A program made the translations under genes and the position numbers. From the IMG/VR virus record IMGVR_UViG_3300028030_000001, positions 19,397 to 83,396 of that record: DNA of 64,000 nt, one strand, 5' to 3'. The notes under the pieces were generated by a model. That model did no database searches and was not told where the DNA came from. It saw only the letters and a program-made list of their open reading frames with translations. This document shows, one piece after another, positions 1 to 64,000 of this stretch. The stretch comes from a virus. Numbering within the stretch: position 1 is the first letter of the stretch; every line of letters begins with the position of its first letter.

Positions 1-2
1 TG

Positions 3-461
3 AACACAAGCCCACGGTATCAATCTTCAGACTCAAGCAAAGTAGGTCCTCCGTCATTTATTGTTGAATCAGGAGGTGTATTCAAATGTTATGCGTCTTA
101 TATCTCTGACTTTAATATTGTCAATCTTGGGTCGGGAGGATCGTCTGTACTTGATATAGTTCGGTGTGATTTCTACAATAATAAAGCTGTTTATCTGAAT
201 TCGTCTAACCTTGATTTTATTCAGACTAAGTTACATTTTCCTGGCACTAACAAATCTAATATAGGCATAATTTACAGCATTAAATCATTTGAAGATATAA
301 CTGTGTTCCAGGCTACGGAATCGTTTACTGTAAGAACGAACATGACCATGAACAGGTATACAGCGTCTGATACAACTAATGACTTGGTAATACTTGACGG
401 TGTTACTGTTAATGTTATTGATTCGGATATTGACACAAGCAGTTTGAAACGTATTACATAA
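3..461 (+). CDS. 5'-truncated tail-fibre-like beta-helix protein, paralog of 461..1786
   Basis: Not in the ORF track. Frame 3 is open from base 3 to TAA at 459-461, which overlaps the next ATG. It reads ...FIVESGGVFKCYAS...DTTNDLVILDGVTVNVIDSDIDTSSLKRIT* and aligns by eye with the C-terminus of 461..1786. Confidence 0.75.
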   Translation, partial: NTSPRYQSSDSSKVGPPSFIVESGGVFKCYASYISDFNIVNLGSGGSSVLDIVRCDFYNNKAVYLNSSNLDFIQTKLHFPGTNKSNIGIIYSIKSFEDITVFQATESFTVRTNMTMNRYTASDTTNDLVILDGVTVNVIDSDIDTSSLKRIT

Positions 462-1786
462 TGGCTGATTTTAGTGATGATTATAGTATAGTAGGAGCTT
501 CGTCTGATAACTTCAACTGTGACAGTACAGGTGGTTGGGGTACTGGCGGTAATGCTACATCTCTTGCTACGAACTCGGACAGGGTTGAAGGGTCTTATTC
601 GCTGGAATTGACAGCCTCTAATTCAGGGGATTCCTACTGGTATCATGATATATCGTCAGGATATAGGTTTAAAATAACGGAAAAAGATTTACACTTTTGG
701 TTTAAATACGTTAAAGGTAAAGGGGCTAATTTTCTTGTCCAAAACAGCACAGCGGTTGTAGTTAGATTGTATTTTGGCGGTACTACTAAATACGCTGATT
801 ATAGATGTACTTCTGAAGGAGATATAGAGCTTAAATTTGGTTGGCAGCTTTTGTCTTGTTCAGGTACTAATCTACGTGGAGGTTCTGTAGGTGGAGGGCA
901 TAACGGCGGTTCAGACTACGATTTAGACATATATCGTATAGAACTACATTTGAATTTTGCAAACAAAAACGACACGCCTCTTGCTATGGATTGCTGGTTT
1001 GTAGGAACCAAAATTGTAGTAACTAACGGAACAACATCTTCACCTTGTACGCCTGAAGATATTGTTTCGTATTCTGACACAGATAGATCAGCTTTTCCTT
1101 TAGGGCTTGCTAAACTTAACGGCAAACTTTTCGATCTTAAATCAGGTCTTGATATAGGCAACGGTTCTGACGGGGCAGGAAATGAGGGAGTGTTCAAGAT
1201 TACGTCAAGTTTCTTTCTTCTTAACCAGTTAAGTGAAGAGGTAAAGCACCATATAACGGTTAAAAATTATAGCCAGTTTCAGAGTGGTGAGATTGAAACT
1301 GGATCAGACGATAGTTATTACGTGCGAGGGTGTAAGATTGTTTTACCGGCTTCAAGATACTCGGATTTTGTTGTCCAGAACGGTGGAACTTGTAAACTGT
1401 ACGCTACCAAACTTTACAGATTCAGAAATATTTATTTAGGTGCTTTATCTGATACAGGTTCTACGTGTGAAATACATTCAGTAGATTTTGATTCAAATGA
1501 ATGTGTGTATTTTAGGGCTAACACACTTAATATGTCTGATGTACATATTCACGACAATCCTGCCAATATCGTAAATAATGCCTGTACATTTTCAGTGACT
1601 CCTGACAGCGTATCTACTGTAAAAATTTACAGGTGTCCGCACGGAGCATATTTTGATGCTAATGTGTCTGTATCAGACTTAACTATAACCGACACTACTA
1701 ATTATGATATAGGTATAAAAGATACATATACTGTACACATATTGAATAGTGTTTTCAATGCTAATAAACTTTTGAGGTTTACCTAA
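461..1786 (+). CDS. Tail-fibre/receptor-binding-like protein (N-terminal carbohydrate-binding-like domain, C-terminal beta-helix-like region)
   Basis: 441 aa, rich in G/S/T/N and beta-forming residues. N-terminal NCDSTGGW...VEGSYSL motif. Lies among tail genes. Confidence 0.55.
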   Translation: MADFSDDYSIVGASSDNFNCDSTGGWGTGGNATSLATNSDRVEGSYSLELTASNSGDSYWYHDISSGYRFKITEKDLHFWFKYVKGKGANFLVQNSTAVVVRLYFGGTTKYADYRCTSEGDIELKFGWQLLSCSGTNLRGGSVGGGHNGGSDYDLDIYRIELHLNFANKNDTPLAMDCWFVGTKIVVTNGTTSSPCTPEDIVSYSDTDRSAFPLGLAKLNGKLFDLKSGLDIGNGSDGAGNEGVFKITSSFFLLNQLSEEVKHHITVKNYSQFQSGEIETGSDDSYYVRGCKIVLPASRYSDFVVQNGGTCKLYATKLYRFRNIYLGALSDTGSTCEIHSVDFDSNECVYFRANTLNMSDVHIHDNPANIVNNACTFSVTPDSVSTVKIYRCPHGAYFDANVSVSDLTITDTTNYDIGIKDTYTVHILNSVFNANKLLRFT

Positions 1787-2622
1787 TGAATATAAAAGAT
1801 GTTACTTATGTAGGCTACAAGTCTATGGCTATATTGTGGGGTATCAGCAGTAATTACTGGGATATAGTTAAGGTATTCCGCAAACAAGCTGAGAGTAAAC
1901 AGTCTGAATATGCTCCTGGGTCTACCGAAAATGTGCGGTGGGAAAAGATAAAAGATAGGTGGAATGATTTAGCTGTTCGTATTTCGTGGGAAATGAAATA
2001 CTTAAACGGAAGTTATGGCGGTTACGGTCTTGGTGTGGAAAAGATGCTTTCACAACTATGGTCATATTTAGGCTATGACCACAAAGACTTACCAGCGTTT
2101 AGTTCATACAAACATTTGCCATTGTTGTTGCCTACAACTTTTAAAGTTGAGCCTCCCAATAATATAAGTAGTATAGAGCAACAACCTATTAGCAAAGAAG
2201 ATACTGAGTTAAGATCGCCAATACGCAACGAAAAAGAGTTTCAAGATCGGTATATCACACTGTTTAATGGTACAGTGTTTCGTATTTATACTAGTATTGG
2301 TCTTGGTATGTGGCTTAATAGTGTACTTGATAGAGACTCAGCAGATGACTATGCGTTAGATTTGTGGGACATAGTATTAGAAGGTTCCAGAAATTTTATG
2401 TATTATAGTAGGTCTTGTTTGTCAGAATCGGAAGCTAGTAATGTACAGTATTTTGACGGTAAACAAACAGATACGCAAGAAAAAATGAGAATAAGAGCTA
2501 AATACATAAGAAAACACGAAAATACTTTAACTGTCAATGGTGGAGTATACGCAATCAATAAAAGCAATATACCTGAACAATACATAAACAGTGTAAATAC
2601 TTTAGACGATTTAAATGATTAA
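1786..2622 (+). CDS. Hypothetical protein, translationally coupled to both neighbours
   Basis: 278 aa ORF overlapping both flanking genes. No motif recognised. Confidence 0.6.
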   Translation: MNIKDVTYVGYKSMAILWGISSNYWDIVKVFRKQAESKQSEYAPGSTENVRWEKIKDRWNDLAVRISWEMKYLNGSYGGYGLGVEKMLSQLWSYLGYDHKDLPAFSSYKHLPLLLPTTFKVEPPNNISSIEQQPISKEDTELRSPIRNEKEFQDRYITLFNGTVFRIYTSIGLGMWLNSVLDRDSADDYALDLWDIVLEGSRNFMYYSRSCLSESEASNVQYFDGKQTDTQEKMRIRAKYIRKHENTLTVNGGVYAINKSNIPEQYINSVNTLDDLND

Positions 2623-3388
2623 AGGAAGACCTGTTTTATACACATACTATGAGCCATACATTGCTCCTGAATTTGCTTTAAGCTACATAGATGTTCTTAC
2701 AGATATTGTGGTGTCAAGTAAGGAGCAGTGTTTTTTGAAGTTTGATACTTTAGCACCTGCTGGCATAATGCTAGGTAAAGGTCAATCAATAAAGTGTCTA
2801 AACACTGAAAAAATAAGAGAAGATAAAATAAGAGTAACAAGAAGGCAAACTGGAGGTACTGCTATATGGGCTAATCCGTTTGATATAAGTTATACTATAT
2901 GTGTGCCTCAGAAATATATAGACACGAAAGACAGAAAACAAAGCGATATTTTTTTGTATTTTACTAGCATATTCGGTAAGGCCATAAACAGGTTAGGCAT
3001 AAAAGCTAATCAATCGAATTGGTCAACACACAGTGAACGTAAGTGTCAATTTTGTTTTTGCAGTTTAGATAAAGGGGAATTAACTGTAAACGGTAAAAAG
3101 TTATGTGGAGGAGCGTTTAAAGCCAACTCTCGTATATATATGCAACAAGGCTATACGCTTATTAACACTAATCAGGCTGATTTGATGAAATATTTTAACT
3201 ACACAGGTAAAGATATTGCTTGCGAAAACCTCAATAATTTACTAAAACAGTCTGTAAAAATAAAAATGTTTGTTGACTGTGTTATAGAAGAGTTCAGCAA
3301 GATTTTTGATGTAACAATTAAACACAGAACAACAGAAGAAACACACTTATCTATGCTTAATATAGATAGGTTCATTGTTCAGGTATAA
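2615..3388 (+). CDS. Lipoate-protein ligase / octanoyltransferase family protein (BPL/LplA/LipM-like)
   Basis: RRQTGGTAI (family RRxxGGxA motif), DISYTI, CFxxxxxGELTVNGKKLCGGA and MQQG. Keeps the LipM-type CF cysteine and the catalytic Lys of GKK. Confidence 0.85.
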   Translation: MIKGRPVLYTYYEPYIAPEFALSYIDVLTDIVVSSKEQCFLKFDTLAPAGIMLGKGQSIKCLNTEKIREDKIRVTRRQTGGTAIWANPFDISYTICVPQKYIDTKDRKQSDIFLYFTSIFGKAINRLGIKANQSNWSTHSERKCQFCFCSLDKGELTVNGKKLCGGAFKANSRIYMQQGYTLINTNQADLMKYFNYTGKDIACENLNNLLKQSVKIKMFVDCVIEEFSKIFDVTIKHRTTEETHLSMLNIDRFIVQV

Positions 3389-3390
3389 CG

Positions 3391-4521
3391 ATGTCGAGCA
3401 TACTTAACAGACGATGGACATGGAAGGTTAACGTACAGAGTGGCGGTAGTGGTGTAAGTAGTGCCAAGGTTGCTCTGTGGGATGCTGACTCGTCATTTTC
3501 CTCAAGCCTTACAAATTCTTCTGGCGATATAGCTGACCAATCCATTTACGAAGCTATATACACAATAACAGATACAAGCACTATAGCTGAGACACTAAAG
3601 ACTCCACATACTGTAGCCTGCCTTAAATACGGCCTGTCACCTGTTACGCTCTCAATCAATTTTATAGCCGCAAGAAAAGACACATTCTATATGTCTACAG
3701 ATTCGTTTATAACACAAACGGATCAGACCACGGTTGATGCCTATACCGGAATCAGTATAAGTCACAGCAACAAGACCATAACGTTATCAGAATCACATAC
3801 GATTGAGGAACTTTACGATTACTGTCAGAGCGAAGCATACAATAATCCACAGAAAGATTATCCTGACAGCATATTTAAAACAGTTGACGGTATAACATAC
3901 CAGTCCTATTACACTATAATACTAACTTCTGGCACATTTAATTGTAGCAATAAAACAATAAACTTTGTTTCTGGTGAAAAGTTAAAATGTCAAGGGGGTA
4001 TACCAGATAACATAAGTATAGTAGGCGATGTTGAGTGGGGTACATCTACATCACTAAGTAATTTCACTTTAGACGGAATATTGCAGTTTAATGATCCTGT
4101 TACATTAGATTTATACAACAGCAGCGTAGACACAGTAACAACTGAATCAGGAGAAACAGTTATTATAAATCTAAGCAAATCAACCATAAACACTAATAAC
4201 GATCCTACTAATATAACTATAAACAATTTTGTTGCTTTGGTGTTCAAAGTCACAGATATGGACGGAAATAATGTGCCAAATGCGGCTGTGTATTTGAAAG
4301 CCGATTCAGGAGGTGCTTTAGCACCTGGCACTCAAATAGTAAAAACAACTACAGACAGTAACGGGGAGCTTACTGTTAACTTTAACTACACATCTGACCA
4401 GCCAGTGATAGGCCACATAAGAAAAGCAACATCAAATCCGTATTACAAAACTTATACATTATCAGGCACAATAACCAGCAGTGGTTACAATGTTTCTGCT
4501 AAAATGGTAAAGGACGAATAA
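3391..4521 (+). CDS. Tail-associated structural protein with Ig/transthyretin-like domains
   Basis: Ser/Thr-rich. Two VxVxxxxGxxVxxAxV-type modules: WKVNVQSGGSGVSSAKVAL and FKVTDMDGNNVPNAAVYL. Confidence 0.55.
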   Translation: MSSILNRRWTWKVNVQSGGSGVSSAKVALWDADSSFSSSLTNSSGDIADQSIYEAIYTITDTSTIAETLKTPHTVACLKYGLSPVTLSINFIAARKDTFYMSTDSFITQTDQTTVDAYTGISISHSNKTITLSESHTIEELYDYCQSEAYNNPQKDYPDSIFKTVDGITYQSYYTIILTSGTFNCSNKTINFVSGEKLKCQGGIPDNISIVGDVEWGTSTSLSNFTLDGILQFNDPVTLDLYNSSVDTVTTESGETVIINLSKSTINTNNDPTNITINNFVALVFKVTDMDGNNVPNAAVYLKADSGGALAPGTQIVKTTTDSNGELTVNFNYTSDQPVIGHIRKATSNPYYKTYTLSGTITSSGYNVSAKMVKDE

Positions 4522-4718
4522 TGGACGATATTTCTAAGAAGAATTTTGTTACTATAGATGCTTGGCTCAAAAGAAACAACACCAGTATAAGCGAAGTATT
4601 AAGTAGATTAACAAAACTAGAAATTAAAGTGGCAGAACTTGAAACCGCTAATGCACAGTACAGAGAGCAAATAGCTATACTTAACGGGAGACTGTTTGGT
4701 GGAGGCCCTACAACATAA
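4521..4718 (+). CDS. Small coiled-coil protein
   Basis: 65 aa with heptad pattern; TAATG overlaps on both sides. Confidence 0.6.
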   Translation: MDDISKKNFVTIDAWLKRNNTSISEVLSRLTKLEIKVAELETANAQYREQIAILNGRLFGGGPTT

Positions 4719-5860
4719 TGGCTATAACAGTAGAACCTGGCACATATATAATTCATGTACCTAAAGATGATCTTACCTTGGTTCAATCTGATCCTACAGA
4801 AATACGTGAGATGGACCTTAACTGGTTCAGAATGCAGTTGCGTGATTGGGAAGATAGTGAGGCAGGTATAGTTGAACCTGTTACGCATAATCACAATACT
4901 GAAGTTGTGTTAGGTGGTATAACCTATGCTAGAGTTATCGAAATATTGCCTCCGTACACTATAACATTCGAAGACGGCCAATATGCGGTTAATCTGGTAG
5001 GGGCAAATAGCAATGTCGGAGACAGAGTAAATGTTAATCAAGTTTCAATTCGTTCCAGTAATTCGGCAGGGCTGATTTTTAGTGATCTGTTAGAGTACGC
5101 TTCCTTTAATGGTTATGTAACTTACGATGAAGTTAATGGTGTTTCTGGTACTTTGATGCCTACAGGTACAGAAAAACAACCTGTAAATAATATGAGAGAT
5201 GCCAAACTAATAGCAGAATATAGGGGTTTGTTTAAAGGCTATATAAAAGGTGGTGGGATTACACTTGACGGTACAGAAGATGTAGCATCATTTGAATTTA
5301 TTGGTGAAGGCGGAGACAGGACAATAATTACTGTGCTACCAGAAGCTAACGTATCTAATTGTGTGTTTAGAAAAGCTTTCGTTACAGGTACTTTGGATGG
5401 AAAATCAAAGCTTGTTCAGTGTGCAATAGGCGATCTTTCTTATATTAACGGATATGTGTACGAGTGTTTCTTGGTAGGAGGCACTATTTCGTTAGGTGGT
5501 AATAGGGCTGCGGCGTTTCTTAACTGTTGGTCTGATAACTCTATGCCGGGAACACCTGTTATAGACTTAGGCGGGTCTGGACAGCCTTTGTCTATGCAAA
5601 ATTTTGTAGGGGAAATAACTCTTACTAACAAAACAGGCCCCGATTATGTCATGATAACATTAAGTGAAGGTTGTGTGTACGTTGATACAGCTACAATGAC
5701 TAATGGTACGCTTGTTGTGGCCGGTACAGGTCGTGTTATAGACATAGTAACAGGCAAAGATTTAGTTTCTGGTATGTATGGTAATATGGAAGTACAGAAT
5801 CACGTAATATCCCTATCAAATATAGCTGGTAGGGTGTGGTCACAAAACGAGGCCCCGTAA
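4718..5860 (+). CDS. Virion structural / tail-associated protein
   Basis: 380 aa. N-terminal EDGQYAVNLVGANSN...NQVSIRSSNSAGL region resembles other phage tail-region proteins I recall. Beta-rich C-terminus. Confidence 0.5.
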   Translation: MAITVEPGTYIIHVPKDDLTLVQSDPTEIREMDLNWFRMQLRDWEDSEAGIVEPVTHNHNTEVVLGGITYARVIEILPPYTITFEDGQYAVNLVGANSNVGDRVNVNQVSIRSSNSAGLIFSDLLEYASFNGYVTYDEVNGVSGTLMPTGTEKQPVNNMRDAKLIAEYRGLFKGYIKGGGITLDGTEDVASFEFIGEGGDRTIITVLPEANVSNCVFRKAFVTGTLDGKSKLVQCAIGDLSYINGYVYECFLVGGTISLGGNRAAAFLNCWSDNSMPGTPVIDLGGSGQPLSMQNFVGEITLTNKTGPDYVMITLSEGCVYVDTATMTNGTLVVAGTGRVIDIVTGKDLVSGMYGNMEVQNHVISLSNIAGRVWSQNEAP

Positions 5861-6132
5861 TGGCTACAGCTTGGGAAATATTAACGTCCAAATCTTCGGC
5901 TCCTTCTGGGAGCACAGCTTGGGAACATCTCAACAGTATAACAGGTTCTGGGGGAGTTTTTATTTTGGCTGACGGTATTGATTTGCTACTAAATAACGAT
6001 GTTTCAGTAGTGGATGTGTCTAATGAAGAAAAGTTGTCTGTTATACTGTCAGATAGCGATATTACAGTAACTGAAGATAACAGCAGAATAAGCATTAACA
6101 AAGACTATGTTGTTGATATTGTTAAGGGGTAA
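5860..6132 (+). CDS. Hypothetical tail-region protein
   Basis: Likely start is the ATG at 5860 (MATAWE...), overlapping the upstream stop. Internal TAWE repeat. Confidence 0.55.
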   Translation: MATAWEILTSKSSAPSGSTAWEHLNSITGSGGVFILADGIDLLLNNDVSVVDVSNEEKLSVILSDSDITVTEDNSRISINKDYVVDIVKG

Positions 6133-6135
6133 TTT

Positions 6136-6492
6136 ATGGCAGCAGCAGCTTCTTTAACTATAGAATACATGCGTGGGGATAGTTACCCCAAATATTTCAC
6201 AGTTATAGACACTGACACTAAAGAGCCTGTTCCTTTAGATGGATATACTGTGGTTATGACTGTTGACGAAAATCCTGAACCTAAAGACTCGTCTAGTATG
6301 GTTTTTCAGATTGATGGCGTTGTTGTTCCTGACGAAGTTGGTAAATTCTATATACACCCTACAGAAAGCAACAACAATATAGCACCAAACACTTACTATT
6401 TCGATTTTCAAATAATAAATAGTTCTTTAGGTATAAAAAGGACTATAGCTAAAGGTAAGTACAAAATTTATCAGGACATAAATAAGACTTAA
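6136..6492 (+). CDS. BppU-like baseplate / Ig-fold protein
   Basis: RGDS...F.V.D....PV.L.GY...G.F...PT...YYFDFQI pattern. Confidence 0.55.
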   Translation: MAAAASLTIEYMRGDSYPKYFTVIDTDTKEPVPLDGYTVVMTVDENPEPKDSSSMVFQIDGVVVPDEVGKFYIHPTESNNNIAPNTYYFDFQIINSSLGIKRTIAKGKYKIYQDINKT

Positions 6493-6496
6493 TGGT

Positions 6497-6826
6497 GTGG
6501 ATATATTATTTGACAATAGTTTGTGGGTTTCTATGATTGAACCTGTTACTATTTGCTCTGCTCTGTCCATAGTAGCTAGTTTAGGCGATAGAAAAGGTTT
6601 AAAGAATAATATGGTGTGGTTTCTTCTATCAAACACCGTTTCCAGTGTTTGTATGGGTGTTTCTATACATATTATTGCGTATAGGTTTGATACTACACTA
6701 TTTAATGAGTATGAGTACGTTATGCTGATTGTGGCTGGTTTAGGCGGCGAACCGTTGCTTAGAAATATACAGAGTTTTCTTAGAAATATTAATGTTGTTG
6801 ATTTATTGAGGTGGTTACGGAAATGA
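6497..6826 (+). CDS. Small multi-pass membrane protein (holin-like)
   Basis: About three hydrophobic segments, AGLGG motif, basic C-terminus (LRWLRK). Confidence 0.5.
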   Translation: MDILFDNSLWVSMIEPVTICSALSIVASLGDRKGLKNNMVWFLLSNTVSSVCMGVSIHIIAYRFDTTLFNEYEYVMLIVAGLGGEPLLRNIQSFLRNINVVDLLRWLRK

Positions 6827-7326
6827 GTAATTGCAGCTATCCTTGGCAGATTTCCGCTGTAGCTATGTTTATGATGTTGTTAACAGGTGTTATAGTGGTT
6901 TATGCCCCTGTATGGTTATACTGTGTGTTCATGATGTATATAGGGGCTGAGTATATGACATTGGCTGGAGGGTATCTGTTTTGGCTTAACAGACGTAAAG
7001 AGGATTATTACGAAGAGACCAGTGTTCTGTATAGTATTGTTATAACTGATACACGTCTTATTCTGATGTGTTCGGTTATAGATATGTACAATTTGCTTGT
7101 TATACAGCCTGAATTGTGTGTAAATTTTTCTAATTCTGTATTCATTTCCGTACTTATAGATAGACTGTTGTTGAGTGCCTTGGTTATACACGCTATACAC
7201 GCTATTCTTATGTATGAGCGTTTGTCCGGTGTAGAGTTCGGTCTGTACATGCCTTTGTGTAAGGCTATAAAGAAAATAATGACTCGTATAAGAGGTATTA
7301 AATATGAAGATTGCCATACTGGATGA
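6823..7326 (+). CDS. Multi-pass membrane protein
   Basis: About four hydrophobic segments. ATGA overlap with the upstream gene gives a likely start at 6823. Confidence 0.6.
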   Translation: MSNCSYPWQISAVAMFMMLLTGVIVVYAPVWLYCVFMMYIGAEYMTLAGGYLFWLNRRKEDYYEETSVLYSIVITDTRLILMCSVIDMYNLLVIQPELCVNFSNSVFISVLIDRLLLSALVIHAIHAILMYERLSGVEFGLYMPLCKAIKKIMTRIRGIKYEDCHTG

Positions 7327-7828
7327 TGTTAAAGGTGTAAGAGATAGTATAAAAACTTATTTATTGCATCATACATTCAAAAAGAGTGAGGATATAAGAG
7401 TAGATACTATATGTAGCTATTTCGATATAGAATCAAGTCAGCTTCTTGACTACGATCTTTTGATTATTGATGAAGCTATGGAAAAGGTGAATGGGAGCGA
7501 AATAGTGTCTCATTTATGGCACATGGTAGATAGAGACTATGACAAACTTCCGTGTATTGTATTTGTTACAGGTTTCTATAGAGGTGTGCTTGATGAAAGA
7601 CTGCGTAAAACAGGTTTTGACAGAAATAAATTGAGGTATGATGTGCTTCAAAAACCGTTTAAGTTTATTGATCTTAAAAAGGTCATATATGAAATATGTC
7701 CTGAATATGTGGCTTTTTATGCGGATGACGAACCTCTTACAGTTAAAGAGTGTGTCAAGAGCTTTATAGAAAACGTACTATTCGGGATATTGCCAATACC
7801 TACCAATTTAGGAGGAGTAGCACCATGA
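7304..7828 (+). CDS. Stand-alone response-regulator receiver (CheY-like) protein
   Basis: KIAILDD acidic pair, LLIIDEAM phospho-Asp, NG, FVTG (Thr) and QKPF (Lys-Pro) are all present. Confidence 0.85.
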   Translation: MKIAILDDVKGVRDSIKTYLLHHTFKKSEDIRVDTICSYFDIESSQLLDYDLLIIDEAMEKVNGSEIVSHLWHMVDRDYDKLPCIVFVTGFYRGVLDERLRKTGFDRNKLRYDVLQKPFKFIDLKKVIYEICPEYVAFYADDEPLTVKECVKSFIENVLFGILPIPTNLGGVAP

Positions 7829-8238
7829 GAAAGTTTATGTTCTTTATTCTGTTTATGTTCCTTGCAATACCTTGTTTCGGTGAACTGCTCACTGATTGTC
7901 CCGTAGACGGTAAGAGTCTTACTATCATTTATGACGGTGACTCTTACGAATCAGACGTAATAGACTGCTCTGAATCTTTTTATGGTCCAGGTTCGTGTAA
8001 TATCGAATTAAGGTGGTGGAGGCATATCACAGGCAACACATACGAGATTGTCTACACGTCTTTTTACTGTAGTGAATCAAAAATAGCTATAGATTCGCTC
8101 GGATGCTTTTATTCTGACGGTACGGTGATATGCCCTCTTACACGATCATCTGATATGATGACGTTTACGGTTGATGGTGTGGTTTATAAATATTCAAAAG
8201 ATATTCCTATGCTTCCTGTCACTGTAAGTAATCCATGA
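7825..8238 (+). CDS. Secreted cysteine-containing hypothetical protein
   Basis: Start at 7825 follows a GGAGG RBS. Signal peptide MRKFMFFILFMFLAIPCFG. Confidence 0.6.
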   Translation: MRKFMFFILFMFLAIPCFGELLTDCPVDGKSLTIIYDGDSYESDVIDCSESFYGPGSCNIELRWWRHITGNTYEIVYTSFYCSESKIAIDSLGCFYSDGTVICPLTRSSDMMTFTVDGVVYKYSKDIPMLPVTVSNP

Positions 8239-8423
8239 ATCACACTGTACCCGAAAAACAGTTAGCATACGCTATACCTATCCATTACTTTCCTGTCACT
8301 GTAACAAAAACACGAGTTAAGTTACGTTGCCCCTACTGTGATGAGATAATGACTGTTGATGTACCTGATAAGTACCCGTCACCGTTCAAGTGCAGTAATT
8401 GTAACAAGGATTTGGTTTTATGA
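8235..8423 (+). CDS. Zinc-ribbon protein
   Basis: CPYC...CSNC. Confidence 0.55.
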   Translation: MNHTVPEKQLAYAIPIHYFPVTVTKTRVKLRCPYCDEIMTVDVPDKYPSPFKCSNCNKDLVL

Positions 8424-8629
8424 ACGATTTGGTTAGAGATTTAGTGTATAATTCTCCGTGCTATCAAGTACATCACAATATGTTGAACTGTGCCCAGATA
8501 CTTGGATTTTTATGTGACAGGATAGAGTCAGGCAAATTTGCGTGTGACGGTAAAGACAAAAATATGTTAATTCGTTGTAAAGATTTACTTGAACAAGCAG
8601 TAAATAGTTGTCCGGAGGTTTGTAAATGA
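8420..8629 (+). CDS. Hypothetical protein
   Basis: ATGA overlaps on both sides. Confidence 0.5.
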   Translation: MNDLVRDLVYNSPCYQVHHNMLNCAQILGFLCDRIESGKFACDGKDKNMLIRCKDLLEQAVNSCPEVCK

Positions 8630-8754
8630 AACGTAAAGTAGAAGTACGAGGCCAGAAACACTACAGAACTTCTATAGGTAATTCTTCTCACTCACGTCCG
8701 CTCAACAAACATAAGCGGCGTATGTTCAAGAAATATAAAGGCCAAGGAAGATGA
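8626..8754 (+). CDS. Small basic protein (42 aa) ending in YKGQGR
   Basis: Not in the ORF track. MKRKVEVRGQKHYRTSIGNSSHSRPLNKHKRRMFKKYKGQGR, with a GGAGG RBS and ATGA overlaps at both ends. Confidence 0.7.
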   Translation: MKRKVEVRGQKHYRTSIGNSSHSRPLNKHKRRMFKKYKGQGR

Positions 8755-9260
8755 GTTCATTCACTCGCCCACTCAAAACCGAAGTCTTATCTAAATCGAG
8801 ACGGATTTTACAACCGTTCCGATTCTGGTTAGGTAGAAAATACTGTACACCTTATGTTACAGTTCCGTATGGACTTGTGTTTGATGGGGCGTCTATACCT
8901 AAGTTTTTGTGGCCTGTAGTCGGTCATCCTTACGATTCTGATTTTGTTCAGGCAGCGGCAGTACATGACTACCTGTATCAGAACCTGGGTCGGGTTACGA
9001 TTCCTATAGGGTTCTGTGACTATACGCCTACTATACTTTATGTAGGCATGTTCAAGACTAAGAAGCTGGTAGCTAACTGGCATATATCAGGATCGAAGCT
9101 TGTCATACAGTACACTCGAAAAGGTTGCGATATGATTCTTTACCTTGGGTGTAAAGTGCTTCCATGCAGTAACTGGAAAGCTAATATAATATACGAGGGT
9201 GTCAGGTTAGGTGGCTGGCACGCTTGGAATAAATACAAAAGGAAGGTAAAAAATGACTAA
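8751..9260 (+). CDS. DUF1353-family protein
   Basis: VPxGxxFDGASIP...AAAVHDYLY...YxGVRLGG. Confidence 0.85.
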   Translation: MSSFTRPLKTEVLSKSRRILQPFRFWLGRKYCTPYVTVPYGLVFDGASIPKFLWPVVGHPYDSDFVQAAAVHDYLYQNLGRVTIPIGFCDYTPTILYVGMFKTKKLVANWHISGSKLVIQYTRKGCDMILYLGCKVLPCSNWKANIIYEGVRLGGWHAWNKYKRKVKND

Positions 9261-9798
9261 ATCAATCCTTACTGTACTTGCTGCAATTTTTCTCTTTGTG
9301 TGTCTTTTTGCTTGTGCCCAGCTTCAGACTGTAAGTAAACCTGCGTACAATCTTGGGGCTATTTCAGCCTATACTTATGGTTTGTCTGAGAAGATAAAAC
9401 TGGTTAAGGCTACTGTTGATGCACATCCTTACAGATTTACAAAAGACGAACTTAAAACACTTCATCAGGCATTTGAGTCTTGGGACTATATAGCGAAACG
9501 GCTCGAAGCATCTACAGCTACAGGTATAACTGCCGAAGAGTTACAGGCACTGTACCAGGTTGGTAAAGAGACATATATTAACTGTCGAAACATTGTAAAA
9601 CCCAAGCTGGACGAAATGCCGATAGAGGACCAGATGACGTTTATAAGTCTTGATATGTATGCAAAGAGACTGGACCAGGCCGTTACCGAATTCAAATCTG
9701 ATCCAAACTCAGACACAGCCATGAAAGTAGGTAAGTTTCTTCTTGAACTTGCGAACATTGCTCTTATTATTGCTCCGAAAGTGGCTGCTGTAATCTGA
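9253..9798 (+). CDS. Lipoprotein (possible spanin-like lysis component)
   Basis: Signal peptide with lipobox-like LFAC. Helical body and hydrophobic C-terminus. Confidence 0.5.
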   Translation: MTKSILTVLAAIFLFVCLFACAQLQTVSKPAYNLGAISAYTYGLSEKIKLVKATVDAHPYRFTKDELKTLHQAFESWDYIAKRLEASTATGITAEELQALYQVGKETYINCRNIVKPKLDEMPIEDQMTFISLDMYAKRLDQAVTEFKSDPNSDTAMKVGKFLLELANIALIIAPKVAAVI

Positions 9799-9965
9799 TG
9801 CGTGATACAATAATCTTTGTACTATGTTGTACTGTTATTGGCCTTGTTATTGTTTTGAACAGTACAATAAAAAACCCCGATAATATACTGAGTATGCTTA
9901 TCGGGGCTATGGCAGGCAGTGTGTCAGGCTACAGGCTTGGCAAATCTAAGGCCGAAAAGTCTTAA
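9798..9965 (+). CDS. Small two-TM membrane protein (holin-like)
   Basis: Not in the ORF track. MRDTIIFVLCCTVIGLVIVLNSTIKNPDNILSMLIGAMAGSVSGYRLGKSKAEKS. TGATG overlap with the upstream gene. Confidence 0.55.
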   Translation: MRDTIIFVLCCTVIGLVIVLNSTIKNPDNILSMLIGAMAGSVSGYRLGKSKAEKS

Positions 9966-10362
9966 CTGGTTCAACATTCCGGCAGTCGATATGAAGCCAA
10001 CTCGTACCTAGTTCTACTGCCGTTATATGTATGCGTGCGGGAATTGTTTTTGATATGATATGTTTCCGCACAAGTTCTACATCAGTGTCTCGAAATAAGC
10101 AGTCTGCCGCTCTTCCGAAGCTGTGTTGTGAAGTAGGTGAATAGTAAGGGCTGTTAGGTGTTCTGAGTCCTGACCATTCACGCTCCCCACCATGCATATA
10201 ATTGTTGATTATAATAGGCCCATACAAATCTCTGAGTATATCCAGAGACTTGAGAAGTCTGTCATCCATGAATTGCCATGCCTGTGCCCTAAATTGTGCG
10301 TAAATGTGTGGCGGAACAAGCTCATAAATTCTGAAATGATTGCATTTGTACATTTTTACCAC
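9946..10362 (-). CDS. Peptidase M15-family endolysin
   Basis: SGLR, SQHSFGRAAD and WLHID zinc-peptidase motifs. Confidence 0.85.
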   Translation of the reverse strand: MVKMYKCNHFRIYELVPPHIYAQFRAQAWQFMDDRLLKSLDILRDLYGPIIINNYMHGGEREWSGLRTPNSPYYSPTSQHSFGRAADCLFRDTDVELVRKHIISKTIPARIHITAVELGTSWLHIDCRNVEPVKTFRP

Positions 10363-10820
10363 CCAAGATATTCCACAGTATCTATAACTGCTTGAGTAAG
10401 CTGAGGTTCAAATAACATATTTCTGCAGTATTCTTTTGTAGCCTCCATAACTTTGTCTGGATTTTTAGCTTTTATTTCTGCTAAATCTTTTAGTATGCCT
10501 ATAACACCTCTATAGTTAGTAGTTTTAGGCACAGGCATCAACCCTTTCTGTGCTTTTTCTTGTATATTGTGTATTACAGAGGTATCTGACGCTGAAGTAG
10601 CACATTTTTTGGTAGTAACAGGTTTATTGTCGGACTGTTTGTTATTCGGTGTGTTGATTGTTACAGGTATCTGTCTATTACTGATTTTACTTTGTGCCAC
10701 TATGCTAATCATGGCTTGTTCTATCATGCTGTATTTGTAGTGTGTACTTACAGTAGATATAGCCATTATTAGTTCAGTAATAGCAGATTCAAAATTACGA
10801 ATATGAGTCAAGTGTCTCAT
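10356..10820 (-). CDS. Hypothetical protein
   Basis: 154 aa ORF overlapping its neighbours in the operon. Confidence 0.6.
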   Translation of the reverse strand: MRHLTHIRNFESAITELIMAISTVSTHYKYSMIEQAMISIVAQSKISNRQIPVTINTPNNKQSDNKPVTTKKCATSASDTSVIHNIQEKAQKGLMPVPKTTNYRGVIGILKDLAEIKAKNPDKVMEATKEYCRNMLFEPQLTQAVIDTVEYLGW

Positions 10821-11671
10821 CCAAAGATTCTCCTTTCCAGGTCTGAAGGAGCGGGTATTTTATCCAGCATCTCTTGTTCCAAATCCTTTGTATCCGTCCT
10901 GGTAGCCCTGTTCGGTCTTTTCTGTTTATAGTTCAAAGCACGAACGGGTACAGGTTTCTTATCTGATACAGGTTTGGTTATTTCTTTGCCTACTTTAAGA
11001 CCAGGCTTAAATAAGTCTTTCCATGAGATCATATCTTGTTGCCACGCCCATAATGCACGAGCAAGCTTAGTTCTGGCATAACCTGTAACAAGCCTTAATT
11101 CGTAACTGGTTATGGCTTTACCTCTGTGCCGTAAAACCTCATAAGTCGCATCTGTTATGTTTCTGTCCAAGTGATATAACCTGTTTCGGATATTGTCGTG
11201 TAGTTGCCTAAAATCCTGTTTTTGGGAGCACACACTGAACAGTTTAGTAATTGTGTTAGTATCACGTTTAAGCCGCTTGGCTACGTCAGATAAACTGTAC
11301 TCCTTACCGTTTATTACTACTCTCCTGGAACTGTTGTCTGGTCCGTCAATAAACTCTATCTTGTACTGTTTCTCTTTGCCCTCCATGATAACTTTCTTTC
11401 GTTCCTCAGTTATACCTGTGTCTGGCAAAGAAAATGGGTTGGTAGGGCTTGATTTTTTTGTTTCCGATTTGTGCTTGGTTTTGGTAGACTCGAATTCACC
11501 TACTGCCTCAGAGACTTTTTCTCCTATAACCTTGATTACATGCTCTGCACGGTCTTTGGGCACAGGTACTTCAAGTGCAGCTATTTCTTTTGTTTCAAGG
11601 TTTTCCCATGTCAATACAAGCACACTTAGTGTCTCGTGATACGTTGCGGATATTCTGTGTGTAGGTTTCAT
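10817..11671 (-). CDS. Hypothetical protein, possibly DNA-binding (HTH-like segments)
   Basis: YSLSDVAKRLKRDTNTI and ITSYELRLVTGYARTKL resemble helix-turn-helix motifs. Basic overall. Confidence 0.45.
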   Translation of the reverse strand: MKPTHRISATYHETLSVLVLTWENLETKEIAALEVPVPKDRAEHVIKVIGEKVSEAVGEFESTKTKHKSETKKSSPTNPFSLPDTGITEERKKVIMEGKEKQYKIEFIDGPDNSSRRVVINGKEYSLSDVAKRLKRDTNTITKLFSVCSQKQDFRQLHDNIRNRLYHLDRNITDATYEVLRHRGKAITSYELRLVTGYARTKLARALWAWQQDMISWKDLFKPGLKVGKEITKPVSDKKPVPVRALNYKQKRPNRATRTDTKDLEQEMLDKIPAPSDLERRIFG

Positions 11672-11672
11672 A

Positions 11673-12149
11673 TCAATTCACCATAATCATTGCCATATTA
11701 AAATCGCTTACTGTATAGGCAGAACTAACGAGAAATTCTCTCAACTCTTCACCGCTCTGGTCAAGTTCATAATATTTCCCGTAATAAACTGCCCGGATAC
11801 CTGCTTGTATTATAGCCTTCAAACATTCGTTACAAGGCATGATAGATACTACCATTATCGCTGATTCACAAGCGGTTCCATATTTGGCACACTGCAATAA
11901 AGCATTCTTTTCCGCATGTTCACACGGTAAGTCTTGTAATACTGTGCCGCTCTTTCTATCAGGCTTCCAACAAGTTTCATTACAGTTAGGGAACCCTGAC
12001 GGAAGTCCGTTATAACCTGTAGCGATGATACGCTTGTCTCTTACTATTACACAACCTACCTTACGCCTTACACAATGGGATTTCTCCGCTACTGTGTCCG
12101 CTACTCTCAGAAAATGTGTAAGCCAATCATGTCTTATGATACCACTCAT
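11673..12149 (-). CDS. dCMP deaminase
   Basis: CxRRKVGCVIV, TGYNG, HAEKNAL and PCNEC zinc motifs. Confidence 0.92.
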   Translation of the reverse strand: MSGIIRHDWLTHFLRVADTVAEKSHCVRRKVGCVIVRDKRIIATGYNGLPSGFPNCNETCWKPDRKSGTVLQDLPCEHAEKNALLQCAKYGTACESAIMVVSIMPCNECLKAIIQAGIRAVYYGKYYELDQSGEELREFLVSSAYTVSDFNMAMIMVN

Positions 12150-12196
12150 AACCTCTCCTGTTTTGTGCTCCGCTCAAAGAACGGAGCACAGCTTAT

Positions 12197-12475
12197 CTAC
12201 TTGTTAAGTTCTTCTTTCAACATTTTCGAACATTTGAAGGTAAGCACCTTTTTGTTTGGGTAACTGATATGTCCCCTGTTTGATTTGATTGTGCCTCCCT
12301 TACGTTCTTTAATCAGAAACCGACCAAACCCACGAATGGTGATACCGTCCTCTGCTTCTTGGGCTATGTAATCCACAAAAGCATCAAGTGTTTTGCTTAT
12401 GTGATGTTTGGAAATATGCATATCAAATATTTCCTCAACTCTTTCCTGTACTCCGTCTACTATCTTTCTGTGCAT
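12197..12475 (-). CDS. HU/IHF-family DNA-binding protein
   Basis: ITIRGFGRF...RKG...FKCSKMLKEELN. Confidence 0.85.
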   Translation of the reverse strand: MHRKIVDGVQERVEEIFDMHISKHHISKTLDAFVDYIAQEAEDGITIRGFGRFLIKERKGGTIKSNRGHISYPNKKVLTFKCSKMLKEELNK

Positions 12476-12479
12476 GATG

Positions 12480-13013
12480 CTACTCCTTAAAGTATTCCAG
12501 TGCTACGTCAGTAGCTACTATTTCAGCCATTATGAGGCTGTCACTTAGATGTATTTCTGTAAAATCCTTTATGTCGATTCGCTCCGAAGAGTGATCTGAT
12601 TCCGGTTCAATCCCATCCCTAACCAGTTTCAGTACCACACCACCAAAAGTTTCTGTTATCAATCTGGCTTCATTTTCCCTCCTTACATCATCAATTATTA
12701 CGTGTTTGTGTGGGCATTTCCGTATAGCTCGTTCCATGTTGATTACCCATAAATCCTCATGAATCAAGTCTCTGACACACTCCGTTCCGAATATCTGCAT
12801 GATCTGTCTTGGAGTCTTGCCGTATTCAGGCAATATTTGAGACTTGAGTTCCCGACTCATGAAGTATTCTATCGGATACCCGGTAAAGACAGAGCAAGCT
12901 TTTTTGAGCGGATAGGCAAACGAATATACCACACAGTCAGTTGTATTCTTACGCATGAAATTGGCGAAAGTTGTCTTACCTGTGCCTGCGTAACCGGCCA
13001 AACCTATGATCAT
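12480..13013 (-). CDS. Deoxynucleoside monophosphate kinase
   Basis: GYAGTGKTT P-loop, FAxPLK, TPRQIMQxFGTE, DDVRxxNE, HSSE. Confidence 0.9.
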   Translation of the reverse strand: MIIGLAGYAGTGKTTFANFMRKNTTDCVVYSFAYPLKKACSVFTGYPIEYFMSRELKSQILPEYGKTPRQIMQIFGTECVRDLIHEDLWVINMERAIRKCPHKHVIIDDVRRENEARLITETFGGVVLKLVRDGIEPESDHSSERIDIKDFTEIHLSDSLIMAEIVATDVALEYFKE

Positions 13014-14356
13014 AAACAGTTCTCCTTTATGTATTCCAATGTATCTGTTTCTCCGTCTTTATCGAATCTGATTTCAACCAGTCTAGGAAGAAATAGCGAG
13101 TACACGCCGTCTCGTGAGTCTGAATCAATAACGGATTCGTACCGAACCGTGGCAAGTTTCCCGATACAATCAGAATCAATACTTTCTCTGTCTCTGTCCG
13201 TAAGCCCTGAACTTACCTGTACCTTAACCTTACCATCATCCGATTCGAGTATAAGACTGCCTACACAATGTTCGTACTTAGTGCCCTGTTTCCCTGGCAG
13301 AATCTGTTTTATTCTGAGTTCACAATCGGATTCGTTTTTGATTTTGATCTGGTCTTTTGACGTGCCATCTTTCCAGATTCCGTACTTGTTCTTTACTACA
13401 CAACCTTCCTCACCAGATAATCTCATAGCCCTATAATGGTGAGCTATATCTTCATTAGACCTTACAATGTGTGTTATTATAGCCTCGAACACATCTACCC
13501 GTCTGTGTGTTTCAGCTATTTCACGGCATTTTTCGTACCTGTCCATGTACGGGGTAGTGCTCATACCTCTAACAAATACCTCGTATGTAACACAGTCCCA
13601 TATACTGTAACATACACTATTAAGTTCTTCTTTAGTGGCCGTGTCTTTAATACATTTGTTGATTATGCCGTTACCTTTCTTACGAGGTAGGACAAATCCG
13701 TTTTCGTCTCTTACAAGAAGCTCCCCCATAAGTACATATCGTGTATTGTACAAGCCAAGAGCTTTAGCTTGTATCATCATGGTATCATACAAAAGTACAC
13801 CAGGCTCAGACAACGCTACAATATCTGATCCGTTTCTGGTCATGAAACCTACATCTTTTGCGTTAAAGTAAGCGTAAGCGAATACGCCATCAGCCTTTGG
13901 CTGTAACATGGCCGGGAACGTAATATTGCCTATTTTGGCTTGGGAAGAACAGCGCATATAAGGAATAATCGTAATAAGGCCAGGCTCGACTTTATTCACG
14001 GTCTTGGCCGCAATTCCGCTTCCTAACCGTTTCGTTACTATCCGGCGCACAACTTCCCATGTTTCCTTGTCAGGAATCATTGAAAACAGTTCATCCTTTT
14101 CTTCTTTCTTGATTCCTCTTTGTATCGACAACTCAATAAGTTTGTTTAGAATGTCATTACCTGGTGTCTGTACACCCGTATTTTTGAACTTGGGTAGTTT
14201 GTTGATATGGAAAGTGTATCCTGGGTCAAGCGACAGCATAGCAGTTGTCCTGAACAGTGGATCAGTCAGGAAATCTTTAAGAAGCTGTTTTTTGGTTTGT
14301 GCTGAATTTGCTTCAGACAAGAGTTGAAGCTTGTCATAAACTGGTTTCAGGCTCAT
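13010..14356 (-). CDS. ATP-dependent DNA ligase
   Basis: KADG motif I, GEL, EEGCVVK, KIK and SLFLPR in the OB-fold. Confidence 0.93.
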   Translation of the reverse strand: MSLKPVYDKLQLLSEANSAQTKKQLLKDFLTDPLFRTTAMLSLDPGYTFHINKLPKFKNTGVQTPGNDILNKLIELSIQRGIKKEEKDELFSMIPDKETWEVVRRIVTKRLGSGIAAKTVNKVEPGLITIIPYMRCSSQAKIGNITFPAMLQPKADGVFAYAYFNAKDVGFMTRNGSDIVALSEPGVLLYDTMMIQAKALGLYNTRYVLMGELLVRDENGFVLPRKKGNGIINKCIKDTATKEELNSVCYSIWDCVTYEVFVRGMSTTPYMDRYEKCREIAETHRRVDVFEAIITHIVRSNEDIAHHYRAMRLSGEEGCVVKNKYGIWKDGTSKDQIKIKNESDCELRIKQILPGKQGTKYEHCVGSLILESDDGKVKVQVSSGLTDRDRESIDSDCIGKLATVRYESVIDSDSRDGVYSLFLPRLVEIRFDKDGETDTLEYIKENCL

Positions 14357-14517
14357 TTACATTCTCCTACCTTTGAGTTTCTGGTATTCGTTGCGTTTAT
14401 CGTCAGCTACAATACACACCCTAGCACCTTTATCGAGTTTCCACACATAGCTCCTATGTCTTGGAGAATACTCTGTGCCATACACTGTCTTACGAATCTT
14501 TTTTGCTTTCTTGTTTC

Positions 14518-15138
14518 TCATTTAACACCTCTTAACCTGTATTTTTCTATCTTATCACACACCAAAAATTCTTTACTATGTGTAGACAGAATCAGTTGTA
14601 ACCCCAATTCAGAACATAACCTGCTCAGAACTTTAGCAGCTAATGCCTGATTATCCTCACTCAAATGTTTTAATGGTTCATCAGCTATAATTACCGGAGC
14701 GGATTCTGTCAGGACTACATAAGCCATTCTGAGTACGGTCGAGGCTATATCAGCGTAACCGAACCCACAAGACCTCAATGGGTCGTATTGATTACCGTCC
14801 CGCTCATAGGCAAATTCGCATTTAAGCTTACTCCGGTAAAAACTGAAAACGGATTTGAAAGCATAAACATTGTCTGATTCAGAACTGAACACGGCTTTGA
14901 ACGCTTCAGTTACTACATCATCGAAATAACTGGAAGCTGTAGATTGTACGATATAAAGAGCGTCATACAAGACCTCAAGTGCTTGTTTATTGGTTTGTAG
15001 CTTGTTCTGTAACTGCTCTGAGTTGTGTTCAAGCTCTGATTTTAAAGTAGTCAGGTACTCAAACCTTTTAGTGGCCTTGTCTAGTCTATTCTTCAGTTTC
15101 GAGTTCAAGGAAGTCTCCGTACTCTGATATAAACTCAT
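14518..15138 (-). CDS. SbcC/Rad50 C-terminal half (ABC signature plus Walker B)
   Basis: Coiled coil followed by SCGFG signature-like motif, IIADEP Walker B and STH H-loop. No Walker A. Confidence 0.8.
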   Translation of the reverse strand: MSLYQSTETSLNSKLKNRLDKATKRFEYLTTLKSELEHNSEQLQNKLQTNKQALEVLYDALYIVQSTASSYFDDVVTEAFKAVFSSESDNVYAFKSVFSFYRSKLKCEFAYERDGNQYDPLRSCGFGYADIASTVLRMAYVVLTESAPVIIADEPLKHLSEDNQALAAKVLSRLCSELGLQLILSTHSKEFLVCDKIEKYRLRGVK

Positions 15139-15340
15139 CCCATAACTGATTAGCCTTCTCTATAGCTTCATTCACTTCTTTCTTTTGTTTTTCCAGGTAA
15201 GCTTCGGCTTCCTCTATAGTATCGAAACCTAACCTGTCCATGAGTGCTTCATATTTTCCTTCGAGCTTGTCTCGTTCTTTTTTCTTGGCCTCTATCTGTT
15301 CCTCAATGATTTTCAGATCATCTTCTGTAAATTTAAGCAT
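15086..15340 (-). CDS. Small coiled-coil protein
   Basis: Charged heptad repeats. Likely start MLKFTEDD at 15340. Confidence 0.65.
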   Translation of the reverse strand: MLKFTEDDLKIIEEQIEAKKKERDKLEGKYEALMDRLGFDTIEEAEAYLEKQKKEVNEAIEKANQLWDEFISEYGDFLELETEE

Positions 15341-16097
15341 CAGAAAACCTCTCCAACAACTCATCACGTAACGGTTTTATAAGTGCCTGCATTTGTGGGT
15401 CAGCAGCAGAAGAACAACGCAATTCAAATATTGTTTTCCATTGAGACAGTCTTGTAGTCATAACAATGACTGTAGATAATGCTTGTGGAAGTATGTTTCT
15501 GGCCTGTTGTGCAGGCAAACCACGATTGAGCATTTTCAGATATGTAAGCTCAATATTGTGCAGTTCCATAGTAAACTCGTCTTGGATACTGTGATGCCAT
15601 TCCTCAAACTTGACAGGCTTTATGAAAACAAGTCCTTCACTTTCACGGCAATACCTGGTAGATTTTATAGAAAACCCGCAGAACAATCTGTGTCTTGTAA
15701 GTTCCGCCATCATTGCTCTGTTCGTAAAGAACTCTACCGTAATCATAGGATTACTTATATTCTGCTTGTTTCCGTCAAAGAAAGGCTCAAGATCGTCCAC
15801 AGATTCGATTCCATACCGCTCTATGAATACTCTGAGATTGTTTGCGTACCGACCATCACCTGCATAAGCTTCCCATCGAGAATTAATTGCGTTATCTGTT
15901 ATCACATCAACATGCTCAAATACAGACAAATGACCTCTTCTCAAGAGGTGGTTAAGCATCGGTTTCCACGAATCTTCCGTTATCTTGTCTCTTGAATCGT
16001 AACAAGTCCTGCCTGCTTTTTCTATCCACTTCATAGCAGGCACGAATTCTGTAGGTGGCACACCCCAAATGCTATGATATTGTTCTTTGATTTGCAT
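15333..16097 (-). CDS. thyX: FAD-dependent thymidylate synthase
   Basis: AGRTCY, GHxSVFEH, ELTRHR...SxxSTRY and ARxILP motifs. Confidence 0.92.
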   Translation of the reverse strand: MQIKEQYHSIWGVPPTEFVPAMKWIEKAGRTCYDSRDKITEDSWKPMLNHLLRRGHLSVFEHVDVITDNAINSRWEAYAGDGRYANNLRVFIERYGIESVDDLEPFFDGNKQNISNPMITVEFFTNRAMMAELTRHRLFCGFSIKSTRYCRESEGLVFIKPVKFEEWHHSIQDEFTMELHNIELTYLKMLNRGLPAQQARNILPQALSTVIVMTTRLSQWKTIFELRCSSAADPQMQALIKPLRDELLERFSDA

Positions 16098-17040
16098 TGA
16101 TCCACTCCTCTATTTTGTTTCGTACTGCATCTGCTACTTTACGGTCGTTTAACAGGTGCTTGATTACTTCTATTGGGTCAGGTGTTACCTCTTTGTTGCC
16201 AAATGCCTGCAACAGTTTCTGTACATCAACAGATACTGTTTTCTTTTCTTTTTTCTCTACTTCATCAGGTGTTACTTTGTAGTATTGTTCGGCAGGTAAC
16301 AAGGACTGAAGCACAATACGCCTCCATTCAAGCGTTTCGCTGTTGATAAGCCATACACAAGGTTCATGGTCATACTGGTTTATTGCAGACCTTGCGATAG
16401 AACCGCAGTTGATCAAAAGTTGATCATTTGTCTGAGTAACGAAAGATTGATGATTGTCTCCGCACAAGAACAGTTTTATATGTGGATTAGTCTGCATCAA
16501 ATCTTCAGACAGGAGGTATTTTGATTCGTCTATGGGTAAGGTTGTGTTCGATACAAGAGCGTGAACGAGAGCTTTATTTTTGTGTGTACTTATTATGTCA
16601 GACTCTGTATCGAGTTTGATAACGTAAGAAGAATCAATGGCTAACTTGACAACACCAGCAGCTATAAGCGTACCAAATTGGCTGTCTTTCACGCCTTCCA
16701 TTGTGTAGTTGTAATTCTTTACGTCATGATTGCCCGGTATAGCTTTTATTGGTACGCTCCAATGCCTGAGTTCTGTGATAAGGTCGAACATCTGAGATTC
16801 TGTTATGTTTCCTGTAGGTGCATCAAACCAGTCACCTACAAACACAACCTCTCTTACTTTATGATACTTTGCTATACCTCGTATTTCTTCAAGTGACAGC
16901 ATTGACTGTTCAAACATACTGACCTCGTTCCTGACATACTTAGGAACTCGATTAGTCATATGTAAGTCAGCAAATGCCAGTATATCAAACTCTCCAGTGG
17001 ATTCTGTAGGCTCCACACTTGGGGCAGGTTTCAAGACCAC
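16072..17040 (-). CDS. SbcD/Mre11-like metallophosphoesterase nuclease
   Basis: DLH, GDWFD, GNHD, GDNH and NCGS motifs. Confidence 0.88.
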   Translation of the reverse strand: MVLKPAPSVEPTESTGEFDILAFADLHMTNRVPKYVRNEVSMFEQSMLSLEEIRGIAKYHKVREVVFVGDWFDAPTGNITESQMFDLITELRHWSVPIKAIPGNHDVKNYNYTMEGVKDSQFGTLIAAGVVKLAIDSSYVIKLDTESDIISTHKNKALVHALVSNTTLPIDESKYLLSEDLMQTNPHIKLFLCGDNHQSFVTQTNDQLLINCGSIARSAINQYDHEPCVWLINSETLEWRRIVLQSLLPAEQYYKVTPDEVEKKEKKTVSVDVQKLLQAFGNKEVTPDPIEVIKHLLNDRKVADAVRNKIEEWINANQRTIS

Positions 17041-18343
17041 TCTCTATCTCCTTTCTTTTCCGTTCCAGTTCATGAATGGAGTCTGAAACTGATTGAATTT
17101 CTGACTCACTCTGTAACAGTTTCCTGATATTGTTCGTGAGTTCTTCTATTGTTCCACGTGAAACATAAACTGATTTTGTCAGTGTGCTTAACCTGTCTAT
17201 GTTTGTAACACATTGGTTAAGTTGCTCAAACTGTCGTAACTTCCTGTGATAAAGTTTGGTATCTTCTGCTCTGTTTATTATTTCTGTTATATTACTGATT
17301 ACAGCTATACGGCCTTTAAGCTCTCCAAGTGTGTTAAACGATTGAGCTAACGCACTGTCCATAGAATCTAGCACTGTACCGATACGATCCAGAGACTTGA
17401 GCATTGACACAAGTGTATCATATTTTGAAACTTTGTCAACAACTTTTCTAAGTTCTTGAGGTGTTTCAGACGCTAACAAACTTTCAGGCAGGTCTGTTTC
17501 AAGTCTGTTTCTTGTGTGTTTTGCTTCTTGTACACCATATTCAGTTTCGTTTATCTCTCTGGCAAGTTTAGCCGATGCTACAAGAGCTTTTTTGAGCTTT
17601 TCTATGTTTATACTCGAAACAGTAGCCAGTCTGTGTGCATTGTCTCGTAATGTCCTGGCGTCTGTTATGCTTGACTGTAATTGTTCCGCTCTGTCTTTCT
17701 TACTCTCATACTCCTTAACCATCTCTTCCCAGGTACGATACATATTGTTGGCCGGTTCAACCCAAGAAAGTGATTTAAGTTCTTTACTACGTTTAGACAG
17801 ATTTTTGTCTGTTATTTTTGACTCTTGTTCTATAGCTTTGGTTTCTTTCTCTGCCAGTTCCAGTAGCTCTACCAATTCAGAAAAGTCAAACACATCATTT
17901 AACTTTTCCATTAGTTCAGAAGGCTTGTCATCAAGCATAAAGAACTGGTCTTTTTGTATCTTGATGTTCAGGTCAGTAATATCAAGCAGAGCCTTAACAG
18001 CTTCAGGTACTTTGCCGATACCTACTGCCTTGAGTATTTGTGGTTCGTATTTGTCTTTAGTTATCCTGTACTCATTTAACCTGTTCTTCTGCCATATTCT
18101 GTGTATCCTGCTCCCATCACCAAGCTCTACAATAACTTCCATAACATCTTTAGGATGTTTGTTGTTTATAAGCTTTGCAGGTGTGCCTACGTTTCTAAGA
18201 CACCACAATAAAGCTCGTATGATACTTGACTTACCTACGTCTGATGGGCCTTGCAAAACAGTAAGTACACTATTGAAATCTATAATAAGACGTTCATGTT
18301 TTTCAAAATTTTTGAGCGTGAGTTTTTTAATGACCAGTTTCAT
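16985..18343 (-). CDS. SbcC/Rad50 N-terminal half (Walker A, coiled coil, ends at the zinc hook)
   Basis: LKNF..H, GPSDVGKSS Walker A, Q-loop region, long coiled coil and terminal CPKCG. Confidence 0.85.
   Translation of the reverse strand: MKLVIKKLTLKNFEKHERLIIDFNSVLTVLQGPSDVGKSSIIRALLWCLRNVGTPAKLINNKHPKDVMEVIVELGDGSRIHRIWQKNRLNEYRITKDKYEPQILKAVGIGKVPEAVKALLDITDLNIKIQKDQFFMLDDKPSELMEKLNDVFDFSELVELLELAEKETKAIEQESKITDKNLSKRSKELKSLSWVEPANNMYRTWEEMVKEYESKKDRAEQLQSSITDARTLRDNAHRLATVSSINIEKLKKALVASAKLAREINETEYGVQEAKHTRNRLETDLPESLLASETPQELRKVVDKVSKYDTLVSMLKSLDRIGTVLDSMDSALAQSFNTLGELKGRIAVISNITEIINRAEDTKLYHRKLRQFEQLNQCVTNIDRLSTLTKSVYVSRGTIEELTNNIRKLLQSESEIQSVSDSIHELERKRKEIESGLETCPKCGAYRIHWRV
17150..17165. 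promoter_or_regulatory. parS site (TGTTCCACGTGAAACA) inside the SbcC N-half gene
   Basis: Exact match to the bacterial parS consensus TGTTNCACGTGAAACA. Encodes the YVSRGT segment of the protein. Confidence 0.7.
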
Positions 18344-18351
18344 ACTAACAC

Positions 18352-18621
18352 CTATAGTTTGTGTGGGTTTAGATATTCAAGTAGCTTGTTAAAATCTTTG
18401 TCTCTATCAGTGTGTTTGTAGTACCTCCAACATATGTCAGTACCTATAAACCTTATGCACGGATAAGGTTTAGTAGTGTCTACAGGACAGTTACCGCCTT
18501 TAACATAATCAATATCTTTAGAAATGCCTTGGCACATAATTATATTAACAGGTATGTTTTCACGGGGTAATTTGTCGTGTACTATCTCAGACACAGAACT
18601 CAACACAAACAAGTGTTTCAT
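18352..18621 (-). CDS. Hypothetical protein
   Basis: ORF in operon context. Confidence 0.5.
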   Translation of the reverse strand: MKHLFVLSSVSEIVHDKLPRENIPVNIIMCQGISKDIDYVKGGNCPVDTTKPYPCIRFIGTDICWRYYKHTDRDKDFNKLLEYLNPHKL

Positions 18622-18950
18622 AGTCCCAACCTTTCACGTATCATCCGTTTCATAATGTCTTTACCGTCAATATAGCTTTTTTCGCTTACAGTATCTGCGT
18701 CCCAGGCAACACCGCAAATAATAGCATCTTTAGGTATATTGTGCTCAACACAAAACTCACGTAACGTCTTGGCAAGTTCTATCGCATTAGTAAAAACATC
18801 TTCAGATAAACCTAACGGTTGTTCTGATGTTATATACCTTACTGGTTCGTTTACAGGAAAATCGTCTGTTTCGCTGAAACTGTCACGTAACTCTCGCATA
18901 ATTCGTTCGTTTTCTTTATTTATCTCTCTCATTTTAGCGTCATGATCCAT
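18618..18950 (-). CDS. Hypothetical protein
   Basis: ORF overlapping its neighbours. Confidence 0.55.
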   Translation of the reverse strand: MDHDAKMREINKENERIMRELRDSFSETDDFPVNEPVRYITSEQPLGLSEDVFTNAIELAKTLREFCVEHNIPKDAIICGVAWDADTVSEKSYIDGKDIMKRMIRERLGL

Positions 18951-19395
18951 GATTGATTATCTCCTTTTCAAATAATTCTTCCAAGCTCATATAGCTTGGA
19001 GCCTCTTTCAACACATACGAAGCCGATTTTGACTCAAACTGCTCCTGAATCAGATTAAAAGAAATAAATCGCCATAACATAGTAGTTGTATGAAACACGA
19101 TTGTTACCGGAATCACACCAGCCATACTGTACCGAAGCATCTTGGGAAACTGTGTAAGTCTCTTTTTAGGTAAACGAAAGTCGTGTTTAACTTCCTTGAC
19201 TTCTATTATGTATGACCTTCCGGCATACCACATGAAAAAGTCCCCTGGCTGTTTCCGTATCCTGCCACGGCACTGTCTCGCATCAGGACAGCGATAGAAT
19301 ACAAATTGTTTGTCGTTTAGAAGTTGTTCAAATAACTTCTTTGCGTTTGTTTCTGATTTCTTGCCTTTGTTGGCATAAGGATTAGAGTTGTTCAT
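18940..19395 (-). CDS. PD-(D/E)xK Holliday junction resolvase (RecU/Hjc-like)
   Basis: GKKSE...PGDF...IEVK...Q motifs; directly downstream of the polymerase. Confidence 0.7.
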   Translation of the reverse strand: MNNSNPYANKGKKSETNAKKLFEQLLNDKQFVFYRCPDARQCRGRIRKQPGDFFMWYAGRSYIIEVKEVKHDFRLPKKRLTQFPKMLRYSMAGVIPVTIVFHTTTMLWRFISFNLIQEQFESKSASYVLKEAPSYMSLEELFEKEIINHGS

Positions 19396-22300
19396 TTACC
19401 CACTCCTCAACAGCTTCCCATTCAATTTCGGTCAAGTTACAGTAATCAAACCCGACAGCGCACGATGCCTCAAACGGAACGATAGAGGACGAGTCAGGAT
19501 AAGGTGCATTCATAATATCTCTTACCTTACCAGCTACCTCTACCAAATCATCAAGCATTACAGACATAACCACTTCATCATGTACAGGGAAGTATATCTG
19601 CATGTCATAATACAGAGCTACTTCAAAAAATATCCTGCCCAAAGCACGTTTCGTCATTTCTGCCGCTGAACCTTGAATAATAAAGTTTGTGCCTGATCTG
19701 ATAGCGTGACCGGGATCGGAACTGTGCAGAGCCTTGGCAAGATGCCGTCTTGCTCCCAACATAGTAAGACTATACTTGTTCTCCCGTATAAAATCTTCCA
19801 TATCTTCCGACCACTCAACAAGTCCAGGAAACGCATCAGCACGTGCGTTCAAAAACAGTTGAGCTTCTTCTACATCAACGACCAACTTACGGGACAGTGT
19901 ACCTGCCTGTCCACCATACTGAGCAAGAAAGTTTGTAGATTTTCCTTTGGCACGAAATTCTTTCGATTCTTTTATTTCTTGGGCTACCGCTTCAGCGAAC
20001 TCTTCGTAAGTAGAGTACGGCCCGCCAAGCATCGTGTTAATACTGAAACCTGTAAGTGAATGCAGGTCTTTCTTCTCTTCGCCTATGTAGCAAGCCAGGA
20101 AGTTTTTGTCACCGGAAGCAAGTGCCGCAAGCCTCAATTCCTGACCACTAAAGTCAGGAGCAAATATCACAGCCCCTTCCTTATGCGGTTTGACACATGA
20201 CCTGATTTGTTTACCTTCCGGTGTCCGTTTACTCAACTGATTCACATTAGGTTTCGCAGGCGCAAACCGTCTTGAAGATGTACCACACTGTCTCAATCCT
20301 GGATGTATCTTACCTGTTTCCCAGTGAACAAATTTCGGGTACGCATCGTAATAGTAACCTTTACGGGTACGATACATTCTACAATTCTGAATAGCTTTAA
20401 GTATTTCTTTGTGTTCTTCTGTTTGAGCATCCCGTTTCAATGCCCATTCGATTGCGGTATCGTCAGAGGACGGGTTGCCTTCAAGCATACCTTTTTCTTT
20501 CTGTTTCTCAGTCAAATCGTTTCTGAACCTGACAGGAAGCCCCATGAAATCATACATCAGTTTAACTACCTGATTAGGAGACTTCACGTTAAAGTCTATG
20601 TTCGGAACAAAACACTCCTCAAGATATTGGTTCACTTCAGTAAAATCTTTTGATTCGAGTGAATCCATAAGAAGATTTTTGAGGTGTTCATCTTCTACAA
20701 GCGCAATTACTTTCTCAAGCTTTCTGAAATTAGTCTTTAGTTCGTTCCCTGTAGCAATCAGGTTTGCTCTCTTAATCTCTTTCGGAGTCAGTTTGGTTAT
20801 GGGTTGGTACTGCGCTCCAGGCCAATACTCGACCACAGTTATATCGTTACCATCTTCATCAAAATCCTCGTATTCGTATGTAAGATGCTTCAGATGCTCT
20901 ATCAGTTTTGCGTAATTTTCGTTATAGACCTCTCTATCTTTCTGTTCAAGCTCTGCAAGCCTGTCTGTGTCGAAGTTGATTCCTCCAAAGAACGCATGAG
21001 CGGTTGCGTACTGAGACTTCAAATCAACTTTGCAAAACGCAGTTATAGTTTGCTCAACTTCCATGATAAAAGAGAACAGATTAAACAAAGCAGATGACAT
21101 AATAGTATCATCACATCCGTAACCAAGGACTTCTTCACCAGTTACCTCAGACATACCTCTGCCCTGAGTAACTTCCTCATAAGTAGTCTGATGATATTTG
21201 AACCATCTGTAAGATAGTTTCTTGAGACTTTTTGAATTGTTCTCGTCCACGTAAGATGCCATGAATTGTGTGTCTACAGCATTAGGCAGGAACCCGCCGT
21301 ACCTGTTATCTTTCCAGAAATCGCCAAATGCTCTGTATAATACCGGAAGCTCAAACCCTGACGCATTATGAATCATAACAGGCATATCTTCAGGTATCAT
21401 TTCAAGTATCTGCCTGAAGTCATCCAGTGATACGTTATCTGTATCAGCATGATTTACGCTGAAATAGCAGGTATATTGTTGATTTGAACCGAAAGTGATA
21501 CTGCCTCCGGATATGTGGCTTGACCTAACATCTACGTCTATATCAGATACTTCAGACCACTTTCTTGACTCTTCCGGTACATCTGTTTCGAGATCAAGCG
21601 CAACCCACTTAGATTCATTCATGAACTCAGGCAGTTCCTGTTTCAGTTCATCTATCGTTTCAGCCGTGATTAAGTGCTGTGTAGCGGACAGTTCTTCAAA
21701 CACATGCTCATCAATCTTTGTCGGGAAACCGGCCTCCCACTTGAGCTTGTGATCCTCTATGTACACAGGTTGAGCTAACGCCCAAGTTATGTAGACATCT
21801 TCCTGAGAATCAATCAGTTTCTGTAGCTCTTTCATTTCAGCTACATCTTCCTGAAGCGCATCGAGTTCCTGACGTTCTATGAGGTCAATCAAGACCTGTA
21901 TTCCTTCATCACCAAAGGTCTGAAGCAGTTTAACAAACGCTTTCGGACCGAAACCTTTTGCTTTCAGTTTCCCGAAATCGCCAGGATCGCCTACCAGTGC
22001 CCGCCACAAAGGGATATACTTTCTTGGTATGAACTCGGTACGCTTGTTAGATAATGGCTCGCTCTTCGGATACAGTGTTCTATCAAGCAGGACAGTACAA
22101 TCATACGCAAGCATATCAGAGTCACGAGTCCACACAATATGGTCTGTCTCAGTCTGTTTTACAAAATGAGCAATAACATCATCAGCTTCTACATAATCGT
22201 AACTGACACAGATTCCACCACCTGACTTGATAAGATTCTTGACCTGTTTAATGAGTTTGTTGAACTCTTTGTAAAACTCTTTCGGCCTTTCCTCTCTATG

Positions 22301-22570
22301 CGCTTTGTATTCGTCCCATATTCTGCGCCTTGAAGCTCTTGAGTCTTTGCCGTCAAACACGGCCACTATATCAATCAGGGTCTTGTTTGTTTTTTGGAGC
22401 GCAGTCAATAACTGAGCAATAAAGTTACCGTAACCGTAATTGGCCGTGTTTACGAAAAATCCGTCTATATCTCTACCTTTCGGGTCTTTCTTGTTGAGCA
22501 GAGCGGAAGCAATAATTGAATTTGCGTCAATTATGAGTCGGGGTCGGAGCAGGTCTTGTTTTGTGATCAT
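19382..22570 (-). CDS. polA: Family A DNA polymerase with 5'-3' and 3'-5' exonuclease domains
   Basis: IIDANS, VFDG, EADD, DSD and LVGD (5'-3' exo); DLET and HNASGFE (3'-5' exo); DFSGQELR (motif A), KSTNFLAQYG (B), VHDE (C). Start is MITKQ at 22570 or 22600. Confidence 0.95.
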   Translation of the reverse strand: MITKQDLLRPRLIIDANSIIASALLNKKDPKGRDIDGFFVNTANYGYGNFIAQLLTALQKTNKTLIDIVAVFDGKDSRASRRRIWDEYKAHREERPKEFYKEFNKLIKQVKNLIKSGGGICVSYDYVEADDVIAHFVKQTETDHIVWTRDSDMLAYDCTVLLDRTLYPKSEPLSNKRTEFIPRKYIPLWRALVGDPGDFGKLKAKGFGPKAFVKLLQTFGDEGIQVLIDLIERQELDALQEDVAEMKELQKLIDSQEDVYITWALAQPVYIEDHKLKWEAGFPTKIDEHVFEELSATQHLITAETIDELKQELPEFMNESKWVALDLETDVPEESRKWSEVSDIDVDVRSSHISGGSITFGSNQQYTCYFSVNHADTDNVSLDDFRQILEMIPEDMPVMIHNASGFELPVLYRAFGDFWKDNRYGGFLPNAVDTQFMASYVDENNSKSLKKLSYRWFKYHQTTYEEVTQGRGMSEVTGEEVLGYGCDDTIMSSALFNLFSFIMEVEQTITAFCKVDLKSQYATAHAFFGGINFDTDRLAELEQKDREVYNENYAKLIEHLKHLTYEYEDFDEDGNDITVVEYWPGAQYQPITKLTPKEIKRANLIATGNELKTNFRKLEKVIALVEDEHLKNLLMDSLESKDFTEVNQYLEECFVPNIDFNVKSPNQVVKLMYDFMGLPVRFRNDLTEKQKEKGMLEGNPSSDDTAIEWALKRDAQTEEHKEILKAIQNCRMYRTRKGYYYDAYPKFVHWETGKIHPGLRQCGTSSRRFAPAKPNVNQLSKRTPEGKQIRSCVKPHKEGAVIFAPDFSGQELRLAALASGDKNFLACYIGEEKKDLHSLTGFSINTMLGGPYSTYEEFAEAVAQEIKESKEFRAKGKSTNFLAQYGGQAGTLSRKLVVDVEEAQLFLNARADAFPGLVEWSEDMEDFIRENKYSLTMLGARRHLAKALHSSDPGHAIRSGTNFIIQGSAAEMTKRALGRIFFEVALYYDMQIYFPVHDEVVMSVMLDDLVEVAGKVRDIMNAPYPDSSSIVPFEASCAVGFDYCNLTEIEWEAVEEWVNEQL

Positions 22571-22623
22571 GACTATTTCTCTCACGTTCTTGTTTACCAA
22601 ACGTAAACTAATCAGACTTAAAA

Positions 22624-22653
22624 GTGGCCGTTACCTGTAAAGGTAACGGCCAC
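22624..22653 (-). terminator. Rho-independent terminator after 22706..23488
   Basis: 13-bp stem GTGGCCGTTACCT/AGGTAACGGCCAC followed by TTTT on the minus strand. Confidence 0.7.
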
Positions 22654-22705
22654 AACACGGAAGGAGGTATGAGGAGAACAATGGATGCAAAACCATCCGC
22701 TGCCT

Positions 22706-23488
22706 TTATTGATCAGCCACCGAAAAGTTAAAGATTGAGAACTCGTTTGAATTAAAGCTCTCTATACTTACCGTGGCCTTGATTGCGAGATAATCTTCAG
22801 GCTTGTTCATGCCCATACCGATTCGCATAGGGGCTTGAAGCCTGAGAGCGTCCCATTTCAGGACTGACTGTGGGCTTAGGTTGAACTGTACCAGGTTTCC
22901 GATTTCCGGGTAGTCATCTTCTGAATCAGTCAGGAGGCCGATAAGGTCAACGTATGTTTTGACACATGCTTTCGGGAAGCCTTTGTCCTGAAGTTCGTTG
23001 ATATACTCAGACACGAGTATACCAGAACCATCATTCAGGTACTCACCATCTTCAGATACCTTGAAGTATTTCTTACCTTTCGGTGTGTTGTCCCCGGTCG
23101 TGATACAATACTTGAAGTTGTACGAAACTGGACGGAAAGTACACCAGTTCCCAACCACACGCTTTGAATTGTCCACGATACGGCCATTGGAAGCCTTCAG
23201 AATAGGGAAAGTACCGAACTTGACCTTGCCCATAGCCTCGAACAGATTATCGAGTGGGCTTTCTATGGTCTTGCCTCCGAAAGTAAGCTGGGTTGGCGGG
23301 GCATTGGATTTGACTTCGGCAGGCGGTTCGGCCTTGGGTTCAGCCTTGGTTTCTGTATGTTCAGACTTGACTTCGGCCTGTGTTTCAGCAGGTTTGGCCT
23401 TGGCCTGTTCATCTGTCTCGAACGGAACGTCATTCTGCTCGATTACGGTTTCGGTTTCGATTGAAGATTTTTTGGAACGTAATACCAT
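22706..23488 (-). CDS. Putative ssDNA-binding/annealing protein
   Basis: Own promoter and terminator, position between helicase and polymerase, flexible Glu/Pro/Ala-rich N-terminus. No diagnostic motif. Confidence 0.4.
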   Translation of the reverse strand: MVLRSKKSSIETETVIEQNDVPFETDEQAKAKPAETQAEVKSEHTETKAEPKAEPPAEVKSNAPPTQLTFGGKTIESPLDNLFEAMGKVKFGTFPILKASNGRIVDNSKRVVGNWCTFRPVSYNFKYCITTGDNTPKGKKYFKVSEDGEYLNDGSGILVSEYINELQDKGFPKACVKTYVDLIGLLTDSEDDYPEIGNLVQFNLSPQSVLKWDALRLQAPMRIGMGMNKPEDYLAIKATVSIESFNSNEFSIFNFSVADQ

Positions 23489-23527
23489 GATAAATACTCC
23501 TTAGATTGAGGTTAGCGATTTAGTGTA

Positions 23528-23556
23528 AGACTACACTATGCCGTGTTATTTGTCAA
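23528..23556 (-). promoter_or_regulatory. sigma70-type promoter
   Basis: TTGACA-17 nt-TAGTCT. Confidence 0.6.
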
Positions 23557-23563
23557 ACACTTT

Positions 23564-23767
23564 TCAACTTATTTCGAACATTTTTTCGATAGCAGATACC
23601 AGACTGTACGCAACTTCACCATTCCTGCCCAAGTACCTGCAACGCCTCTGTAGCCACATGAAACAAAGTGAATCCATACACGCTTCATCAGGACAGTCTT
23701 TTGCACTATCAATAAACTCATCCATGATTGCGTCTATTTCGTCATTCAAAATTCTTCCGTTTGGCAT
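23564..23767 (-). CDS. Hypothetical protein
   Basis: AGGAG RBS, 67 aa. Confidence 0.5.
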   Translation of the reverse strand: MPNGRILNDEIDAIMDEFIDSAKDCPDEACMDSLCFMWLQRRCRYLGRNGEVAYSLVSAIEKMFEIS

Positions 23768-23782
23768 TATTTATCTCCTTTC

Positions 23783-25213
23783 TTACTTTATTCTGAAAAT
23801 TTCTCCAAGCTGGTTAGCTTGAAGAACCACTTGAGAATTAACAGCATCTTTCTGAACACAGTTGCCGTATATCCGGTCCTGAATCGTATTGAGTGCCATA
23901 CAGTTCCAGACATTAACGTGCTTCTTCTGTCCGTCCCTGTACACTCGTGCTTCAGCCTGGCGATACCTTCCAGGCACGACCGGAAACTCGGCAAAGATTA
24001 TATTACTGCACACGCCCTGAAGATTGAGTCCTACACCACCAGATACCGGATTGGCTACAAGACACTTTACACTTGGCTCATTAAGGAACGCAGACAAGTT
24101 TTTATCTTGTTCAGATGCGTTCATATCACCCCATAGACCAACGGCCTCGTAGCCAATTTTGTTCAGGTAGTCGAGTATCTTACGATTCACTCTCCTGTAA
24201 TTGGCATAAATAATGGTCTTGTCAGAGCTTTGTTCAACCAGGGTCTTGATAAGCTCAAGTCCGGCTATCTTTTTTATGTTCTGGCCAAATTCTTCAGGAC
24301 ACCATATTATCCGTTGCGCTATGTTGTAAAACCGTGCCTCGTCAGTCGCATCAATGACTGCATCTTCGCCATGCTCATCAATATATTCAAGTATCTGGTA
24401 CTGCATGAGCTTCTTATAAACTCTTTCATGTTTTAAACTCAATTCATAGTGCTGAATGATACGTGATATTGGAGGCAACGAATCAAGCACATCCTCTGCA
24501 AGCACTGACACAGCCCGTCTGTACAACCGTTCATGCAACAAGTCCAAGTCACGATATGTTATTGGCTTACCGTAAAAGTCAAAGTCTTCTACATGAGTAA
24601 GCTCGAACAGTTCATAAGATTTGTACAGGTCAGGGCTATGTAACGATATATAGCTGTATGCGTCCAGAGGTTTACTTATAGGCGTTCCTGTAAGCATCTG
24701 AAGGGTGTTACCGTATGTGTGATTGTAAGCCCAAAATACGGCGTTGTAGTTAGCTGTTTCAGGGTTCTTTATACAATGTGCTTCATCGAGTATGACAGAA
24801 GTTGAGACACCTGCAAACACTTCGTTGAACCTGTCATTATCTCTTTTGTAAATATCTGTGGAAACTATAACTACATCGGGTGTTTCCAAGTCCATCTTTT
24901 CTCTCTGCTTCTTCGTGCCTTTGTACGCAAGCACATTCAGTGGTTTACCGTCTATAGTACGAATATTGGACATCCAGTAATACCACTGTGTAATCAATAT
25001 AGGCGGGACAATAATCAGTATCCGCTCTGTTCCATATACTTCTGTCTCATAGAGTGCTTTATAGGTTGAGGTTAAGGTCTTGCCTGTGCCTGGGGCCATA
25101 AAGCAACCATAGCACGGCCACGATTCAGATTTTTCGAGTACCTCTGCCTGGTACTTGTACGGAGACAGAGGTACATGGAAGTTTTTGTTTACGGTTTCGA
25201 TTATTTTGTTCAT
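23783..25213 (-). CDS. SNF2-like superfamily 2 helicase
   Basis: PYKYQ, PGTGKT, DEAH, TGTP, GVGLNLQ and QAEARVYRxGQ. Confidence 0.92.
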   Translation of the reverse strand: MNKIIETVNKNFHVPLSPYKYQAEVLEKSESWPCYGCFMAPGTGKTLTSTYKALYETEVYGTERILIIVPPILITQWYYWMSNIRTIDGKPLNVLAYKGTKKQREKMDLETPDVVIVSTDIYKRDNDRFNEVFAGVSTSVILDEAHCIKNPETANYNAVFWAYNHTYGNTLQMLTGTPISKPLDAYSYISLHSPDLYKSYELFELTHVEDFDFYGKPITYRDLDLLHERLYRRAVSVLAEDVLDSLPPISRIIQHYELSLKHERVYKKLMQYQILEYIDEHGEDAVIDATDEARFYNIAQRIIWCPEEFGQNIKKIAGLELIKTLVEQSSDKTIIYANYRRVNRKILDYLNKIGYEAVGLWGDMNASEQDKNLSAFLNEPSVKCLVANPVSGGVGLNLQGVCSNIIFAEFPVVPGRYRQAEARVYRDGQKKHVNVWNCMALNTIQDRIYGNCVQKDAVNSQVVLQANQLGEIFRIK

Positions 25214-25215
25214 AA

Positions 25216-25431
25216 TTATTCTATAAATACGCTATCTAAAAGCCCACACTTAACTAACAACAAAAATTCACCATCACTAAAATTCCACATTATTTCTGTG
25301 TTATTATAGGTAACATTAACTTCATTTTCGCCTCCTTCTGCTGCATTCAAAGCAGCACGTAAAGCGTCAATTAACTTTTTTCTGCTGTTACCTGTCTTGT
25401 TAAAAGCCTGCTCTACAATCAAAGTGTTCAT
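25216..25431 (-). CDS. Hypothetical protein
   Basis: ORF with RBS. Confidence 0.45.
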   Translation of the reverse strand: MNTLIVEQAFNKTGNSRKKLIDALRAALNAAEGGENEVNVTYNNTEIMWNFSDGEFLLLVKCGLLDSVFIE

Positions 25432-25472
25432 TGATAGCTACCTTATTGTTTAATCGTTAAACTTTGACATAA

Positions 25473-26063
25473 TTATTCACCGAATTTTACTTCTATCAGA
25501 TTACCGTCACGATCCTTCACACCTTTCGATTCACGCCACAATTTCAACGACCTTTCAGCCGCAAGTAAAGTAGTCTTGTAATCGAATCCGACCAGACCTT
25601 TCTTCCGTTTCTTCAACCATTCAACAAATTCTACAGGTGTTTCTTTGGACACAATTCTCTGTAACTCAGGATCATCATGTACAGCCTGTTCAATATCTGT
25701 TATCACCGAGATTGTCACGCACTTGTTATCCTTCTTACCCATCTCAAGTGCCTCGTCAGCAACCGATCCGAACAACATAAAACACAGATTCCAACCGCAA
25801 TCCGACCAACTCTGTATTCCGTATCCGGCCTTTGACTCAACCTTGACCAGCTTCTTAGCCGGACCTTTCGGGTTCGGGTTACCGTTCACTATCCGTTCAT
25901 CCATATAATCGACGATAGTGTATGTGTAGTGTTTGCGGGAACGGGGCCACCAACTGAACTTGACCTTGATAGGGTTCGGTTTGGCAGTGTTGATGCCGAG
26001 GGCACGGGTAATGGCATCGAGGCTTGACGTGTCAACATCCTTGGCTGTTTTCATTTTTGACAT
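25473..26063 (-). CDS. Hypothetical protein with its own promoter
   Basis: AGGAGAC RBS; promoter at 26115-26143. Confidence 0.7.
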   Translation of the reverse strand: MSKMKTAKDVDTSSLDAITRALGINTAKPNPIKVKFSWWPRSRKHYTYTIVDYMDERIVNGNPNPKGPAKKLVKVESKAGYGIQSWSDCGWNLCFMLFGSVADEALEMGKKDNKCVTISVITDIEQAVHDDPELQRIVSKETPVEFVEWLKKRKKGLVGFDYKTTLLAAERSLKLWRESKGVKDRDGNLIEVKFGE

Positions 26064-26114
26064 GATTCTGTCTCCTTTTGTGATTGAGATTAAAGATTAA
26101 GATTTACAGGTGCT

Positions 26115-26143
26115 ACAATAACATACGTTTTACAGTATGTCAA
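26115..26143 (-). promoter_or_regulatory. sigma70-type promoter, identical to 31670-31698
   Basis: TTGACA-17 nt-TATTGT. A 32-bp exact duplicate lies at 26113-26144 and 31668-31699. Confidence 0.75.
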
Positions 26144-26955
26144 CTGTTTATTCTCTCATGAGCTAAGTCAACATATTCTTGCATAATATCTATACCGACA
26201 AATTTCCTGTTTAACTTTCTACAAACAACGCCTGTTGTCCCACTGCCCATAAAAGGATCAAGGACTGTATCATTCTCATCCGTAAAACTTTTTATAAAAA
26301 ACTCCACTAATTTTCCAGGGAAGGTAGCGGGATGTTTAGCTTTAAGAGTGAACTGGTTGCTTACATTGTTAGCGTGTATCACGTTTGATGGTCTTGTTAT
26401 CTTTATTTTTCTCAGATTTGTTTGTTCAAGCCCTGCCATGCCACTACCATTAACAGGCTTACCACACTGTTTCCTATAAGCACGAGCTACGCTTTCAGGT
26501 TTTATAGGTGTACCGCAAGCTGTAGGATTAAATTTTATGTTTGTAGGTGTGTCTTTTGTAAAATGGTAAACAGGCTCAAAAGCGTTTTTGAATCTACCTT
26601 TGAGCGCACCAGGAAACGGGTTCTTAATCCAACAAAGCTCATCCACAAACATAAAACCTATTTCACGTTTAAGAGAAATAATCAAATCAAAGACATACAA
26701 ACTACGTTCACCTTTATTCGTGTGAGGTTTTATGTTCAAGAAAAAGCTGCCTGTAGGCTTAAGTACACGCTTTAACTCTGCAGCAATAGGCTTAAACCAA
26801 TCTACATATTGTGATTCAGGTATTCCTCCGTACACGTTCTTTCGCCTGTCAGCGTAAGGAGGAGAAGTAAAGACCATATCTATAGAGTTATCAAAGATAT
26901 TTTTTAGTAATTCTCTGCAATCGCCTTGTATCAATGTAATATCCATAAGTCTCAA
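26140..26955 (-). CDS. Orphan DNA methyltransferase (N4-cytosine/N6-adenine, beta class)
   Basis: TSPPY catalytic motif precedes HPATFP and DPFMGSGTT. Confidence 0.92.
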   Translation of the reverse strand: MRLMDITLIQGDCRELLKNIFDNSIDMVFTSPPYADRRKNVYGGIPESQYVDWFKPIAAELKRVLKPTGSFFLNIKPHTNKGERSLYVFDLIISLKREIGFMFVDELCWIKNPFPGALKGRFKNAFEPVYHFTKDTPTNIKFNPTACGTPIKPESVARAYRKQCGKPVNGSGMAGLEQTNLRKIKITRPSNVIHANNVSNQFTLKAKHPATFPGKLVEFFIKSFTDENDTVLDPFMGSGTTGVVCRKLNRKFVGIDIMQEYVDLAHERINS

Positions 26956-27134
26956 TACACAAGTGATTCGTTCAAGTCCAATACACGCAACAAATTGTCT
27001 ATCTGCTCTACGTCAGGCATGTTTTCATCACCGAAAAGTTCTTCATACCGTTCCTGAAGATTAGCGCATGTAACAGGCGAAAAAAACCAGCCTGCGCCAC
27101 GTTCTATGTCGTCAGCTAAATTTATTTCGATCAT
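26952..27134 (-). CDS. Small acidic hypothetical protein
   Basis: AGGAGAC RBS; lies between the two methyltransferases. Confidence 0.5.
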   Translation of the reverse strand: MIEINLADDIERGAGWFFSPVTCANLQERYEELFGDENMPDVEQIDNLLRVLDLNESLVY

Positions 27135-27146
27135 GGTTCTGTCTCC

Positions 27147-27737
27147 TCAATTAAACCACCTTATCACAGGTTCACCTTTGAATCCTTTTACCCAAACGAA
27201 CCAGGCATAAGCCACAGCACGACTCACATTTTTGGTAAATTCACCATTCTTTGCACAAACCAGTCTTGAAGCAGAAACATAAACTACTTTTGGAGGATAT
27301 TTCTGAAACATCTTTTTACGTTTCTTACCTTCAAGAAACTGAAGTTTAAGAAACATTGCTACTTTTCTACCTTCGGGTATTATCTCAAGTGCATGTTCCA
27401 CAAACTGTTGTGCAAGTTTGTATGGAGGGTTCGTGATTATGTCGCCGTACCATCGTGTAATACCAAAGAAATCTTGAATTTGCCCATATCCGTATGAATA
27501 TTTATCATAACTTGTTACAGGTATCTTATGTTGTTCAAGTACCTTTGATATATGACCTTCACCGCAAGCGGGTTCAAGCACGTTATTAAACTGTTCAAGT
27601 TCTAACAGAAGTTCAACAGCTTTCGGTTCAGTAGCATAGTAATCATGTTTCTGTCTATCATCCTCTGTATGAGAAGATGCACCAAGTGTTACATAGATAC
27701 TCTTTTTGTTTCCTGTCCAGTCTTTATTACTCATCAC
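27147..27737 (-). CDS. Orphan DNA adenine methyltransferase
   Basis: DYYATEP, LEPACGEGH, ITNPPY and YAWFVW. Confidence 0.88.
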   Translation of the reverse strand: MMSNKDWTGNKKSIYVTLGASSHTEDDRQKHDYYATEPKAVELLLELEQFNNVLEPACGEGHISKVLEQHKIPVTSYDKYSYGYGQIQDFFGITRWYGDIITNPPYKLAQQFVEHALEIIPEGRKVAMFLKLQFLEGKKRKKMFQKYPPKVVYVSASRLVCAKNGEFTKNVSRAVAYAWFVWVKGFKGEPVIRWFN

Positions 27738-27753
27738 CTACCTCAAACCAAAA

Positions 27754-27772
27754 CGGGCACGTTACGTGCCCG
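27754..27772 (-). terminator. Probable terminator hairpin
   Basis: CGGGCACG/CGTGCCCG stem followed by TTTT on the minus strand. Confidence 0.5.
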
Positions 27773-27797
27773 CTTACCTGTCCGTTTACCTATCCGG

Positions 27798-28490
27798 TTA
27801 CACCACCACTATACACTCAGTATTGTCCTGAATAAATGTTTGTACTTCTGCCGCAACCTGGGCAAGCTCAATCTCACCATAGGCCAGAGACAGTGATACT
27901 TTACCGTTCCTGTCCATACGCACAAAATAGGGCAGTGTTGTATCGACTTCAGCAAACATACATTTTGGCTTCAGTTCTACCGAATCACCGATGCTCTTGT
28001 GCGCCAGACTTGTGATTCCGTTCTTCACCACTACCTGCTGAGACACACCGTTATCACGAAGTTCTGTCAAATGCTCCTGACTGATGTTGGACATGAACTC
28101 AAGCAAGGACGGGGCACTGGCTTCTTCAAAGTAAAAATTCCGCTTGAACGCTTTGAAAAAATCTGACAGTTCGTAACTGTTTCTGAGCATAGTATCAACA
28201 CTTTCCGTGTCTGTCTTTGCAATGCACAGTTGTGGCCGCTTTTTCGTTGTCGTATCCGGTTTACCAAGACATATCACCTTGAATGCTCCTGCTATGACAA
28301 TATCTACAGCATCCCTGAACAACGTATTTACGCAGTCACAGAAACCCGCCAGAGTTTTTGTATAGATCGGTTTCGGTTCATACGGTTCGATGTACGACCA
28401 GTCACCAAAACCGATTTCCCGGCCGTTTTCAGCCTTGTGTATGCCTGTGGCAGTCATTTCCTGAATCTTCTCTATTCCGTCTCGTGTCAT
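27798..28490 (-). CDS. Conserved phage protein (DUF2303/YfdQ-like)
   Basis: TLxGFxDxV, DNGVSQQVVVKxG and LKPxxxFxEV. Paired with the next gene. Confidence 0.5.
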   Translation of the reverse strand: MTRDGIEKIQEMTATGIHKAENGREIGFGDWSYIEPYEPKPIYTKTLAGFCDCVNTLFRDAVDIVIAGAFKVICLGKPDTTTKKRPQLCIAKTDTESVDTMLRNSYELSDFFKAFKRNFYFEEASAPSLLEFMSNISQEHLTELRDNGVSQQVVVKNGITSLAHKSIGDSVELKPKCMFAEVDTTLPYFVRMDRNGKVSLSLAYGEIELAQVAAEVQTFIQDNTECIVVV

Positions 28491-28808
28491 TTACTTAACC
28501 TCCTGTAGTTGTGATACTGACGTATCTTTCAGAGACAGATCAGCTTCGCTGATGTCCACACCTGAGCCTGTTACACCGGACAGAACCTGGGTTGTGTGCG
28601 GAACTGGAGCGAGTTTGGAGTTGACGATGGTTTCAAGCTGTGCCAGGCCACGATTGTTCTTGTCAGGTTTCAGCTTCAGCTTGATGTTGATTTCTCGCAC
28701 CGCATCAGGCTTTGTCCTGAGATCGTGAATGTTTTGAACCACTTTGGCTAGCTCTTCTTCGAAAAGCTCTGCCAATGCACCCATACCAATGTCTTCGAGT
28801 TTAAGCAT
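28491..28808 (-). CDS. Conserved phage protein, partner of 27798..28490
   Basis: GALxExFxxELxKVxxNIxDxxT...REIxIKLKLKP...SKLAP pattern. Confidence 0.55.
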   Translation of the reverse strand: MLKLEDIGMGALAELFEEELAKVVQNIHDLRTKPDAVREINIKLKLKPDKNNRGLAQLETIVNSKLAPVPHTTQVLSGVTGSGVDISEADLSLKDTSVSQLQEVK

Positions 28809-28905
28809 AATTCTACTCCTTTCTTGTTAAGGTTTACTCATTCTCTACACATATAGATTACACAAAGAATCATATGCGCTCCGTAGCGGCTGGTGATCTT
28901 TTGTG

Positions 28906-29403
28906 TTAGCACTTAACCTGCGCCTTATTGAAACGCTCCCAACATTCGAGCTTATTTTTCTGGTTCCGGCATCTTGAAAGAAGCGACCCCAGCAACGAAC
29001 CGCCGTGGAGTCTTTCACAGTCATCAACGAAACCGGGAATCCCATGACAAGCTGCCTGGTCTGCAAGCATCGGGCAAGCAAGCTGTTTGACGTGTTCCGG
29101 CATTTCTCCGCGCAGAAAGTCATCATAACTAACCCCTTTTGCCGCCATATCCACAGTTCCAATGCCTGCAAATTTTGTCTTTTTTGGGGCGATTATAAAC
29201 CCGTATGATTGTTTATACACACGAGTAACACCATCTCTTATTTTTCTTCCGGTAAATTCTTCATACTCGAAGACGTAATGTTGTCTCCCGGTTCCGTTGC
29301 AAGTATGACAGATAACTGCCGCCCCGTTTCTTTCCGACATACCGACATAAACTCCAGTCCCGTTACAAGACTTACACTCAATATCTTTTTCAATCCGCTT
29401 CAT
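28906..29403 (-). CDS. DnaJ-type zinc-finger (CxxCxGxG) protein
   Basis: CKSCNGTG...CHTCNGTG. Start MKRIEK at 29403 after GGAGGAG. The stop codon lies within a GTTAGCAC core. Confidence 0.65.
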   Translation of the reverse strand: MKRIEKDIECKSCNGTGVYVGMSERNGAAVICHTCNGTGRQHYVFEYEEFTGRKIRDGVTRVYKQSYGFIIAPKKTKFAGIGTVDMAAKGVSYDDFLRGEMPEHVKQLACPMLADQAACHGIPGFVDDCERLHGGSLLGSLLSRCRNQKNKLECWERFNKAQVKC

Positions 29404-29427
29404 TGTTCTCCTCCCGGTTATAGAATG

Positions 29428-29558
29428 TGTTAACAATGCGCTGAGCCAGACCGCCTACCCGCTGGCGGTTGTGCGTGCGTCTTGCTGGTGTTGTTCTGGT
29501 TGTTCATCATCTACCTCCATACCTGCAATCCGGCGGCTGGCAGCCCTTGACGTTAGGT
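29428..29558 (+). mobile_element. attC-like integron cassette recombination site
   Basis: R'' TGTTAAC, then GCTGAGCCAGACCGCC ... GGCGGCTGGCAGC imperfect inverted arms with extrahelical bases, then R' GTTAGGT. 131 bp. Confidence 0.55.
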
Positions 29559-29658
29559 GTCGATTAAAATATTCTTCAGCAATATCGTTTGACATATTGC
29601 TTTTAATTTTTTAATGAGTAACAGCTTTCATATGTAGTGTTTTAATAATTTTCCTCAA

Positions 29659-30108
29659 TTACGCTCTCTCTATCACTTCAAAAAACTTGTCAGCCATTAC
29701 AGAACCTTCCTCAATATACTCATCTTTATCCAGTTTCAGGTGTTCAGTGTATTCTCGAAGCAAGTCTTGTAAATCATCAATAATCACACTACGTTTCCGG
29801 CTCGTTTCGCCATGCAATGTCTCAAGAATTGCAAGCCAGAAATTGATAACACCTGCCATAGTTGCGCCCTTGAACACGTTTTCAGCATCAAACGCATCAA
29901 GTTTACGTTCAACTGTTTTGATATACTTGACAGCTTTCTTACCTCTCAAAACACTTACAGGCCACTTTGATAACGCATCCGTAGCTGCTTTATGAACTTC
30001 TTCAAGAGCAAGTTCTGGAAAGTGTGGGGCAAGCGTCTCGGCCATGCCAGCGATTGAGGCCAGGATTATGTCTGTTTTCATTCGGGCAGTCATGGTTATT
30101 ACTTTCAC
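29659..30108 (-). CDS. Hypothetical helical protein
   Basis: 149 aa ORF. Confidence 0.6.
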   Translation of the reverse strand: MKVITMTARMKTDIILASIAGMAETLAPHFPELALEEVHKAATDALSKWPVSVLRGKKAVKYIKTVERKLDAFDAENVFKGATMAGVINFWLAILETLHGETSRKRSVIIDDLQDLLREYTEHLKLDKDEYIEEGSVMADKFFEVIERA

Positions 30109-30122
30109 TTGTTAAGCAACTG

Positions 30123-31299
30123 TTATAAATTGTTTCTAAAACAGTGCAAACCCTTAATAACTTGGTGTGTTGTTAAACCAGCCTTACACAATGTTTTACT
30201 GGCAAACAGCACACGCTCCTTCAAATTGTCATCAGTTAAGTGAGATGTATCAAACCCGAAAAACGTTAAATGTTCACGTATTCTTTGTATGCAAGTTTTT
30301 TGTTGATATACTTTGAACCATGTAACTATATTGAAATTAGTTATTATCATTTTTAGTGCTCGTCGTTTTGGGATAAAACCAATACAGAAGTAAAAATATA
30401 GTTTATCTACTATTCAGTCCAACACTCTTCACTTCTGTTTATAAGTCCGTCACGTTGTTCAGTATATTTATCTAACTTTCGTTGCAACTGTTCGATTTTA
30501 CCGTTCAACAACGACACAACAAACTCATACGCTTCACAGTATGTATCAAATATACGACTATATTCCGTATGTTTTAACTCTCTGTTACCTCTAATCCATA
30601 TAGATTTTTCTGTTTCACGCTCAACTTCTATTTCATGTATGATTCCGTCAGGCCAACGTGTTTTAACTCTGTACTTTTTCATATTCATCCCCTCTCAGTG
30701 TACTCACATATAGCTTCTTCGCCACAATGTTCACAAATCACGTAATCTTCGTCTGCTGGGTCTTCACAATCATTTTCACACAATTCACCACAGTAAGGAC
30801 AAGTCCATACATACCTTTCTTCTGTGTAAGCTACAAATTTTTTAATTTCCATTTTTAACCTCCCAATCTTCACACTCAATCACACTCCGACTCTGTTTCG
30901 GACATACGCCCTTATGACGGCAATTCAAGCATATGTTATATGCCTTCACTTCGTCTTTATATCCGCAATGCGGACAGAACATAATATTGTCAGTGTCGAT
31001 TACATAATCTCCTATTGTCCAATGACCGTGACATACCCCGCAACGGAAGTGATACAGAGTCTCTTTTGTGTAGGATAATTTACTCATTTTTGATTCCTCA
31101 AATATTCTCGATACGGTAACAGACACTCTTTGAACAAAACCACTGTTCCGTCATCAAGTCTGCACTTATACTTACCATCTTCAAAACCTGTGAATACAGC
31201 AGGTTGTAATGACTCATCAGACTTATTCCTGACAAGCACATTACAACCTGCTGTCATATACACACCAGTTCCAGAACTAATCAGCAATTCCAACTCCAC
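30123..31299 (-). other. Cluster of small hypothetical genes (30123..30350, 30410..30688, about 30685..30852, 30842..about 31087, 31084..31299); two carry CxxC zinc ribbons
   Basis: Overlapping short ORFs with RBSs; CPYC/CEHC and CGVC/CPHC motifs. Confidence 0.55.
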
Positions 31300-31622
31300 T
31301 TCAAAGTCTCACCGATTACTTCCTGGAGACTGCTTATGTCCATGATTTTCTTTGTGGCAGTAACCTGAACCTTGATACACTCAAAGAAATGATTTATACG
31401 ACCTTCTGCTTTGAGCCTGTTGTAAAATGTCTCAGGATCAATAGGGGCATACTTCTTGGCAGACTTCACAACCAAGACGCCTTCATCAGCCATATATGTC
31501 CCAGGCTTGTCTATATCCAATTCCTTCTTTATGGCCTTCAACTGAGCCTCAAGCTCCTTGATCTGATTATTAATCCTGCAAGCCTTGTTGATAAGTGATG
31601 CTTTCCTTCCGGTAACTTTCAT
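31281..31622 (-). CDS. Hypothetical phage protein with its own promoter
   Basis: CACGAAAGGAGAC RBS; N-terminal coiled coil. Confidence 0.65.
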   Translation of the reverse strand: MKVTGRKASLINKACRINNQIKELEAQLKAIKKELDIDKPGTYMADEGVLVVKSAKKYAPIDPETFYNRLKAEGRINHFFECIKVQVTATKKIMDISSLQEVIGETLKWSWNC

Positions 31623-31669
31623 GATTTGTCTCCTTTCGTGATTAAGATTAACGATTAACGATTAAGACT

Positions 31670-31698
31670 ACAATAACATACGTTTTACAGTATGTCAA
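31670..31698 (-). promoter_or_regulatory. sigma70-type promoter
   Basis: TTGACA-17 nt-TATTGT, duplicate of 26115-26143. Confidence 0.75.
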
Positions 31699-31761
31699 CA
31701 ACTTTTTATTCGTTCATACTAATTTTCACACCTTGCTTTTTATTAAAATCGTTAAAACTCA

Positions 31762-33294
31762 TTACAGAGTTTTAACAAAATTTGTTGAAAAAGAAATAGG
31801 TGATACAAACTCTTCCAACAAACTTTTTAACTTGTACCGATTCAACTTCTTCGGTACAAGTCTTCCAAACGCATCAGCATTATGCAACTTGGACTTCAGA
31901 ACATCTGAAGTCAATCTGTTACATAAATTCATTGATGCATTATGGTCTGCATTATCTTCATATCCACATTGAACACATTTGAAATCTTTTTGTGTCAAGC
32001 GATTCTTTCTGTCTATAAATCCACAATCAGAACATTGTTGAGACGAATATGAAGCATGAGTTACATGAACTCTGATTCCTAACTTTTCTCCAATTCTTAC
32101 AAGAGCATTCTTAACACTACTTAAATGAAGAAGTTTAGAAAGTCTAATCCATTTGATTCCAAACTCTTCACAAAAACCGAATTTATCTTTGAGTAACAAA
32201 TCTTCAACGACTAAATCTGTTACTCCTTTATTGCTTAATGTTCTTAGAATATTGGAGCAAAGATAATCAAAATAACCTTTCAATCTCCTATGGATTTTCT
32301 TCAGTTTCTTTAATTGTCCAGAGTCAAGATTTTGATAACCAATCTCATCAAACTGTTTCAAAAGTTCAATCTGTTTCTTGATAAAATTTCTATCAAAGTC
32401 AAATTCAGTTCCATCTGAACACACAGCAAAATTATGTTTCAGATTTACATCCAGACCAACAGCTCTGTAACACTCTGAAACGAAATCTGGGTCATCAGCA
32501 TTGCAGGTTGTAACTACATGTACTTTACTTTTGTTCTCTCTTCTAAAAATGAGAAACTCTTTTGCAATCAATTTATCTGGGGTATGATAATCAAAATTAG
32601 TCTGTAACGGCAGATAAATCCCGCCATAACCTTTCTTAAGTTTCAGATAAAGCCACCAATTATAAAGGCTATTTGTTTCATCTTGTACTATTTGAGCATA
32701 ATTTTTAGATGCTTTCAAAACTGCTTCATTCTTGTACTCAATCTTTCTAACATTAGATATTGCTCTTTGACGAATTTGTTGAGAAATCTTAACAATTCTA
32801 TCGAAATATGGTTTTGACTCGTAATAATTAAGTGCTTCCTGGAACCAATCATTTTTGGCAGATTCAAATTGTTCTGGATTTAAGTAAACCAAAAATTTGA
32901 TAAATTTGCTTAAATTAGTTGGCTTTTTTATTAACTTAAAATTTTTTACGTCTCCAACCTTATGTTTCTTGGTTTTTCTTTTGTAACGAGAAACTTTAAT
33001 GTCTTTCTGTATCTTTAGATTTACTTTCTTTAATTGAGCTTTAACACTGTTCTCATACAATCTAACTTGAAACTGATATTCTTTCTGAATATTACAAGCT
33101 GGGACTATATCAGAAGTAAACTGAGCATATTGTTGGAGTAGAACTTTCTTGTTCGTTATAAGACAAACAAGATTATCAAAGATATAATCATTGATTTTGT
33201 CTCGTAACCAAGTCAATTCATTAAAAACCAAATCAAGAACATCATTCTTGCTTTGATTCTGTCTGTATGCTGTATATCTTTGTGATTTAATCAT
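31762..33294 (-). CDS. tnpB: TnpB/Cas12f-like RNA-guided endonuclease (IS200/IS605/IS607-derived), no tnpA
   Basis: RuvC-I GLDVN, RuvC-II VVEDL, YSSQQCSDCG...FKCVQCG zinc finger and RuvC-III NADHNAS. Clearly more AT-rich than its neighbours. Confidence 0.9.
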   Translation of the reverse strand: MIKSQRYTAYRQNQSKNDVLDLVFNELTWLRDKINDYIFDNLVCLITNKKVLLQQYAQFTSDIVPACNIQKEYQFQVRLYENSVKAQLKKVNLKIQKDIKVSRYKRKTKKHKVGDVKNFKLIKKPTNLSKFIKFLVYLNPEQFESAKNDWFQEALNYYESKPYFDRIVKISQQIRQRAISNVRKIEYKNEAVLKASKNYAQIVQDETNSLYNWWLYLKLKKGYGGIYLPLQTNFDYHTPDKLIAKEFLIFRRENKSKVHVVTTCNADDPDFVSECYRAVGLDVNLKHNFAVCSDGTEFDFDRNFIKKQIELLKQFDEIGYQNLDSGQLKKLKKIHRRLKGYFDYLCSNILRTLSNKGVTDLVVEDLLLKDKFGFCEEFGIKWIRLSKLLHLSSVKNALVRIGEKLGIRVHVTHASYSSQQCSDCGFIDRKNRLTQKDFKCVQCGYEDNADHNASMNLCNRLTSDVLKSKLHNADAFGRLVPKKLNRYKLKSLLEEFVSPISFSTNFVKTL

Positions 33295-33325
33295 TTTTAT
33301 TAAAGATTAAAATGGTTTTTATCCT

Positions 33326-36034
33326 CTATATTATTTTCATCAACATATTTATGAAACTGTCCTTATTCCGTTTCTTGGCTACCCTGAAACCGAGCCGTTT
33401 CATCTCATCAATAAATTTATGTCTTGGCATGGGTCTCTTATCCATACTGCCAGCAGTCTCTCTATAAGCCTTATAAACCTCTTTTACACCTACTGCCGGA
33501 GGTTTTGTTTCAGGCGGTTTTACCTTGCTGATACTGTATGTAGCCAGGAACGCTTCGAGTACATCTTCTGATATTTTCCACTCATTCATCAACTTATGGT
33601 GTGATTTGGTGAGTGTAAAGTTGTTTTGGGCAAGCAACCTTTCAAGACCTTCACATGCCCAGCCAAGAATCTGAGGCATTTCGTGTAGCAGTTTGGTTGC
33701 CAGTCTCACATCTTTATCTCTTTCTTTGATAACTTGAGCAAACTCAAACATTAACCAACGCCTTAACATACCATGTGACATATCAGACGTTTTTATAAGG
33801 TGGTTTGAACTGAATACCTGAGCCGCATCGCATACGAAACTGTACGGGTGTCCGTACTTTCTTCGGGCAGAAATCAGGACATTATCGACTACAGCTTTGA
33901 AGTTGTCAGAGGACAGTACCTGGGTTTGAGGTAGCTCGGAAACTACATTGAGCAATTTGTCAGTAAGTTCAGCCCGCATACATGGATCAGTAAAATCATA
34001 AGGACTGACTGATACAACCAATTCATCAGGAAGTAATGACCTTAACACATTCATAACGACTGATTTTCCGTTAGAACCAATCCCATAGAAAAGCACAGCC
34101 TTATGAAATTTGTTAAGCATACCGAATATTACGGCTCCAAACACTTCCTGAAGTACAAGAATCTGGTCAGGATCACGTAAAAATGCCCAACGTAAGAATC
34201 TGAGCCATTTTTCAGGCATATTTTTCCTGTCAACTTCCGTTTTCAGTTTGTATCTTGTTTTTAATTCAGGACTCGGTGCAGTTTCTGTAACCTTCCCATC
34301 TTCTATTATGTACACCCTGTTTTCCGGTGTAACAAATGAGACAGGAGCATTAACAAAGAACTGCTCATCTTCTTTCATTTCGTAGATATGTCTTGCGATA
34401 GAAATATAATCACCCCTCTTTTTGCATACGTTGTAGGTATCACCAAAGAATCCAGCTATCTCTACAGATATTGTACTGATAGGTACAGGAACCCATCTTG
34501 CCTTTCCGTCATATCTGTAAATCATATCATAACAACCAACTAATTCATGCGGTTGTGTTGACAAATACGCCATAGCAATTCCGTGGTGTGAATTTTCAAC
34601 TTCAAGATCATCATCTAATTCTACACCTTCTACAGAAGTTTCTTCAGACTTTTCGTAGCTTTTAACCTCTTTATCCAGTACAGGTTTCCTTACGCCTACC
34701 GTCTTTGCAACTTTGGATAGATACTGCTCATACCTGATTGCATCAGCTTTTTTAAGTAAGCTGAGGCGAGCCAATCCGGTGTCTAACACTTCATCAGATG
34801 ATGTATTTTTTAACCACTCATCGAGTGTTTCTGACGGCTCTATACAAGTATAAACACGGCCTCCGTGAGCGAACGAATTTATGATTATCTCGTAATCGCT
34901 CTTATAAAATATCTTGGCCTTGCTCTTGCCATAATCAGGTTCGATAGGGTCACGAATCACCATATCTTCATATTTTTCTCTGTTCGTGAACAAATCTGCA
35001 ACCTTTATAGGCTCGTTGTCGTTTGTATAGATAATATCGTCCGGCAACAGAACGCCGGACAACCGACTCGTCACAGTTCTGGTAGGGTGCTTTACATCTC
35101 CATGTTTCTTTAATTGCTCTGTCTGTTGTTTCACATACTCTTCCCTGATTTCCTTAGCTTGATTGACATATTTGTTTTTCTCAAGTTTAATCAAACCCTG
35201 GACAGCTTGTGTATGGGCAGGACTGATAGGCTCGGTTTTGTTCGTGTCCAGTGCAATACCTGGATAGAATTTTGACTCAACAGGTATCTGACACACAGGA
35301 TCAGTACATCCTGCACGTGCCGCAAAATCAAGGCGTTCAGGAGAGAACACAGCCGTATCAAACAGAACACGAGGCAACAATGTTCCAGCTTTTGATATAA
35401 GAAACCAGCCAAGACCTTCAAACCAGCATATATTGGTCAGAATCTGTACCAGTTCCTTAATCTTGGTAAAGTCCGAAACAGGAACATACACTCTCTGTCC
35501 TGTAACGCCTTGAACAAGCTCTTTATTATTGCCTTGTTTCAGATAGATACAAGACGAAGCAGATGGACGCCATAACATAGCCGCATCACGCAACAACCAG
35601 TGCAGGTTTTTAAGCCGTTTAACAAGCTGATTACCTATAAACGGTGTTGTGTCAGGAGGCGGGTCATAATCAAAATACATAATCCCGCCTTCATCCGGCC
35701 ACACTATGTCATCGAGTGTTCTTGTTATAGCGTTCTTGTACCGTTCAGGCTCGTCCTCTTTGAGTTGCCTGCTGACAATCTCATACTTGGTACGTCTGTC
35801 TGAACCTGTTACATAGATTTTGGGAACACCTGCAACAATAGCCTGATTTGTCTTGAGGTTATTCAGAAACTCGTCAAGTTTTTCAAAGTTTATTTTAACA
35901 ACCTCAAGTACACCCTCTACCAAGTAACACTCACTTGCATCTTTTACGAGCGCACCTGATTCATCCTGATATATGCGTTTGGTCAACAAGCCGTCCTGTT
36001 TCGTTATTACACTAAACGTAACTGGAATCGGCAT
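33326..36034 (-). CDS. Primase-helicase (N-terminal primase-like domain, C-terminal D5/SF3 helicase)
   Basis: YFDYD and RPSASS in the N-terminus; GIGSNGKS Walker A, VVSE, FSSN and RRW helicase motifs. Confidence 0.88.
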   Translation of the reverse strand: MPIPVTFSVITKQDGLLTKRIYQDESGALVKDASECYLVEGVLEVVKINFEKLDEFLNNLKTNQAIVAGVPKIYVTGSDRRTKYEIVSRQLKEDEPERYKNAITRTLDDIVWPDEGGIMYFDYDPPPDTTPFIGNQLVKRLKNLHWLLRDAAMLWRPSASSCIYLKQGNNKELVQGVTGQRVYVPVSDFTKIKELVQILTNICWFEGLGWFLISKAGTLLPRVLFDTAVFSPERLDFAARAGCTDPVCQIPVESKFYPGIALDTNKTEPISPAHTQAVQGLIKLEKNKYVNQAKEIREEYVKQQTEQLKKHGDVKHPTRTVTSRLSGVLLPDDIIYTNDNEPIKVADLFTNREKYEDMVIRDPIEPDYGKSKAKIFYKSDYEIIINSFAHGGRVYTCIEPSETLDEWLKNTSSDEVLDTGLARLSLLKKADAIRYEQYLSKVAKTVGVRKPVLDKEVKSYEKSEETSVEGVELDDDLEVENSHHGIAMAYLSTQPHELVGCYDMIYRYDGKARWVPVPISTISVEIAGFFGDTYNVCKKRGDYISIARHIYEMKEDEQFFVNAPVSFVTPENRVYIIEDGKVTETAPSPELKTRYKLKTEVDRKNMPEKWLRFLRWAFLRDPDQILVLQEVFGAVIFGMLNKFHKAVLFYGIGSNGKSVVMNVLRSLLPDELVVSVSPYDFTDPCMRAELTDKLLNVVSELPQTQVLSSDNFKAVVDNVLISARRKYGHPYSFVCDAAQVFSSNHLIKTSDMSHGMLRRWLMFEFAQVIKERDKDVRLATKLLHEMPQILGWACEGLERLLAQNNFTLTKSHHKLMNEWKISEDVLEAFLATYSISKVKPPETKPPAVGVKEVYKAYRETAGSMDKRPMPRHKFIDEMKRLGFRVAKKRNKDSFINMLMKII

Positions 36035-36037
36035 TTG

Positions 36038-36232
36038 TTACCTCTCTGTCATATACAGGTCTTCAAGCGTCACTTCTCCGTCTGTAGCTATTACTATGTT
36101 TTGGGCCATACTTGGCCTCGGAGTCCTCTTACCTTGCACCCACAAGGTAATTGCAGACACAGAACAACCTACAATATCTGCAAATTCCTCATAGGTCATG
36201 TCATATCTTTTGATGTATTGTTCAATGGTCAT
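36038..36232 (-). CDS. Cro/XRE-type HTH regulator
   Basis: MTYEEFADIVGCSVSAITLWVQGKRTP...T.GEVTLEDL. Confidence 0.85.
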   Translation of the reverse strand: MTIEQYIKRYDMTYEEFADIVGCSVSAITLWVQGKRTPRPSMAQNIVIATDGEVTLEDLYMTER

Positions 36233-36457
36233 AGTTATACGCCTTTTTTCTCGTAATGCATACACCAAGCACGTTTTTTAGTTGCGAAAGTGTGTCTGGT
36301 ACATCTTTTGTTAATCTCTTTTTTATAATATTTGCGCGGACCTGCAGGTATAATTTCTGAGCTATACCACCTACAGTTAGCGCACATAGGGCCTTCGGTA
36401 GTCCAACCAATTTCCTTTTTAATGTCTGCTACTGTTGTTCGTGCCATATTATTCCTC

Positions 36458-36769
36458 TTAGTTGATGGATTGATTTGACGGTGTGGAACTGGAAGGTTTG
36501 ATGATGTTTGAGCCGAACCGCTGTTCATACGTGTTATAGACCTGTTCAACAATCGAATCGGTTACAGATATGACGTGAGCTTTTTCAATCTCGATTGTGA
36601 TGTCATTTGAAATCGGATTCGGTTCGGCTCCGAACATGAACGGCATGAAAAGGATGGACTGTTGTTGTGGCACGAGTACCATAGGATTTGTTACTTTGTA
36701 CTTGTGGCTCGTTTCCTGTTTGATTTTTGCGATTACTGTCTCGCCTGAGACAAGTTTGAAAAGATGCAT
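36458..36769 (-). CDS. Sm-like fold phage protein
   Basis: KLVSGETVIA...NPMVL...MPFM pattern; own promoter. Confidence 0.55.
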   Translation of the reverse strand: MHLFKLVSGETVIAKIKQETSHKYKVTNPMVLVPQQQSILFMPFMFGAEPNPISNDITIEIEKAHVISVTDSIVEQVYNTYEQRFGSNIIKPSSSTPSNQSIN

Positions 36770-36807
36770 ATTTTCCTCCTAGATTAAAAGTGAAAGTGGA
36801 TTTTGTC

Positions 36808-36836
36808 AGGTTAGCACAATATTTACGGTATGTCAA
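36808..36836 (-). promoter_or_regulatory. sigma70-type promoter
   Basis: TTGACA-17 nt-TAACCT. Confidence 0.6.
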
Positions 36837-36877
36837 CAGACTATTTTCTGAACGTCATTGATACTGTCAGGAATTTT

Positions 36878-37978
36878 TCATGGCATATACTCCTTGTACT
36901 CTTCATAAAACACTGTAGGAATACAATCTGTATCTATTTCGCCTGTTATATTGTCAGCACAACAAGCCGGGCAATACCCTGAAATAAATTCACTGTCCTT
37001 GGCCGTATACCCACACCATTCGCATCTGTGACAAAACGGCTTTAACTCTTTCTGATCTTTCATGATTCAGCCTCCGCAAAGTTCCACTTCCTGAGCAAAG
37101 TTATATAGACTTCATATCCGTCCCTGTCATGAGCCTTAATCAAGCCCTGTTCAGCATTGATTACCTCAGCGTTCTCAAGTGCTTCATGATCAAAAGTTAT
37201 TTCGTAATAATAACCTTCAGGCGCACTATGAGAGAACACAAACAAGCTCTTATCATTGATCGAATACAAGTCATAACATCTGTTATTTATCATAAACCCG
37301 TCAGCCTTATAGATGGTCTCAAGTATATTTTTCATAATTCGTCTCCTTTCGTGTATCGTATATATTATTCTGTGAACTACAAAATGTGTTGTGTCTCATC
37401 CATGAGACACATCAGGTTAATAAACATCAGTTTCGCCAAGGTTCGCAATCAACTGTTCTTTTACTTCATCTTCAAATTCAGCCCAATTATCAGGCTCATA
37501 CTCTCTGCCATCCTCATCGTACACATGATAAATCCTGACATCAGTTATCTCAGGAACGATGGCATATTTTGGAGTAAGAGCGAACGGGTTTCGTGTATAT
37601 TGCGGAACCTCTTTGATGTTTAGGTCATATTCACCTATGACCAGTAGTGTTTTGTTGACATAATCAAAGTCAAAATCAAAATCGTGTGTCTGTTTCATAT
37701 TGCTACTCCTCAAGAAACGCTTTCATATCATCAATGGTAACAATGACTGTACGAGTTGTGTCAGGAACTCTTACAGTCATTTTACCTTTATTCTTGCCTC
37801 GTTTAGCCTTCCTGAATTCAGCACCTTTAACAACCATCTCTTTGCATTTTGACGGGTCTTTATCTCCTACCCAGCCTGCATAATACAGTCGGAAATTTTC
37901 AGAAACATTACCAAGTTTCTTGTAAGCGGCTTTGCCATAAGCTGTATCTCCAAGCAAATCTATAATCATATCATGCAT
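36878..37978 (-). other. Cluster of small early genes (36878..37063 zinc ribbon, 37060..37335, 37417..about 37698, 37703..37978)
   Basis: Short co-oriented ORFs with AGGAG RBSs. Confidence 0.55.
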
Positions 37979-38681
37979 AATCTTGTCTCCTTTGTCTCCT
38001 TTTGAATCTGTAACCTGCTTCGTTCAACGCCTGAGCCAGAATCTTGTCTGGTACAGGACTATGGCCGGGATGCATCGTAGGCAAAATCGACTCAATATCC
38101 GCTGAGAAGTGTGGCCAGAATGGGAGCATCGTCATATTGTGTTCAGTAATCTCAGGTGTTGTATCAGCATAAGTAGGTATCGTTTTATACGCCACATCAT
38201 ACCTGAACACCATAGATTGAGCGGTCATCAGTACAACATCATATGCAGACATAGCTGACACCAAATACTTTTTGAACTGTTCTGCATGTTCTGACATATA
38301 CAGAATCCTGAATATATCCATATGTCGTTCCTCGTATGTGTACTCGTTAGTGATAGGAAACCTTCTTATAGTCTGTTGATACACAGAATGGTTGAAATGA
38401 CAATCGCCGTGTTGTTTAGACCACGGACAATCCATACACTCACTTTCTACAAACTCGATACAGTACGGACACAGATCAGAATCATCTGCGGCATTAGCGA
38501 ATGCCCAGGACAGAATGTTGAACGTTAACTGGACAAGTACATTAGGCCGTTCGTGTGTGTAGCTGATTACTTCTGGATCGTTGTAGTACCTGGCCTGCCG
38601 TGGAGCATATTCAGAAATAGCTTCCGCTTTGAAGTCCATAAACTTCTTTGCTATCTCTTTGTACAGTTCGATATTTTTCAT
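37971..38681 (-). CDS. Cys-cluster protein, paralog family copy 1
   Basis: FMxxK...DxxLCPYC..CxxCxW...HGxC....SxY...PxK...A...AGY. Confidence 0.7.
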   Translation of the reverse strand: MKNIELYKEIAKKFMDFKAEAISEYAPRQARYYNDPEVISYTHERPNVLVQLTFNILSWAFANAADDSDLCPYCIEFVESECMDCPWSKQHGDCHFNHSVYQQTIRRFPITNEYTYEERHMDIFRILYMSEHAEQFKKYLVSAMSAYDVVLMTAQSMVFRYDVAYKTIPTYADTTPEITEHNMTMLPFWPHFSADIESILPTMHPGHSPVPDKILAQALNEAGYRFKRRQRRQDYA

Positions 38682-38743
38682 GTTTCGTCTCCTTTAGTGT
38701 GTGTAGCAGGTGTCACAATTTGTGACACCTGCTGTAGCTCAAC

Positions 38744-39025
38744 TTATGATTCAGTAATGTAATCCAGTTTCAGAGTCCATCCACGAGGCGTGTGAAGCCA
38801 CGTTACATCCAGAGCCGTGTTAGGCCGCATTGTAGGAACGAACAGTATTGCGTCAGGTCTTTCGAGCCTTGGAATAATGGACATAATATGGCCGTCAATA
38901 TAGACTCGGATTTGTGATGGACTTGTTCTGAGTATATGTGATTCGTTGTCAGAACATGGCTCGATGTCTGACAGTTTCACAGCCTCACTGGTTACGACAA
39001 TACAATCGTTTTTTGATACTTTCAT
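38744..39025 (-). CDS. Hypothetical early protein
   Basis: CACGAAAGGAGAC RBS. Confidence 0.55.
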   Translation of the reverse strand: MKVSKNDCIVVTSEAVKLSDIEPCSDNESHILRTSPSQIRVYIDGHIMSIIPRLERPDAILFVPTMRPNTALDVTWLHTPRGWTLKLDYITES

Positions 39026-39087
39026 GGTTTGTCTCCTTTCGTGTTAAGATAGTATAGTGTTTACGTTATGCCACCGGCATAATTTAT

Positions 39088-39747
39088 TTATTCTGGTAAA
39101 TGAAGCGGCCCTATAGCGAACCTGATTTCAGGGTTGAGATAGGTGTGGTTCAGAGAGTTGACTGAGCCGTAAATCAGTCCGTCCCTGATTTGTGTCAGTT
39201 CCATATTCGGGGTTTCATATGTTTTTGTTACTTTCACGGCCATTTTTGTAATCGTGTTCAGATAATCAGGATTAACCTGAATCGGTACGGAATCCTTGTC
39301 TGATTCATCATACGTTTTGAAAACGTACTTGTAATCAGGCAATGTCCTGTAGTGTGTTTTTGATTTGAAAGTCGATATATTTATGTCCTTGTCAATAGAC
39401 GTAACCGAAACTGAATCGTTAGTGTTAACGGAAACGAGCAGGGTTTTGACAATAGGCAAAAGAGCTTTCTGGTACGAGCCTGAAGCTTTTATGGCATTAG
39501 CCAGGATTTTGGCCGGGATCGGGATCGGAGTCTCTGGTGGATCGGTATGCTTTATATCAGGTTCAGGAAATTCCTGAAGCATATCCTGACACTCGTGGAT
39601 GTTTGCGAACGCCATAAAATTTCCGTGCGGGATTGCGATTAAGTGGTGAGTTTCAGAATCGTAATAAAGGAATTTGAACTCCGATTCCTTGTGGTTTGCG
39701 ATTATAGTCAGAGCTTCGGCTGTCTGTGTTGGGATGATGAACTGCAT
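39088..39747 (-). CDS. Possible sliding-clamp (beta-clamp-like) fold protein
   Basis: LPDYKYVF...VNPDYL resembles the clamp motifs FPDYxxV and FNxxYL. Confidence 0.4.
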   Translation of the reverse strand: MQFIIPTQTAEALTIIANHKESEFKFLYYDSETHHLIAIPHGNFMAFANIHECQDMLQEFPEPDIKHTDPPETPIPIPAKILANAIKASGSYQKALLPIVKTLLVSVNTNDSVSVTSIDKDINISTFKSKTHYRTLPDYKYVFKTYDESDKDSVPIQVNPDYLNTITKMAVKVTKTYETPNMELTQIRDGLIYGSVNSLNHTYLNPEIRFAIGPLHLPE

Positions 39748-39780
39748 AGTATTGTCTCCTTTCGTGATATGTTGTGTGTT

Positions 39781-39809
39781 AGTATAGTATATTGTTTACG
39801 TTCTGTCAA
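39781..39809 (-). promoter_or_regulatory. Strong sigma70-type early promoter
   Basis: TTGACA-GAACGTAAACAATATAC-TATACT. Confidence 0.8.
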
Positions 39810-40332
39810 CAAACATTTTCAAGTTTTGTTTCTACTTCATAAACTTCGCCATAATAAGTCTCAATTTCTTCTTCTATCAAGTCATCGAGCTTACTATGTG
39901 CCTCATCCGAATCTGAAGCGGTGACTGTGAATGTTTCCTGTGTGAAGTTGAACGGATCATCTTCATCATGATAGAACCTGACTATGAACTGAAATTCGTG
40001 CATGATTTTGCCTCCTTGTGTTATGTTTTTATCTCTCTTATGAGTTGTTTCACTTTCTGGTACGAACCTGGTTCGTACCACCAATCCTCCCCTGTAAGGT
40101 TGTTAGATATAGCCTGTAACACGAACTCTTTTGCATTGTTAAGCAACTGGAAATAAGCCACCTGTTTCCCGTTGTGCAGGCAAGTTACATAGTATGTATG
40201 ACCTGCCTCATGTATTCCGTAATCCATGTATGTCAGGCCATCTACAATTATGTGCCTGCCGTAATTCATGTGAATCTTGAAATTTTCTTGCTTAAAAGGT
40301 TCGTCTGGTATAGTATCATGTAGAATAGACAT
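39806..40332 (-). other. Two small early genes (39806..about 40003, acidic; 40021..about 40332)
   Basis: Each has a GGAGG RBS before an internal ATG (MHEFQ..., MSILHD...). Confidence 0.5.
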
Positions 40333-40363
40333 AATTTTACCTCCTGTAATATATGGTGTTGGT

Positions 40364-40636
40364 ATGGACGAAAACAAACCTGATTTTATTAGATATATTT
40401 CCTGGATTGCTCCGTTACTTGTCACAACAGTAATCGTCATCTACAATCTTATGTATGCAGTCAAAGCTGTATCAAAAATCGAGGTTCGACTTGAACAGCA
40501 GTTAGAGCGCATAAGAAGTGTAGAGCAGGAGCAACGGGACGCTGAAAAGCGTAATCATGTACATTACACAGAACTCAAGATAAAACTTGAGCATGTCGGG
40601 AACTTGTGCTGTTCTGAAATAGATTCGAACAAGTAG
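40364..40636 (+). CDS. Single-TM coiled-coil protein, lone plus-strand gene in the early region
   Basis: MDENKPDFIRYISWIAPLLVTTVIVIYNLMYAV followed by heptads. Fills a gap between minus-strand genes. Confidence 0.55.
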   Translation: MDENKPDFIRYISWIAPLLVTTVIVIYNLMYAVKAVSKIEVRLEQQLERIRSVEQEQRDAEKRNHVHYTELKIKLEHVGNLCCSEIDSNK

Positions 40637-40735
40637 TTGACATATTCTGTGCCTTGTTGTATTGTAGTTGTGTGTTTACGTCTCCTTTCGTTCACGCATA
40701 CGATCCTCCTCCGTATGTGGGCCGGTAATGCAATG

Positions 40736-41917
40736 TTACCGGCCAAATTTGTTTTGTAGAAAATCATTAACAATCTGTTTCACTTCATATTTTTCCGGTG
40801 AATCCCACCAGTTCCTTCCATTGTAACCTTTACTGATCAGAATCGAGACCAGTTTCCGAGCTTTGTTAAAAGTGGACAGTCTCACGACCAAGCTTCCTGT
40901 ATCAAGCAAGATTACGTTCCAGGGATGTTTAGTGTCATGATCTGCTTTGTATATTCCGTAACAACCGTAAACGTAACCGGAAACTTTTGTAGAATATTGT
41001 TTTGTGTTGCTAATGTGTGTCACACAGAAAGTTTCTTTTTTCTTCTTTTTACCATAATTTACATTCTTTATTGTCACGTTTGAACCTCCAAGTACCTGAT
41101 TTATCTTTATAAGTGTACAGTGTTCCATGATACTTCATTCGTTCCTTTATATAGTTATAGTCGATTGGTTTGTATGGTTTTACTGGATAATCAGGAACGA
41201 TAGCGTATGCGAACCAGAACAGCATTAAAACGTAAAACAGAAATATAGAAGCGATTACTATATTTTTTATGTGTTGCATGATTTACCCTCTCACGAAAAA
41301 GTTTGAGTAATATTCCTGTAACCCTCTATAGTTTCCTTGCTTGTACATCTTGTATGCATTTATCGGTTTCGTTACTGGTGCAGATACTCTTTTGTAACCT
41401 GCTTTAGTAACTGTTTCGTATATGTACTTGAACAAGTTTACGTTAAACTTCTTTTCTGTGTATTCTTCTTTTTCTTCTTCAGTTAGTGGTTCATCTTCTT
41501 GCCAGATAACGAATACGTTATCTTGATGTGGACTTGGTTGTGAGTGTGACGTGAAGTGGCACTGTTTCGGTATGGATTGTAAGTGTTTGTGAAGTTCGTG
41601 CGGGTTTATGTCAGTTACGTCTAACGACTTAGTAACTGATTTAGTCTTTGGCATGTTTCGGTTTATTTTGTTAATCAGCTTGTTAGCGGCATAGATTATG
41701 TAATCTGCATGTACCTGGTCACTCATGATTTAAGCTCCTCATACGTTTTGTCTATAAGTTCTATAGCTTTTTCCAGATTTGTGAAATCTTCATCATTAGG
41801 AACGCACTTCGTTCCGTCTGAAGCTCTACAGGCAAGAATCTGTTCCATAGCCTCTTTAGTAATCTGCAACGTATGAAACAGTAGAGCGTATGGAGTGTTT
41901 GATGTGTTGTTCTGCAT
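40736..41917 (-). other. Cluster of small early genes (40736.., 41049..41279 with a TM segment, 41283..41726, 41723..41917)
   Basis: Co-oriented, overlapping short ORFs. Confidence 0.5.
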
Positions 41918-42055
41918 ATTTTTACTCCTTTCATAAAGTGGGGCAGGAACGGTTATGTATGTTGGTTTGTTCCTGCCCTACCACACACAGGAGACACTTA
42001 TAATGTTTTGTATGTTGTGTCAGGTGTCACAATTTATGACACTGTTTGATATGTT

Positions 42056-42787
42056 TCAGGCAGGAACGATTACATAACCTGCCTTCCTGAACGCATTAAC
42101 CATCATTTTTTCAGGATTATCAGTAAAAAACGTACTATGCTCATGCATAGGCAAATACTTTGTCATGTCATAAAGTTGTTCAGCTACCGCTTCAGATTCT
42201 GTCAGAATATCTCCATAAATCGGAATCGTTTCAAGGTCTGCTTCAGTAACAGACCTTTCTTCTGATACGAACTTTGACACGACCATCCACGCATCCGAAT
42301 CACAGCATGTTTCCGATTCTGTAAGCACTTCCGCTACATATTCCTGAATATTTATGCTTTTTAATGTGAGATATGCTGTTATATCCTGTGTTACCGCTTG
42401 TACGAACGGAGTAGCTTCTCTCAGAAATTCTGATAGGTTCAAATAATGTTCAGCTACCGGACTTGTAGATATTATATCGTGATATATAGAAGTTATCTCA
42501 CTGCACGGGCCATATTTTCTGCCCCAGGCACAGTTATTGAGGCAATCATGATATGATGGTACTTCCACACAGAACGGGCATATATCAGAATCGTAATTGT
42601 ATATCGGGTCTGTTATGTAACAGAGTATGTTTTTGATAAAGATCGGAAGTGAATCGGGTTCGGATTCGATGTGTTGTTGGACGATAGTTGAGTAGAAGTG
42701 TTTTCCTATTTTGTTGTCGATATACTTCTGGATATGTTTCGATTTCTGTTTCATGAATATAGTAGCGACTGCTTTATGTGTTTGCAT
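42056..42787 (-). CDS. Cys-cluster protein, paralog family copy 2
   Basis: FMKQK...DSDICPFC...CLNNCAWGRKYGPC...SIY...PEKMMVNAFRKAGY. Confidence 0.7.
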   Translation of the reverse strand: MQTHKAVATIFMKQKSKHIQKYIDNKIGKHFYSTIVQQHIESEPDSLPIFIKNILCYITDPIYNYDSDICPFCVEVPSYHDCLNNCAWGRKYGPCSEITSIYHDIISTSPVAEHYLNLSEFLREATPFVQAVTQDITAYLTLKSINIQEYVAEVLTESETCCDSDAWMVVSKFVSEERSVTEADLETIPIYGDILTESEAVAEQLYDMTKYLPMHEHSTFFTDNPEKMMVNAFRKAGYVIVPA

Positions 42788-42951
42788 AGTTCTATAGTCT
42801 CCCTATGTAATTGTTTGATTCGTCTCTGATTTCGATTACGAACTGGTTAGTATCTGTTTCAGTTACGGTATATGACCAGTTGTTGTCCTCTGACTGGATT
42901 TGTTGTTTAACTTGTTCGGCTTGTTCGTATGTAGGGAAGTATGTTGTATAA

Positions 42952-43323
42952 TCAGGTATTAATGGCATAGTCTGTGTCCTCTACATGGTCTTCAAGATAA
43001 TCAGTTATCGAATCGTAAGCGTAATCTTCTTTGAGTCTGTCCTTTACTCTTTGGTATAACGAATTCTCAATCAGACAGTAACCAAACTCTTTACCAAATT
43101 CGCATTTATGGCAATGAAAGGCGTCTGTTACATACTTTATACAGAATGGACATATTGTAGTGTCATACTGTTCTGCCAGGTTTCTAGTATTGTTTACAAG
43201 TTTTTCGGCTATATCAGGGTTTTGTTGTAGAAATGTTATAGTTATGTCTGAGGCAAAGGCAGGTTCATCGAGCATAGACGCTTTCCATTTCATAAACTGG
43301 ATTGCTTGTGTTGTGGTGTACAT
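42952..43323 (-). CDS. Cys-cluster protein, paralog family copy 3 (short form)
   Basis: FMKWK...DTTICPFC...CHKCEFGKEFGYC...SLY. Confidence 0.7.
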   Translation of the reverse strand: MYTTTQAIQFMKWKASMLDEPAFASDITITFLQQNPDIAEKLVNNTRNLAEQYDTTICPFCIKYVTDAFHCHKCEFGKEFGYCLIENSLYQRVKDRLKEDYAYDSITDYLEDHVEDTDYAINT

Positions 43324-43424
43324 AATCTGTCTCCTTCTGTGTGTTGTGTGGTGTGTGTGTTGTGTGTGTTATATGTCATAATTTGTGACACTTGGTGTGT
43401 GTTGTGTTGTGTTTGTGTGTTATA

Positions 43425-43516
43425 CGCCCCAGATTCGCTCAGAATCGTTTTATGTGACTGATGTATAGTCTGGCATGTTTCTGGAGCGTGCGTTGATTCT
43501 GAGCGAATCTGGAGCG
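43425..43516. repeat. Long hairpin element, copy 1
   Basis: Arms CAGATTCGCTCAGAATC / GATTCTGAGCGAATCTG. Second copy at 46705-46795. Confidence 0.8.
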
Positions 43517-43524
43517 GATCGGGG

Positions 43525-44121
43525 TTAATATGTGTACTTGTCCTGAAGCTCGGCTACAAAGGATTCACACTCTTCATCGAGCTTGTCTGTGTCGGCGTCT
43601 GGACACTTTTCATCCAGTTCGTCAAGGAAATCTTTGACAAGTTCTCGTATGTTCTCAATGTGTTCCTCTACAATATCTCTTGCCTCATGCTCTATGTAGA
43701 GAGCAATGGCTGTCATGCCGTTGTTTTCCCTGGGATTGTCACCGATTCCGGCGTTTTCATAGGCTTGTTCAAGTTCGCAGGAATGAAGATACCATGTATC
43801 TTCTATCTCTTTTGTGTAGATGGGTGTGTTCGAAGCGGCATAAGATATGATTGTGTCGAATATATCTTCCGGTATGCCTTCTTCCTGCGCTAATTCGTCA
43901 AGTTCGTCATAAGTGTCTGGCATGTTCGTGAGAAAATCATCGACCACTTCCTCTGCCGTGTCCTTTACTCGTTGGTTGAGTGTATCCTGTATTTCTACGA
44001 GTTGGATATTTTCTGGCCTGGTTTCTCGATTGATTTCGTGGAAAGTGTTTCGTTGCTCGGGTGTAAGGCTGTTTATGAGGTAATCATAGGCTTTGTAGGT
44101 GATGTTTGCATAGTGTTCCAT
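43525..44121 (-). CDS. Highly acidic early protein, possible Ocr-like DNA mimic
   Basis: Very D/E-rich. IISYAASNTPIYTKEI resembles Ocr IHMAADNAVPHYYADI. Strong promoter immediately upstream. Confidence 0.5.
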   Translation of the reverse strand: MEHYANITYKAYDYLINSLTPEQRNTFHEINRETRPENIQLVEIQDTLNQRVKDTAEEVVDDFLTNMPDTYDELDELAQEEGIPEDIFDTIISYAASNTPIYTKEIEDTWYLHSCELEQAYENAGIGDNPRENNGMTAIALYIEHEARDIVEEHIENIRELVKDFLDELDEKCPDADTDKLDEECESFVAELQDKYTY

Positions 44122-44157
44122 AGTTTTTGTCTCCTTTCTTGTTGTGTGTTGCGTGTT

Positions 44158-44186
44158 AACATAGTTTGTTGTTTACGTTCTGTCAA
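44158..44186 (-). promoter_or_regulatory. sigma70-type early promoter abutting a palindrome copy
   Basis: TTGACA-GAACGTAAACAACAAAC-TATGTT, with a palindrome at 44188 just upstream of the -35. Confidence 0.75.
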
Positions 44187-44205
44187 GTGTCACAATTTGT
44201 GACAC

Positions 44206-44484
44206 TCAGTGAATTGTGCTGATGGCTATTAGTGGTTCCCTGGTTGACCTGTCCTGAATCTCGATCACGTAACCTTCCATATAGTTGAAGTCTTTTTCGA
44301 TTCGGATTTTTCCTTTCGAATGTTCTGAAAGGATTCCAAGTTCACGGAGTGTTTTTGCTATCTTTTGAGAAGATATATCAGGGTCAAAGTGTGTTAGCTC
44401 TGCTATTGGAAAATAATTGTTCCAATACCATGAATTGTCTGAATCTCTCCATGCATCTATTGACAGAATCTTAGGTTTTTTCAT
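44206..44484 (-). CDS. Hypothetical early protein
   Basis: AGGAG RBS; SIDAWRD..W.WN motif. Confidence 0.6.
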   Translation of the reverse strand: MKKPKILSIDAWRDSDNSWYWNNYFPIAELTHFDPDISSQKIAKTLRELGILSEHSKGKIRIEKDFNYMEGYVIEIQDRSTREPLIAISTIH

Positions 44485-45542
44485 AGTTTTTTCTCCTTTT
44501 ATTTCAGGTAGTTATAAAGTTTTGGTAATATGACGGAAATAATTTGCGTTTTTAGAAATTTTTGTATGAATCTCCGTTAGTTATAAACTAACGTATAAGA
44601 ATGACCATTTACGGAACGTAAACAGGTTCGGTTTTGTTAATGATTTTGGACTGTTGTGGATTGGGGACGAAATGTGTCTTTGTTTGCTTTATGTAAAAAA
44701 GTGTGATTTGTTAATGTTTGTAAGTGTGTGTTTTTATTGTTAATGTTAGAAAATGTGTTAGAAATTTTTGAAAACTAACAATGCCTGCACATTTTTATGT
44801 TTTCAGACTGTAAATGTGTTTTGTTCGTGTTATGTGCTGTTGTAGTGTTGTCAAAATGTTTGTATGTTAGATTTAGTTAATTTTTTCTGAATAATGTAGA
44901 AGAAAATAAAAAAATTGTATATTTAGGTGTTTAATTTTTTATTTATATGGGAAGGGGTAGGGAGTCAAAAACGGGATACCTCGCATTATTTAAGTTCGCA
45001 CAATTCTTGCTTGAATTGTTAAGTGTACGAAACCATTACTAAATAAGCTTGTTAAAAGTGGAAATATCGTTTACAGTTTGTAAAAAAGAGGTCTTTTAAA
45101 AATAACGGATTTTTCACTTTCTAACATTCGAGCTTTTTACACATAGTTTCATATAGAAAATTAAAGAAATAGCGTTTACAAACTGTAAAGTGAAAAACGT
45201 GTGCAAAAATTGCATATTAACAATTTCGTAACATAAGTTTTATATAAGAAATTCGTTAGAAGTTGTTTACGGATTGTTTTTGTGTTAAATTTGTGTTAAA
45301 TTTGTTTTTGTAAAAAATGGCCGATTTTTTCTTGTAAAATCAGCCGCTTACATTTTCTAACACTTTTTCTAACATTTTTCTAATCCGTCTTCTGATACAC
45401 TTTTTGATACATTTTCCGGCACGACTCGGAATCAGAAACTGAGTTTTGCATAGAATCACGAGCGGAAACTGGGTTTTGACAAGAATTCTGGCCGGAATCG
45501 GGAACGGAATCGGAACGGGAACGGGAACGGAATCTGATTAGC

Positions 45543-45772
45543 TCGGAATCGGAAAATTTGCATAGATTTTTAGTAAGAAAATTCAACACTTACAATTTCA
45601 GTGCGAATTTTCTAACACTTTTTTTCATTTTCTAACACTTTTTCTAACTCGAATCGGAATCGGAAAATTTATATAGATTTTTAGTAAGAAAATCAAACAC
45701 TTGCATTTTCTATGCGAATTTTCTAACACTTTTTTCCATTTTCTAACACTTTTTCTAACCCGAATCGGAATC
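45543..45772. repeat. Tandem duplication of about 111 bp containing TTTTCTAAC iteron-like units
   Basis: Units start at 45543 and 45654, with a third partial unit at about 45765. More TTTCTAAC copies near 45118 and 45353-45375, and inverted copies near 44745-44765. Confidence 0.85.
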
Positions 45773-45841
45773 TGATTAGTTCCAGGTTCAGTCAGGAAAC
45801 TTGCATAGGATCAGGATCAGGAACTGAACCTGGAACGGGAT

Positions 45842-45982
45842 TTAATTCTTGACGGGGCATATTTCAGCCCATGAGCATTTGCATATTCCAAGCATACATT
45901 TCATGAACCGCTCTGAAGAACAGAGCGGAACATATTTCATAGTTTCCGAACCATCTTTTATGTGAACATACTTAATACTCAT
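45842..45982 (-). CDS. Small Cys-rich protein (46 aa)
   Basis: Not in the ORF track. MSIKYVHIKDG...CSSERFMKCMLGICKCSWAEICPVKN, with an AAGGAGAC RBS. Confidence 0.45.
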   Translation of the reverse strand: MSIKYVHIKDGSETMKYVPLCSSERFMKCMLGICKCSWAEICPVKN

Positions 45983-46047
45983 AACCTGTCTCCTTCCGTG
46001 TGTCACAATTTGTGACAGTCTGCATAAACCGTCACAATTTGTGACAG

Positions 46048-46311
46048 TTATGCGTTCTTAATCACAATACGGTCGTCTTCCCGCTCTATAACATAGTCGG
46101 GATAGTCTGGATAACCGTATTTAGCCTCTTCACCGGACGGCTCCCCGATATAGACCTGTACCGGGGCGGGATTCTGCCCCCATCGGTCACATTCATAGCA
46201 GAAGTTGCCATAATCATCCATAAGTTCCATTACGGAATTGAATGATATTGCCGGACGGGGATAAGGGCATGTGTCCGGCAGGACTGAGAATTCAGGTGCA
46301 TAAATTTTCAT
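46048..46311 (-). CDS. Hypothetical early protein flanked by palindromes
   Basis: CACGAAAGGAGAC RBS; YGYPDYPD motif. Confidence 0.6.
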   Translation of the reverse strand: MKIYAPEFSVLPDTCPYPRPAISFNSVMELMDDYGNFCYECDRWGQNPAPVQVYIGEPSGEEAKYGYPDYPDYVIEREDDRIVIKNA

Positions 46312-46418
46312 GATTCTGTCTCCTTTCGTGTTAGTGTCACAAATTGTGACAAGCGTGGATTCAGTAGCTGATTTTGCATAGAATCCTGGCCTGTCACAAT
46401 TTGTGACGATATTTCAGG

Positions 46419-46679
46419 TTACATAGGGTTCCAATTCAAACCCTTAGCCTTATCCATAGAGATTGTATCTCTATGGAAGGATTCCGGCATACCTGGAATT
46501 CTTGTGTCTATCCCCTCTTTGCGGAGCTTTTCAGCCCGCAAGGACGAGTTGATAGACTTACCATCATACGGACACCATGCTAACCACATAGTGCCCATGT
46601 TTTTGAATACCTTGCCGCCTGAGACGACAAATGATCTTGTTTCACCCTTGGTCACTTTCGCACCATCGTGAATTTTCAT
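46419..46679 (-). CDS. Hypothetical early protein
   Basis: AAAGGAGAC RBS. Confidence 0.55.
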   Translation of the reverse strand: MKIHDGAKVTKGETRSFVVSGGKVFKNMGTMWLAWCPYDGKSINSSLRAEKLRKEGIDTRIPGMPESFHRDTISMDKAKGLNWNPM

Positions 46680-46704
46680 ATTATGTCTCCTTTGTGTTTA
46701 ATTT

Positions 46705-46795
46705 GCCCTCAGATTCGCTCAGAATCGGTTTTATGGCCTGGGACATAGTTAGGTTTATGTCTTGGCCTTGAGTCGATTATGAGCGAATCTGGGGC
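46705..46795. repeat. Long hairpin element, copy 2
   Basis: Same arms as 43425-43516, different centre. Confidence 0.8.
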
Positions 46796-46824
46796 GGGTT
46801 TGGGTGGGGGTTTATGGTAAGATT

Positions 46825-46891
46825 TGGTCAAGGCAGGAGTCGAACCTGCAAAGGCACAGATTAGTGCCGCTCCGTACCGCACGGCATGACC
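46825..46891 (-). ncRNA. Non-canonical tRNA-like RNA
   Basis: Acceptor GGTCATG/CTTGACC-A (one mismatch), T-arm GCAGG-TTCGACT-CCTGC, and GGCAC/GTGCC stem with a 6-nt loop. D-arm is weak. Confidence 0.5.
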
Positions 46892-46978
46892 GTTTCAGGG
46901 CGGAATTACTCCAACTGCCCCTACACCGGAAACTTACCGGCATAGCTCTGTATTAACGCCCTGTGAGCGTGGCGTATA

Positions 46979-47050
46979 GTATCCAGGCACACCGAGCCAG
47001 GTTTGTCCCTTCTCAGGGGCCTGTACAGGATTCGAACCTGTCCTGGATAC
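46979..47050 (-). ncRNA. Permuted tRNA-like (YrlA Y-RNA-like topology) structured RNA candidate
   Basis: Closing stem GTATCCAGG/CCTGGATAC encloses the T-arm ACAGG-TTCGAAT-CCTGT and a GAGA-capped stem. Confidence 0.4.
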
Positions 47051-47192
47051 CTGTAAAGTGTCATAATTTATGACGGTTAGCATATTTTTAGCCGTCATAA
47101 ATTATGACACCTTGAAGGTGTCTGGTTATGAGCGCAGCCTTGCCTGCGCTCGGTTGTATGGATTAAGCCCCTGGCAAGGCATGGGCATATTA

Positions 47193-47443
47193 TTACTCAG
47201 AATAATAGTCTGCTCCACAAACAGGGCAGATCATATAGTCATCTTCATGTTTGCCGCCTTGGTCCACATTAGTTTCAGAACAGCAAGCATAACAAAAAGT
47301 ATGTCCGCAGGAAGGGCATATCTTTTCTGCATACTCATGGCCGCCGCCAGGACGGCAAGCCACCGTAAACCAGGGGCAGCAACCTGCCACGTCAGGGCAG
47401 GGTCCGTTAGTCGGGCATTCTGTTCCGCAGTATATCGTTTTCA
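47193..47443 (-). CDS. Cys-rich zinc-binding protein
   Basis: CPSCGH, CYACC and CPVCGA motifs; AAAGGAGAC RBS. Confidence 0.6.
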
Positions 47444-47588
47444 TTTTTAGTCTCCTTTCAATTTCAGGCACAGGGGCAAGGTGCGCCTATGATTTTATTA
47501 CCCTGCCTTGCCAGGGCATAGTGCCATAAATTATGACACTTACTTGTTGTGTAGCAAGTGTCATAATTTATGGCACTATGAGGTGTCT

Positions 47589-47789
47589 GTTACAAGGCGC
47601 AACATGCCGCAAGCCTTGTTTCCGGCATAGTGGGTTGAGTCTGGATATTATTCAGACTCAACCCATATTATATCAAGTCCGTGTTCATCGGACTGGACTA
47701 TAATCGGAGTGTAACCTTTCATTGCACATTCCCTCCGTGTTAAAGGTTACAGGACGCAAGCCGCAAGTCCTGTTTCCGGCATCGGGTTG
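47589..47789. repeat. Two copies of a pseudoknot-forming motif of about 45 nt (47589-47638 and 47746-47789)
   Basis: Shared scaffold with compensatory changes in stem 1. Confidence 0.7.
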
Positions 47790-47878
47790 TTACCCTTTCA
47801 TTAGCCTGTCACAATTATGACAGGCTAATGAAAGGGGGCAGCCCCGTGGAGCGGGGCTGCCTGTTATGGAAACCGGCT

Positions 47879-48439
47879 CTAAATGAGGCCGGTTTCCCTC
47901 ATATGCGCTTCTATCGTATGATAGAAGCGCACCTTATCCTGAGAGGACAAGGTGTTAAATGCCGCAAATAGTGCGGCAACGTCGTTATTAGAGGCAGGCT
48001 TGTTGTCTGCCTCTTTTGTCTCATTGTTAGAGGCAGACTTATTGTCCGCCTTTTTGCCTGCCTTTTTGAGCTTAGTAGGGGCAGGTTTATCACCTGCCTC
48101 TTTTGCCTCTATTACAGCCATTGCCCGTTTAAGAGCAGTAGTGTGATTTCCGAATGAGGCAGGGTTTATCCCTGCCTTAACACATTCTCTGTATGCTTTA
48201 AGGGCGGCACTCTTGTACCGCCTCAGTAATGACCGGCTTTTGCCGGTCAATTCCTTTTGAAGTGTGGAAAGCTCCCTTTCCGCAACTTTATCACCCTGCT
48301 GGCACACGAAATGCCAGCACAAGGAACTGAGATTAGATACCGCACGACCTGCCTCTTGTGCGGCAACCTTAATGTCGTTAATCTCTATCACAGGGCGGCA
48401 GCCCTGAGTTTCGTCGTAATACTGTTTTAGAGTCTTCAT
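47879..48439 (-). CDS. First gene of the leftward (early) arm; basic hypothetical protein
   Basis: GGAGG RBS before MKTLKQ. Internal ADNK(S/P)ASNN duplication. GC-rich hairpin just downstream, at about 47837-47861. Confidence 0.65.
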   Translation of the reverse strand: MKTLKQYYDETQGCRPVIEINDIKVAAQEAGRAVSNLSSLCWHFVCQQGDKVAERELSTLQKELTGKSRSLLRRYKSAALKAYRECVKAGINPASFGNHTTALKRAMAVIEAKEAGDKPAPTKLKKAGKKADNKSASNNETKEADNKPASNNDVAALFAAFNTLSSQDKVRFYHTIEAHMRETGLI

Positions 48440-48489
48440 GGTAATACCTCCTGAGTTTTGGTTAATGTTTAATGCCATTGCCTGATTAG

Positions 48490-48505
48490 TGTTTCACGTG
48501 AAACA
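48490..48505. promoter_or_regulatory. Perfect parS palindrome TGTTTCACGTGAAACA
   Basis: Exact canonical parS, intergenic, enclosed by a 24-bp inverted repeat (48469-48492 / 48522-48545). Confidence 0.85.
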
Positions 48506-49093
48506 AGCTGTCACAATTATGACACTAATCAGGCAATGGCATTAAGACCATTGCACTTGCCACCTTGACACTATCCACCATTGTCAAGGTGGCAAGGTGC
48601 GCTTTAAGTGATTAGTGCAGGTTAAAGCGTAAACCCTGCAAGCGTCCAGTTATCCTGCTAACAGACAGATGATAATGGTCGCGTCTATCATTACCGCTTG
48701 CATCCAAGCTGGTACGATTGCAACCAGTTATCACAGCATTTAGCTACTTGTTACAGTAGCGTACCGCCTTGCTACGGTTTTACTGCTGCTACCGTCTGAA
48801 AGCTCGTATTAGCTTTCACAGCGCACAGCCCCTGTTAGTCCAGGCGCACTTTACCTGTACTCAGCCGCCGTCTCACTTGACGGATAACCGGATTATCGGG
48901 CGGTTGAATCCGCCCGTTCTATGTCAAAGAGCGTGCAGGGAAAAATTACTGTCACAATTATGACAGTTGAGACAAGCTGTATCAGCCCCCTGCCCGGCTA
49001 ATCAGCCATGTTGCCTACACCCTTGTGGGTGAGTACCCACCTCTCCATCCACAACACAAAGACCAGATTTTCTTTACATAACGTAAACCAAAT

Positions 49094-49160
49094 CCCGTCA
49101 AACAACCGTTCCCGTCAAACAACCGTTCCCGTCAAACAACCGTTCCAGTCAAACAACCGT
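49094..49160 (+). repeat. Four tandem 17-bp repeats CCCGTCAAACAACCGTT upstream of the packaging genes
   Basis: Units at 49094, 49111, 49128 and 49145; the last is slightly degenerate. Confidence 0.9.
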
Positions 49161-49309
49161 CTCAACTCCTACTAAACAATTACCAAACAACCATTCCGAA
49201 TTATGTTAACCAACAAACCAACAATCCAACCTCAAAAACAAACCAACCTTAAAAATACCCACCAACCAAAACAACAAAAACCTTGACATAACGTAAACAA
49301 AATAATGTC

Positions 49310-49338
49310 TTGACAATTTCATAAACACCTTTTACTCT
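49310..49338 (+). promoter_or_regulatory. sigma70-type promoter for the rightward arm
   Basis: TTGACA-17 nt-TACTCT, 7 nt before the ATG at 49346. A second TTGACA lies at 49283. Confidence 0.6.
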
Positions 49339-49345
49339 AAAAAAC

Positions 49346-49873
49346 ATGGAAAAATTAATTGTGTGCTCAGGACAATCTTGCCCTATTTACAAAGTATGCC
49401 CGGCAACTGAAGTGCCTCTGCAGGGGGACGAATGTACGCTTAAAGCAGATTACTTACGGGGCGTGTGGCAGTTGATTACCAGTATGTATCCACGATACGA
49501 GAGCGATCCGGCTCTGAAGTTGAGAGCAAACTATCACTTGATTCCTCTCTATCAGGCGTTATTGGCGGCTTACATTGATTTCTATGCATACAACACAGGC
49601 GTTATCAACAAACCGCCAAAGAAGTCAATGAATATCATAAGGGATTCTATAACACTGATAGAAGCAACACTGACAAAAATGGACTCACTACAGGATGAGT
49701 ATTTGACAATAGATAGTGAAAACAGTAACAATAATGCTCTTGGGTACTACGAACGACTTCTACATAAACCGTCAACACCTGTAGACATGCCATTTGACAC
49801 ACGCAAAAACGGAAAGAAGACTATAATAGTAAAAAAAGTCCCAAGCGAATTACCTGAGAAAACATATAGATAA
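49346..49873 (+). CDS. Putative terminase small subunit
   Basis: First gene of the packaging module. N-terminal Cys cluster (CSGQSCPIYKVC...C) and helical body. The call rests on position only. Confidence 0.45.
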   Translation: MEKLIVCSGQSCPIYKVCPATEVPLQGDECTLKADYLRGVWQLITSMYPRYESDPALKLRANYHLIPLYQALLAAYIDFYAYNTGVINKPPKKSMNIIRDSITLIEATLTKMDSLQDEYLTIDSENSNNNALGYYERLLHKPSTPVDMPFDTRKNGKKTIIVKKVPSELPEKTYR

Positions 49874-49885
49874 CAGGAACATACC

Positions 49886-51559
49886 ATGACAGAAAACACT
49901 TCACCCAACACACCCTCCAACACACCCTCCAACACTCCCGCTTTCAAATTCGATTTCTCTTCACTTCCGTTCGAGGACAGACAAGCGATCATAGACGAAT
50001 TCGCACCAGAAATAATTGATCAGTTGGCCTTGACCAACAGACCCTGGACAACTCAACCAACAAACACACTCTATGACGAAGATGGGTTCCCTATAAACCC
50101 TAACAAGCACAAAGAAACACAATCATTACAACAGTTACAGGCAAGTTGCTGGGAAAAGGTACAGAACTCTCCACACTTGTCAGGGTACGTGAACGATACA
50201 GCAGGTAAAATCTGTGGTAACGGCTTTTCCATTGACGCATTCGACCAACGAATACAAACGGTAGTGGATGAGATTCTGACCGACCCAAGGAACGACTTCA
50301 TTCTGAATACGCCTATGTACATATCAAGGCATCTCATTGAAGGTGAGTTGTTTCTACCAATGACCATACATCCTGACGCATTCTGTGAGATAGACTTTAT
50401 TGACCCTGCCTACATCAAGGGCGGATCAGAAGATAACACAGGTATAATCTCGCATCCGACAAAACCACAAGTAAGACTGGCCTACATCATAGAAAGACCC
50501 GATAAGAAACCGATCACGATTCCGTCCACGTACCTGTTACACTACCCAAATGCTATCAAACTCATTCCGAAACAGTACAGAGACAGAATACCGACCACTA
50601 CAAATAGAAAATACAAAAAAATCAACAACATAGCCAACTACATGATCGAGTGGAAACGTGGTTATGTTACGAAACGGAATCTGTCTCAGATCAAATCAAC
50701 TCTTGAATGGTTGAATTATTATGAGTTGATGAAGAAGATTGAGGTGGATTACAAGCGGTCTGCTACCAGTTACTTATGGGTAGTGAAGTTTGAGGATAAG
50801 GCGGCTTTTCGTTTGTGGATGAGTATGACGGAAGAGGAGCAGAGGCGGACAGGTTTGATGGCTCAGAAAAGTCCTGGCGGCCAGTTGATTCTGCCTCCTG
50901 GCATGACCATATCATGTGAGGCTCCGAGATTGTCAACGATTACTGACGAGGACAGGGATTTGCTTCATTTTGTGACGGCTGGGCTTGGAGTAGATGCGTC
51001 TACGTTGACAGGGGATTATAACGCTAACACTTATGCGTCTGCAAAGATGGCTAGAACACCTTTATCAGACAGAATAAGTGCATATGCAACATATTTTGAA
51101 CGATTTATCAAGTATGAACTGTTCAGGTCTGTATTTATCGCGAAGAACATTATTAACGGAACAAAAATTGATTATAAAGTAAAACAGGTAGTAAAGTTTC
51201 TTGATAAGGAGCCGAGGTCTAGGAACGTAATAAAGAAAGCATGGGAACTTATTGATGTTTCGTTTCCATTGGATGACGTGGCCGATTTGGAAGCGAAAGC
51301 TAAAGCATTTCTTGGTTCGAAACATGGCTCGCTTCCTGACACATTGGGGATTAGTAAGGAAACTATCGCTAAACGGTTAGGGTTCGGGGCATACGCAAAA
51401 GAAGTTTACAAATATTGGTCTGAGAAAGAGTATATGCCTGATTTGCCTGTGGATGAGTTTCGGGAAAATTTGGTGAACAGTGACGAATCGGCTCAGACAT
51501 CGGTTACTGAATCAAACGATTCTGGTGTGGAAGATGCTGAGGTTCCTGGTGGGGAATAG
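49886..51559 (+). CDS. Portal protein
   Basis: 557 aa. IEGELF, PGGQLILPPGM and LTGDYNANTYASA motifs typical of portals; acidic tail. Confidence 0.75.
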   Translation: MTENTSPNTPSNTPSNTPAFKFDFSSLPFEDRQAIIDEFAPEIIDQLALTNRPWTTQPTNTLYDEDGFPINPNKHKETQSLQQLQASCWEKVQNSPHLSGYVNDTAGKICGNGFSIDAFDQRIQTVVDEILTDPRNDFILNTPMYISRHLIEGELFLPMTIHPDAFCEIDFIDPAYIKGGSEDNTGIISHPTKPQVRLAYIIERPDKKPITIPSTYLLHYPNAIKLIPKQYRDRIPTTTNRKYKKINNIANYMIEWKRGYVTKRNLSQIKSTLEWLNYYELMKKIEVDYKRSATSYLWVVKFEDKAAFRLWMSMTEEEQRRTGLMAQKSPGGQLILPPGMTISCEAPRLSTITDEDRDLLHFVTAGLGVDASTLTGDYNANTYASAKMARTPLSDRISAYATYFERFIKYELFRSVFIAKNIINGTKIDYKVKQVVKFLDKEPRSRNVIKKAWELIDVSFPLDDVADLEAKAKAFLGSKHGSLPDTLGISKETIAKRLGFGAYAKEVYKYWSEKEYMPDLPVDEFRENLVNSDESAQTSVTESNDSGVEDAEVPGGE

Positions 51560-51638
51560 GTAAAAATAAGAAAACTTAATGGTTTCAGTTAGTTGGTTTA
51601 GTTTTTTGGTCGTTTTAATATTAAAAATTGATTAAATT

Positions 51639-53510
51639 ATGGCTTATAATTCGGAACAGTCCTGGCTTAATGAGAAGCTTGAATTTTGGAAATGGGGGAA
51701 TGGAGAGGCAGTTGCAGATTGGGCTGAACATCATGTAAAAGTCAAGGTATTGAATTTTGATACGGGCGGGTTTGAGTTTGTGTATCTGAAAGATATGCCT
51801 ACTCAGAAACATCCCGAAACAGGCCGGTCTTACAGGGATTTGTGGGAGTGGCAGAAGGAGTCGTATCTGTATCCTGCTTTGGAGAGGCATACGAACGGGA
51901 AGTTTCGGTACGATACGCTTGTGAATTGTACTCCTCGTGGGGAGGGGAAAACTGCGGTGAATGTGATTATTATGCTTCACCGCTTTTTCTGTTTTGTGGA
52001 GCAGAAGATTATTTGCGGAGCGAATTCTAAACAGCAGTCGGTGTTTAGTGTGAAAACGATTGCTGAAGATATTATATTGAATTCTGACCCGTTACTGTCT
52101 TTGGTTCCGAGGGACGACATAAAGGACAAGGAGATAAGGCTGAGGGATTCGAGAGGGGAAGTAAGGAATACAATTATTGCTATTTCTGCAAAGCACGGTG
52201 TGTATTCCAATATTACTCTGGCGATATTTTCTGAAATATTTCAGATGGCTCCACCGTTTGAGATGTATTACCAGTTGGATTCGTCCAGACGAAATATTCC
52301 ACATTCATTAGTTCTTGTAGATTCAACTGTATCGGACAAACATCATGTACTTTACCATCTTTACGACATTTCTAAAAAACCTGATTCGAGTGTGTTTTTT
52401 AACTATACTTATAGTAATTCTGGGGATTATCGAGACTATTATCATCCTCTCCAGACTCAGCAACAGCTTGATTCGTTTAGGGAAAAGTTTACTGATTCGG
52501 AGTTCAAGATGTTTTTCCTCAACAAGTGGTCGGGGAAATCTACAGAATTCTTCCCGGAAAAAGCTGTAGAAGCCTTGAATATAATCGGAATCGACTCACA
52601 AGTACCTGCCAATCCTAGAGAGATTATTACTCTGTGCCAGCAAAAAATTGAAGCCGAAACAAATGACGATTCAAACACATATGAACAACTGAAACATCGC
52701 CTGGTTCCGCTTCCGTACAAACTCGAAGCATACGGACATCCTGATTTTATTTCTGGTGAAGCCTTACTTGAACTTCGGGATATGTATGATACCGATTTTG
52801 CTCTTGGTATCGGTATTGATATGGCCGATGCTCTTAAGGATGATTTGACCAAGGGTGCGAGGACTATCGCAGCCTTTATGTTGAAAGGGCTTCCTGGCTC
52901 GCTTCATAATCCAAGTCTTACTTCTGGTTATGACCCTGACGATCCTGAAGATTTGTCTAAACTGGACAGACTTAATTTCGTGTATTTTTGTGCAGGATTG
53001 TTCCACGTGGAAACATCTGATGCGAATGATGTTGTTAGACTGATTGCTCAGTGCAAGGATTCGTTTGCGTTTCCGTTCAATGTACTGGTCGAAAGATGGG
53101 GAAGTTCTGAAATTGTCTCTTATTGTGAGTCTGAGATGATTCCTGTTGAGGTTGTGCATCCGAGTTATGGGTTCCAGCGGGAAGTGTTTAATAGGGTGTA
53201 TCGTCAGGTTATTGCGGGAAAGACAAAGGTTCCTGAGCTTCCGGTTCAGGGAAGAGACGAATCCGTAGATATACTGAGAGAAGAGTTGAGGAATTTTATT
53301 TATGATTCGTCAAAGAAATTCTATGGTTCCCCTACAAAATCGAATCCGAGGGGAATTCAGGATGACTCCGTGTATGCGTGGGCTTATTCACACCACAGCT
53401 TGAGGAAGGCTATTGTTCAGGACTTTGATGTTTGTGCTCAGTACGGAAAAGATGCGTCTATTCCTATGTTTGGGCTTATGATTAAACCTCAAAATGTGGC
53501 AGGTTATTGA
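51639..53510 (+). CDS. terL: Terminase large subunit
   Basis: LWEWQ, PRGEGKT Walker A, ANSKQQS, AIFSE Walker-B-like, DST, and nuclease GIDMAD and QDDSVYA. Confidence 0.88.
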   Translation: MAYNSEQSWLNEKLEFWKWGNGEAVADWAEHHVKVKVLNFDTGGFEFVYLKDMPTQKHPETGRSYRDLWEWQKESYLYPALERHTNGKFRYDTLVNCTPRGEGKTAVNVIIMLHRFFCFVEQKIICGANSKQQSVFSVKTIAEDIILNSDPLLSLVPRDDIKDKEIRLRDSRGEVRNTIIAISAKHGVYSNITLAIFSEIFQMAPPFEMYYQLDSSRRNIPHSLVLVDSTVSDKHHVLYHLYDISKKPDSSVFFNYTYSNSGDYRDYYHPLQTQQQLDSFREKFTDSEFKMFFLNKWSGKSTEFFPEKAVEALNIIGIDSQVPANPREIITLCQQKIEAETNDDSNTYEQLKHRLVPLPYKLEAYGHPDFISGEALLELRDMYDTDFALGIGIDMADALKDDLTKGARTIAAFMLKGLPGSLHNPSLTSGYDPDDPEDLSKLDRLNFVYFCAGLFHVETSDANDVVRLIAQCKDSFAFPFNVLVERWGSSEIVSYCESEMIPVEVVHPSYGFQREVFNRVYRQVIAGKTKVPELPVQGRDESVDILREELRNFIYDSSKKFYGSPTKSNPRGIQDDSVYAWAYSHHSLRKAIVQDFDVCAQYGKDASIPMFGLMIKPQNVAGY

Positions 53511-53511
53511 T

Positions 53512-53883
53512 ATGATTAGAATTTTTTCTTTAGTTATTATGTTTTTGTTTTTGTTTTCGTTTCAGGTAGTGGCTACTACTCGGTTGGTGGTATATGCGGA
53601 GCAGGTAGCTACGGTTTATTGGGATTACAATGTGGAACCGGAGCCTGACTTGGCAGGGTTTTATGTTTGGTGTGATGGTGTCTTGGCTGCCAATGTTACC
53701 GATATACAGGCAAGACAAGTTGACATAACTGATTCGGTTTGTAGTGATGGAAACAACTCTATCACTGTAAGTGCTTATGACATATATGGGGAGGAAGGAA
53801 GAGAGAGTGTAGAAAAAGCTAAGTGGTTTCACAACAAACCGCCGAACGGAATCCCAAGTAATGTCAGAATTAAACCAAAATAA
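53512..53883 (+). CDS. Secreted fibronectin type III-like protein
   Basis: Signal peptide MIRIFSLVIMFLFLFSFQVVA; WDxNxEPxxDLAGF...VSAYDxxGxE..S. Confidence 0.7.
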   Translation: MIRIFSLVIMFLFLFSFQVVATTRLVVYAEQVATVYWDYNVEPEPDLAGFYVWCDGVLAANVTDIQARQVDITDSVCSDGNNSITVSAYDIYGEEGRESVEKAKWFHNKPPNGIPSNVRIKPK

Positions 53884-53897
53884 TTTCAAGAAAAATG

Positions 53898-53926
53898 TTG
53901 ACATATAAAATCTGTCATATTAACAT
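53898..53926 (+). promoter_or_regulatory. sigma70-type promoter for head genes
   Basis: TTGACA-17 nt-TAACAT. Confidence 0.6.
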
Positions 53927-53960
53927 GACTTAAACTCATATTATATTGAGGCTATTTCTA

Positions 53961-55334
53961 ATGAAAAAATACGAAAGAATTCTGTCGCATCTCGTGTCAA
54001 AGCATTGGTTAATTGAGGAAGATTGGCTCAGGCTGATGCTTGCTATTGCTGAAAGATCGGAAGATGTTACGGCTTTGAAGGCGAGGCTTGACGCCCCGCT
54101 CCAGTCCGCTTCCGATTATGCTTCAGTTCGTGATAATGTTGCTGTACTGGACTTGAGAGGGCCTATATTTGCGTACAGTAACATGATGACGGAGCTTTGC
54201 GGGGCTACGTCTCTTTCACGTCTTGCCAAGGATTTTAAGGCGGCAGAAGAAAACCCCGATATTGATACTATTGTTCACTATATTGATACACCAGGCGGGC
54301 AGGTTACAGGTACAAACGAGTATTCTGAGCTTGTAAAGAACTCAAACAAGAAAACAATCGCTTATGTGTCAGGTACAGCGGCCAGTGCAGGTTACTGGAT
54401 CGCATCTGCTCATGATGAGATTGTGGTAGATAAAACGTCAAGGCTTGGAAGTATTGGTGTAGTAGTAGCGTTACCTCCGAAGGATGAAGGCGTTATTGAA
54501 ATCGTTAACAGCACAAGCCCTAACAAGAGAATCGACCCGGAAACGGACGAGGGCAGGGCGGTTATTGTAAAGGAATTGGATGCTTTAGCCGAGGTATTTC
54601 AAAAAACAGTAGCCAAAAACCGTAATGTATCTCTTGAAACTGTTGTTAGCGACTTTGGTAAGGGTGGAATTCTTGTCGGTGAGGACGCTATAAATATAAA
54701 GATGGCTGACAGGCTGGGATCGTTCGAGGAATTGATGGAAGAGCTTACTGATTCAGGTTCGTCTCACCACTATGTTCCTGGCGATGGCGTGGATGCCAAA
54801 AAAGACAACGGAGATTCAGAAATTATGGATAGGAAAGAACTGAAGGCCAAGTATCCTGACCTGTATGCCGAGATTCTTGATGAAGGCAAGGCTCAGGGCA
54901 AGGCCGAAGCAGAAAAGATTGCGGCTGAGAAAGTTGATTCTGTTGCTACCAAGTATCAGGAAAAGCTTTCTGCTGCTGAAGAGAGGATTGCGGCTCTTGA
55001 GAAGGCCGAGGCACAGAGGTCTATTGAAATGGCGGCCAAGGAAGCGGTGGCTTATGTTGACAAGTCCCTGCTTGCCAGTGACCTGCCTGAAGCAGTGTAT
55101 GGCAAAATAAAAGCTGCGCTTGCAGGCCAGATCAAGGCCGTGGCCGGTGGGAGTATGGAACAGGCCGATTTTGAGTCGGCGGTTGCTGAGGAAATCAAGA
55201 GTTGGTCTGATATTCTGGCAAGTGCTGCTACCGTTACAGGTATCGGCGGGAATGCCAAGGACGTTACAGGCGACTTTGACGAAGCAGATGTTGATGCGGT
55301 TGTTGACCGTATGCTGGACCATGTACAGTCTTAA
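53961..55334 (+). CDS. S49-family prohead protease fused to a scaffold domain
   Basis: IDTPGG, AASAGYWIAS, GSIGV and ADRLG motifs; Ala/Glu/Lys-rich coiled-coil C-terminus. Confidence 0.9.
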   Translation: MKKYERILSHLVSKHWLIEEDWLRLMLAIAERSEDVTALKARLDAPLQSASDYASVRDNVAVLDLRGPIFAYSNMMTELCGATSLSRLAKDFKAAEENPDIDTIVHYIDTPGGQVTGTNEYSELVKNSNKKTIAYVSGTAASAGYWIASAHDEIVVDKTSRLGSIGVVVALPPKDEGVIEIVNSTSPNKRIDPETDEGRAVIVKELDALAEVFQKTVAKNRNVSLETVVSDFGKGGILVGEDAINIKMADRLGSFEELMEELTDSGSSHHYVPGDGVDAKKDNGDSEIMDRKELKAKYPDLYAEILDEGKAQGKAEAEKIAAEKVDSVATKYQEKLSAAEERIAALEKAEAQRSIEMAAKEAVAYVDKSLLASDLPEAVYGKIKAALAGQIKAVAGGSMEQADFESAVAEEIKSWSDILASAATVTGIGGNAKDVTGDFDEADVDAVVDRMLDHVQS

Positions 55335-55358
55335 CAGACTGAAAGGATAGGAAATATT

Positions 55359-56039
55359 ATGAGCACTTACGGAAGTATCCCAAATGTAAGTTGGGGCGAG
55401 CAGGTTCCGGGAGCAGATGCGCTGTTCTATTCCCGGCGTGATGCGGCTCTACTGCTCGATAAGGCAATCAAACCTGGTTATGGTGTACTTCAGGCTGGTT
55501 GGCTTATGGGAGTAGCGGCTGATGGACAGCTTGTGCCCTATGTGATGACTGGTTTTGCAGCCACTGGCCTTGAGGCTAACGCTGTTGTGTTCGGGCTTGC
55601 GGACGTAGCAAACGGAGCGAACACTATTGATGTTCCGCTTGCGGCATCCTACAGGTTCAAGGTTGGTGACGTACTGGCTCTCGGTGAGACAGATGGACCT
55701 ACTTATCATAATGGCGGTGCTATTACGGATATTGACAGGACAAGCTCTCCGGTAAAGGCCACGATTACGTTTACCACAGCGACAACTACAGCGGCGTTTA
55801 CCACTGCCAATTCTGTGCATTGTTACATTGCTACAGGCTCAAGCGGTAAACTGTCTGAGGCTGTTTATGTTCTGGACAAGGCCGTTGATACAGGCGAAGG
55901 CGAGACTGCTGCAGGCGGGCTTACAAGTGTGGTTGTGTCAAATGCCGTACTTAATGCCCCGGTTGTAATTGGTATGGATTCCGCTGCACAGACAACTATG
56001 GGTCTTGTAGTCGATGGTGACTACGTTATTCTCAAGTAA
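55359..56039 (+). CDS. Head decoration protein
   Basis: Between protease and capsid. GYGVLxAGxxMG...G.LVPY pattern. Confidence 0.7.
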   Translation: MSTYGSIPNVSWGEQVPGADALFYSRRDAALLLDKAIKPGYGVLQAGWLMGVAADGQLVPYVMTGFAATGLEANAVVFGLADVANGANTIDVPLAASYRFKVGDVLALGETDGPTYHNGGAITDIDRTSSPVKATITFTTATTTAAFTTANSVHCYIATGSSGKLSEAVYVLDKAVDTGEGETAAGGLTSVVVSNAVLNAPVVIGMDSAAQTTMGLVVDGDYVILK

Positions 56040-56051
56040 GGAGGGAAAAAG

Positions 56052-57281
56052 ATGAAAGGTTCTAACGGTATAAAGTCCCTCAAGCTTGAGGTACTTAATG
56101 GTGTAATTGAGAAGATGCCTATGGCCCCAAACATGGTCTTTGCTTCCATGTTCGGATCAGCCAACGCAGATTCAGACACAATCAAATGGGAAATCGAGTA
56201 TTCGAGCGCAGGTATGGCTCCGTTCGTGGCTCCGGGCGCACCCGCACCCACTGTTGGGGTTGACGGTACTGGACAAGGCCGGGCAACAGCCGCTTACTAC
56301 AAGGAAAAGATGTTCTTTGATGAGGAGTGGCTGAACAACATGAGGCTTCCTGGTACACACGCTACCTATCAGACTGCTGAACGTCAGCTTTCTCGTGGTA
56401 TGCGTAAGCTTCGGTACAGAAATGACAGGCGTACCGAATGGATGTTTGCCAAGATGTTGATCAACAACGGCTTCACGTACCAAACGAAGAACCGTTCCAC
56501 ATTCACTGTGAATTACGGTATTCCCTCGACTCATATGTACGCCCTACCAAATGATCGGAATTGGGTAGACGGCTCAAACAAGAACATTGTAGAGGATGTG
56601 TTTGACGCAAAGAACATCCTTCGTGTAGATGAGGCCGTTGCTCCTACCGATGTCTTTGTTACTACGGAACTTCTGAAGCTGCTGGTGATGGACCAGGGTA
56701 TTCAGGACTTGCTGAAGAAGTCAGCGTTTGGTAACGGCGACCTGTTCTCTCGTCCGGCCCAGGTAATAGGCGAGCTTCTTGGTGTAGGAACTCTTCAGGT
56801 GTACGACGAGTTCTTCGAAACCAAGGTATATCCGACCGTACCCATTGATGGTGGCTCTACTACCTCATTCACTGTAAATACTACGCAGGACGTTGAGGTA
56901 GGCGCAATTTTCCGCTTTGTCGATGCTACAACTGATAACAAGTGGGAAGATAAGCGTATTACTGACGTGAACTACGCCACAAACACTATTACGGTTGATT
57001 CCGCTCCGACCAACGATTACCGTCCTCGTTCCGATTACGGTATCGTCCGCAACTACTTCCTGAAGGATAACGAGTTCTTTATGATGTCTCGTACTTCGGG
57101 CGGTGAGCCGATTGCGGAACTGTTGAAGGCTCCATTTGGTCTTAACAGGTATTGGGGCCAGTTTGCTGATACCAAGGATGAGTGGGACCCTGAAGGACTT
57201 TGGCTCAGAGTCCAGAACAAGGGCCTGCCTGTACTCTATCATCCAGGGGCAGTAGTTAAAATCACAACCTACACCCTCTAA
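56052..57281 (+). CDS. Major capsid protein (lambda gpE-like)
   Basis: MAPFVAP, RxEWM, VNYG and WDPEG...QxxGLPV motifs; followed by a terminator. Confidence 0.88.
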   Translation: MKGSNGIKSLKLEVLNGVIEKMPMAPNMVFASMFGSANADSDTIKWEIEYSSAGMAPFVAPGAPAPTVGVDGTGQGRATAAYYKEKMFFDEEWLNNMRLPGTHATYQTAERQLSRGMRKLRYRNDRRTEWMFAKMLINNGFTYQTKNRSTFTVNYGIPSTHMYALPNDRNWVDGSNKNIVEDVFDAKNILRVDEAVAPTDVFVTTELLKLLVMDQGIQDLLKKSAFGNGDLFSRPAQVIGELLGVGTLQVYDEFFETKVYPTVPIDGGSTTSFTVNTTQDVEVGAIFRFVDATTDNKWEDKRITDVNYATNTITVDSAPTNDYRPRSDYGIVRNYFLKDNEFFMMSRTSGGEPIAELLKAPFGLNRYWGQFADTKDEWDPEGLWLRVQNKGLPVLYHPGAVVKITTYTL

Positions 57282-57302
57282 CCTCCTCATACCCATATCC
57301 TG

Positions 57303-57331
57303 AAGCCCCTTGGTAACACAAGGGGCTTTTT
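57303..57331 (+). terminator. Rho-independent terminator after the capsid gene
   Basis: AAGCCCCTTG...CAAGGGGCTT followed by a T-run. Confidence 0.85.
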
Positions 57332-57347
57332 ATCAAAGAGGTAAAAA

Positions 57348-57548
57348 ATGGTACTTAAACTTTTGCAGAATCTGAGATTTTCTCCTACAGAAATTTATCC
57401 TGCTGGAACTTACGAGGACCCGCCAGAAATTCTGGTAAAAGAGTTCAAACTGAGTCCTGGTCTGTTCATGGACATTACGCCGAAAAAGTCCAAACCCAAG
57501 AAAACGACTGACAACAAACCCGCTGACGATAAGAAGGCCAAGAAATGA
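57348..57548 (+). CDS. Small basic head-associated protein
   Basis: 66 aa, Lys-rich tail, GAGG RBS. Confidence 0.6.
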   Translation: MVLKLLQNLRFSPTEIYPAGTYEDPPEILVKEFKLSPGLFMDITPKKSKPKKTTDNKPADDKKAKK

Positions 57549-57973
57549 GCATCAGCACAGACGATGAACTCATTGAACGCACTCGTGCGTTAATGCTTAC
57601 TGCCGCAGACAAGGCCACGGATGATACGTGGGACCAAGCTCTGCGGCAAACTTATAATGAGCTTCCTTGGGGTGTGCCTCAAACTGATGAGGTAAAGTGT
57701 TACTGGCTTATTGAGCGATTGAGACGCCATGTGGTTTATGCTTTGTCTGTAGAGGCCGCATCCAAGTTTCAATACAAACAGATACATCTTGAGCACCGTT
57801 TTAAGCAGTATTTCGCTCTTATTGAGAATATGGACAAGGAGTTTAAGGAATTCGTAGAGAATAATCCGGCTTTGTTCCCTGTAAATACTGCTGCTTTTAT
57901 TGATGCGTTCAAGTATATAAGCTATATCGGTAACGGTTTCGTATATGACGGTGTAGGTGAGGCTATTTGGTAG
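57545..57973 (+). CDS. Putative head-tail adaptor
   Basis: Helical, typical size and position. Confidence 0.5.
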   Translation: MSISTDDELIERTRALMLTAADKATDDTWDQALRQTYNELPWGVPQTDEVKCYWLIERLRRHVVYALSVEAASKFQYKQIHLEHRFKQYFALIENMDKEFKEFVENNPALFPVNTAAFIDAFKYISYIGNGFVYDGVGEAIW

Positions 57974-58596
57974 TGGCCGGGTTATCGCAAGACATAAAGG
58001 AAGTTCTTTCTGAGGTGGGTGTTTCTTATAATTTGTTAAAACCTGACGGAACAATAGGTACGCCAGGTTTTATTGATTTTGCCTCTCACACAGAACACAC
58101 TACTATCACAATTCGTGAGTATTTTATAACAGGCACTGTGTCTTTCGATTCTGAGGCTGTTGTAGGAGATGTTCTTGAACTTGTCGATGGCACTAAGTTG
58201 TTGTTGACTACAAAGCAGCCTGAATATTTTGAAAATACTGTTATAGATTATTTGTATGCGTCATGGGTATGCAATGTTGTTGGAGAGATAAAAAGCCATA
58301 GTGACGAATTTGCGTATGATTCTAATTATGACCCAGTAACTGTAGGGTGGCAAACAGTTTATACTGGTGTCAATGCGGCTCAAATACCGCCAGTTATAGC
58401 TCGCCAACATACCGAGAAAATAGAAGATTTTTTTGTCATAGATGTTGGTAATGATATTTTATATTTAAGTAGCTATTATGACATTTTGCCTGGATATAAG
58501 TGGGTTGTTGGCACTTCAGAGTATATCATAGACAGTGTTACAGATACTTTGGTTAAAGGTTTGCATGTATGTAGTGTAAAGAAAGATACCAGATGA
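57967..58596 (+). CDS. Putative head-closure/neck protein
   Basis: Beta-rich; assigned by position. Confidence 0.45.
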   Translation: MVVAGLSQDIKEVLSEVGVSYNLLKPDGTIGTPGFIDFASHTEHTTITIREYFITGTVSFDSEAVVGDVLELVDGTKLLLTTKQPEYFENTVIDYLYASWVCNVVGEIKSHSDEFAYDSNYDPVTVGWQTVYTGVNAAQIPPVIARQHTEKIEDFFVIDVGNDILYLSSYYDILPGYKWVVGTSEYIIDSVTDTLVKGLHVCSVKKDTR

Positions 58597-58597
58597 T

Positions 58598-59617
58598 ATG
58601 GCACTGAGAACTCATACAGACAATTTGAAACGTATTAGTGGAGCATTAACACAATTATCTAGTGTAATTGATGAAGGTACTTCTACTTATGTTCCTCTTA
58701 ATTTGTATGAGTTTTCTAATGAATTAGCAAGTTTTGAGCGTGGTATGGGCGCAGCTTGGAATTCTGGGCTGTGGTATACAGGAAATACAAAAGGTGTCGC
58801 TCTTACACGCAAATTTGCGTTAATGGCTGTGGCTGATATACGAGATGCTTTGCTTGATAATCCTACCACGAATATATCAAGGAGGTTGAGAGGAGTTTTA
58901 TTAAGTAATACAGAGACCAAATTTAAATATTTACAAGATAGCACTACTGATTATGCTAAGTGGAAGAAAGCTTTCTGGTGGTCGAAACCTATGCCTCTTG
59001 TATTAGGGGGCAATTTGGCTCATGCTTTAACTGCTCTTAAACGAGGTAAGGGTAGTTCTGTAATTACTTTTAATCGCAAGAAAAAATCCCCTTTATACAA
59101 TGTTTTTGATCCTACAGCTAACAGTCATCGTAGCCTAGTACGACAGAGTGATGCTGTTTTGGTTTATAAGTATGCTGAAAGATGGGAATATCAATCTGAT
59201 AATGTTTTAGCCATTATGGCTTATGATTGGGTACTTGATAAGTTCCCTAAATTTGCAGAATATGCAAATAAGGCTCGTGCTTGGTTAGCTAAAGAGGCTA
59301 GTGATAAAGAGAAAAAAGAAGCAAAAATTACGTCAGACGAGAAGCTAAAAAGTTCAAGTGTTACCCGCAAGGATGTTATGGAGGCGTTAGAAGAGTCTTC
59401 TGATATAGTCGGTGATGCTACTAAGCTGTTTAACGAGCATTTAGACAATGAAAGTATTTCAGGACTTACTATAACTGATTCAGCTAAAGGTGGTAGTCTT
59501 AGTGATAAGGTAGAAAAGAAGAATATGGAGGCTTTGAAAGCTCAAATGTCTGAAGAAGATAGAAAACGTATGGAAGAGATAGAAGCTTTGTTAGCTGAGG
59601 AGGGTCTTGATTTTTGA
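58598..59617 (+). CDS. Putative neck/tail-completion protein with charged C-terminal extension
   Basis: YAKWK...PLVLGGNL...YAERWEY pattern; position. Confidence 0.45.
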   Translation: MALRTHTDNLKRISGALTQLSSVIDEGTSTYVPLNLYEFSNELASFERGMGAAWNSGLWYTGNTKGVALTRKFALMAVADIRDALLDNPTTNISRRLRGVLLSNTETKFKYLQDSTTDYAKWKKAFWWSKPMPLVLGGNLAHALTALKRGKGSSVITFNRKKKSPLYNVFDPTANSHRSLVRQSDAVLVYKYAERWEYQSDNVLAIMAYDWVLDKFPKFAEYANKARAWLAKEASDKEKKEAKITSDEKLKSSSVTRKDVMEALEESSDIVGDATKLFNEHLDNESISGLTITDSAKGGSLSDKVEKKNMEALKAQMSEEDRKRMEEIEALLAEEGLDF

Positions 59618-59811
59618 AAATAGTTGAAGTAGTGCCAAGAAAAGTGGTAGTTGTTATGGAGTGGGAGGCTGAGGAGTTAGAAATGTTGTCTTATATCCTC
59701 AGTAATTGTGAGTATAGGTATAACAGTGAAGATCAGTACAGTGTTAAAGTAAAAAATTTTTTAGAAGGTAAATTGTACCCTTTTCTGGAGAAAATAGCTG
59801 ATGTCGATTGA
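59614..59811 (+). CDS. Hypothetical protein
   Basis: GGAGG RBS; overlaps its neighbours. Confidence 0.5.
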   Translation: MKIVEVVPRKVVVVMEWEAEELEMLSYILSNCEYRYNSEDQYSVKVKNFLEGKLYPFLEKIADVD

Positions 59812-60265
59812 CAGAAGACAATCACTGAATAACATAACCAAATCTATAAAGAAGTTTATTGTTGATGGTATGGTAAGTGATTTAGACCTTAAAGTTTTAT
59901 TTGGTTTAGCTTATACTAATACACCACAACAATACGGTAAAGATGCTGTTAGATGGTTGTGTGTTGAGTACGGTGATTTGTTTGTAAACGGGTATTTAGC
60001 TAACTATAGTTTTAACCTGTTTATGTATTATCGTAATGATGAGGAGTATGTAGGTTTATTGAAATTAAGGGATTCAGTTGTAGATTATTTTTATGATTAC
60101 TCTGCGTCTATACCTAATATATCTATACCTTTATATGATGTTAATGACTGGAGTATCATAGGTCATATGAGGACCAATTTAGGTTATGAGACAGGAGCTT
60201 CATTATTAAGCGATAATACAGCAAGTAAGGCTATAAGAGTTGGTTTGATGTGGGCTGTTAAATGA
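59801..60265 (+). CDS. Putative tail terminator
   Basis: Size and position before the tail tube gene. Confidence 0.45.
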   Translation: MSIDRRQSLNNITKSIKKFIVDGMVSDLDLKVLFGLAYTNTPQQYGKDAVRWLCVEYGDLFVNGYLANYSFNLFMYYRNDEEYVGLLKLRDSVVDYFYDYSASIPNISIPLYDVNDWSIIGHMRTNLGYETGASLLSDNTASKAIRVGLMWAVK

Positions 60266-60492
60266 CTGATTTACCAAACAAGAAAGTTGTTGTATATTGT
60301 TCTAAATGTGGTAAGAAATTGTTGTGTAGATATTCTAACGGTTTATGGGAATTCAAGTTTGGTAAGTATGGTGGTGATGCTCTGGTAGATATTAAGATAC
60401 ACGGGTCACTTCAAATAGTGTGTTTAAGGAAATCTTGCAGACACGTAAACACTTTTCATTGTTTACCTGTTACTGATAATCAATCGCTATAG
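60262..60492 (+). CDS. Com-like zinc-finger protein
   Basis: CSKCGKKL...IVCLRKSCRHVN, the Mu Com-like pattern. Confidence 0.6.
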   Translation: MTDLPNKKVVVYCSKCGKKLLCRYSNGLWEFKFGKYGGDALVDIKIHGSLQIVCLRKSCRHVNTFHCLPVTDNQSL

Positions 60493-60604
60493 CGAATATA
60501 TGTATAAAACCTCGGCTTGTTATTAATTCTAAGGATACGGGGTAGCTCCTCGGAATTTATGCCTGACAACTCAGGAAGCTTAGTAAAGCACGCTAACATA
60601 AATT

Positions 60605-61486
60605 ATGGCACGTACAGGTCCTATAACAAAAGATACTTCTACACTGGCTCTTGGGTTAGCCCAGGTTCGTGTGGGTGAATACAGTTCAACTCTCAACATA
60701 ACTACTCCGGTACTTACTGAGGCAGACTCACTCGGCGCATTAGCTGATACAAAGCTTACTGGCAGTGTTGAGTATTGGAGTCATAGTTCAGGTTTTCCCG
60801 CTCTTGAGGATTTTGTTATTCCTCTTAACGAGTCTCAAGCTATGGAAATGGCCTTTGAAGAGGTTACGCCGTTTAACTTAGCTTTGGCTCGTGGTATAAG
60901 TCCGTTTGCTGATGTTGATGCGGATGTTTTGGTAATAGGCTCTACTACAAGTTCAGGCACAACATCTGGGAATATTACACCGGATAATGCAGGGTCAGTA
61001 AACGATGAGTGGACAGTAGTTTTTACAAGTGCCACTACTTACGATGTTTACGGCAAAACTACGGGTTTTGTAGGGTCGGCTACAGACTTGACTTCCGCAT
61101 TCAGCCCGCTTAATGGAAGTGATCCTTATTTTACAATACCGGCCAACTATTTTACGGGTACATGGGCAGAGAACGACACACACGTATTTAGCACTACGGC
61201 TTTTGTGTCTGGCACAAATGCTTACTCTGATCCGCATACTGGTGAGATACCCTTCGGTACAGTAAAGGCTCCTGACTACATAAGGATGGAAGCAGTGTAC
61301 ACATTCCCCAACGGTGTCAATACGCTTACCATTATCTACCCGTATGCTCAGGTAACATCGAGTGTGGAACTTGGTTTCACTAACGATGACAATGCGAAAA
61401 TCTCTATCACTATCAGCTCCAAATCAGTGCCAGCTAGTGCTACGAATTGGGCTAACGCTCCGCAGGGTAAGATGATTTTTGCGTAA
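60605..61486 (+). CDS. Major tail tube protein
   Basis: LGxAQVxVG...SLGAL...EEVTPFNLALA; followed by a hairpin and the chaperone genes. Confidence 0.75.
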   Translation: MARTGPITKDTSTLALGLAQVRVGEYSSTLNITTPVLTEADSLGALADTKLTGSVEYWSHSSGFPALEDFVIPLNESQAMEMAFEEVTPFNLALARGISPFADVDADVLVIGSTTSSGTTSGNITPDNAGSVNDEWTVVFTSATTYDVYGKTTGFVGSATDLTSAFSPLNGSDPYFTIPANYFTGTWAENDTHVFSTTAFVSGTNAYSDPHTGEIPFGTVKAPDYIRMEAVYTFPNGVNTLTIIYPYAQVTSSVELGFTNDDNAKISITISSKSVPASATNWANAPQGKMIFA

Positions 61487-61493
61487 TATTCAG

Positions 61494-61526
61494 TAAACGA
61501 GACGTACATTATGTACGTCTCGTTTA
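61494..61526 (+). terminator. Hairpin/terminator after the tail tube gene
   Basis: TAAACGAGACGTACAT / ATGTACGTCTCGTTTA inverted repeat. Confidence 0.6.
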
Positions 61527-61541
61527 ATATGAGGGGATTTT

Positions 61542-61958
61542 ATGGTTAAAAGTAAGCTCAATCCACAAATTCGTATGTTGGAAGTAGGTGTAAGAGAAGT
61601 AAAAGAAGTTGCTGTATATCCGTTGTCTTTAGCGCATCAATTACAGTTATCAGACATGATTTTTGATGTGGCACAAGCTTTTATGGCTATTGATTTTGAT
61701 GCTGAAGATATAGAAGGTAAAGATAATAGCGTTAAAGCGGTGGAATCAGCAATAGACATTCTTAAAGACAATATAACTAAGCTGTTTCCTTTGATAGCCG
61801 ATGAAGGGGATATAACGGCTGAAAATATTACTAATGTGCAGTTGTTTGAATTAGCTAAGATCGTGTATGAGGTTAATTATGCTGATTTAGCAAAAAACTT
61901 GAAGAGCCTCCCCCAGAAGATGAAAACTCTGGTGAAGGAGGCCAAGAAAGCCAATTAG
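61542..61958 (+). CDS. Tail assembly chaperone (G-type)
   Basis: Position between tail tube and tape measure; slippery A-AAA-AAC at 61892-61898. Confidence 0.75.
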   Translation: MVKSKLNPQIRMLEVGVREVKEVAVYPLSLAHQLQLSDMIFDVAQAFMAIDFDAEDIEGKDNSVKAVESAIDILKDNITKLFPLIADEGDITAENITNVQLFELAKIVYEVNYADLAKNLKSLPQKMKTLVKEAKKAN

Positions 61959-62326
61959 ACAGAATAGTAGCTCAACTCATAAGAGAGTATCCTTCTTATA
62001 ATTTACAGCATTTCTTCGTTTTAGGGTTTAGAGAGGGAGGTCTTACTTATAGCCAAGTTTTATTCTTGTATAAGGCATTGTCAGAGGCTAAATGGGACGA
62101 ATACAAATTTTTAGCCGCTATACATGGCATAAATTTGGATGATGAGAAAAATAGTTCATGTAACAAAGGGATAAGTTCAAACAAGGAAGAATCTAGTTTG
62201 TTGTTTAAGTCACCTGAAGAGTATAAAGAAATGACTGACGAAGAAAGAGACAGATTGACACAAAAAATGATGTCTTATTTTAAGACTCAAGCTGCTGTAT
62301 CGCCAGCGGCTAAGTCGTTAGGTTAG
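61892..62326 (+). CDS. Tail assembly chaperone T segment reached by -1 frameshift
   Basis: The -1 frame is open from 61892 to the stop at 62326 and includes track ORF 62066..62326. Confidence 0.75.
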   Translation, partial: KKLEEPPPEDENSGEGGQESQLDRIVAQLIREYPSYNLQHFFVLGFREGGLTYSQVLFLYKALSEAKWDEYKFLAAIHGINLDDEKNSSCNKGISSNKEESSLLFKSPEEYKEMTDEERDRLTQKMMSYFKTQAAVSPAAKSLG

Positions 62327-62332
62327 TTTATT

Positions 62333-64000
62333 ATGGCTGCGGAAAAAGCTATTTTAGTTATAGGTGCTCAATTAGCTAATGGTACTAAGTCTGCTTTTAA
62401 ATCAGTGTCAGACGGGTTTAAAGCTATATCTGACTCTATGAAAGTACAGGCTCAAGCTCTTAGGGAGTTAGGAAAGAGTTACCAAGCACAGCAAATAGAA
62501 AAATTTGCTGAGGCTCTTGATAAACAGAACAGTAAATTAGCTGTTAGTGGTAAGAAACTTAACAGTTTAGTCACTGATTATAAAAAAGCAGCTTCTGAGA
62601 TAGGCTCTGAAACTTCTTCTGTAGCCAGAAGCGTAGATATATTAGACAAAGCTGTAAACAGGGTAGGAGTAGACTTTTCTAAATTATCCCGCATACAGGT
62701 AGGTACTAAAGGCATAAAGGACGCTGAAACCGCTGTAAAGGAAGTGGCTAAGTCTTTATCTGGTAGTGTGCCTGTTATTCAAGAACGATGGAAGCAACTT
62801 TCCAGGTTGGTAAGTACGGATATACTGTCATTTGAAAAAGCTACCGCTGACATAAAAAAATTTGGTTTAAGTCTTCACGAGCTTATGCAAGTTATGGCGC
62901 AGACAGGCCGTATGTCACCTAAAAGCATTCAAGAGTGGGCTAATGGGCTTAAACTTACTTCTGACGTTATTAAGCTGGTTGAAAAAGGTGTAAATAGGTT
63001 GTCTGAGGCTGAGTTACGGTCTTTAGGTATAAGCCAACAAACAGCCTCTGCTATAACAAAAATAACAGATAAACAAAGGTTATGGGCTAAGGAGTTAGAA
63101 AGAGTCAAATCTATTCAGTCTGATACCATAAATAGTGCTGAGAATTACGCTAAGGCTTTAACCACATTAGCAAAGAAGACACAATATTCTGACGAAAAAT
63201 TTGGTGTATATGCTAAGACATTAAGAGATATACAGGCAGCTTTATCTCGTATGAGTATAGCACAGTCTGGTAATAAAGCATTTATATCCTGGGCCAAGAG
63301 TATAGATAGAGCCGCAGTAGCTTTAGCTGCTTTAGATACTAAGTACCAACATTTGATAGTAACGTCTACAGGCTTTAAGGCTAATTCTATGGAAGGACTC
63401 AAAATATTGGGCTTGGAGTCTGTGGAAGCGGCTAAAAAAGTGGGTGTGTTAGGGAAGTCTTTTGAGTCCTTAGACAAAGAGTTGTCTGTTTTGCAGGCTA
63501 AATATAAATTATCAGATCAAGCTTTAAAAGCTATAAGTGATCAGGCTATAAGTGCTACTAAATCGTTTAAAGATGCGGCTATATGGGTCAAAAATTTCAA
63601 CAAAGAACTGTCTAACGATGTAGGTCTTCGTAAGCTTTTAAGCACGTATAGCGAGTTAATATCCTCTAATAGTACGTTAGCAGACAAAGCACATAAGGCT
63701 ATTCAAGCGTTTATTGATGGAGAGATTACTTTTAAGCAGTTGTCGTCTGCTATGAAAGAGTACAATTCTGTACTTGAAAAGACCAAAACTGATATAGAGG
63801 TTTTATCTATAAAATACAGGGATTTGTTAAGTTCTCAAAGTGTTTTTGCTGATAAGGCTAAAGCACAGTTATTTATACTTAGTCAACAACCAGAAAAAAT
63901 ACGTCAAGTTAGGGAGGAGTTAGCCAGACTAAATAAAACATACAATGTTTTAGATAGAGCTAAGAACAAATTTGAGGCTCTTTTAGCGGCTAATAACAGG
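62333..64000 (+). CDS. Tape measure protein (3'-truncated)
   Basis: ATG at 62333 (MAAEKAIL...). Ala/Lys/Ser-rich helical sequence running off the window end, directly after the chaperones. Confidence 0.85.
   Translation, partial: MAAEKAILVIGAQLANGTKSAFKSVSDGFKAISDSMKVQAQALRELGKSYQAQQIEKFAEALDKQNSKLAVSGKKLNSLVTDYKKAASEIGSETSSVARSVDILDKAVNRVGVDFSKLSRIQVGTKGIKDAETAVKEVAKSLSGSVPVIQERWKQLSRLVSTDILSFEKATADIKKFGLSLHELMQVMAQTGRMSPKSIQEWANGLKLTSDVIKLVEKGVNRLSEAELRSLGISQQTASAITKITDKQRLWAKELERVKSIQSDTINSAENYAKALTTLAKKTQYSDEKFGVYAKTLRDIQAALSRMSIAQSGNKAFISWAKSIDRAAVALAALDTKYQHLIVTSTGFKANSMEGLKILGLESVEAAKKVGVLGKSFESLDKELSVLQAKYKLSDQALKAISDQAISATKSFKDAAIWVKNFNKELSNDVGLRKLLSTYSELISSNSTLADKAHKAIQAFIDGEITFKQLSSAMKEYNSVLEKTKTDIEVLSIKYRDLLSSQSVFADKAKAQLFILSQQPEKIRQVREELARLNKTYNVLDRAKNKFEALLAANNR

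Follow-up and report, generated by a model that had tools for sequence, protein, structure and literature searches.

A LipM-type LplA-fold enzyme and a candidate partner protein encoded among the fibre genes of a phage

To our knowledge, the lipoate-ligase family acts only in the attachment of cofactors to a handful of metabolic proteins. Why, then, should a phage carry an enzyme of this family between genes for receptor-binding proteins? The locus that raises this question lies in a 64,000-nucleotide stretch of DNA (the window; positions 19,397 to 83,396 of IMG/VR record IMGVR_UViG_3300028030_000001), which is part of an 83.4-kb phage genome. The genome is complete, carries a terminal repeat of 127 bp, and comes from a hydrothermal-vent metagenome. 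The original prediction for this locus held that a fibre gene had been split around the enzyme, which might join the pieces covalently or acylate virion proteins. From that interpretation we retain a LipM-type enzyme among fibre genes, a phage without an acceptor of its own, and a 278-aa companion protein, but not the split gene.

The locus comprises five genes on the + strand of the window. These encode the C-terminal 152 residues of a 444-aa protein (3 to 461, open at the 5′ end), its 441-aa paralog (461 to 1786), a 278-aa orphan protein (1786 to 2622), the 257-aa enzyme (2615 to 3388), and a stand-alone 376-aa fibre module protein (3391 to 4521). Further along the same strand are the genes for a small 65-aa protein (4521 to 4718) and a fibre- or spike-like protein of 380 aa (4718 to 5860). 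These ORF coordinates agree with those given originally, and the junctions bear out the described packing of genes that overlap or lie 2 nt apart. Specifically, 1-nt TAATG overlaps are present at 461, 1786, 4521, and 4718, the genes for the 278-aa protein and the enzyme overlap by 8 nt (2615 to 2622), and a 2-nt gap (3389 to 3390) separates the enzyme gene from the 376-aa gene. GC3 is near-uniform throughout the block (0.275–0.326), and neither promoter-like sites (30 versus 35.0 ± 6.0 in shuffled sequences) nor terminator-like sites (3 versus 4.5 ± 2.6) occur there in excess.

The borders of the block are indicated by a related genome, G003 (91.8 kb; 100% complete). This genome carries a 657-aa homolog (E = 3.5e-12) of the 556-aa gene located upstream of the block, followed by a 63-aa ORF and then by a 401-aa homolog of the 380-aa protein (26.6% identity over 399 residues; E = 5e-23). 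The latter protein, which forms the conserved downstream flank, also gives a weak match to Pectate_lyase_5 (E = 0.003). The 63-aa ORF occupies the same place as the 65-aa gene, the first past the cassette, and the two products are weakly similar (E = 0.015 when compared one against one). Between these conserved flanking genes, G003 carries none of the five cassette genes, and none of five related records holds a PF21948 gene, the family to which the enzyme belongs, or a 441-like gene. With borders defined from this one comparator, whose flanking genes are about 25% identical to those of the phage, the receptor-binding block appears to be gained or lost, together with the enzyme, as a single unit. 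The enzyme gene does lie inside a set of receptor-binding genes, with little or no space between it and its neighbours.

The 257-aa protein matches PF21948 with 77.4 bits (cut-off 27; E = 1.9e-21) over profile positions 2 to 199 of 200, as well as PF03099 (28.5 bits; cut-off 21). Its AlphaFold model (pLDDT 92.0; pTM 0.90) most closely resembles Thermoplasma acidophilum LplA (2art; VIA Z 26.2, rmsd 2.4, 233/247 residues), with LipB (2qhs; Z 21.6) and biotin ligases (Z about 14) also matched. Model residues 6 to 257 align to 2art, such that the catalytic domain takes up the entire protein, and we therefore confidently assign it as a single-domain LplA-fold protein lacking a C-terminal accessory domain. 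Scores fall below the cut-offs of the LplA profiles TIGR00545 (51.7 bits versus 280) and NF053750, the NCBIfam LplA_large model (30.7 bits versus 480). The LipL profiles NF047857 and NF053589 do not match the phage enzyme at E ≤ 0.1, and the relatives P0006 and P0007 score 21–30 bits against LipL cut-offs of 400–450.

The enzyme carries the motifs RRQTGG (residues 76–81), Cys147-Phe148, and Gly-Lys-Lys (160–162). Among 77 relatives, Cys147 is conserved in 76, Phe148 in 72, and Lys162 in all 77. Together with the PF21948 match, these motifs and their conservation confirm the LipM-type LplA-family identity originally proposed from the RRxxGG motif, the Cys-Phe cysteine, and the Gly-Lys-Lys lysine. 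LipM is an octanoyl-ACP:GcvH octanoyltransferase, for which Christensen and Cronan reportedly described in 2010 the catalytic residues C150 and K165. In our alignment, the counterparts of Cys147 and Lys162 in a single-domain Staphylococcus aureus ORF of 278 aa are C151 and K166, with a spacing of 15 residues in both proteins. This reference ORF is considered to be LipM by elimination, as it has a single domain, resides beside gcvPB, and falls well short of the cut-offs for LipL and LplA; the assignment also leans on a gene list in PMC5049849.

The phage enzyme belongs to a branch (P0001 to P0006; SH-aLRT 91) with one distinguishing loss. A His at position 86 that is kept in 68 of the 77 relatives is absent from all six branch members, which suggests altered substrate handling and could mean lower activity. 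Yet Cys147, Phe148, and Lys162 are invariant across these six divergent proteins (24–30% identity), as are G54, Q57, R77, T79, G81, Q177, and G179, a branch-wide pattern that fits purifying selection on the active site. From these sequence comparisons, the enzyme is probably catalytically competent, and the odds lean toward active acyl transfer of the LipM type.

The 278-aa protein encoded immediately upstream belongs to no family in Pfam, PHROGs, NCBIfam, or PADLOC, and its Atlas model has a pLDDT of 0.38. Its only homolog found, P0162 (281 aa; 44% identity, 97% coverage), is encoded on one JGI contig, 45,801 bp in length. The closest homolog of the enzyme, P0002 (35% identity), likewise derives from one JGI contig of that length. 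Because these contigs are equally long, the pair of genes looks conserved, and we infer that P0162 and P0002 co-occur on one contig, in agreement with a 278-aa gene that travels with the enzyme. The 278-aa protein has no lipoyl-domain likeness when compared with an E2 protein (hhalign probability 0.1%). It is a candidate partner, acceptor, specificity factor, or unrecognisable accessory subunit of the enzyme. The earlier observation that no lipoyl-domain or LipA gene is present in the window holds for the complete phage genome, in which there is no match to GcvH, Biotin_lipoyl, PP-binding (ACP), or LipA.

The case for a split fibre gene had been built on two tandem modules that stop at the same aligned point and on an apparent continuation of that junction at the N-terminus of the 376-aa protein. 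The complete 444-aa gene (genome positions 18523 to 19857) starts 873 nt ahead of the window, and its product is 26% identical to the 441-aa protein (E = 2e-26) in an alignment that runs from residues 12 and 19, respectively, to the last residues. Both proteins have their own starts and their own N-terminal portions of about 185 residues. The common end point is therefore real, but the two proteins share it because they are full-length paralogs.

The beta-helix originally predicted for these modules is likely for residues ~190–441 of the 441-aa protein, and a right-handed beta-helix is also probable behind the N-terminal part of its paralog. When compared with 50 beta-helix entries, the AlphaFold model of the 441-aa protein gives Z scores of 14.5 to 11.3 over this region, although its mean pLDDT is 42.6 (60–73 in the C-terminal blocks) and repeats inflate Z. 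The best VIA-align match is ORF18 of Geobacillus virus E2 (Z 14.5, rmsd 3.9, 224 residues), and the CBA120 tailspike TSP2 (Z 14.3 by VIA-align) and pectate-lyase-fold proteins were matched as well; no BFVD match was obtained at E ≤ 0.001. The 441-aa protein belongs to no Pfam, PHROG, or NCBIfam family and has no match among 50,697 phage records. Neither member of the 441/444 pair has a sequence relative in the related records or the phage collection.

The 376-aa protein does have sequence relatives. Its residues 13–277 are homologous to residues 350–610 of a 695-aa structural protein (gp57) of cyanophage S-TIP28 (E = 5e-19), and residues 79–203 to residues 853–978 of the 1081-aa metagenomic protein P0159 (E = 9e-20). 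In both of these longer proteins the module follows N-terminal parts, and elsewhere it therefore lies toward the rear of a longer fibre. The N-termini concerned are unrelated to the 441- and 444-aa proteins, and the start of the 376-aa protein coincides with the border of the module. No fusion of a 441-like to a 376-like sequence (BLASTP E = 0.18–1.1; hhalign probability 0.2–1.4%) emerged from the phage collection or from longer proteins searched by word index. Fused forms of the 376-type module exist, but the fusion that a split gene would predict was not found in these searches.

Nor does the junction itself lend weight to a split. The likeness between the ends ...KRIT and ...LRFT and the start ...RRWT... 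spans three residues, and the 114 ORFs together contain 17 copies of the motif R-x-[WYIF]-T where composition predicts 12.4 (within the first 15 residues in 4 of the 114), a frequency no greater than chance. An Ig-like module had been placed after this motif. The sole Ig-like signal is a sub-threshold Big_1 match at residues 281–337 (25 bits; cut-off 34.9), away from the N-terminus. The arrangement of the 376-aa protein is that of ordinary module shuffling, with no sign of enzymatic joining in these comparisons. With complete paralogs on one side and no 441/376 fusion homologs found, we reject a fibre ORF split around the enzyme, and we hold with considerable assurance that no fibre gene was divided by it.

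The explanation that we prefer, with a probability of about 0.45 for the whole, is that the late structural operon carries, at its far end, an accessory receptor-binding cassette formed by these five genes, and that each of its three fibre proteins is a subunit in its own right within an ordinary modular set. We take the enzyme of this cassette to be an acyltransferase of LipM type that has a phage-specific partner. In the mechanism that we propose, an octanoyl- or lipoyl-like acyl group would be taken from a host donor, none being encoded by the phage, and loaded onto Cys147 as a thioester. It would then be transferred to a lysine of an acceptor protein, at the epsilon-amino group, in a step that involves Lys162. 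That acceptor may more plausibly be set by the phage, as the 278-aa partner or a cassette protein, than be host GcvH or E2. Taken by itself, a phage-specified acceptor is a tentative proposition that falls short of even odds. The fullest version, in which the enzyme and the 278-aa protein constitute a dedicated unit that uses host donors to acylate a lysine of the partner or of a receptor-binding protein of the cassette, is speculative and should be regarded as unlikely. If correct, it would add a post-translational acylation step to the building or arming of the host-recognition apparatus of a phage.

A different possibility is that the product is an auxiliary metabolic enzyme, which octanoylates or lipoylates host GcvH or E2 during infection to keep 2-oxoacid dehydrogenases and glycine cleavage running, and whose location among fibre genes is that of an incidental moron. 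We judge this somewhat unlikely, but several points speak for it. The catalytic Cys and Lys are as in cellular relatives, the fold is indistinguishable from those of lipoate ligases and transferases, and acceptor and donor are both missing from the phage, such that the enzyme must use host components. Insertion of such a gene is also compatible with a structural operon. Moreover, all studied family members work in lipoate metabolism (PMC7253636, PMC6067878), which makes host lipoylation the default expectation. Set against this are the overlapping orphan partner, the better conserved of the two proteins (44% versus 35% for the enzyme), the residence of the enzyme within a receptor-binding block that appears to be gained or lost as one unit, and the branch-wide loss of His86. 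Full-text literature searches also found no phage lipoate ligase described as a metabolic gene, although this is weak evidence. In both cellular relatives whose gene neighbourhoods were inspected, the gene lies near lipoyl-dependent enzyme genes (gcvPB beside L049; an E3/E2/E1 operon beside L048), and this is not so for the phage gene.

Assembly factors are usually encoded between fibre genes, and the LplA-fold and 278-aa proteins could accordingly be non-catalytic chaperones or adaptors for the fibres, with an active site kept by descent only. Their location, the loss of His86, and the presence of small LplA-fold proteins (187 and 229 aa) in uncultured siphoviruses would suit such a role. However, active-site residues that are invariant across six proteins of 24–30% identity, as expected from purifying selection, make it improbable.

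Barely credible is covalent joining of the 444- and 441-aa C-termini to the 376-aa protein, which draws on the start of the latter at a module border and on a beta-helix that apparently reaches the last residue of the 441-aa protein with no C-terminal domain behind it, but conflicts with the complete paralogs, the absence of this linkage from every homolog found, the chance-level three-residue motif, and the common non-covalent attachment of separately encoded distal subunits in phages (T4-type gp38 adhesins, CBA120 tailspikes); we know of no LplA-family member that activates a peptide C-terminus and of no protein-module ligation by an LplA-fold enzyme. Active sites in this family bind C8 acyl chains or biotin, in line with PMC7253636.

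A well-preserved LipM-type enzyme with an orphan partner in a receptor-binding cassette, in a genome without a lipoyl protein, raises two possibilities. If the phage tunes host lipoylation, the gene would represent an auxiliary metabolic function of a new type. If the phage acylates its own proteins, this would be a new virion modification that bears on host range and fibre assembly, and an acylation unit that proved real and widespread would constitute a virion-modification system not yet described. The reading of the locus as a split gene also gives way to that of separate fibre subunits in an ordinary modular cassette.

Among known systems, the fibre genes are most like the CBA120 TSP1–4 and T4-type gp38 sets, in having tandem tailspike-like paralogs with a probable beta-helix and a separately encoded distal module, but they lack recognisable N-terminal anchor domains and enclose a putative acyltransferase pair. 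The enzyme resembles LipM of Bacillus subtilis and S. aureus in its single LplA-scaffold domain of about 260–280 aa, its RRxTGG loop, and a Cys-Phe 15 residues ahead of an invariant Lys. It differs in being only ~18% identical to the S. aureus LipM-type ORF, in lacking the His of the GGxAVxHD stretch, and in residing with an orphan partner among fibre genes rather than near gcv or lipoyl-enzyme genes. T. acidophilum LplA (Ta0514; 2art, 2ars, 3r07) is the best sequence-profile match (E = 9e-30) as well as the best structural match, but in this ATP-dependent ligase the alignment shows a gap opposite the Cys-Phe of the phage enzyme. The archaeal protein is the large subunit of a two-part ligase and consists of a single catalytic domain; the adjoining gene encodes its partner, LplB. 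The phage enzyme is likewise a single domain with a putative partner encoded next door, albeit one with roughly three times as many residues as LplB. LplA folds also occur in the phages Siphoviridae sp. ctVCm11 (187 aa; BFVD Foldseek E = 1e-7) and ctg6c78 (229 aa; E = 2.3e-11); those proteins are shortened and 12–14% identical, whereas the enzyme described here is full size and carries the LipM-type Cys.

The 83,396-bp IMG/VR record has direct terminal repeats, including an exact terminal repeat of 127 bp, and an estimated completeness of 100%. Its recognisable proteins include portal, large terminase, head protease, major head protein and a family-A DNA polymerase, which mark the virus as a tailed phage. 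Among public sequencing runs, one DNA run carries the stretch, a hydrothermal vent metagenome that is probably the source sample, and no RNA run is listed. The five plus-strand genes considered here close a long run of tail and structural genes on that strand, lying at its far end, and encode proteins of 444 aa (genome 18523-19857), 441 aa (window 461-1786), 278 aa (window 1786-2622), 257 aa (window 2615-3388) and 376 aa (window 3391-4521). The open reading frames and junctions of the original prediction are all present as described, with window 3-461 being the end of the complete 444-aa gene, whose start lies 873 nt ahead of the window. As judged from sequence comparisons, the finding that stands is that the receptor-binding cassette of a vent phage holds a candidate acyltransferase of LipM type together with a conserved orphan partner.

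A blastn search with window 1-6500 against phage records found no relative. The sole PHROG match among the nine proteins of that segment is to phrog_1084, a family of unknown function, by a 118-aa protein (window 6136-6492; E 1.2e-11). Elsewhere in the genome, a 408-aa protein (genome 5061-6287) and a 293-aa protein (window 60605-61486) have in common a C-terminal module matching the ends of phrog_6128 and phrog_9261, and the 408-aa protein also matches a head-decoration family.

The 257-aa enzyme matches PF21948 (E 1.9e-21), and a model built from a 77-sequence alignment is of high confidence (pLDDT 92.0, pTM 0.90). Its best structural match is LplA of T. acidophilum (Z 26.2, rmsd 2.4 over 233 residues), followed by other lipoate ligases (Z 22-25), LipB (Z 21.6 and 19.2), the Bacillus and Streptococcus single-domain proteins 2p0l and 2p5i (Z 20.9 and 20.6) and biotin ligases (Z ~14). 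In this model the 257 residues are one catalytic domain throughout, without an accessory domain. When 1.84 billion representatives were searched exhaustively with phmmer, 694 proteins reached E <= 1e-3 and 21 reached E <= 1e-10; the top 150 listed relatives are 136-294 aa long, and most, at 230-290 aa, are single-domain forms.

Among 77 aligned relatives, Lys162 is conserved in every one, Cys147 in 76 and Phe148 in 72, and the best PDB match of the profile, the ATP-dependent T. acidophilum ligase, has a gap exactly at the Cys-Phe site. The LipM-type cysteine of the original prediction is supported as an aligned, conserved residue, and thioester chemistry at this position would be an extrapolation from the alignment. 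The phage enzyme and its five nearest relatives (P0002-P0006, 24-30% identity to it) form a branch of their own in a quick IQ-TREE analysis (SH-aLRT 91). A histidine at position 86 that is kept in 68 of the 77 relatives is absent from all six members of this branch, none of which reaches any NCBIfam cut-off. PHROGs likewise holds no family for the enzyme or seven relatives at meaningful E-values.

IMG/VR scans with the enzyme, with its relatives P0002 and P0003, and with two query alignments (A3 and A5) found none, and a word-index search with the enzyme recovered only itself among 157 candidates. A metagenome scan with P0002 and a genome-contig scan with A5 were also negative; with A3, a second metagenome scan turned up a single locus, L046, which is distant. 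In tblastn searches of phage records, P0002 had no match, and the enzyme matched two Staphylococcus 'phage' records at 21% identity that turned out not to be phage. The relative P0007 matched 23 records, and the two that we looked at, L048 and L049, are both bacterial chromosome fragments, marked by an E3/E2/E1 operon and by gcvPB, respectively. With 2 of the 23 P0007 matches inspected, no convincing phage-borne relative was found in 50,697 phage records. At E <= 0.001, only four proteins of a viral structure library match the enzyme, namely a giant-virus ligase, two small siphovirus proteins (187 aa and 229 aa) and an unnamed 682-aa protein. Full-text literature searches, judged by title and abstract, found no paper on phage-borne lipoate ligases.

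The two bacterial fragments merit a brief description. L048 (GenBank MT835915.1, 'UNVERIFIED: Bacteriophage sp.', 15.5 kb) looks like a piece of bacterial chromosome. It encodes E1, a lipoyl-domain E2 and a dihydrolipoyl dehydrogenase-like protein (E3), together with a single-domain LplA-like protein (PF21948, 168 bits), a U32 peptidase and a TonB-dependent receptor, which is the usual cellular setting of the LplA enzyme family. L049 (GenBank OR844995.1, 'Staphylococcus phage SA 1306 Kay') is a 137.6-kb node in which gcvPB (792.9 bits) is followed by a LipM-type gene, an arrangement that identifies it as host chromosomal DNA under a phage name. Unannotated multi-contig 'phage' entries like L049 account for many of the 23 P0007 matches.

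The 278-aa protein encoded immediately upstream of the enzyme has no family in four libraries (Pfam, PHROGs, NCBIfam and PADLOC) and no tblastn match in phage records. A word-index search returned one homolog, P0162, of 281 aa and 44% identity over 97% of the length, which lies on a JGI contig of 45,801 bp. The closest homolog of the enzyme, P0002 (35% identity), also lies on a JGI contig of 45,801 bp. We take these to be one and the same contig, and so the pair would occur together twice, with the partner better conserved than the enzyme (44% versus 35% identity). The ESM Atlas model of the partner is not usable (pLDDT 0.38), and a complex prediction for the pair, made with an uncertain partner fold, scored 0.00 and speaks neither for nor against binding.

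To define the borders of the cassette, we relied on related phages. The major head protein has 28 IMG/VR relatives at about 50-56% identity, and the five longest of those records (28.6-91.8 kb, completeness 34-100%) served as comparators; none of the five matches PF21948 or carries a 441-like gene. All 114 phage ORFs were compared by local BLAST with three of the five. In one of them, the complete 91.8-kb genome G003, the upstream 556-aa gene has a homolog of 657 aa; next come a 63-aa ORF and a 401-aa protein homologous to the downstream 380-aa one. Between the 556- and 380-aa flanks, our phage has exactly five genes (444, 441, 278, 257 and 376 aa) and then a 65-aa ORF. The presence of five genes here and none in G003 suggests that the cassette behaves as one insertable block, a comparison made with one genome whose flanking genes are about 25% identical.

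The flanking trio, comprising the 556-aa, ~65-aa and 380-aa fibre-like genes (genome 16846-18516 and window 4521-5860; G003 14344-17692), may itself be a movable fibre unit; in G003 it lies between large terminase and portal rather than at the end of the tail module. Separately, portal precedes large terminase in our phage (window 49886-53510), whereas in G003 terminase comes first, followed by four other ORFs and then portal, a rearrangement of the head module among phages whose major head proteins are ~52% identical. Across the cassette block GC3 is even (0.275-0.326), and promoter- and terminator-like sites are no more frequent than in shuffled sequence, a pattern that would be consistent with long residence and co-transcription. 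PADLOC has no family for any of the five cassette proteins.

What the enzyme modifies can be approached from the genes around it. The original prediction that no lipoyl-domain (GcvH/E2) or LipA gene is present holds not just for the window but for the complete phage genome, where searches for GcvH, a lipoyl/biotinyl domain, a phosphopantetheine-binding carrier and LipA were all negative (control profiles matched 11-14 of 14 known genomes). The host must therefore supply any acyl donor. Both cellular relatives whose surroundings we examined, L048 and L049, adjoin genes for lipoyl-dependent enzymes; the phage copy sits among fibre genes. The enzyme may simply support host lipoylation. In our view, however, an acceptor specified by the phage is somewhat more likely, given the conserved orphan partner, its 8-nt overlap with the enzyme gene, the cassette behaviour and a branch-specific change near the substrate loop. 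We give the more specific reading, that the enzyme acylates phage proteins, roughly one chance in five.

The original prediction also suggested that the enzyme may join alternative binding modules to a common fibre base, the tail-fibre gene being apparently split around it. The 444- and 441-aa proteins do stop at the same aligned point. Yet they align from residues 12 and 19, respectively, to the last residue of each (26% identity, E 2e-26), and since they are paralogous over their full length, the common end is trivial and marks no shared break point. For the 441-aa protein, neither Pfam, PHROGs nor NCBIfam holds a family, and tblastn gave no match in the 50,697 phage records. Its AlphaFold model, from a two-sequence alignment, is poor (mean pLDDT 42.6, below 50 for residues 1-228 and 60-73 in C-terminal blocks) and had no Foldseek match in BFVD at E <= 0.001. 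Residues ~190-441 of the model can nevertheless be superposed on right-handed beta-helices, phage tailspikes among them (best Z 14.5, rmsd 3.9 over 224 residues; CBA120 TSP2, Z 14.3), and this part of the protein is likely a beta-helix, although the assignment is not secure.

The 376-aa protein matched three phage records by tblastn, and a search of proteins longer than itself gave two matches, P0159 (1081 aa) and P0160 (1751 aa); an IMG/VR scan found no relative. Its residues 13-277 resemble residues 350-610 of the 695-aa 'structural protein' STIP28_57 (gp57) of the Synechococcus T7-like virus S-TIP28 (27% identity, E 5e-19), and residues 79-203 resemble residues 853-978 of P0159 (38% identity, E 9e-20). 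Searched by sequence against the PDB, gp57, P0159 and the 376-aa protein had no match. By the two alignments, the 376-aa protein is a fibre module whose counterparts make up the rear of longer polypeptides, whereas here the protein starts where the module does. Ahead of the shared module, the longer proteins resemble neither the 441- nor the 444-aa protein (BLASTP E 0.18, 0.28 and 1.1; hhalign probability 0.2% and 1.4%), and no fusion of a 441/444-type protein with the 376-type module occurs among the longer proteins and phage records searched. The R-x-[WYIF]-T-type 'junction motif' amounts to three residues and is not rarer than chance. A defensible statement is that the fibre parts reflect modular shuffling, with three separately encoded subunits here. 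Joining of protein modules by the enzyme found no support and, to our knowledge, has no precedent in the LplA family. The observation that started this work is confirmed; its reading as a split gene re-joined by ligation finds no support here.

Among known systems, an S. aureus single-domain ORF of 278 aa, which adjoins gcvPB in the chromosomal record L049, has Cys-Phe at 151-152 and Lys at 166. These residues share alignment columns with their counterparts in the phage enzyme, and Cys and Lys are 15 residues apart in both. Christensen and Cronan reportedly identified C150 and K165 as the catalytic residues of LipM in 2010. The S. aureus ORF scores far under the LipL and LplA cut-offs, and since this species has four family members, LipM, LipL, LplA1 and LplA2 (PMC5049849), it is LipM by elimination. 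A review attributes Cys-thioester chemistry to LipM in general terms and cautions that function in the LplA family cannot safely be inferred from sequence (PMC7253636); single-domain members can also be true ligases (PMC6067878). LipM is nearest to the phage enzyme in residue pattern, whereas the archaeal LplA large subunit is nearest in overall profile and fold. The phage enzyme is a divergent member of a known family, and its genomic context is new.

Follow-up and report, generated by a model that had tools for sequence, protein, structure and literature searches.

This study concerns a short repeated element in the genome of an uncultured phage from a deep-sea hydrothermal vent. The genome comprises 83,396 nt, and a 127-nt overlap between the two ends of the record implies that it was assembled as a circle. 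All coordinates are positions in the window, the whole stretch of 64,000 nt that was analyzed, which corresponds to bases 19397-83396 of the virus record. According to a search of sequencing runs, the sole public run with this stretch is a hydrothermal-vent metagenome DNA run, probably its source, and no RNA run holding the stretch is listed. The source run contains a single contig identical to the stretch, so population variants are not available from that run.

The genes form two arms that diverge from a control region at ~48.5-49.3 kb, with the portal (PF05136 as a precomputed assignment, and a weak PHROG match) and the large terminase encoded in the rightward one. The leftward arm, devoted to early functions and replication, encodes a family-A DNA polymerase, a SNF2 helicase, a ligase, a primase-helicase-like protein, a methylase, and a TnpB-like protein. 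The last of these (31762-33294, minus strand, 510 aa) resembles TnpB/Cas12f, with a match to PF07282 at 1.1e-14 and a weak match to OrfB_IS605. Many relatives of the portal were found at 35-42% identity on contigs of 64-94 kb, and one at 61% on a contig of 8,036 nt; a tblastn search with the portal against cultured-phage records gave no match, and single-protein locus searches with the portal and with the product of the gene upstream of the module returned none. The portal gene precedes the large terminase gene in this phage (49886-53510), whereas in the relatives checked (e.g., L126, L072, and L076) the two matches are in the opposite order, with the terminase upstream.

The region from 44.5 to 49.3 kb is gene-poor and full of perfect, strand-symmetric palindromes. 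One palindrome, GTCAYAAWTTRTGAC, has 12 matches where 0.10 are expected, all in the early arm (38712-47574) and mostly just ahead of the ribosome-binding sites of early genes; shorter 16-bp versions occur at about 47809, 48510, and 48951. The relatives have hairpin-plus-ribosome-binding-site repeats of their own ahead of small genes. Four tandem 17-nt repeats are found in the divergent control region (49093-49160), and an AT-rich gene-free tract contains a 111-nt tandem duplication of 91% identity (45543-45764). Just upstream of the first leftward gene, TGTTTCACGTGAAACA (48491-48506) matches the chromosomal parS consensus, and this parS-like site shares a 24-nt inverted repeat with a 16-bp form of the recurrent palindrome. 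By eye, two tRNA-like pieces with canonical T-arm letters can be read on the minus strand (46825-46891 and about 46975-47045), the first with a 6-nt anticodon loop. The tRNA-like match, 700 nt from the module, scores 17.9 bits with the Rfam tRNA model (cut-off 29). ARAGORN reports no tRNA or tmRNA gene in the whole window and Rfam gives no tmRNA match there, and a tmRNA reading of the module was discarded for want of either match.

The module is situated in a spacer of 407 nt (47472-47878) between two minus-strand early genes, and almost every gene of the early region around it is without a known relative. The features of the spacer and its borders, in minus-strand order, are as follows.

47879-48478, minus strand: upstream gene, encoding a 199-aa orphan protein; first gene of the leftward arm
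47837-47861, minus strand: G+C-rich 10-bp hairpin, then CCCTTTCATT; terminator-like, just after the upstream gene
47793-47836, unstranded: long hairpin abutting copy 2; its tip carries a 16-bp form of the recurrent palindrome
47747-47789, minus strand: module copy 2, the same block as copy 1 with a 3-nt deletion and four substitutions (76.0 bits)
47749-47773 (arms 47749-47755 and 47767-47773), unstranded: 7-bp helix of copy 2 with an 11-nt loop; compared with copy 1, two pairs differ in both partners
47760-47780 (arms 47760-47763 and 47777-47780), unstranded: candidate second helix of copy 2, reduced to 4 G-C pairs
47631-47665, unstranded: long hairpin abutting copy 1; its minus-strand 3' arm gives the CAACCC box
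47590-47637, minus strand: module copy 1, consisting of the CAACCC box and the conserved block to ...TGTAA (78.9 bits)
47592-47619 (arms 47592-47598 and 47613-47619), unstranded: 7-bp helix of copy 1 with a 14-nt loop
47604-47628 (arms 47604-47609 and 47623-47628), unstranded: candidate second, interleaved helix of copy 1, 6 bp, without covariation
47517-47580, unstranded: hairpin with 28-nt arms, one mismatch, and 25 perfect pairs, containing two inverted copies of the recurrent palindrome
47193-47444, minus strand: downstream gene, ~146 nt from copy 1, encoding a Cys-rich 83-aa protein that belongs to a small conserved family

The 199-aa upstream protein has no homologs besides itself, and its AlphaFold model is unusable (mean pLDDT 46.5). 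The 83-aa downstream product contains 14 Cys residues, and its family shares the motifs HEYAEK, FCYACC, NVDQGGK, and CGADYY. Seven database homologs and eight viral loci represent this family, and the module is upstream of the gene in none of those loci. A homolog with 76% identity is encoded on a 1,086-nt contig. The Cys-rich gene is bracketed by 21-nt inverted repeats (47169-47189 and 47496-47516) that are 86% complementary. Nothing above the cut-offs was obtained for the neighbors with PHROGs, or with Pfam for all ten neighbors; PADLOC assigned no family to any of five neighboring products, and an atlas look-up returned only unnamed viral clusters and a weak DUF3102 lead (0.91, 42% of members). 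In 80 portal-linked loci, tblastn gave no match for the leftward genes close to the spacer, so the region lacks synteny with known relatives. The minus strand carries both flanking genes and every family-matched ORF of at least 100 aa between ~10.0 and 48.5 kb, and the spacer should accordingly be transcribed in the sense direction.

Two smaller observations concern the same stretch. Between the module copies, the minus strand contains a 24-codon frame after GGAGG (47648-47722), whose stop codon is in the loop of the hairpin at 47631-47665 and which has no PADLOC match. At the 3' end of the upstream gene, 21 nt (47947-47967) match the first half of copy 1 at 81% identity and might be a third partial copy; this stretch is coding and the similarity is near the chance level.

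The two copies and their paired stem

On the plus strand, copy 1 reads ACAAGGC (47592-47598), gcaac, ATGCCG (47604-47609), caa, GCCTTGT (47613-47619), ttc, CGGCAT (47623-47628), and GGGTTG (47632-47637). Copy 2 reads ACAGGAC (47749-47755), gcaa, GCCG (47760-47763), caa, GTCCTGT (47767-47773), ttc, CGGC (47777-47780, extending as CGGCAT to 47782), and GGGTTG (47784-47789). The letters and coordinates given for both copies in the initial annotation are thus correct. On the minus strand, which is the gene-sense strand, each copy consists of the CAACCC box, 1-3 bases, and a block running from ATGCCGGAAAC to TGTAA. The copies are direct, with a unit of ~45 nt and 154 nt from start to start, and the sequence between them is unrelated. 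The borders of the module are sharp, and there are only two copies in the whole 83,396-nt genome.

A MAFFT alignment, confirmed by direct counting, gives 36 ungapped columns, one 3-nt indel, and four substitutions between the copies. All four substitutions are transitions within the 7-bp stem, and the other 32 ungapped columns are identical. Five pairs of this helix are invariant and two are changed on both sides (A-U to G-C, and G-C to A-U), confirming the earlier statement that the first stem differs at two base pairs with pairing maintained. When four changes are placed at random, the probability that all fall in stem columns is ~0.017, and that of two correct compensatory pairs is ~4e-5; the latter value implies that the 7-bp helix has been kept paired. 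A shuffle control for the pairs, in which 106 of 500 reach the observed value, is uninformative with two sequences only. Changes affect 4 of the 14 stem columns and none of the 22 others. As noted previously, the linkers and the flanking GGGTTG are the same in both copies, the 3-nt indel aside. The 22 identical columns suggest that loop and flanks may be constrained at least as tightly as the stem.

The compensatory changes point to a nucleic acid that probably pairs with itself, and not to a duplex site for protein binding. For a duplex site bound by a dimeric protein, matching changes in the two half-sites would not be predicted, and a symmetric double change beside an invariant loop appears to fit a folded single strand better than such a site. 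The module is a real two-copy element of a single uncultured phage genome, and its hairpin was presumably either selected or re-templated. Elsewhere in the genome, a second two-copy element of ~99 nt (43427-43525 and 46707-46805) has the reverse of the module pattern, with conserved self-complementary arms and unrelated centers.

The long hairpins noted earlier beside the copies are real (47517-47580, 47631-47665, and 47793-47836). Each copy begins 0-4 nt after a long hairpin, via the common CAACCC box, and the hairpin at 47517-47580 begins 9 nt downstream of the copy 1 block on the minus strand. The spacer is among the most structured stretches measured (folding z of -17 for the minus and -13 for the plus strand). 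Of the 17 hairpins with at least 9 perfect pairs in the interval 38-49.3 kb, 9 lie within 47058-48038, and several consist of the recurrent palindrome. These 17 hairpins offer no wobble pairs by which a strand could be chosen, so that strand inference failed because of their perfection; mismatches read by hand in longer imperfect repeats pointed to both strands.

The second helix and the search for relatives

The initial annotation described the motif as an H-type pseudoknot and took its covariation as a sign of a selected structure. The latter holds for the 7-bp stem, in which two of seven pairs are changed on both sides, and fails for the second helix, in which none of six pairs varies in this way. 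Four pairs of the second helix are invariant, and its two outer pairs are lost in copy 2 through the 3-nt deletion while the other arm is unchanged. The topology itself is at chance level: when the genome is shuffled by a first-order Markov model, exact interleaved stems of 6+7 bp joined by short linkers appear 0.72 times per shuffle on average, and 38 of 100 shuffles contain one or more. The real genome has another such site far from the module, and ~12 distinct sites are found in 653,678 nt of related phage loci. Interleaved 6+7-bp stems are thus to be expected about once per phage genome by chance, and two compensatory pairs between paralogous copies are proof that a hairpin has been kept, but not that a pseudoknot exists. 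On these grounds the pseudoknot assignment is not supported.

Folded under a nested model on both strands, the isolated motifs are no better than shuffles (z of -0.9, -2.1, -0.5, and -1.9). Each stem alone, as a simple hairpin, has an energy of -5.7 to -9.6 kcal/mol. The crossing loops of an H-type fold would be 3 nt and 5 nt on the minus strand, and on the plus strand a loop of 3 nt would have to cross the 7-bp stem; by the usual loop-length rules, the minus-strand lengths suit such a fold better. The hairpin energies and the comfortable minus-strand loops make a pseudoknot possible, though unproven, and the G+C-rich second stem may add one to the hairpin.

At gathering scores, Rfam has no match in the 64-kb window. 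Even at E<=10, no riboswitch or ribozyme family overlaps 47589-47789 in a search of 46800-48200, which yielded only chance miRNA-type hairpin matches at the edges. The earlier remark that no family could be recognized is in keeping with this, and the specific classes suggested at the same time (antitoxin decoy, exonuclease block, riboswitch, and ribozyme) are left unsupported, since no Rfam family covers the motif at that threshold. A blastn search with 46700-48500 against cultured-phage records gave no match. A pattern of 16 fixed bases found 48 foreign stretches in viral contigs, none with the module architecture. Eight of these have a reverse-complement 5-mer within 20 nt and fall into two sequence families (5 and 3 loci); they were set aside because sister loci (L040; L011, L030, and L046) change one side uncompensated, and one family reads as a gene start on the other strand. 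With a pattern of 18 fixed bases, 102 matches were obtained in metagenome contigs, one with a downstream complement in a different layout. The same pattern gave 90 matches in 89 stretches of species-representative genomes, three with a complement and none with the architecture. Four loci from one gammaproteobacterial MAG (L250, L261, L290, and L294) represent a dispersed REP-like long hairpin repeat unrelated to the module. The module itself was rejected as a REP/MITE-like dispersed repeat, as there are only two copies in the genome and no true copies among the 48, 102, and 90 pattern matches.

A covariance model (R1), built from the 7-bp stem and the sequence, scores only the two copies, in the whole genome as in the window. 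The next best match has an E of 0.28 in the window and of at least 1.8 in the 80 portal-linked loci; the whole records of 10 relatives gave no matches, and eight loci with homologs of the downstream gene gave nothing better than E 0.44.

Candidate roles of the module

We tentatively prefer a reading in which the module would be a cis-acting RNA hairpin on an early transcript, directly 3' of the long hairpins, affecting processing, stability, or read-through. Since both copies lie immediately 3' of a long near-perfect hairpin via the CAACCC box, the likeliest job is one performed together with the hairpins, and since the neighboring and family-matched genes are on the minus strand, a cis-acting RNA hairpin on the early transcript is the simplest reading. 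The minus-strand early transcript would carry the module as a recognition hairpin, the loop being read by sequence and the stem by shape. Its core would be the 7-bp helix closing an 11- or 14-nt loop, whose letters are invariant except for the 3-nt indel. Double-strand-specific cleavage could leave the module as a compact folded 5' end that stabilizes or marks the downstream RNA. Alternatively, the module could be a nut/put-like site modulating read-through. If it acts as RNA, it would provide a small, testable handle on early-transcript control in uncultured vent and sediment phages. The RNA reading is limited by the number of copies, two in one genome, and by the palindromes, which are identical on both strands and in DNA. 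Against it also counts the absence of the module from the 80 portal-linked loci, the records of the 10 relatives, and the eight loci with downstream-gene homologs. A bolder version has a slim chance in our estimate: the copies would be the first members of a new ~40-nt cis-RNA with a pseudoknot, found in an uncultured family of 80-90-kb phages. Such an RNA would lie at the 3' foot of long early-transcript processing hairpins and bind a protein of the host or of the phage (RNA polymerase, a nuclease, or a defense factor) via the invariant loops.

The same compensatory changes would suit hairpins in DNA equally, and a DNA-level hairpin or cruciform in single-stranded or supercoiled DNA, serving for example as a priming, recombination, or packaging signal, is somewhat unlikely but deserves weight. 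Its setting would be a 5-kb control region with an AT-rich iteron tract, a parS-like site, and tandem 17-nt repeats, within the gene-poor stretch of strand-symmetric perfect palindromes described above. A 7-bp stem with an 11-14-nt loop would nevertheless make a poor cruciform, there are only two copies, and no link to a known origin, priming, or packaging signal was found. A neutral origin of the pattern is considered a little less probable again. The module would be a 45-nt duplicate, 154 nt away, that acquired two point mutations and then underwent one template switch copying an arm from its partner, the second stem being coincidental. Two studies report that hairpins can be created and maintained by template switching during replication (PMC8794818, PMC7202029); an arm copied from its partner could thus acquire compensatory changes without RNA selection. 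That the genome keeps many long palindromes perfect, that the second stem is no more than chance would give and has lost pairs in copy 2, and that no homolog was found in the collections and loci searched are all in line with a neutral duplicate. The distribution of changes (4/14 stem against 0/22 other columns; P ~0.017), by which loop and flanks seem the more tightly constrained, is harder to reconcile with it, and so are the sharp borders and the common junction box beside a long hairpin in both copies, which look organized.

A true H-type pseudoknot RNA, acting as a nuclease or defense decoy, as a block to exonucleases, or as a small RNA that binds a ligand or cleaves itself, would seem improbable. 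Both stems can coexist without overlap in both copies, the loops are invariant, and the stem energies and sterically plausible minus-strand loop lengths given above are compatible with it; these points have to be set against a topology expected 0.72 times per genome by chance, a second stem that lacks covariation and shrinks from 6 to 4 bp by an uncompensated deletion, and the lack of any Rfam riboswitch, ribozyme, or antitoxin family at E<=10. The copies are also not in tandem, and their neighbors have neither a PADLOC defense match nor a Pfam match above cut-off. Very improbable, in our judgment, is a pair of tiny minus-strand genes for leader-type or micro-peptides, even though each conserved block is an exact ATG-to-TAA frame of 12 and 11 codons (MPETRLAACCAL and MPETGLAACVL, with ATGs at 47628 and 47782), the 3-nt indel is in frame, and the 3' border of the block is the stop codon, conserved letters at the other end reaching 7-9 nt upstream of the ATG as far as the CAACCC box. 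A ribosome-binding site of the AAGGAGAC type usual in this phage is absent ahead of either ATG, and the start codon is inside the candidate second stem. Coding would moreover leave the two compensatory pairs unexplained, with one of three changed codons synonymous. Read by eye, the motif was also rejected as a sigma-70 or sigma-54 promoter (poor hexamers and wrong spacing) and as a CRISPR-repeat mimic, DGR repeat, att site, or IS200/IS605-type end.

Comparison with known systems

The put and nut sites of lambdoid phages are small cis-acting structured modules of early transcripts, typically two per genome, in which the stem is conserved by pairing and the loop is read by sequence. They are situated just downstream of each early promoter and ahead of terminators, one per operon, and make RNA polymerase resistant to these terminators. 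HK022 put is described in PMC9378689 as a processive antitermination RNA site of a lambdoid phage. The module resembles these sites in its two copies, in a stem kept by pairing, and in an invariant loop; a comparable function would be one of the two candidates proposed here. It is located in the early arm, 0.7-0.9 kb from the start of that arm. On the other hand, the two copies share a single spacer behind the first gene, and the strongest terminator-like hairpin is upstream of copy 2, not downstream, which makes a poor fit to nut/put logic. There is also no sequence or Rfam similarity between them.

Type III antitoxins (ToxI, CptI, and TenpI) and their phage-borne mimics have a repeat unit of ~36-45 nt that folds as a pseudoknot. 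Their repeats form head-to-tail tandem arrays beside the gene of a ToxN-family endoribonuclease. The size of the module unit is similar, but the copies are spaced by 154 nt for a unit of ~45 nt and are not in tandem, and no ToxN/AbiQ-type partner was found (PADLOC 0 for 5/5 products; Pfam 0 for 10/10). With no tandem repeats and no partner nuclease among the neighbors searched, the earlier suggestion of a type III antitoxin-like decoy finds no support.

The RNase III sites of T7 and the stabilizer of Bacillus phage SP82 exemplify the intercistronic hairpins at which early phage mRNAs are processed and the structured elements that stabilize the 5' ends so formed. The present phage likewise has long hairpins between early genes, and cleavage at them would be the corresponding step. 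The module has no sequence likeness to either system. Quasipalindrome correction by replication template switching likewise gives changes that look compensatory in both arms of a short inverted repeat (PMC8794818, PMC7202029). This is a mutational mechanism and not a function, and it leaves the invariant loop and the organized hairpin junction unexplained.

In T4-type phages, promoter-stem-loop cassettes are repeated intergenic regulatory elements of early regions. The early arm of the present phage is similarly punctuated by the recurrent palindrome, with the module among its copies. The module differs from such cassettes in being a separate two-copy element with a covarying stem and an invariant loop. 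It is an orphan member of a broad class, the structured intergenic repeats of phage early regions.
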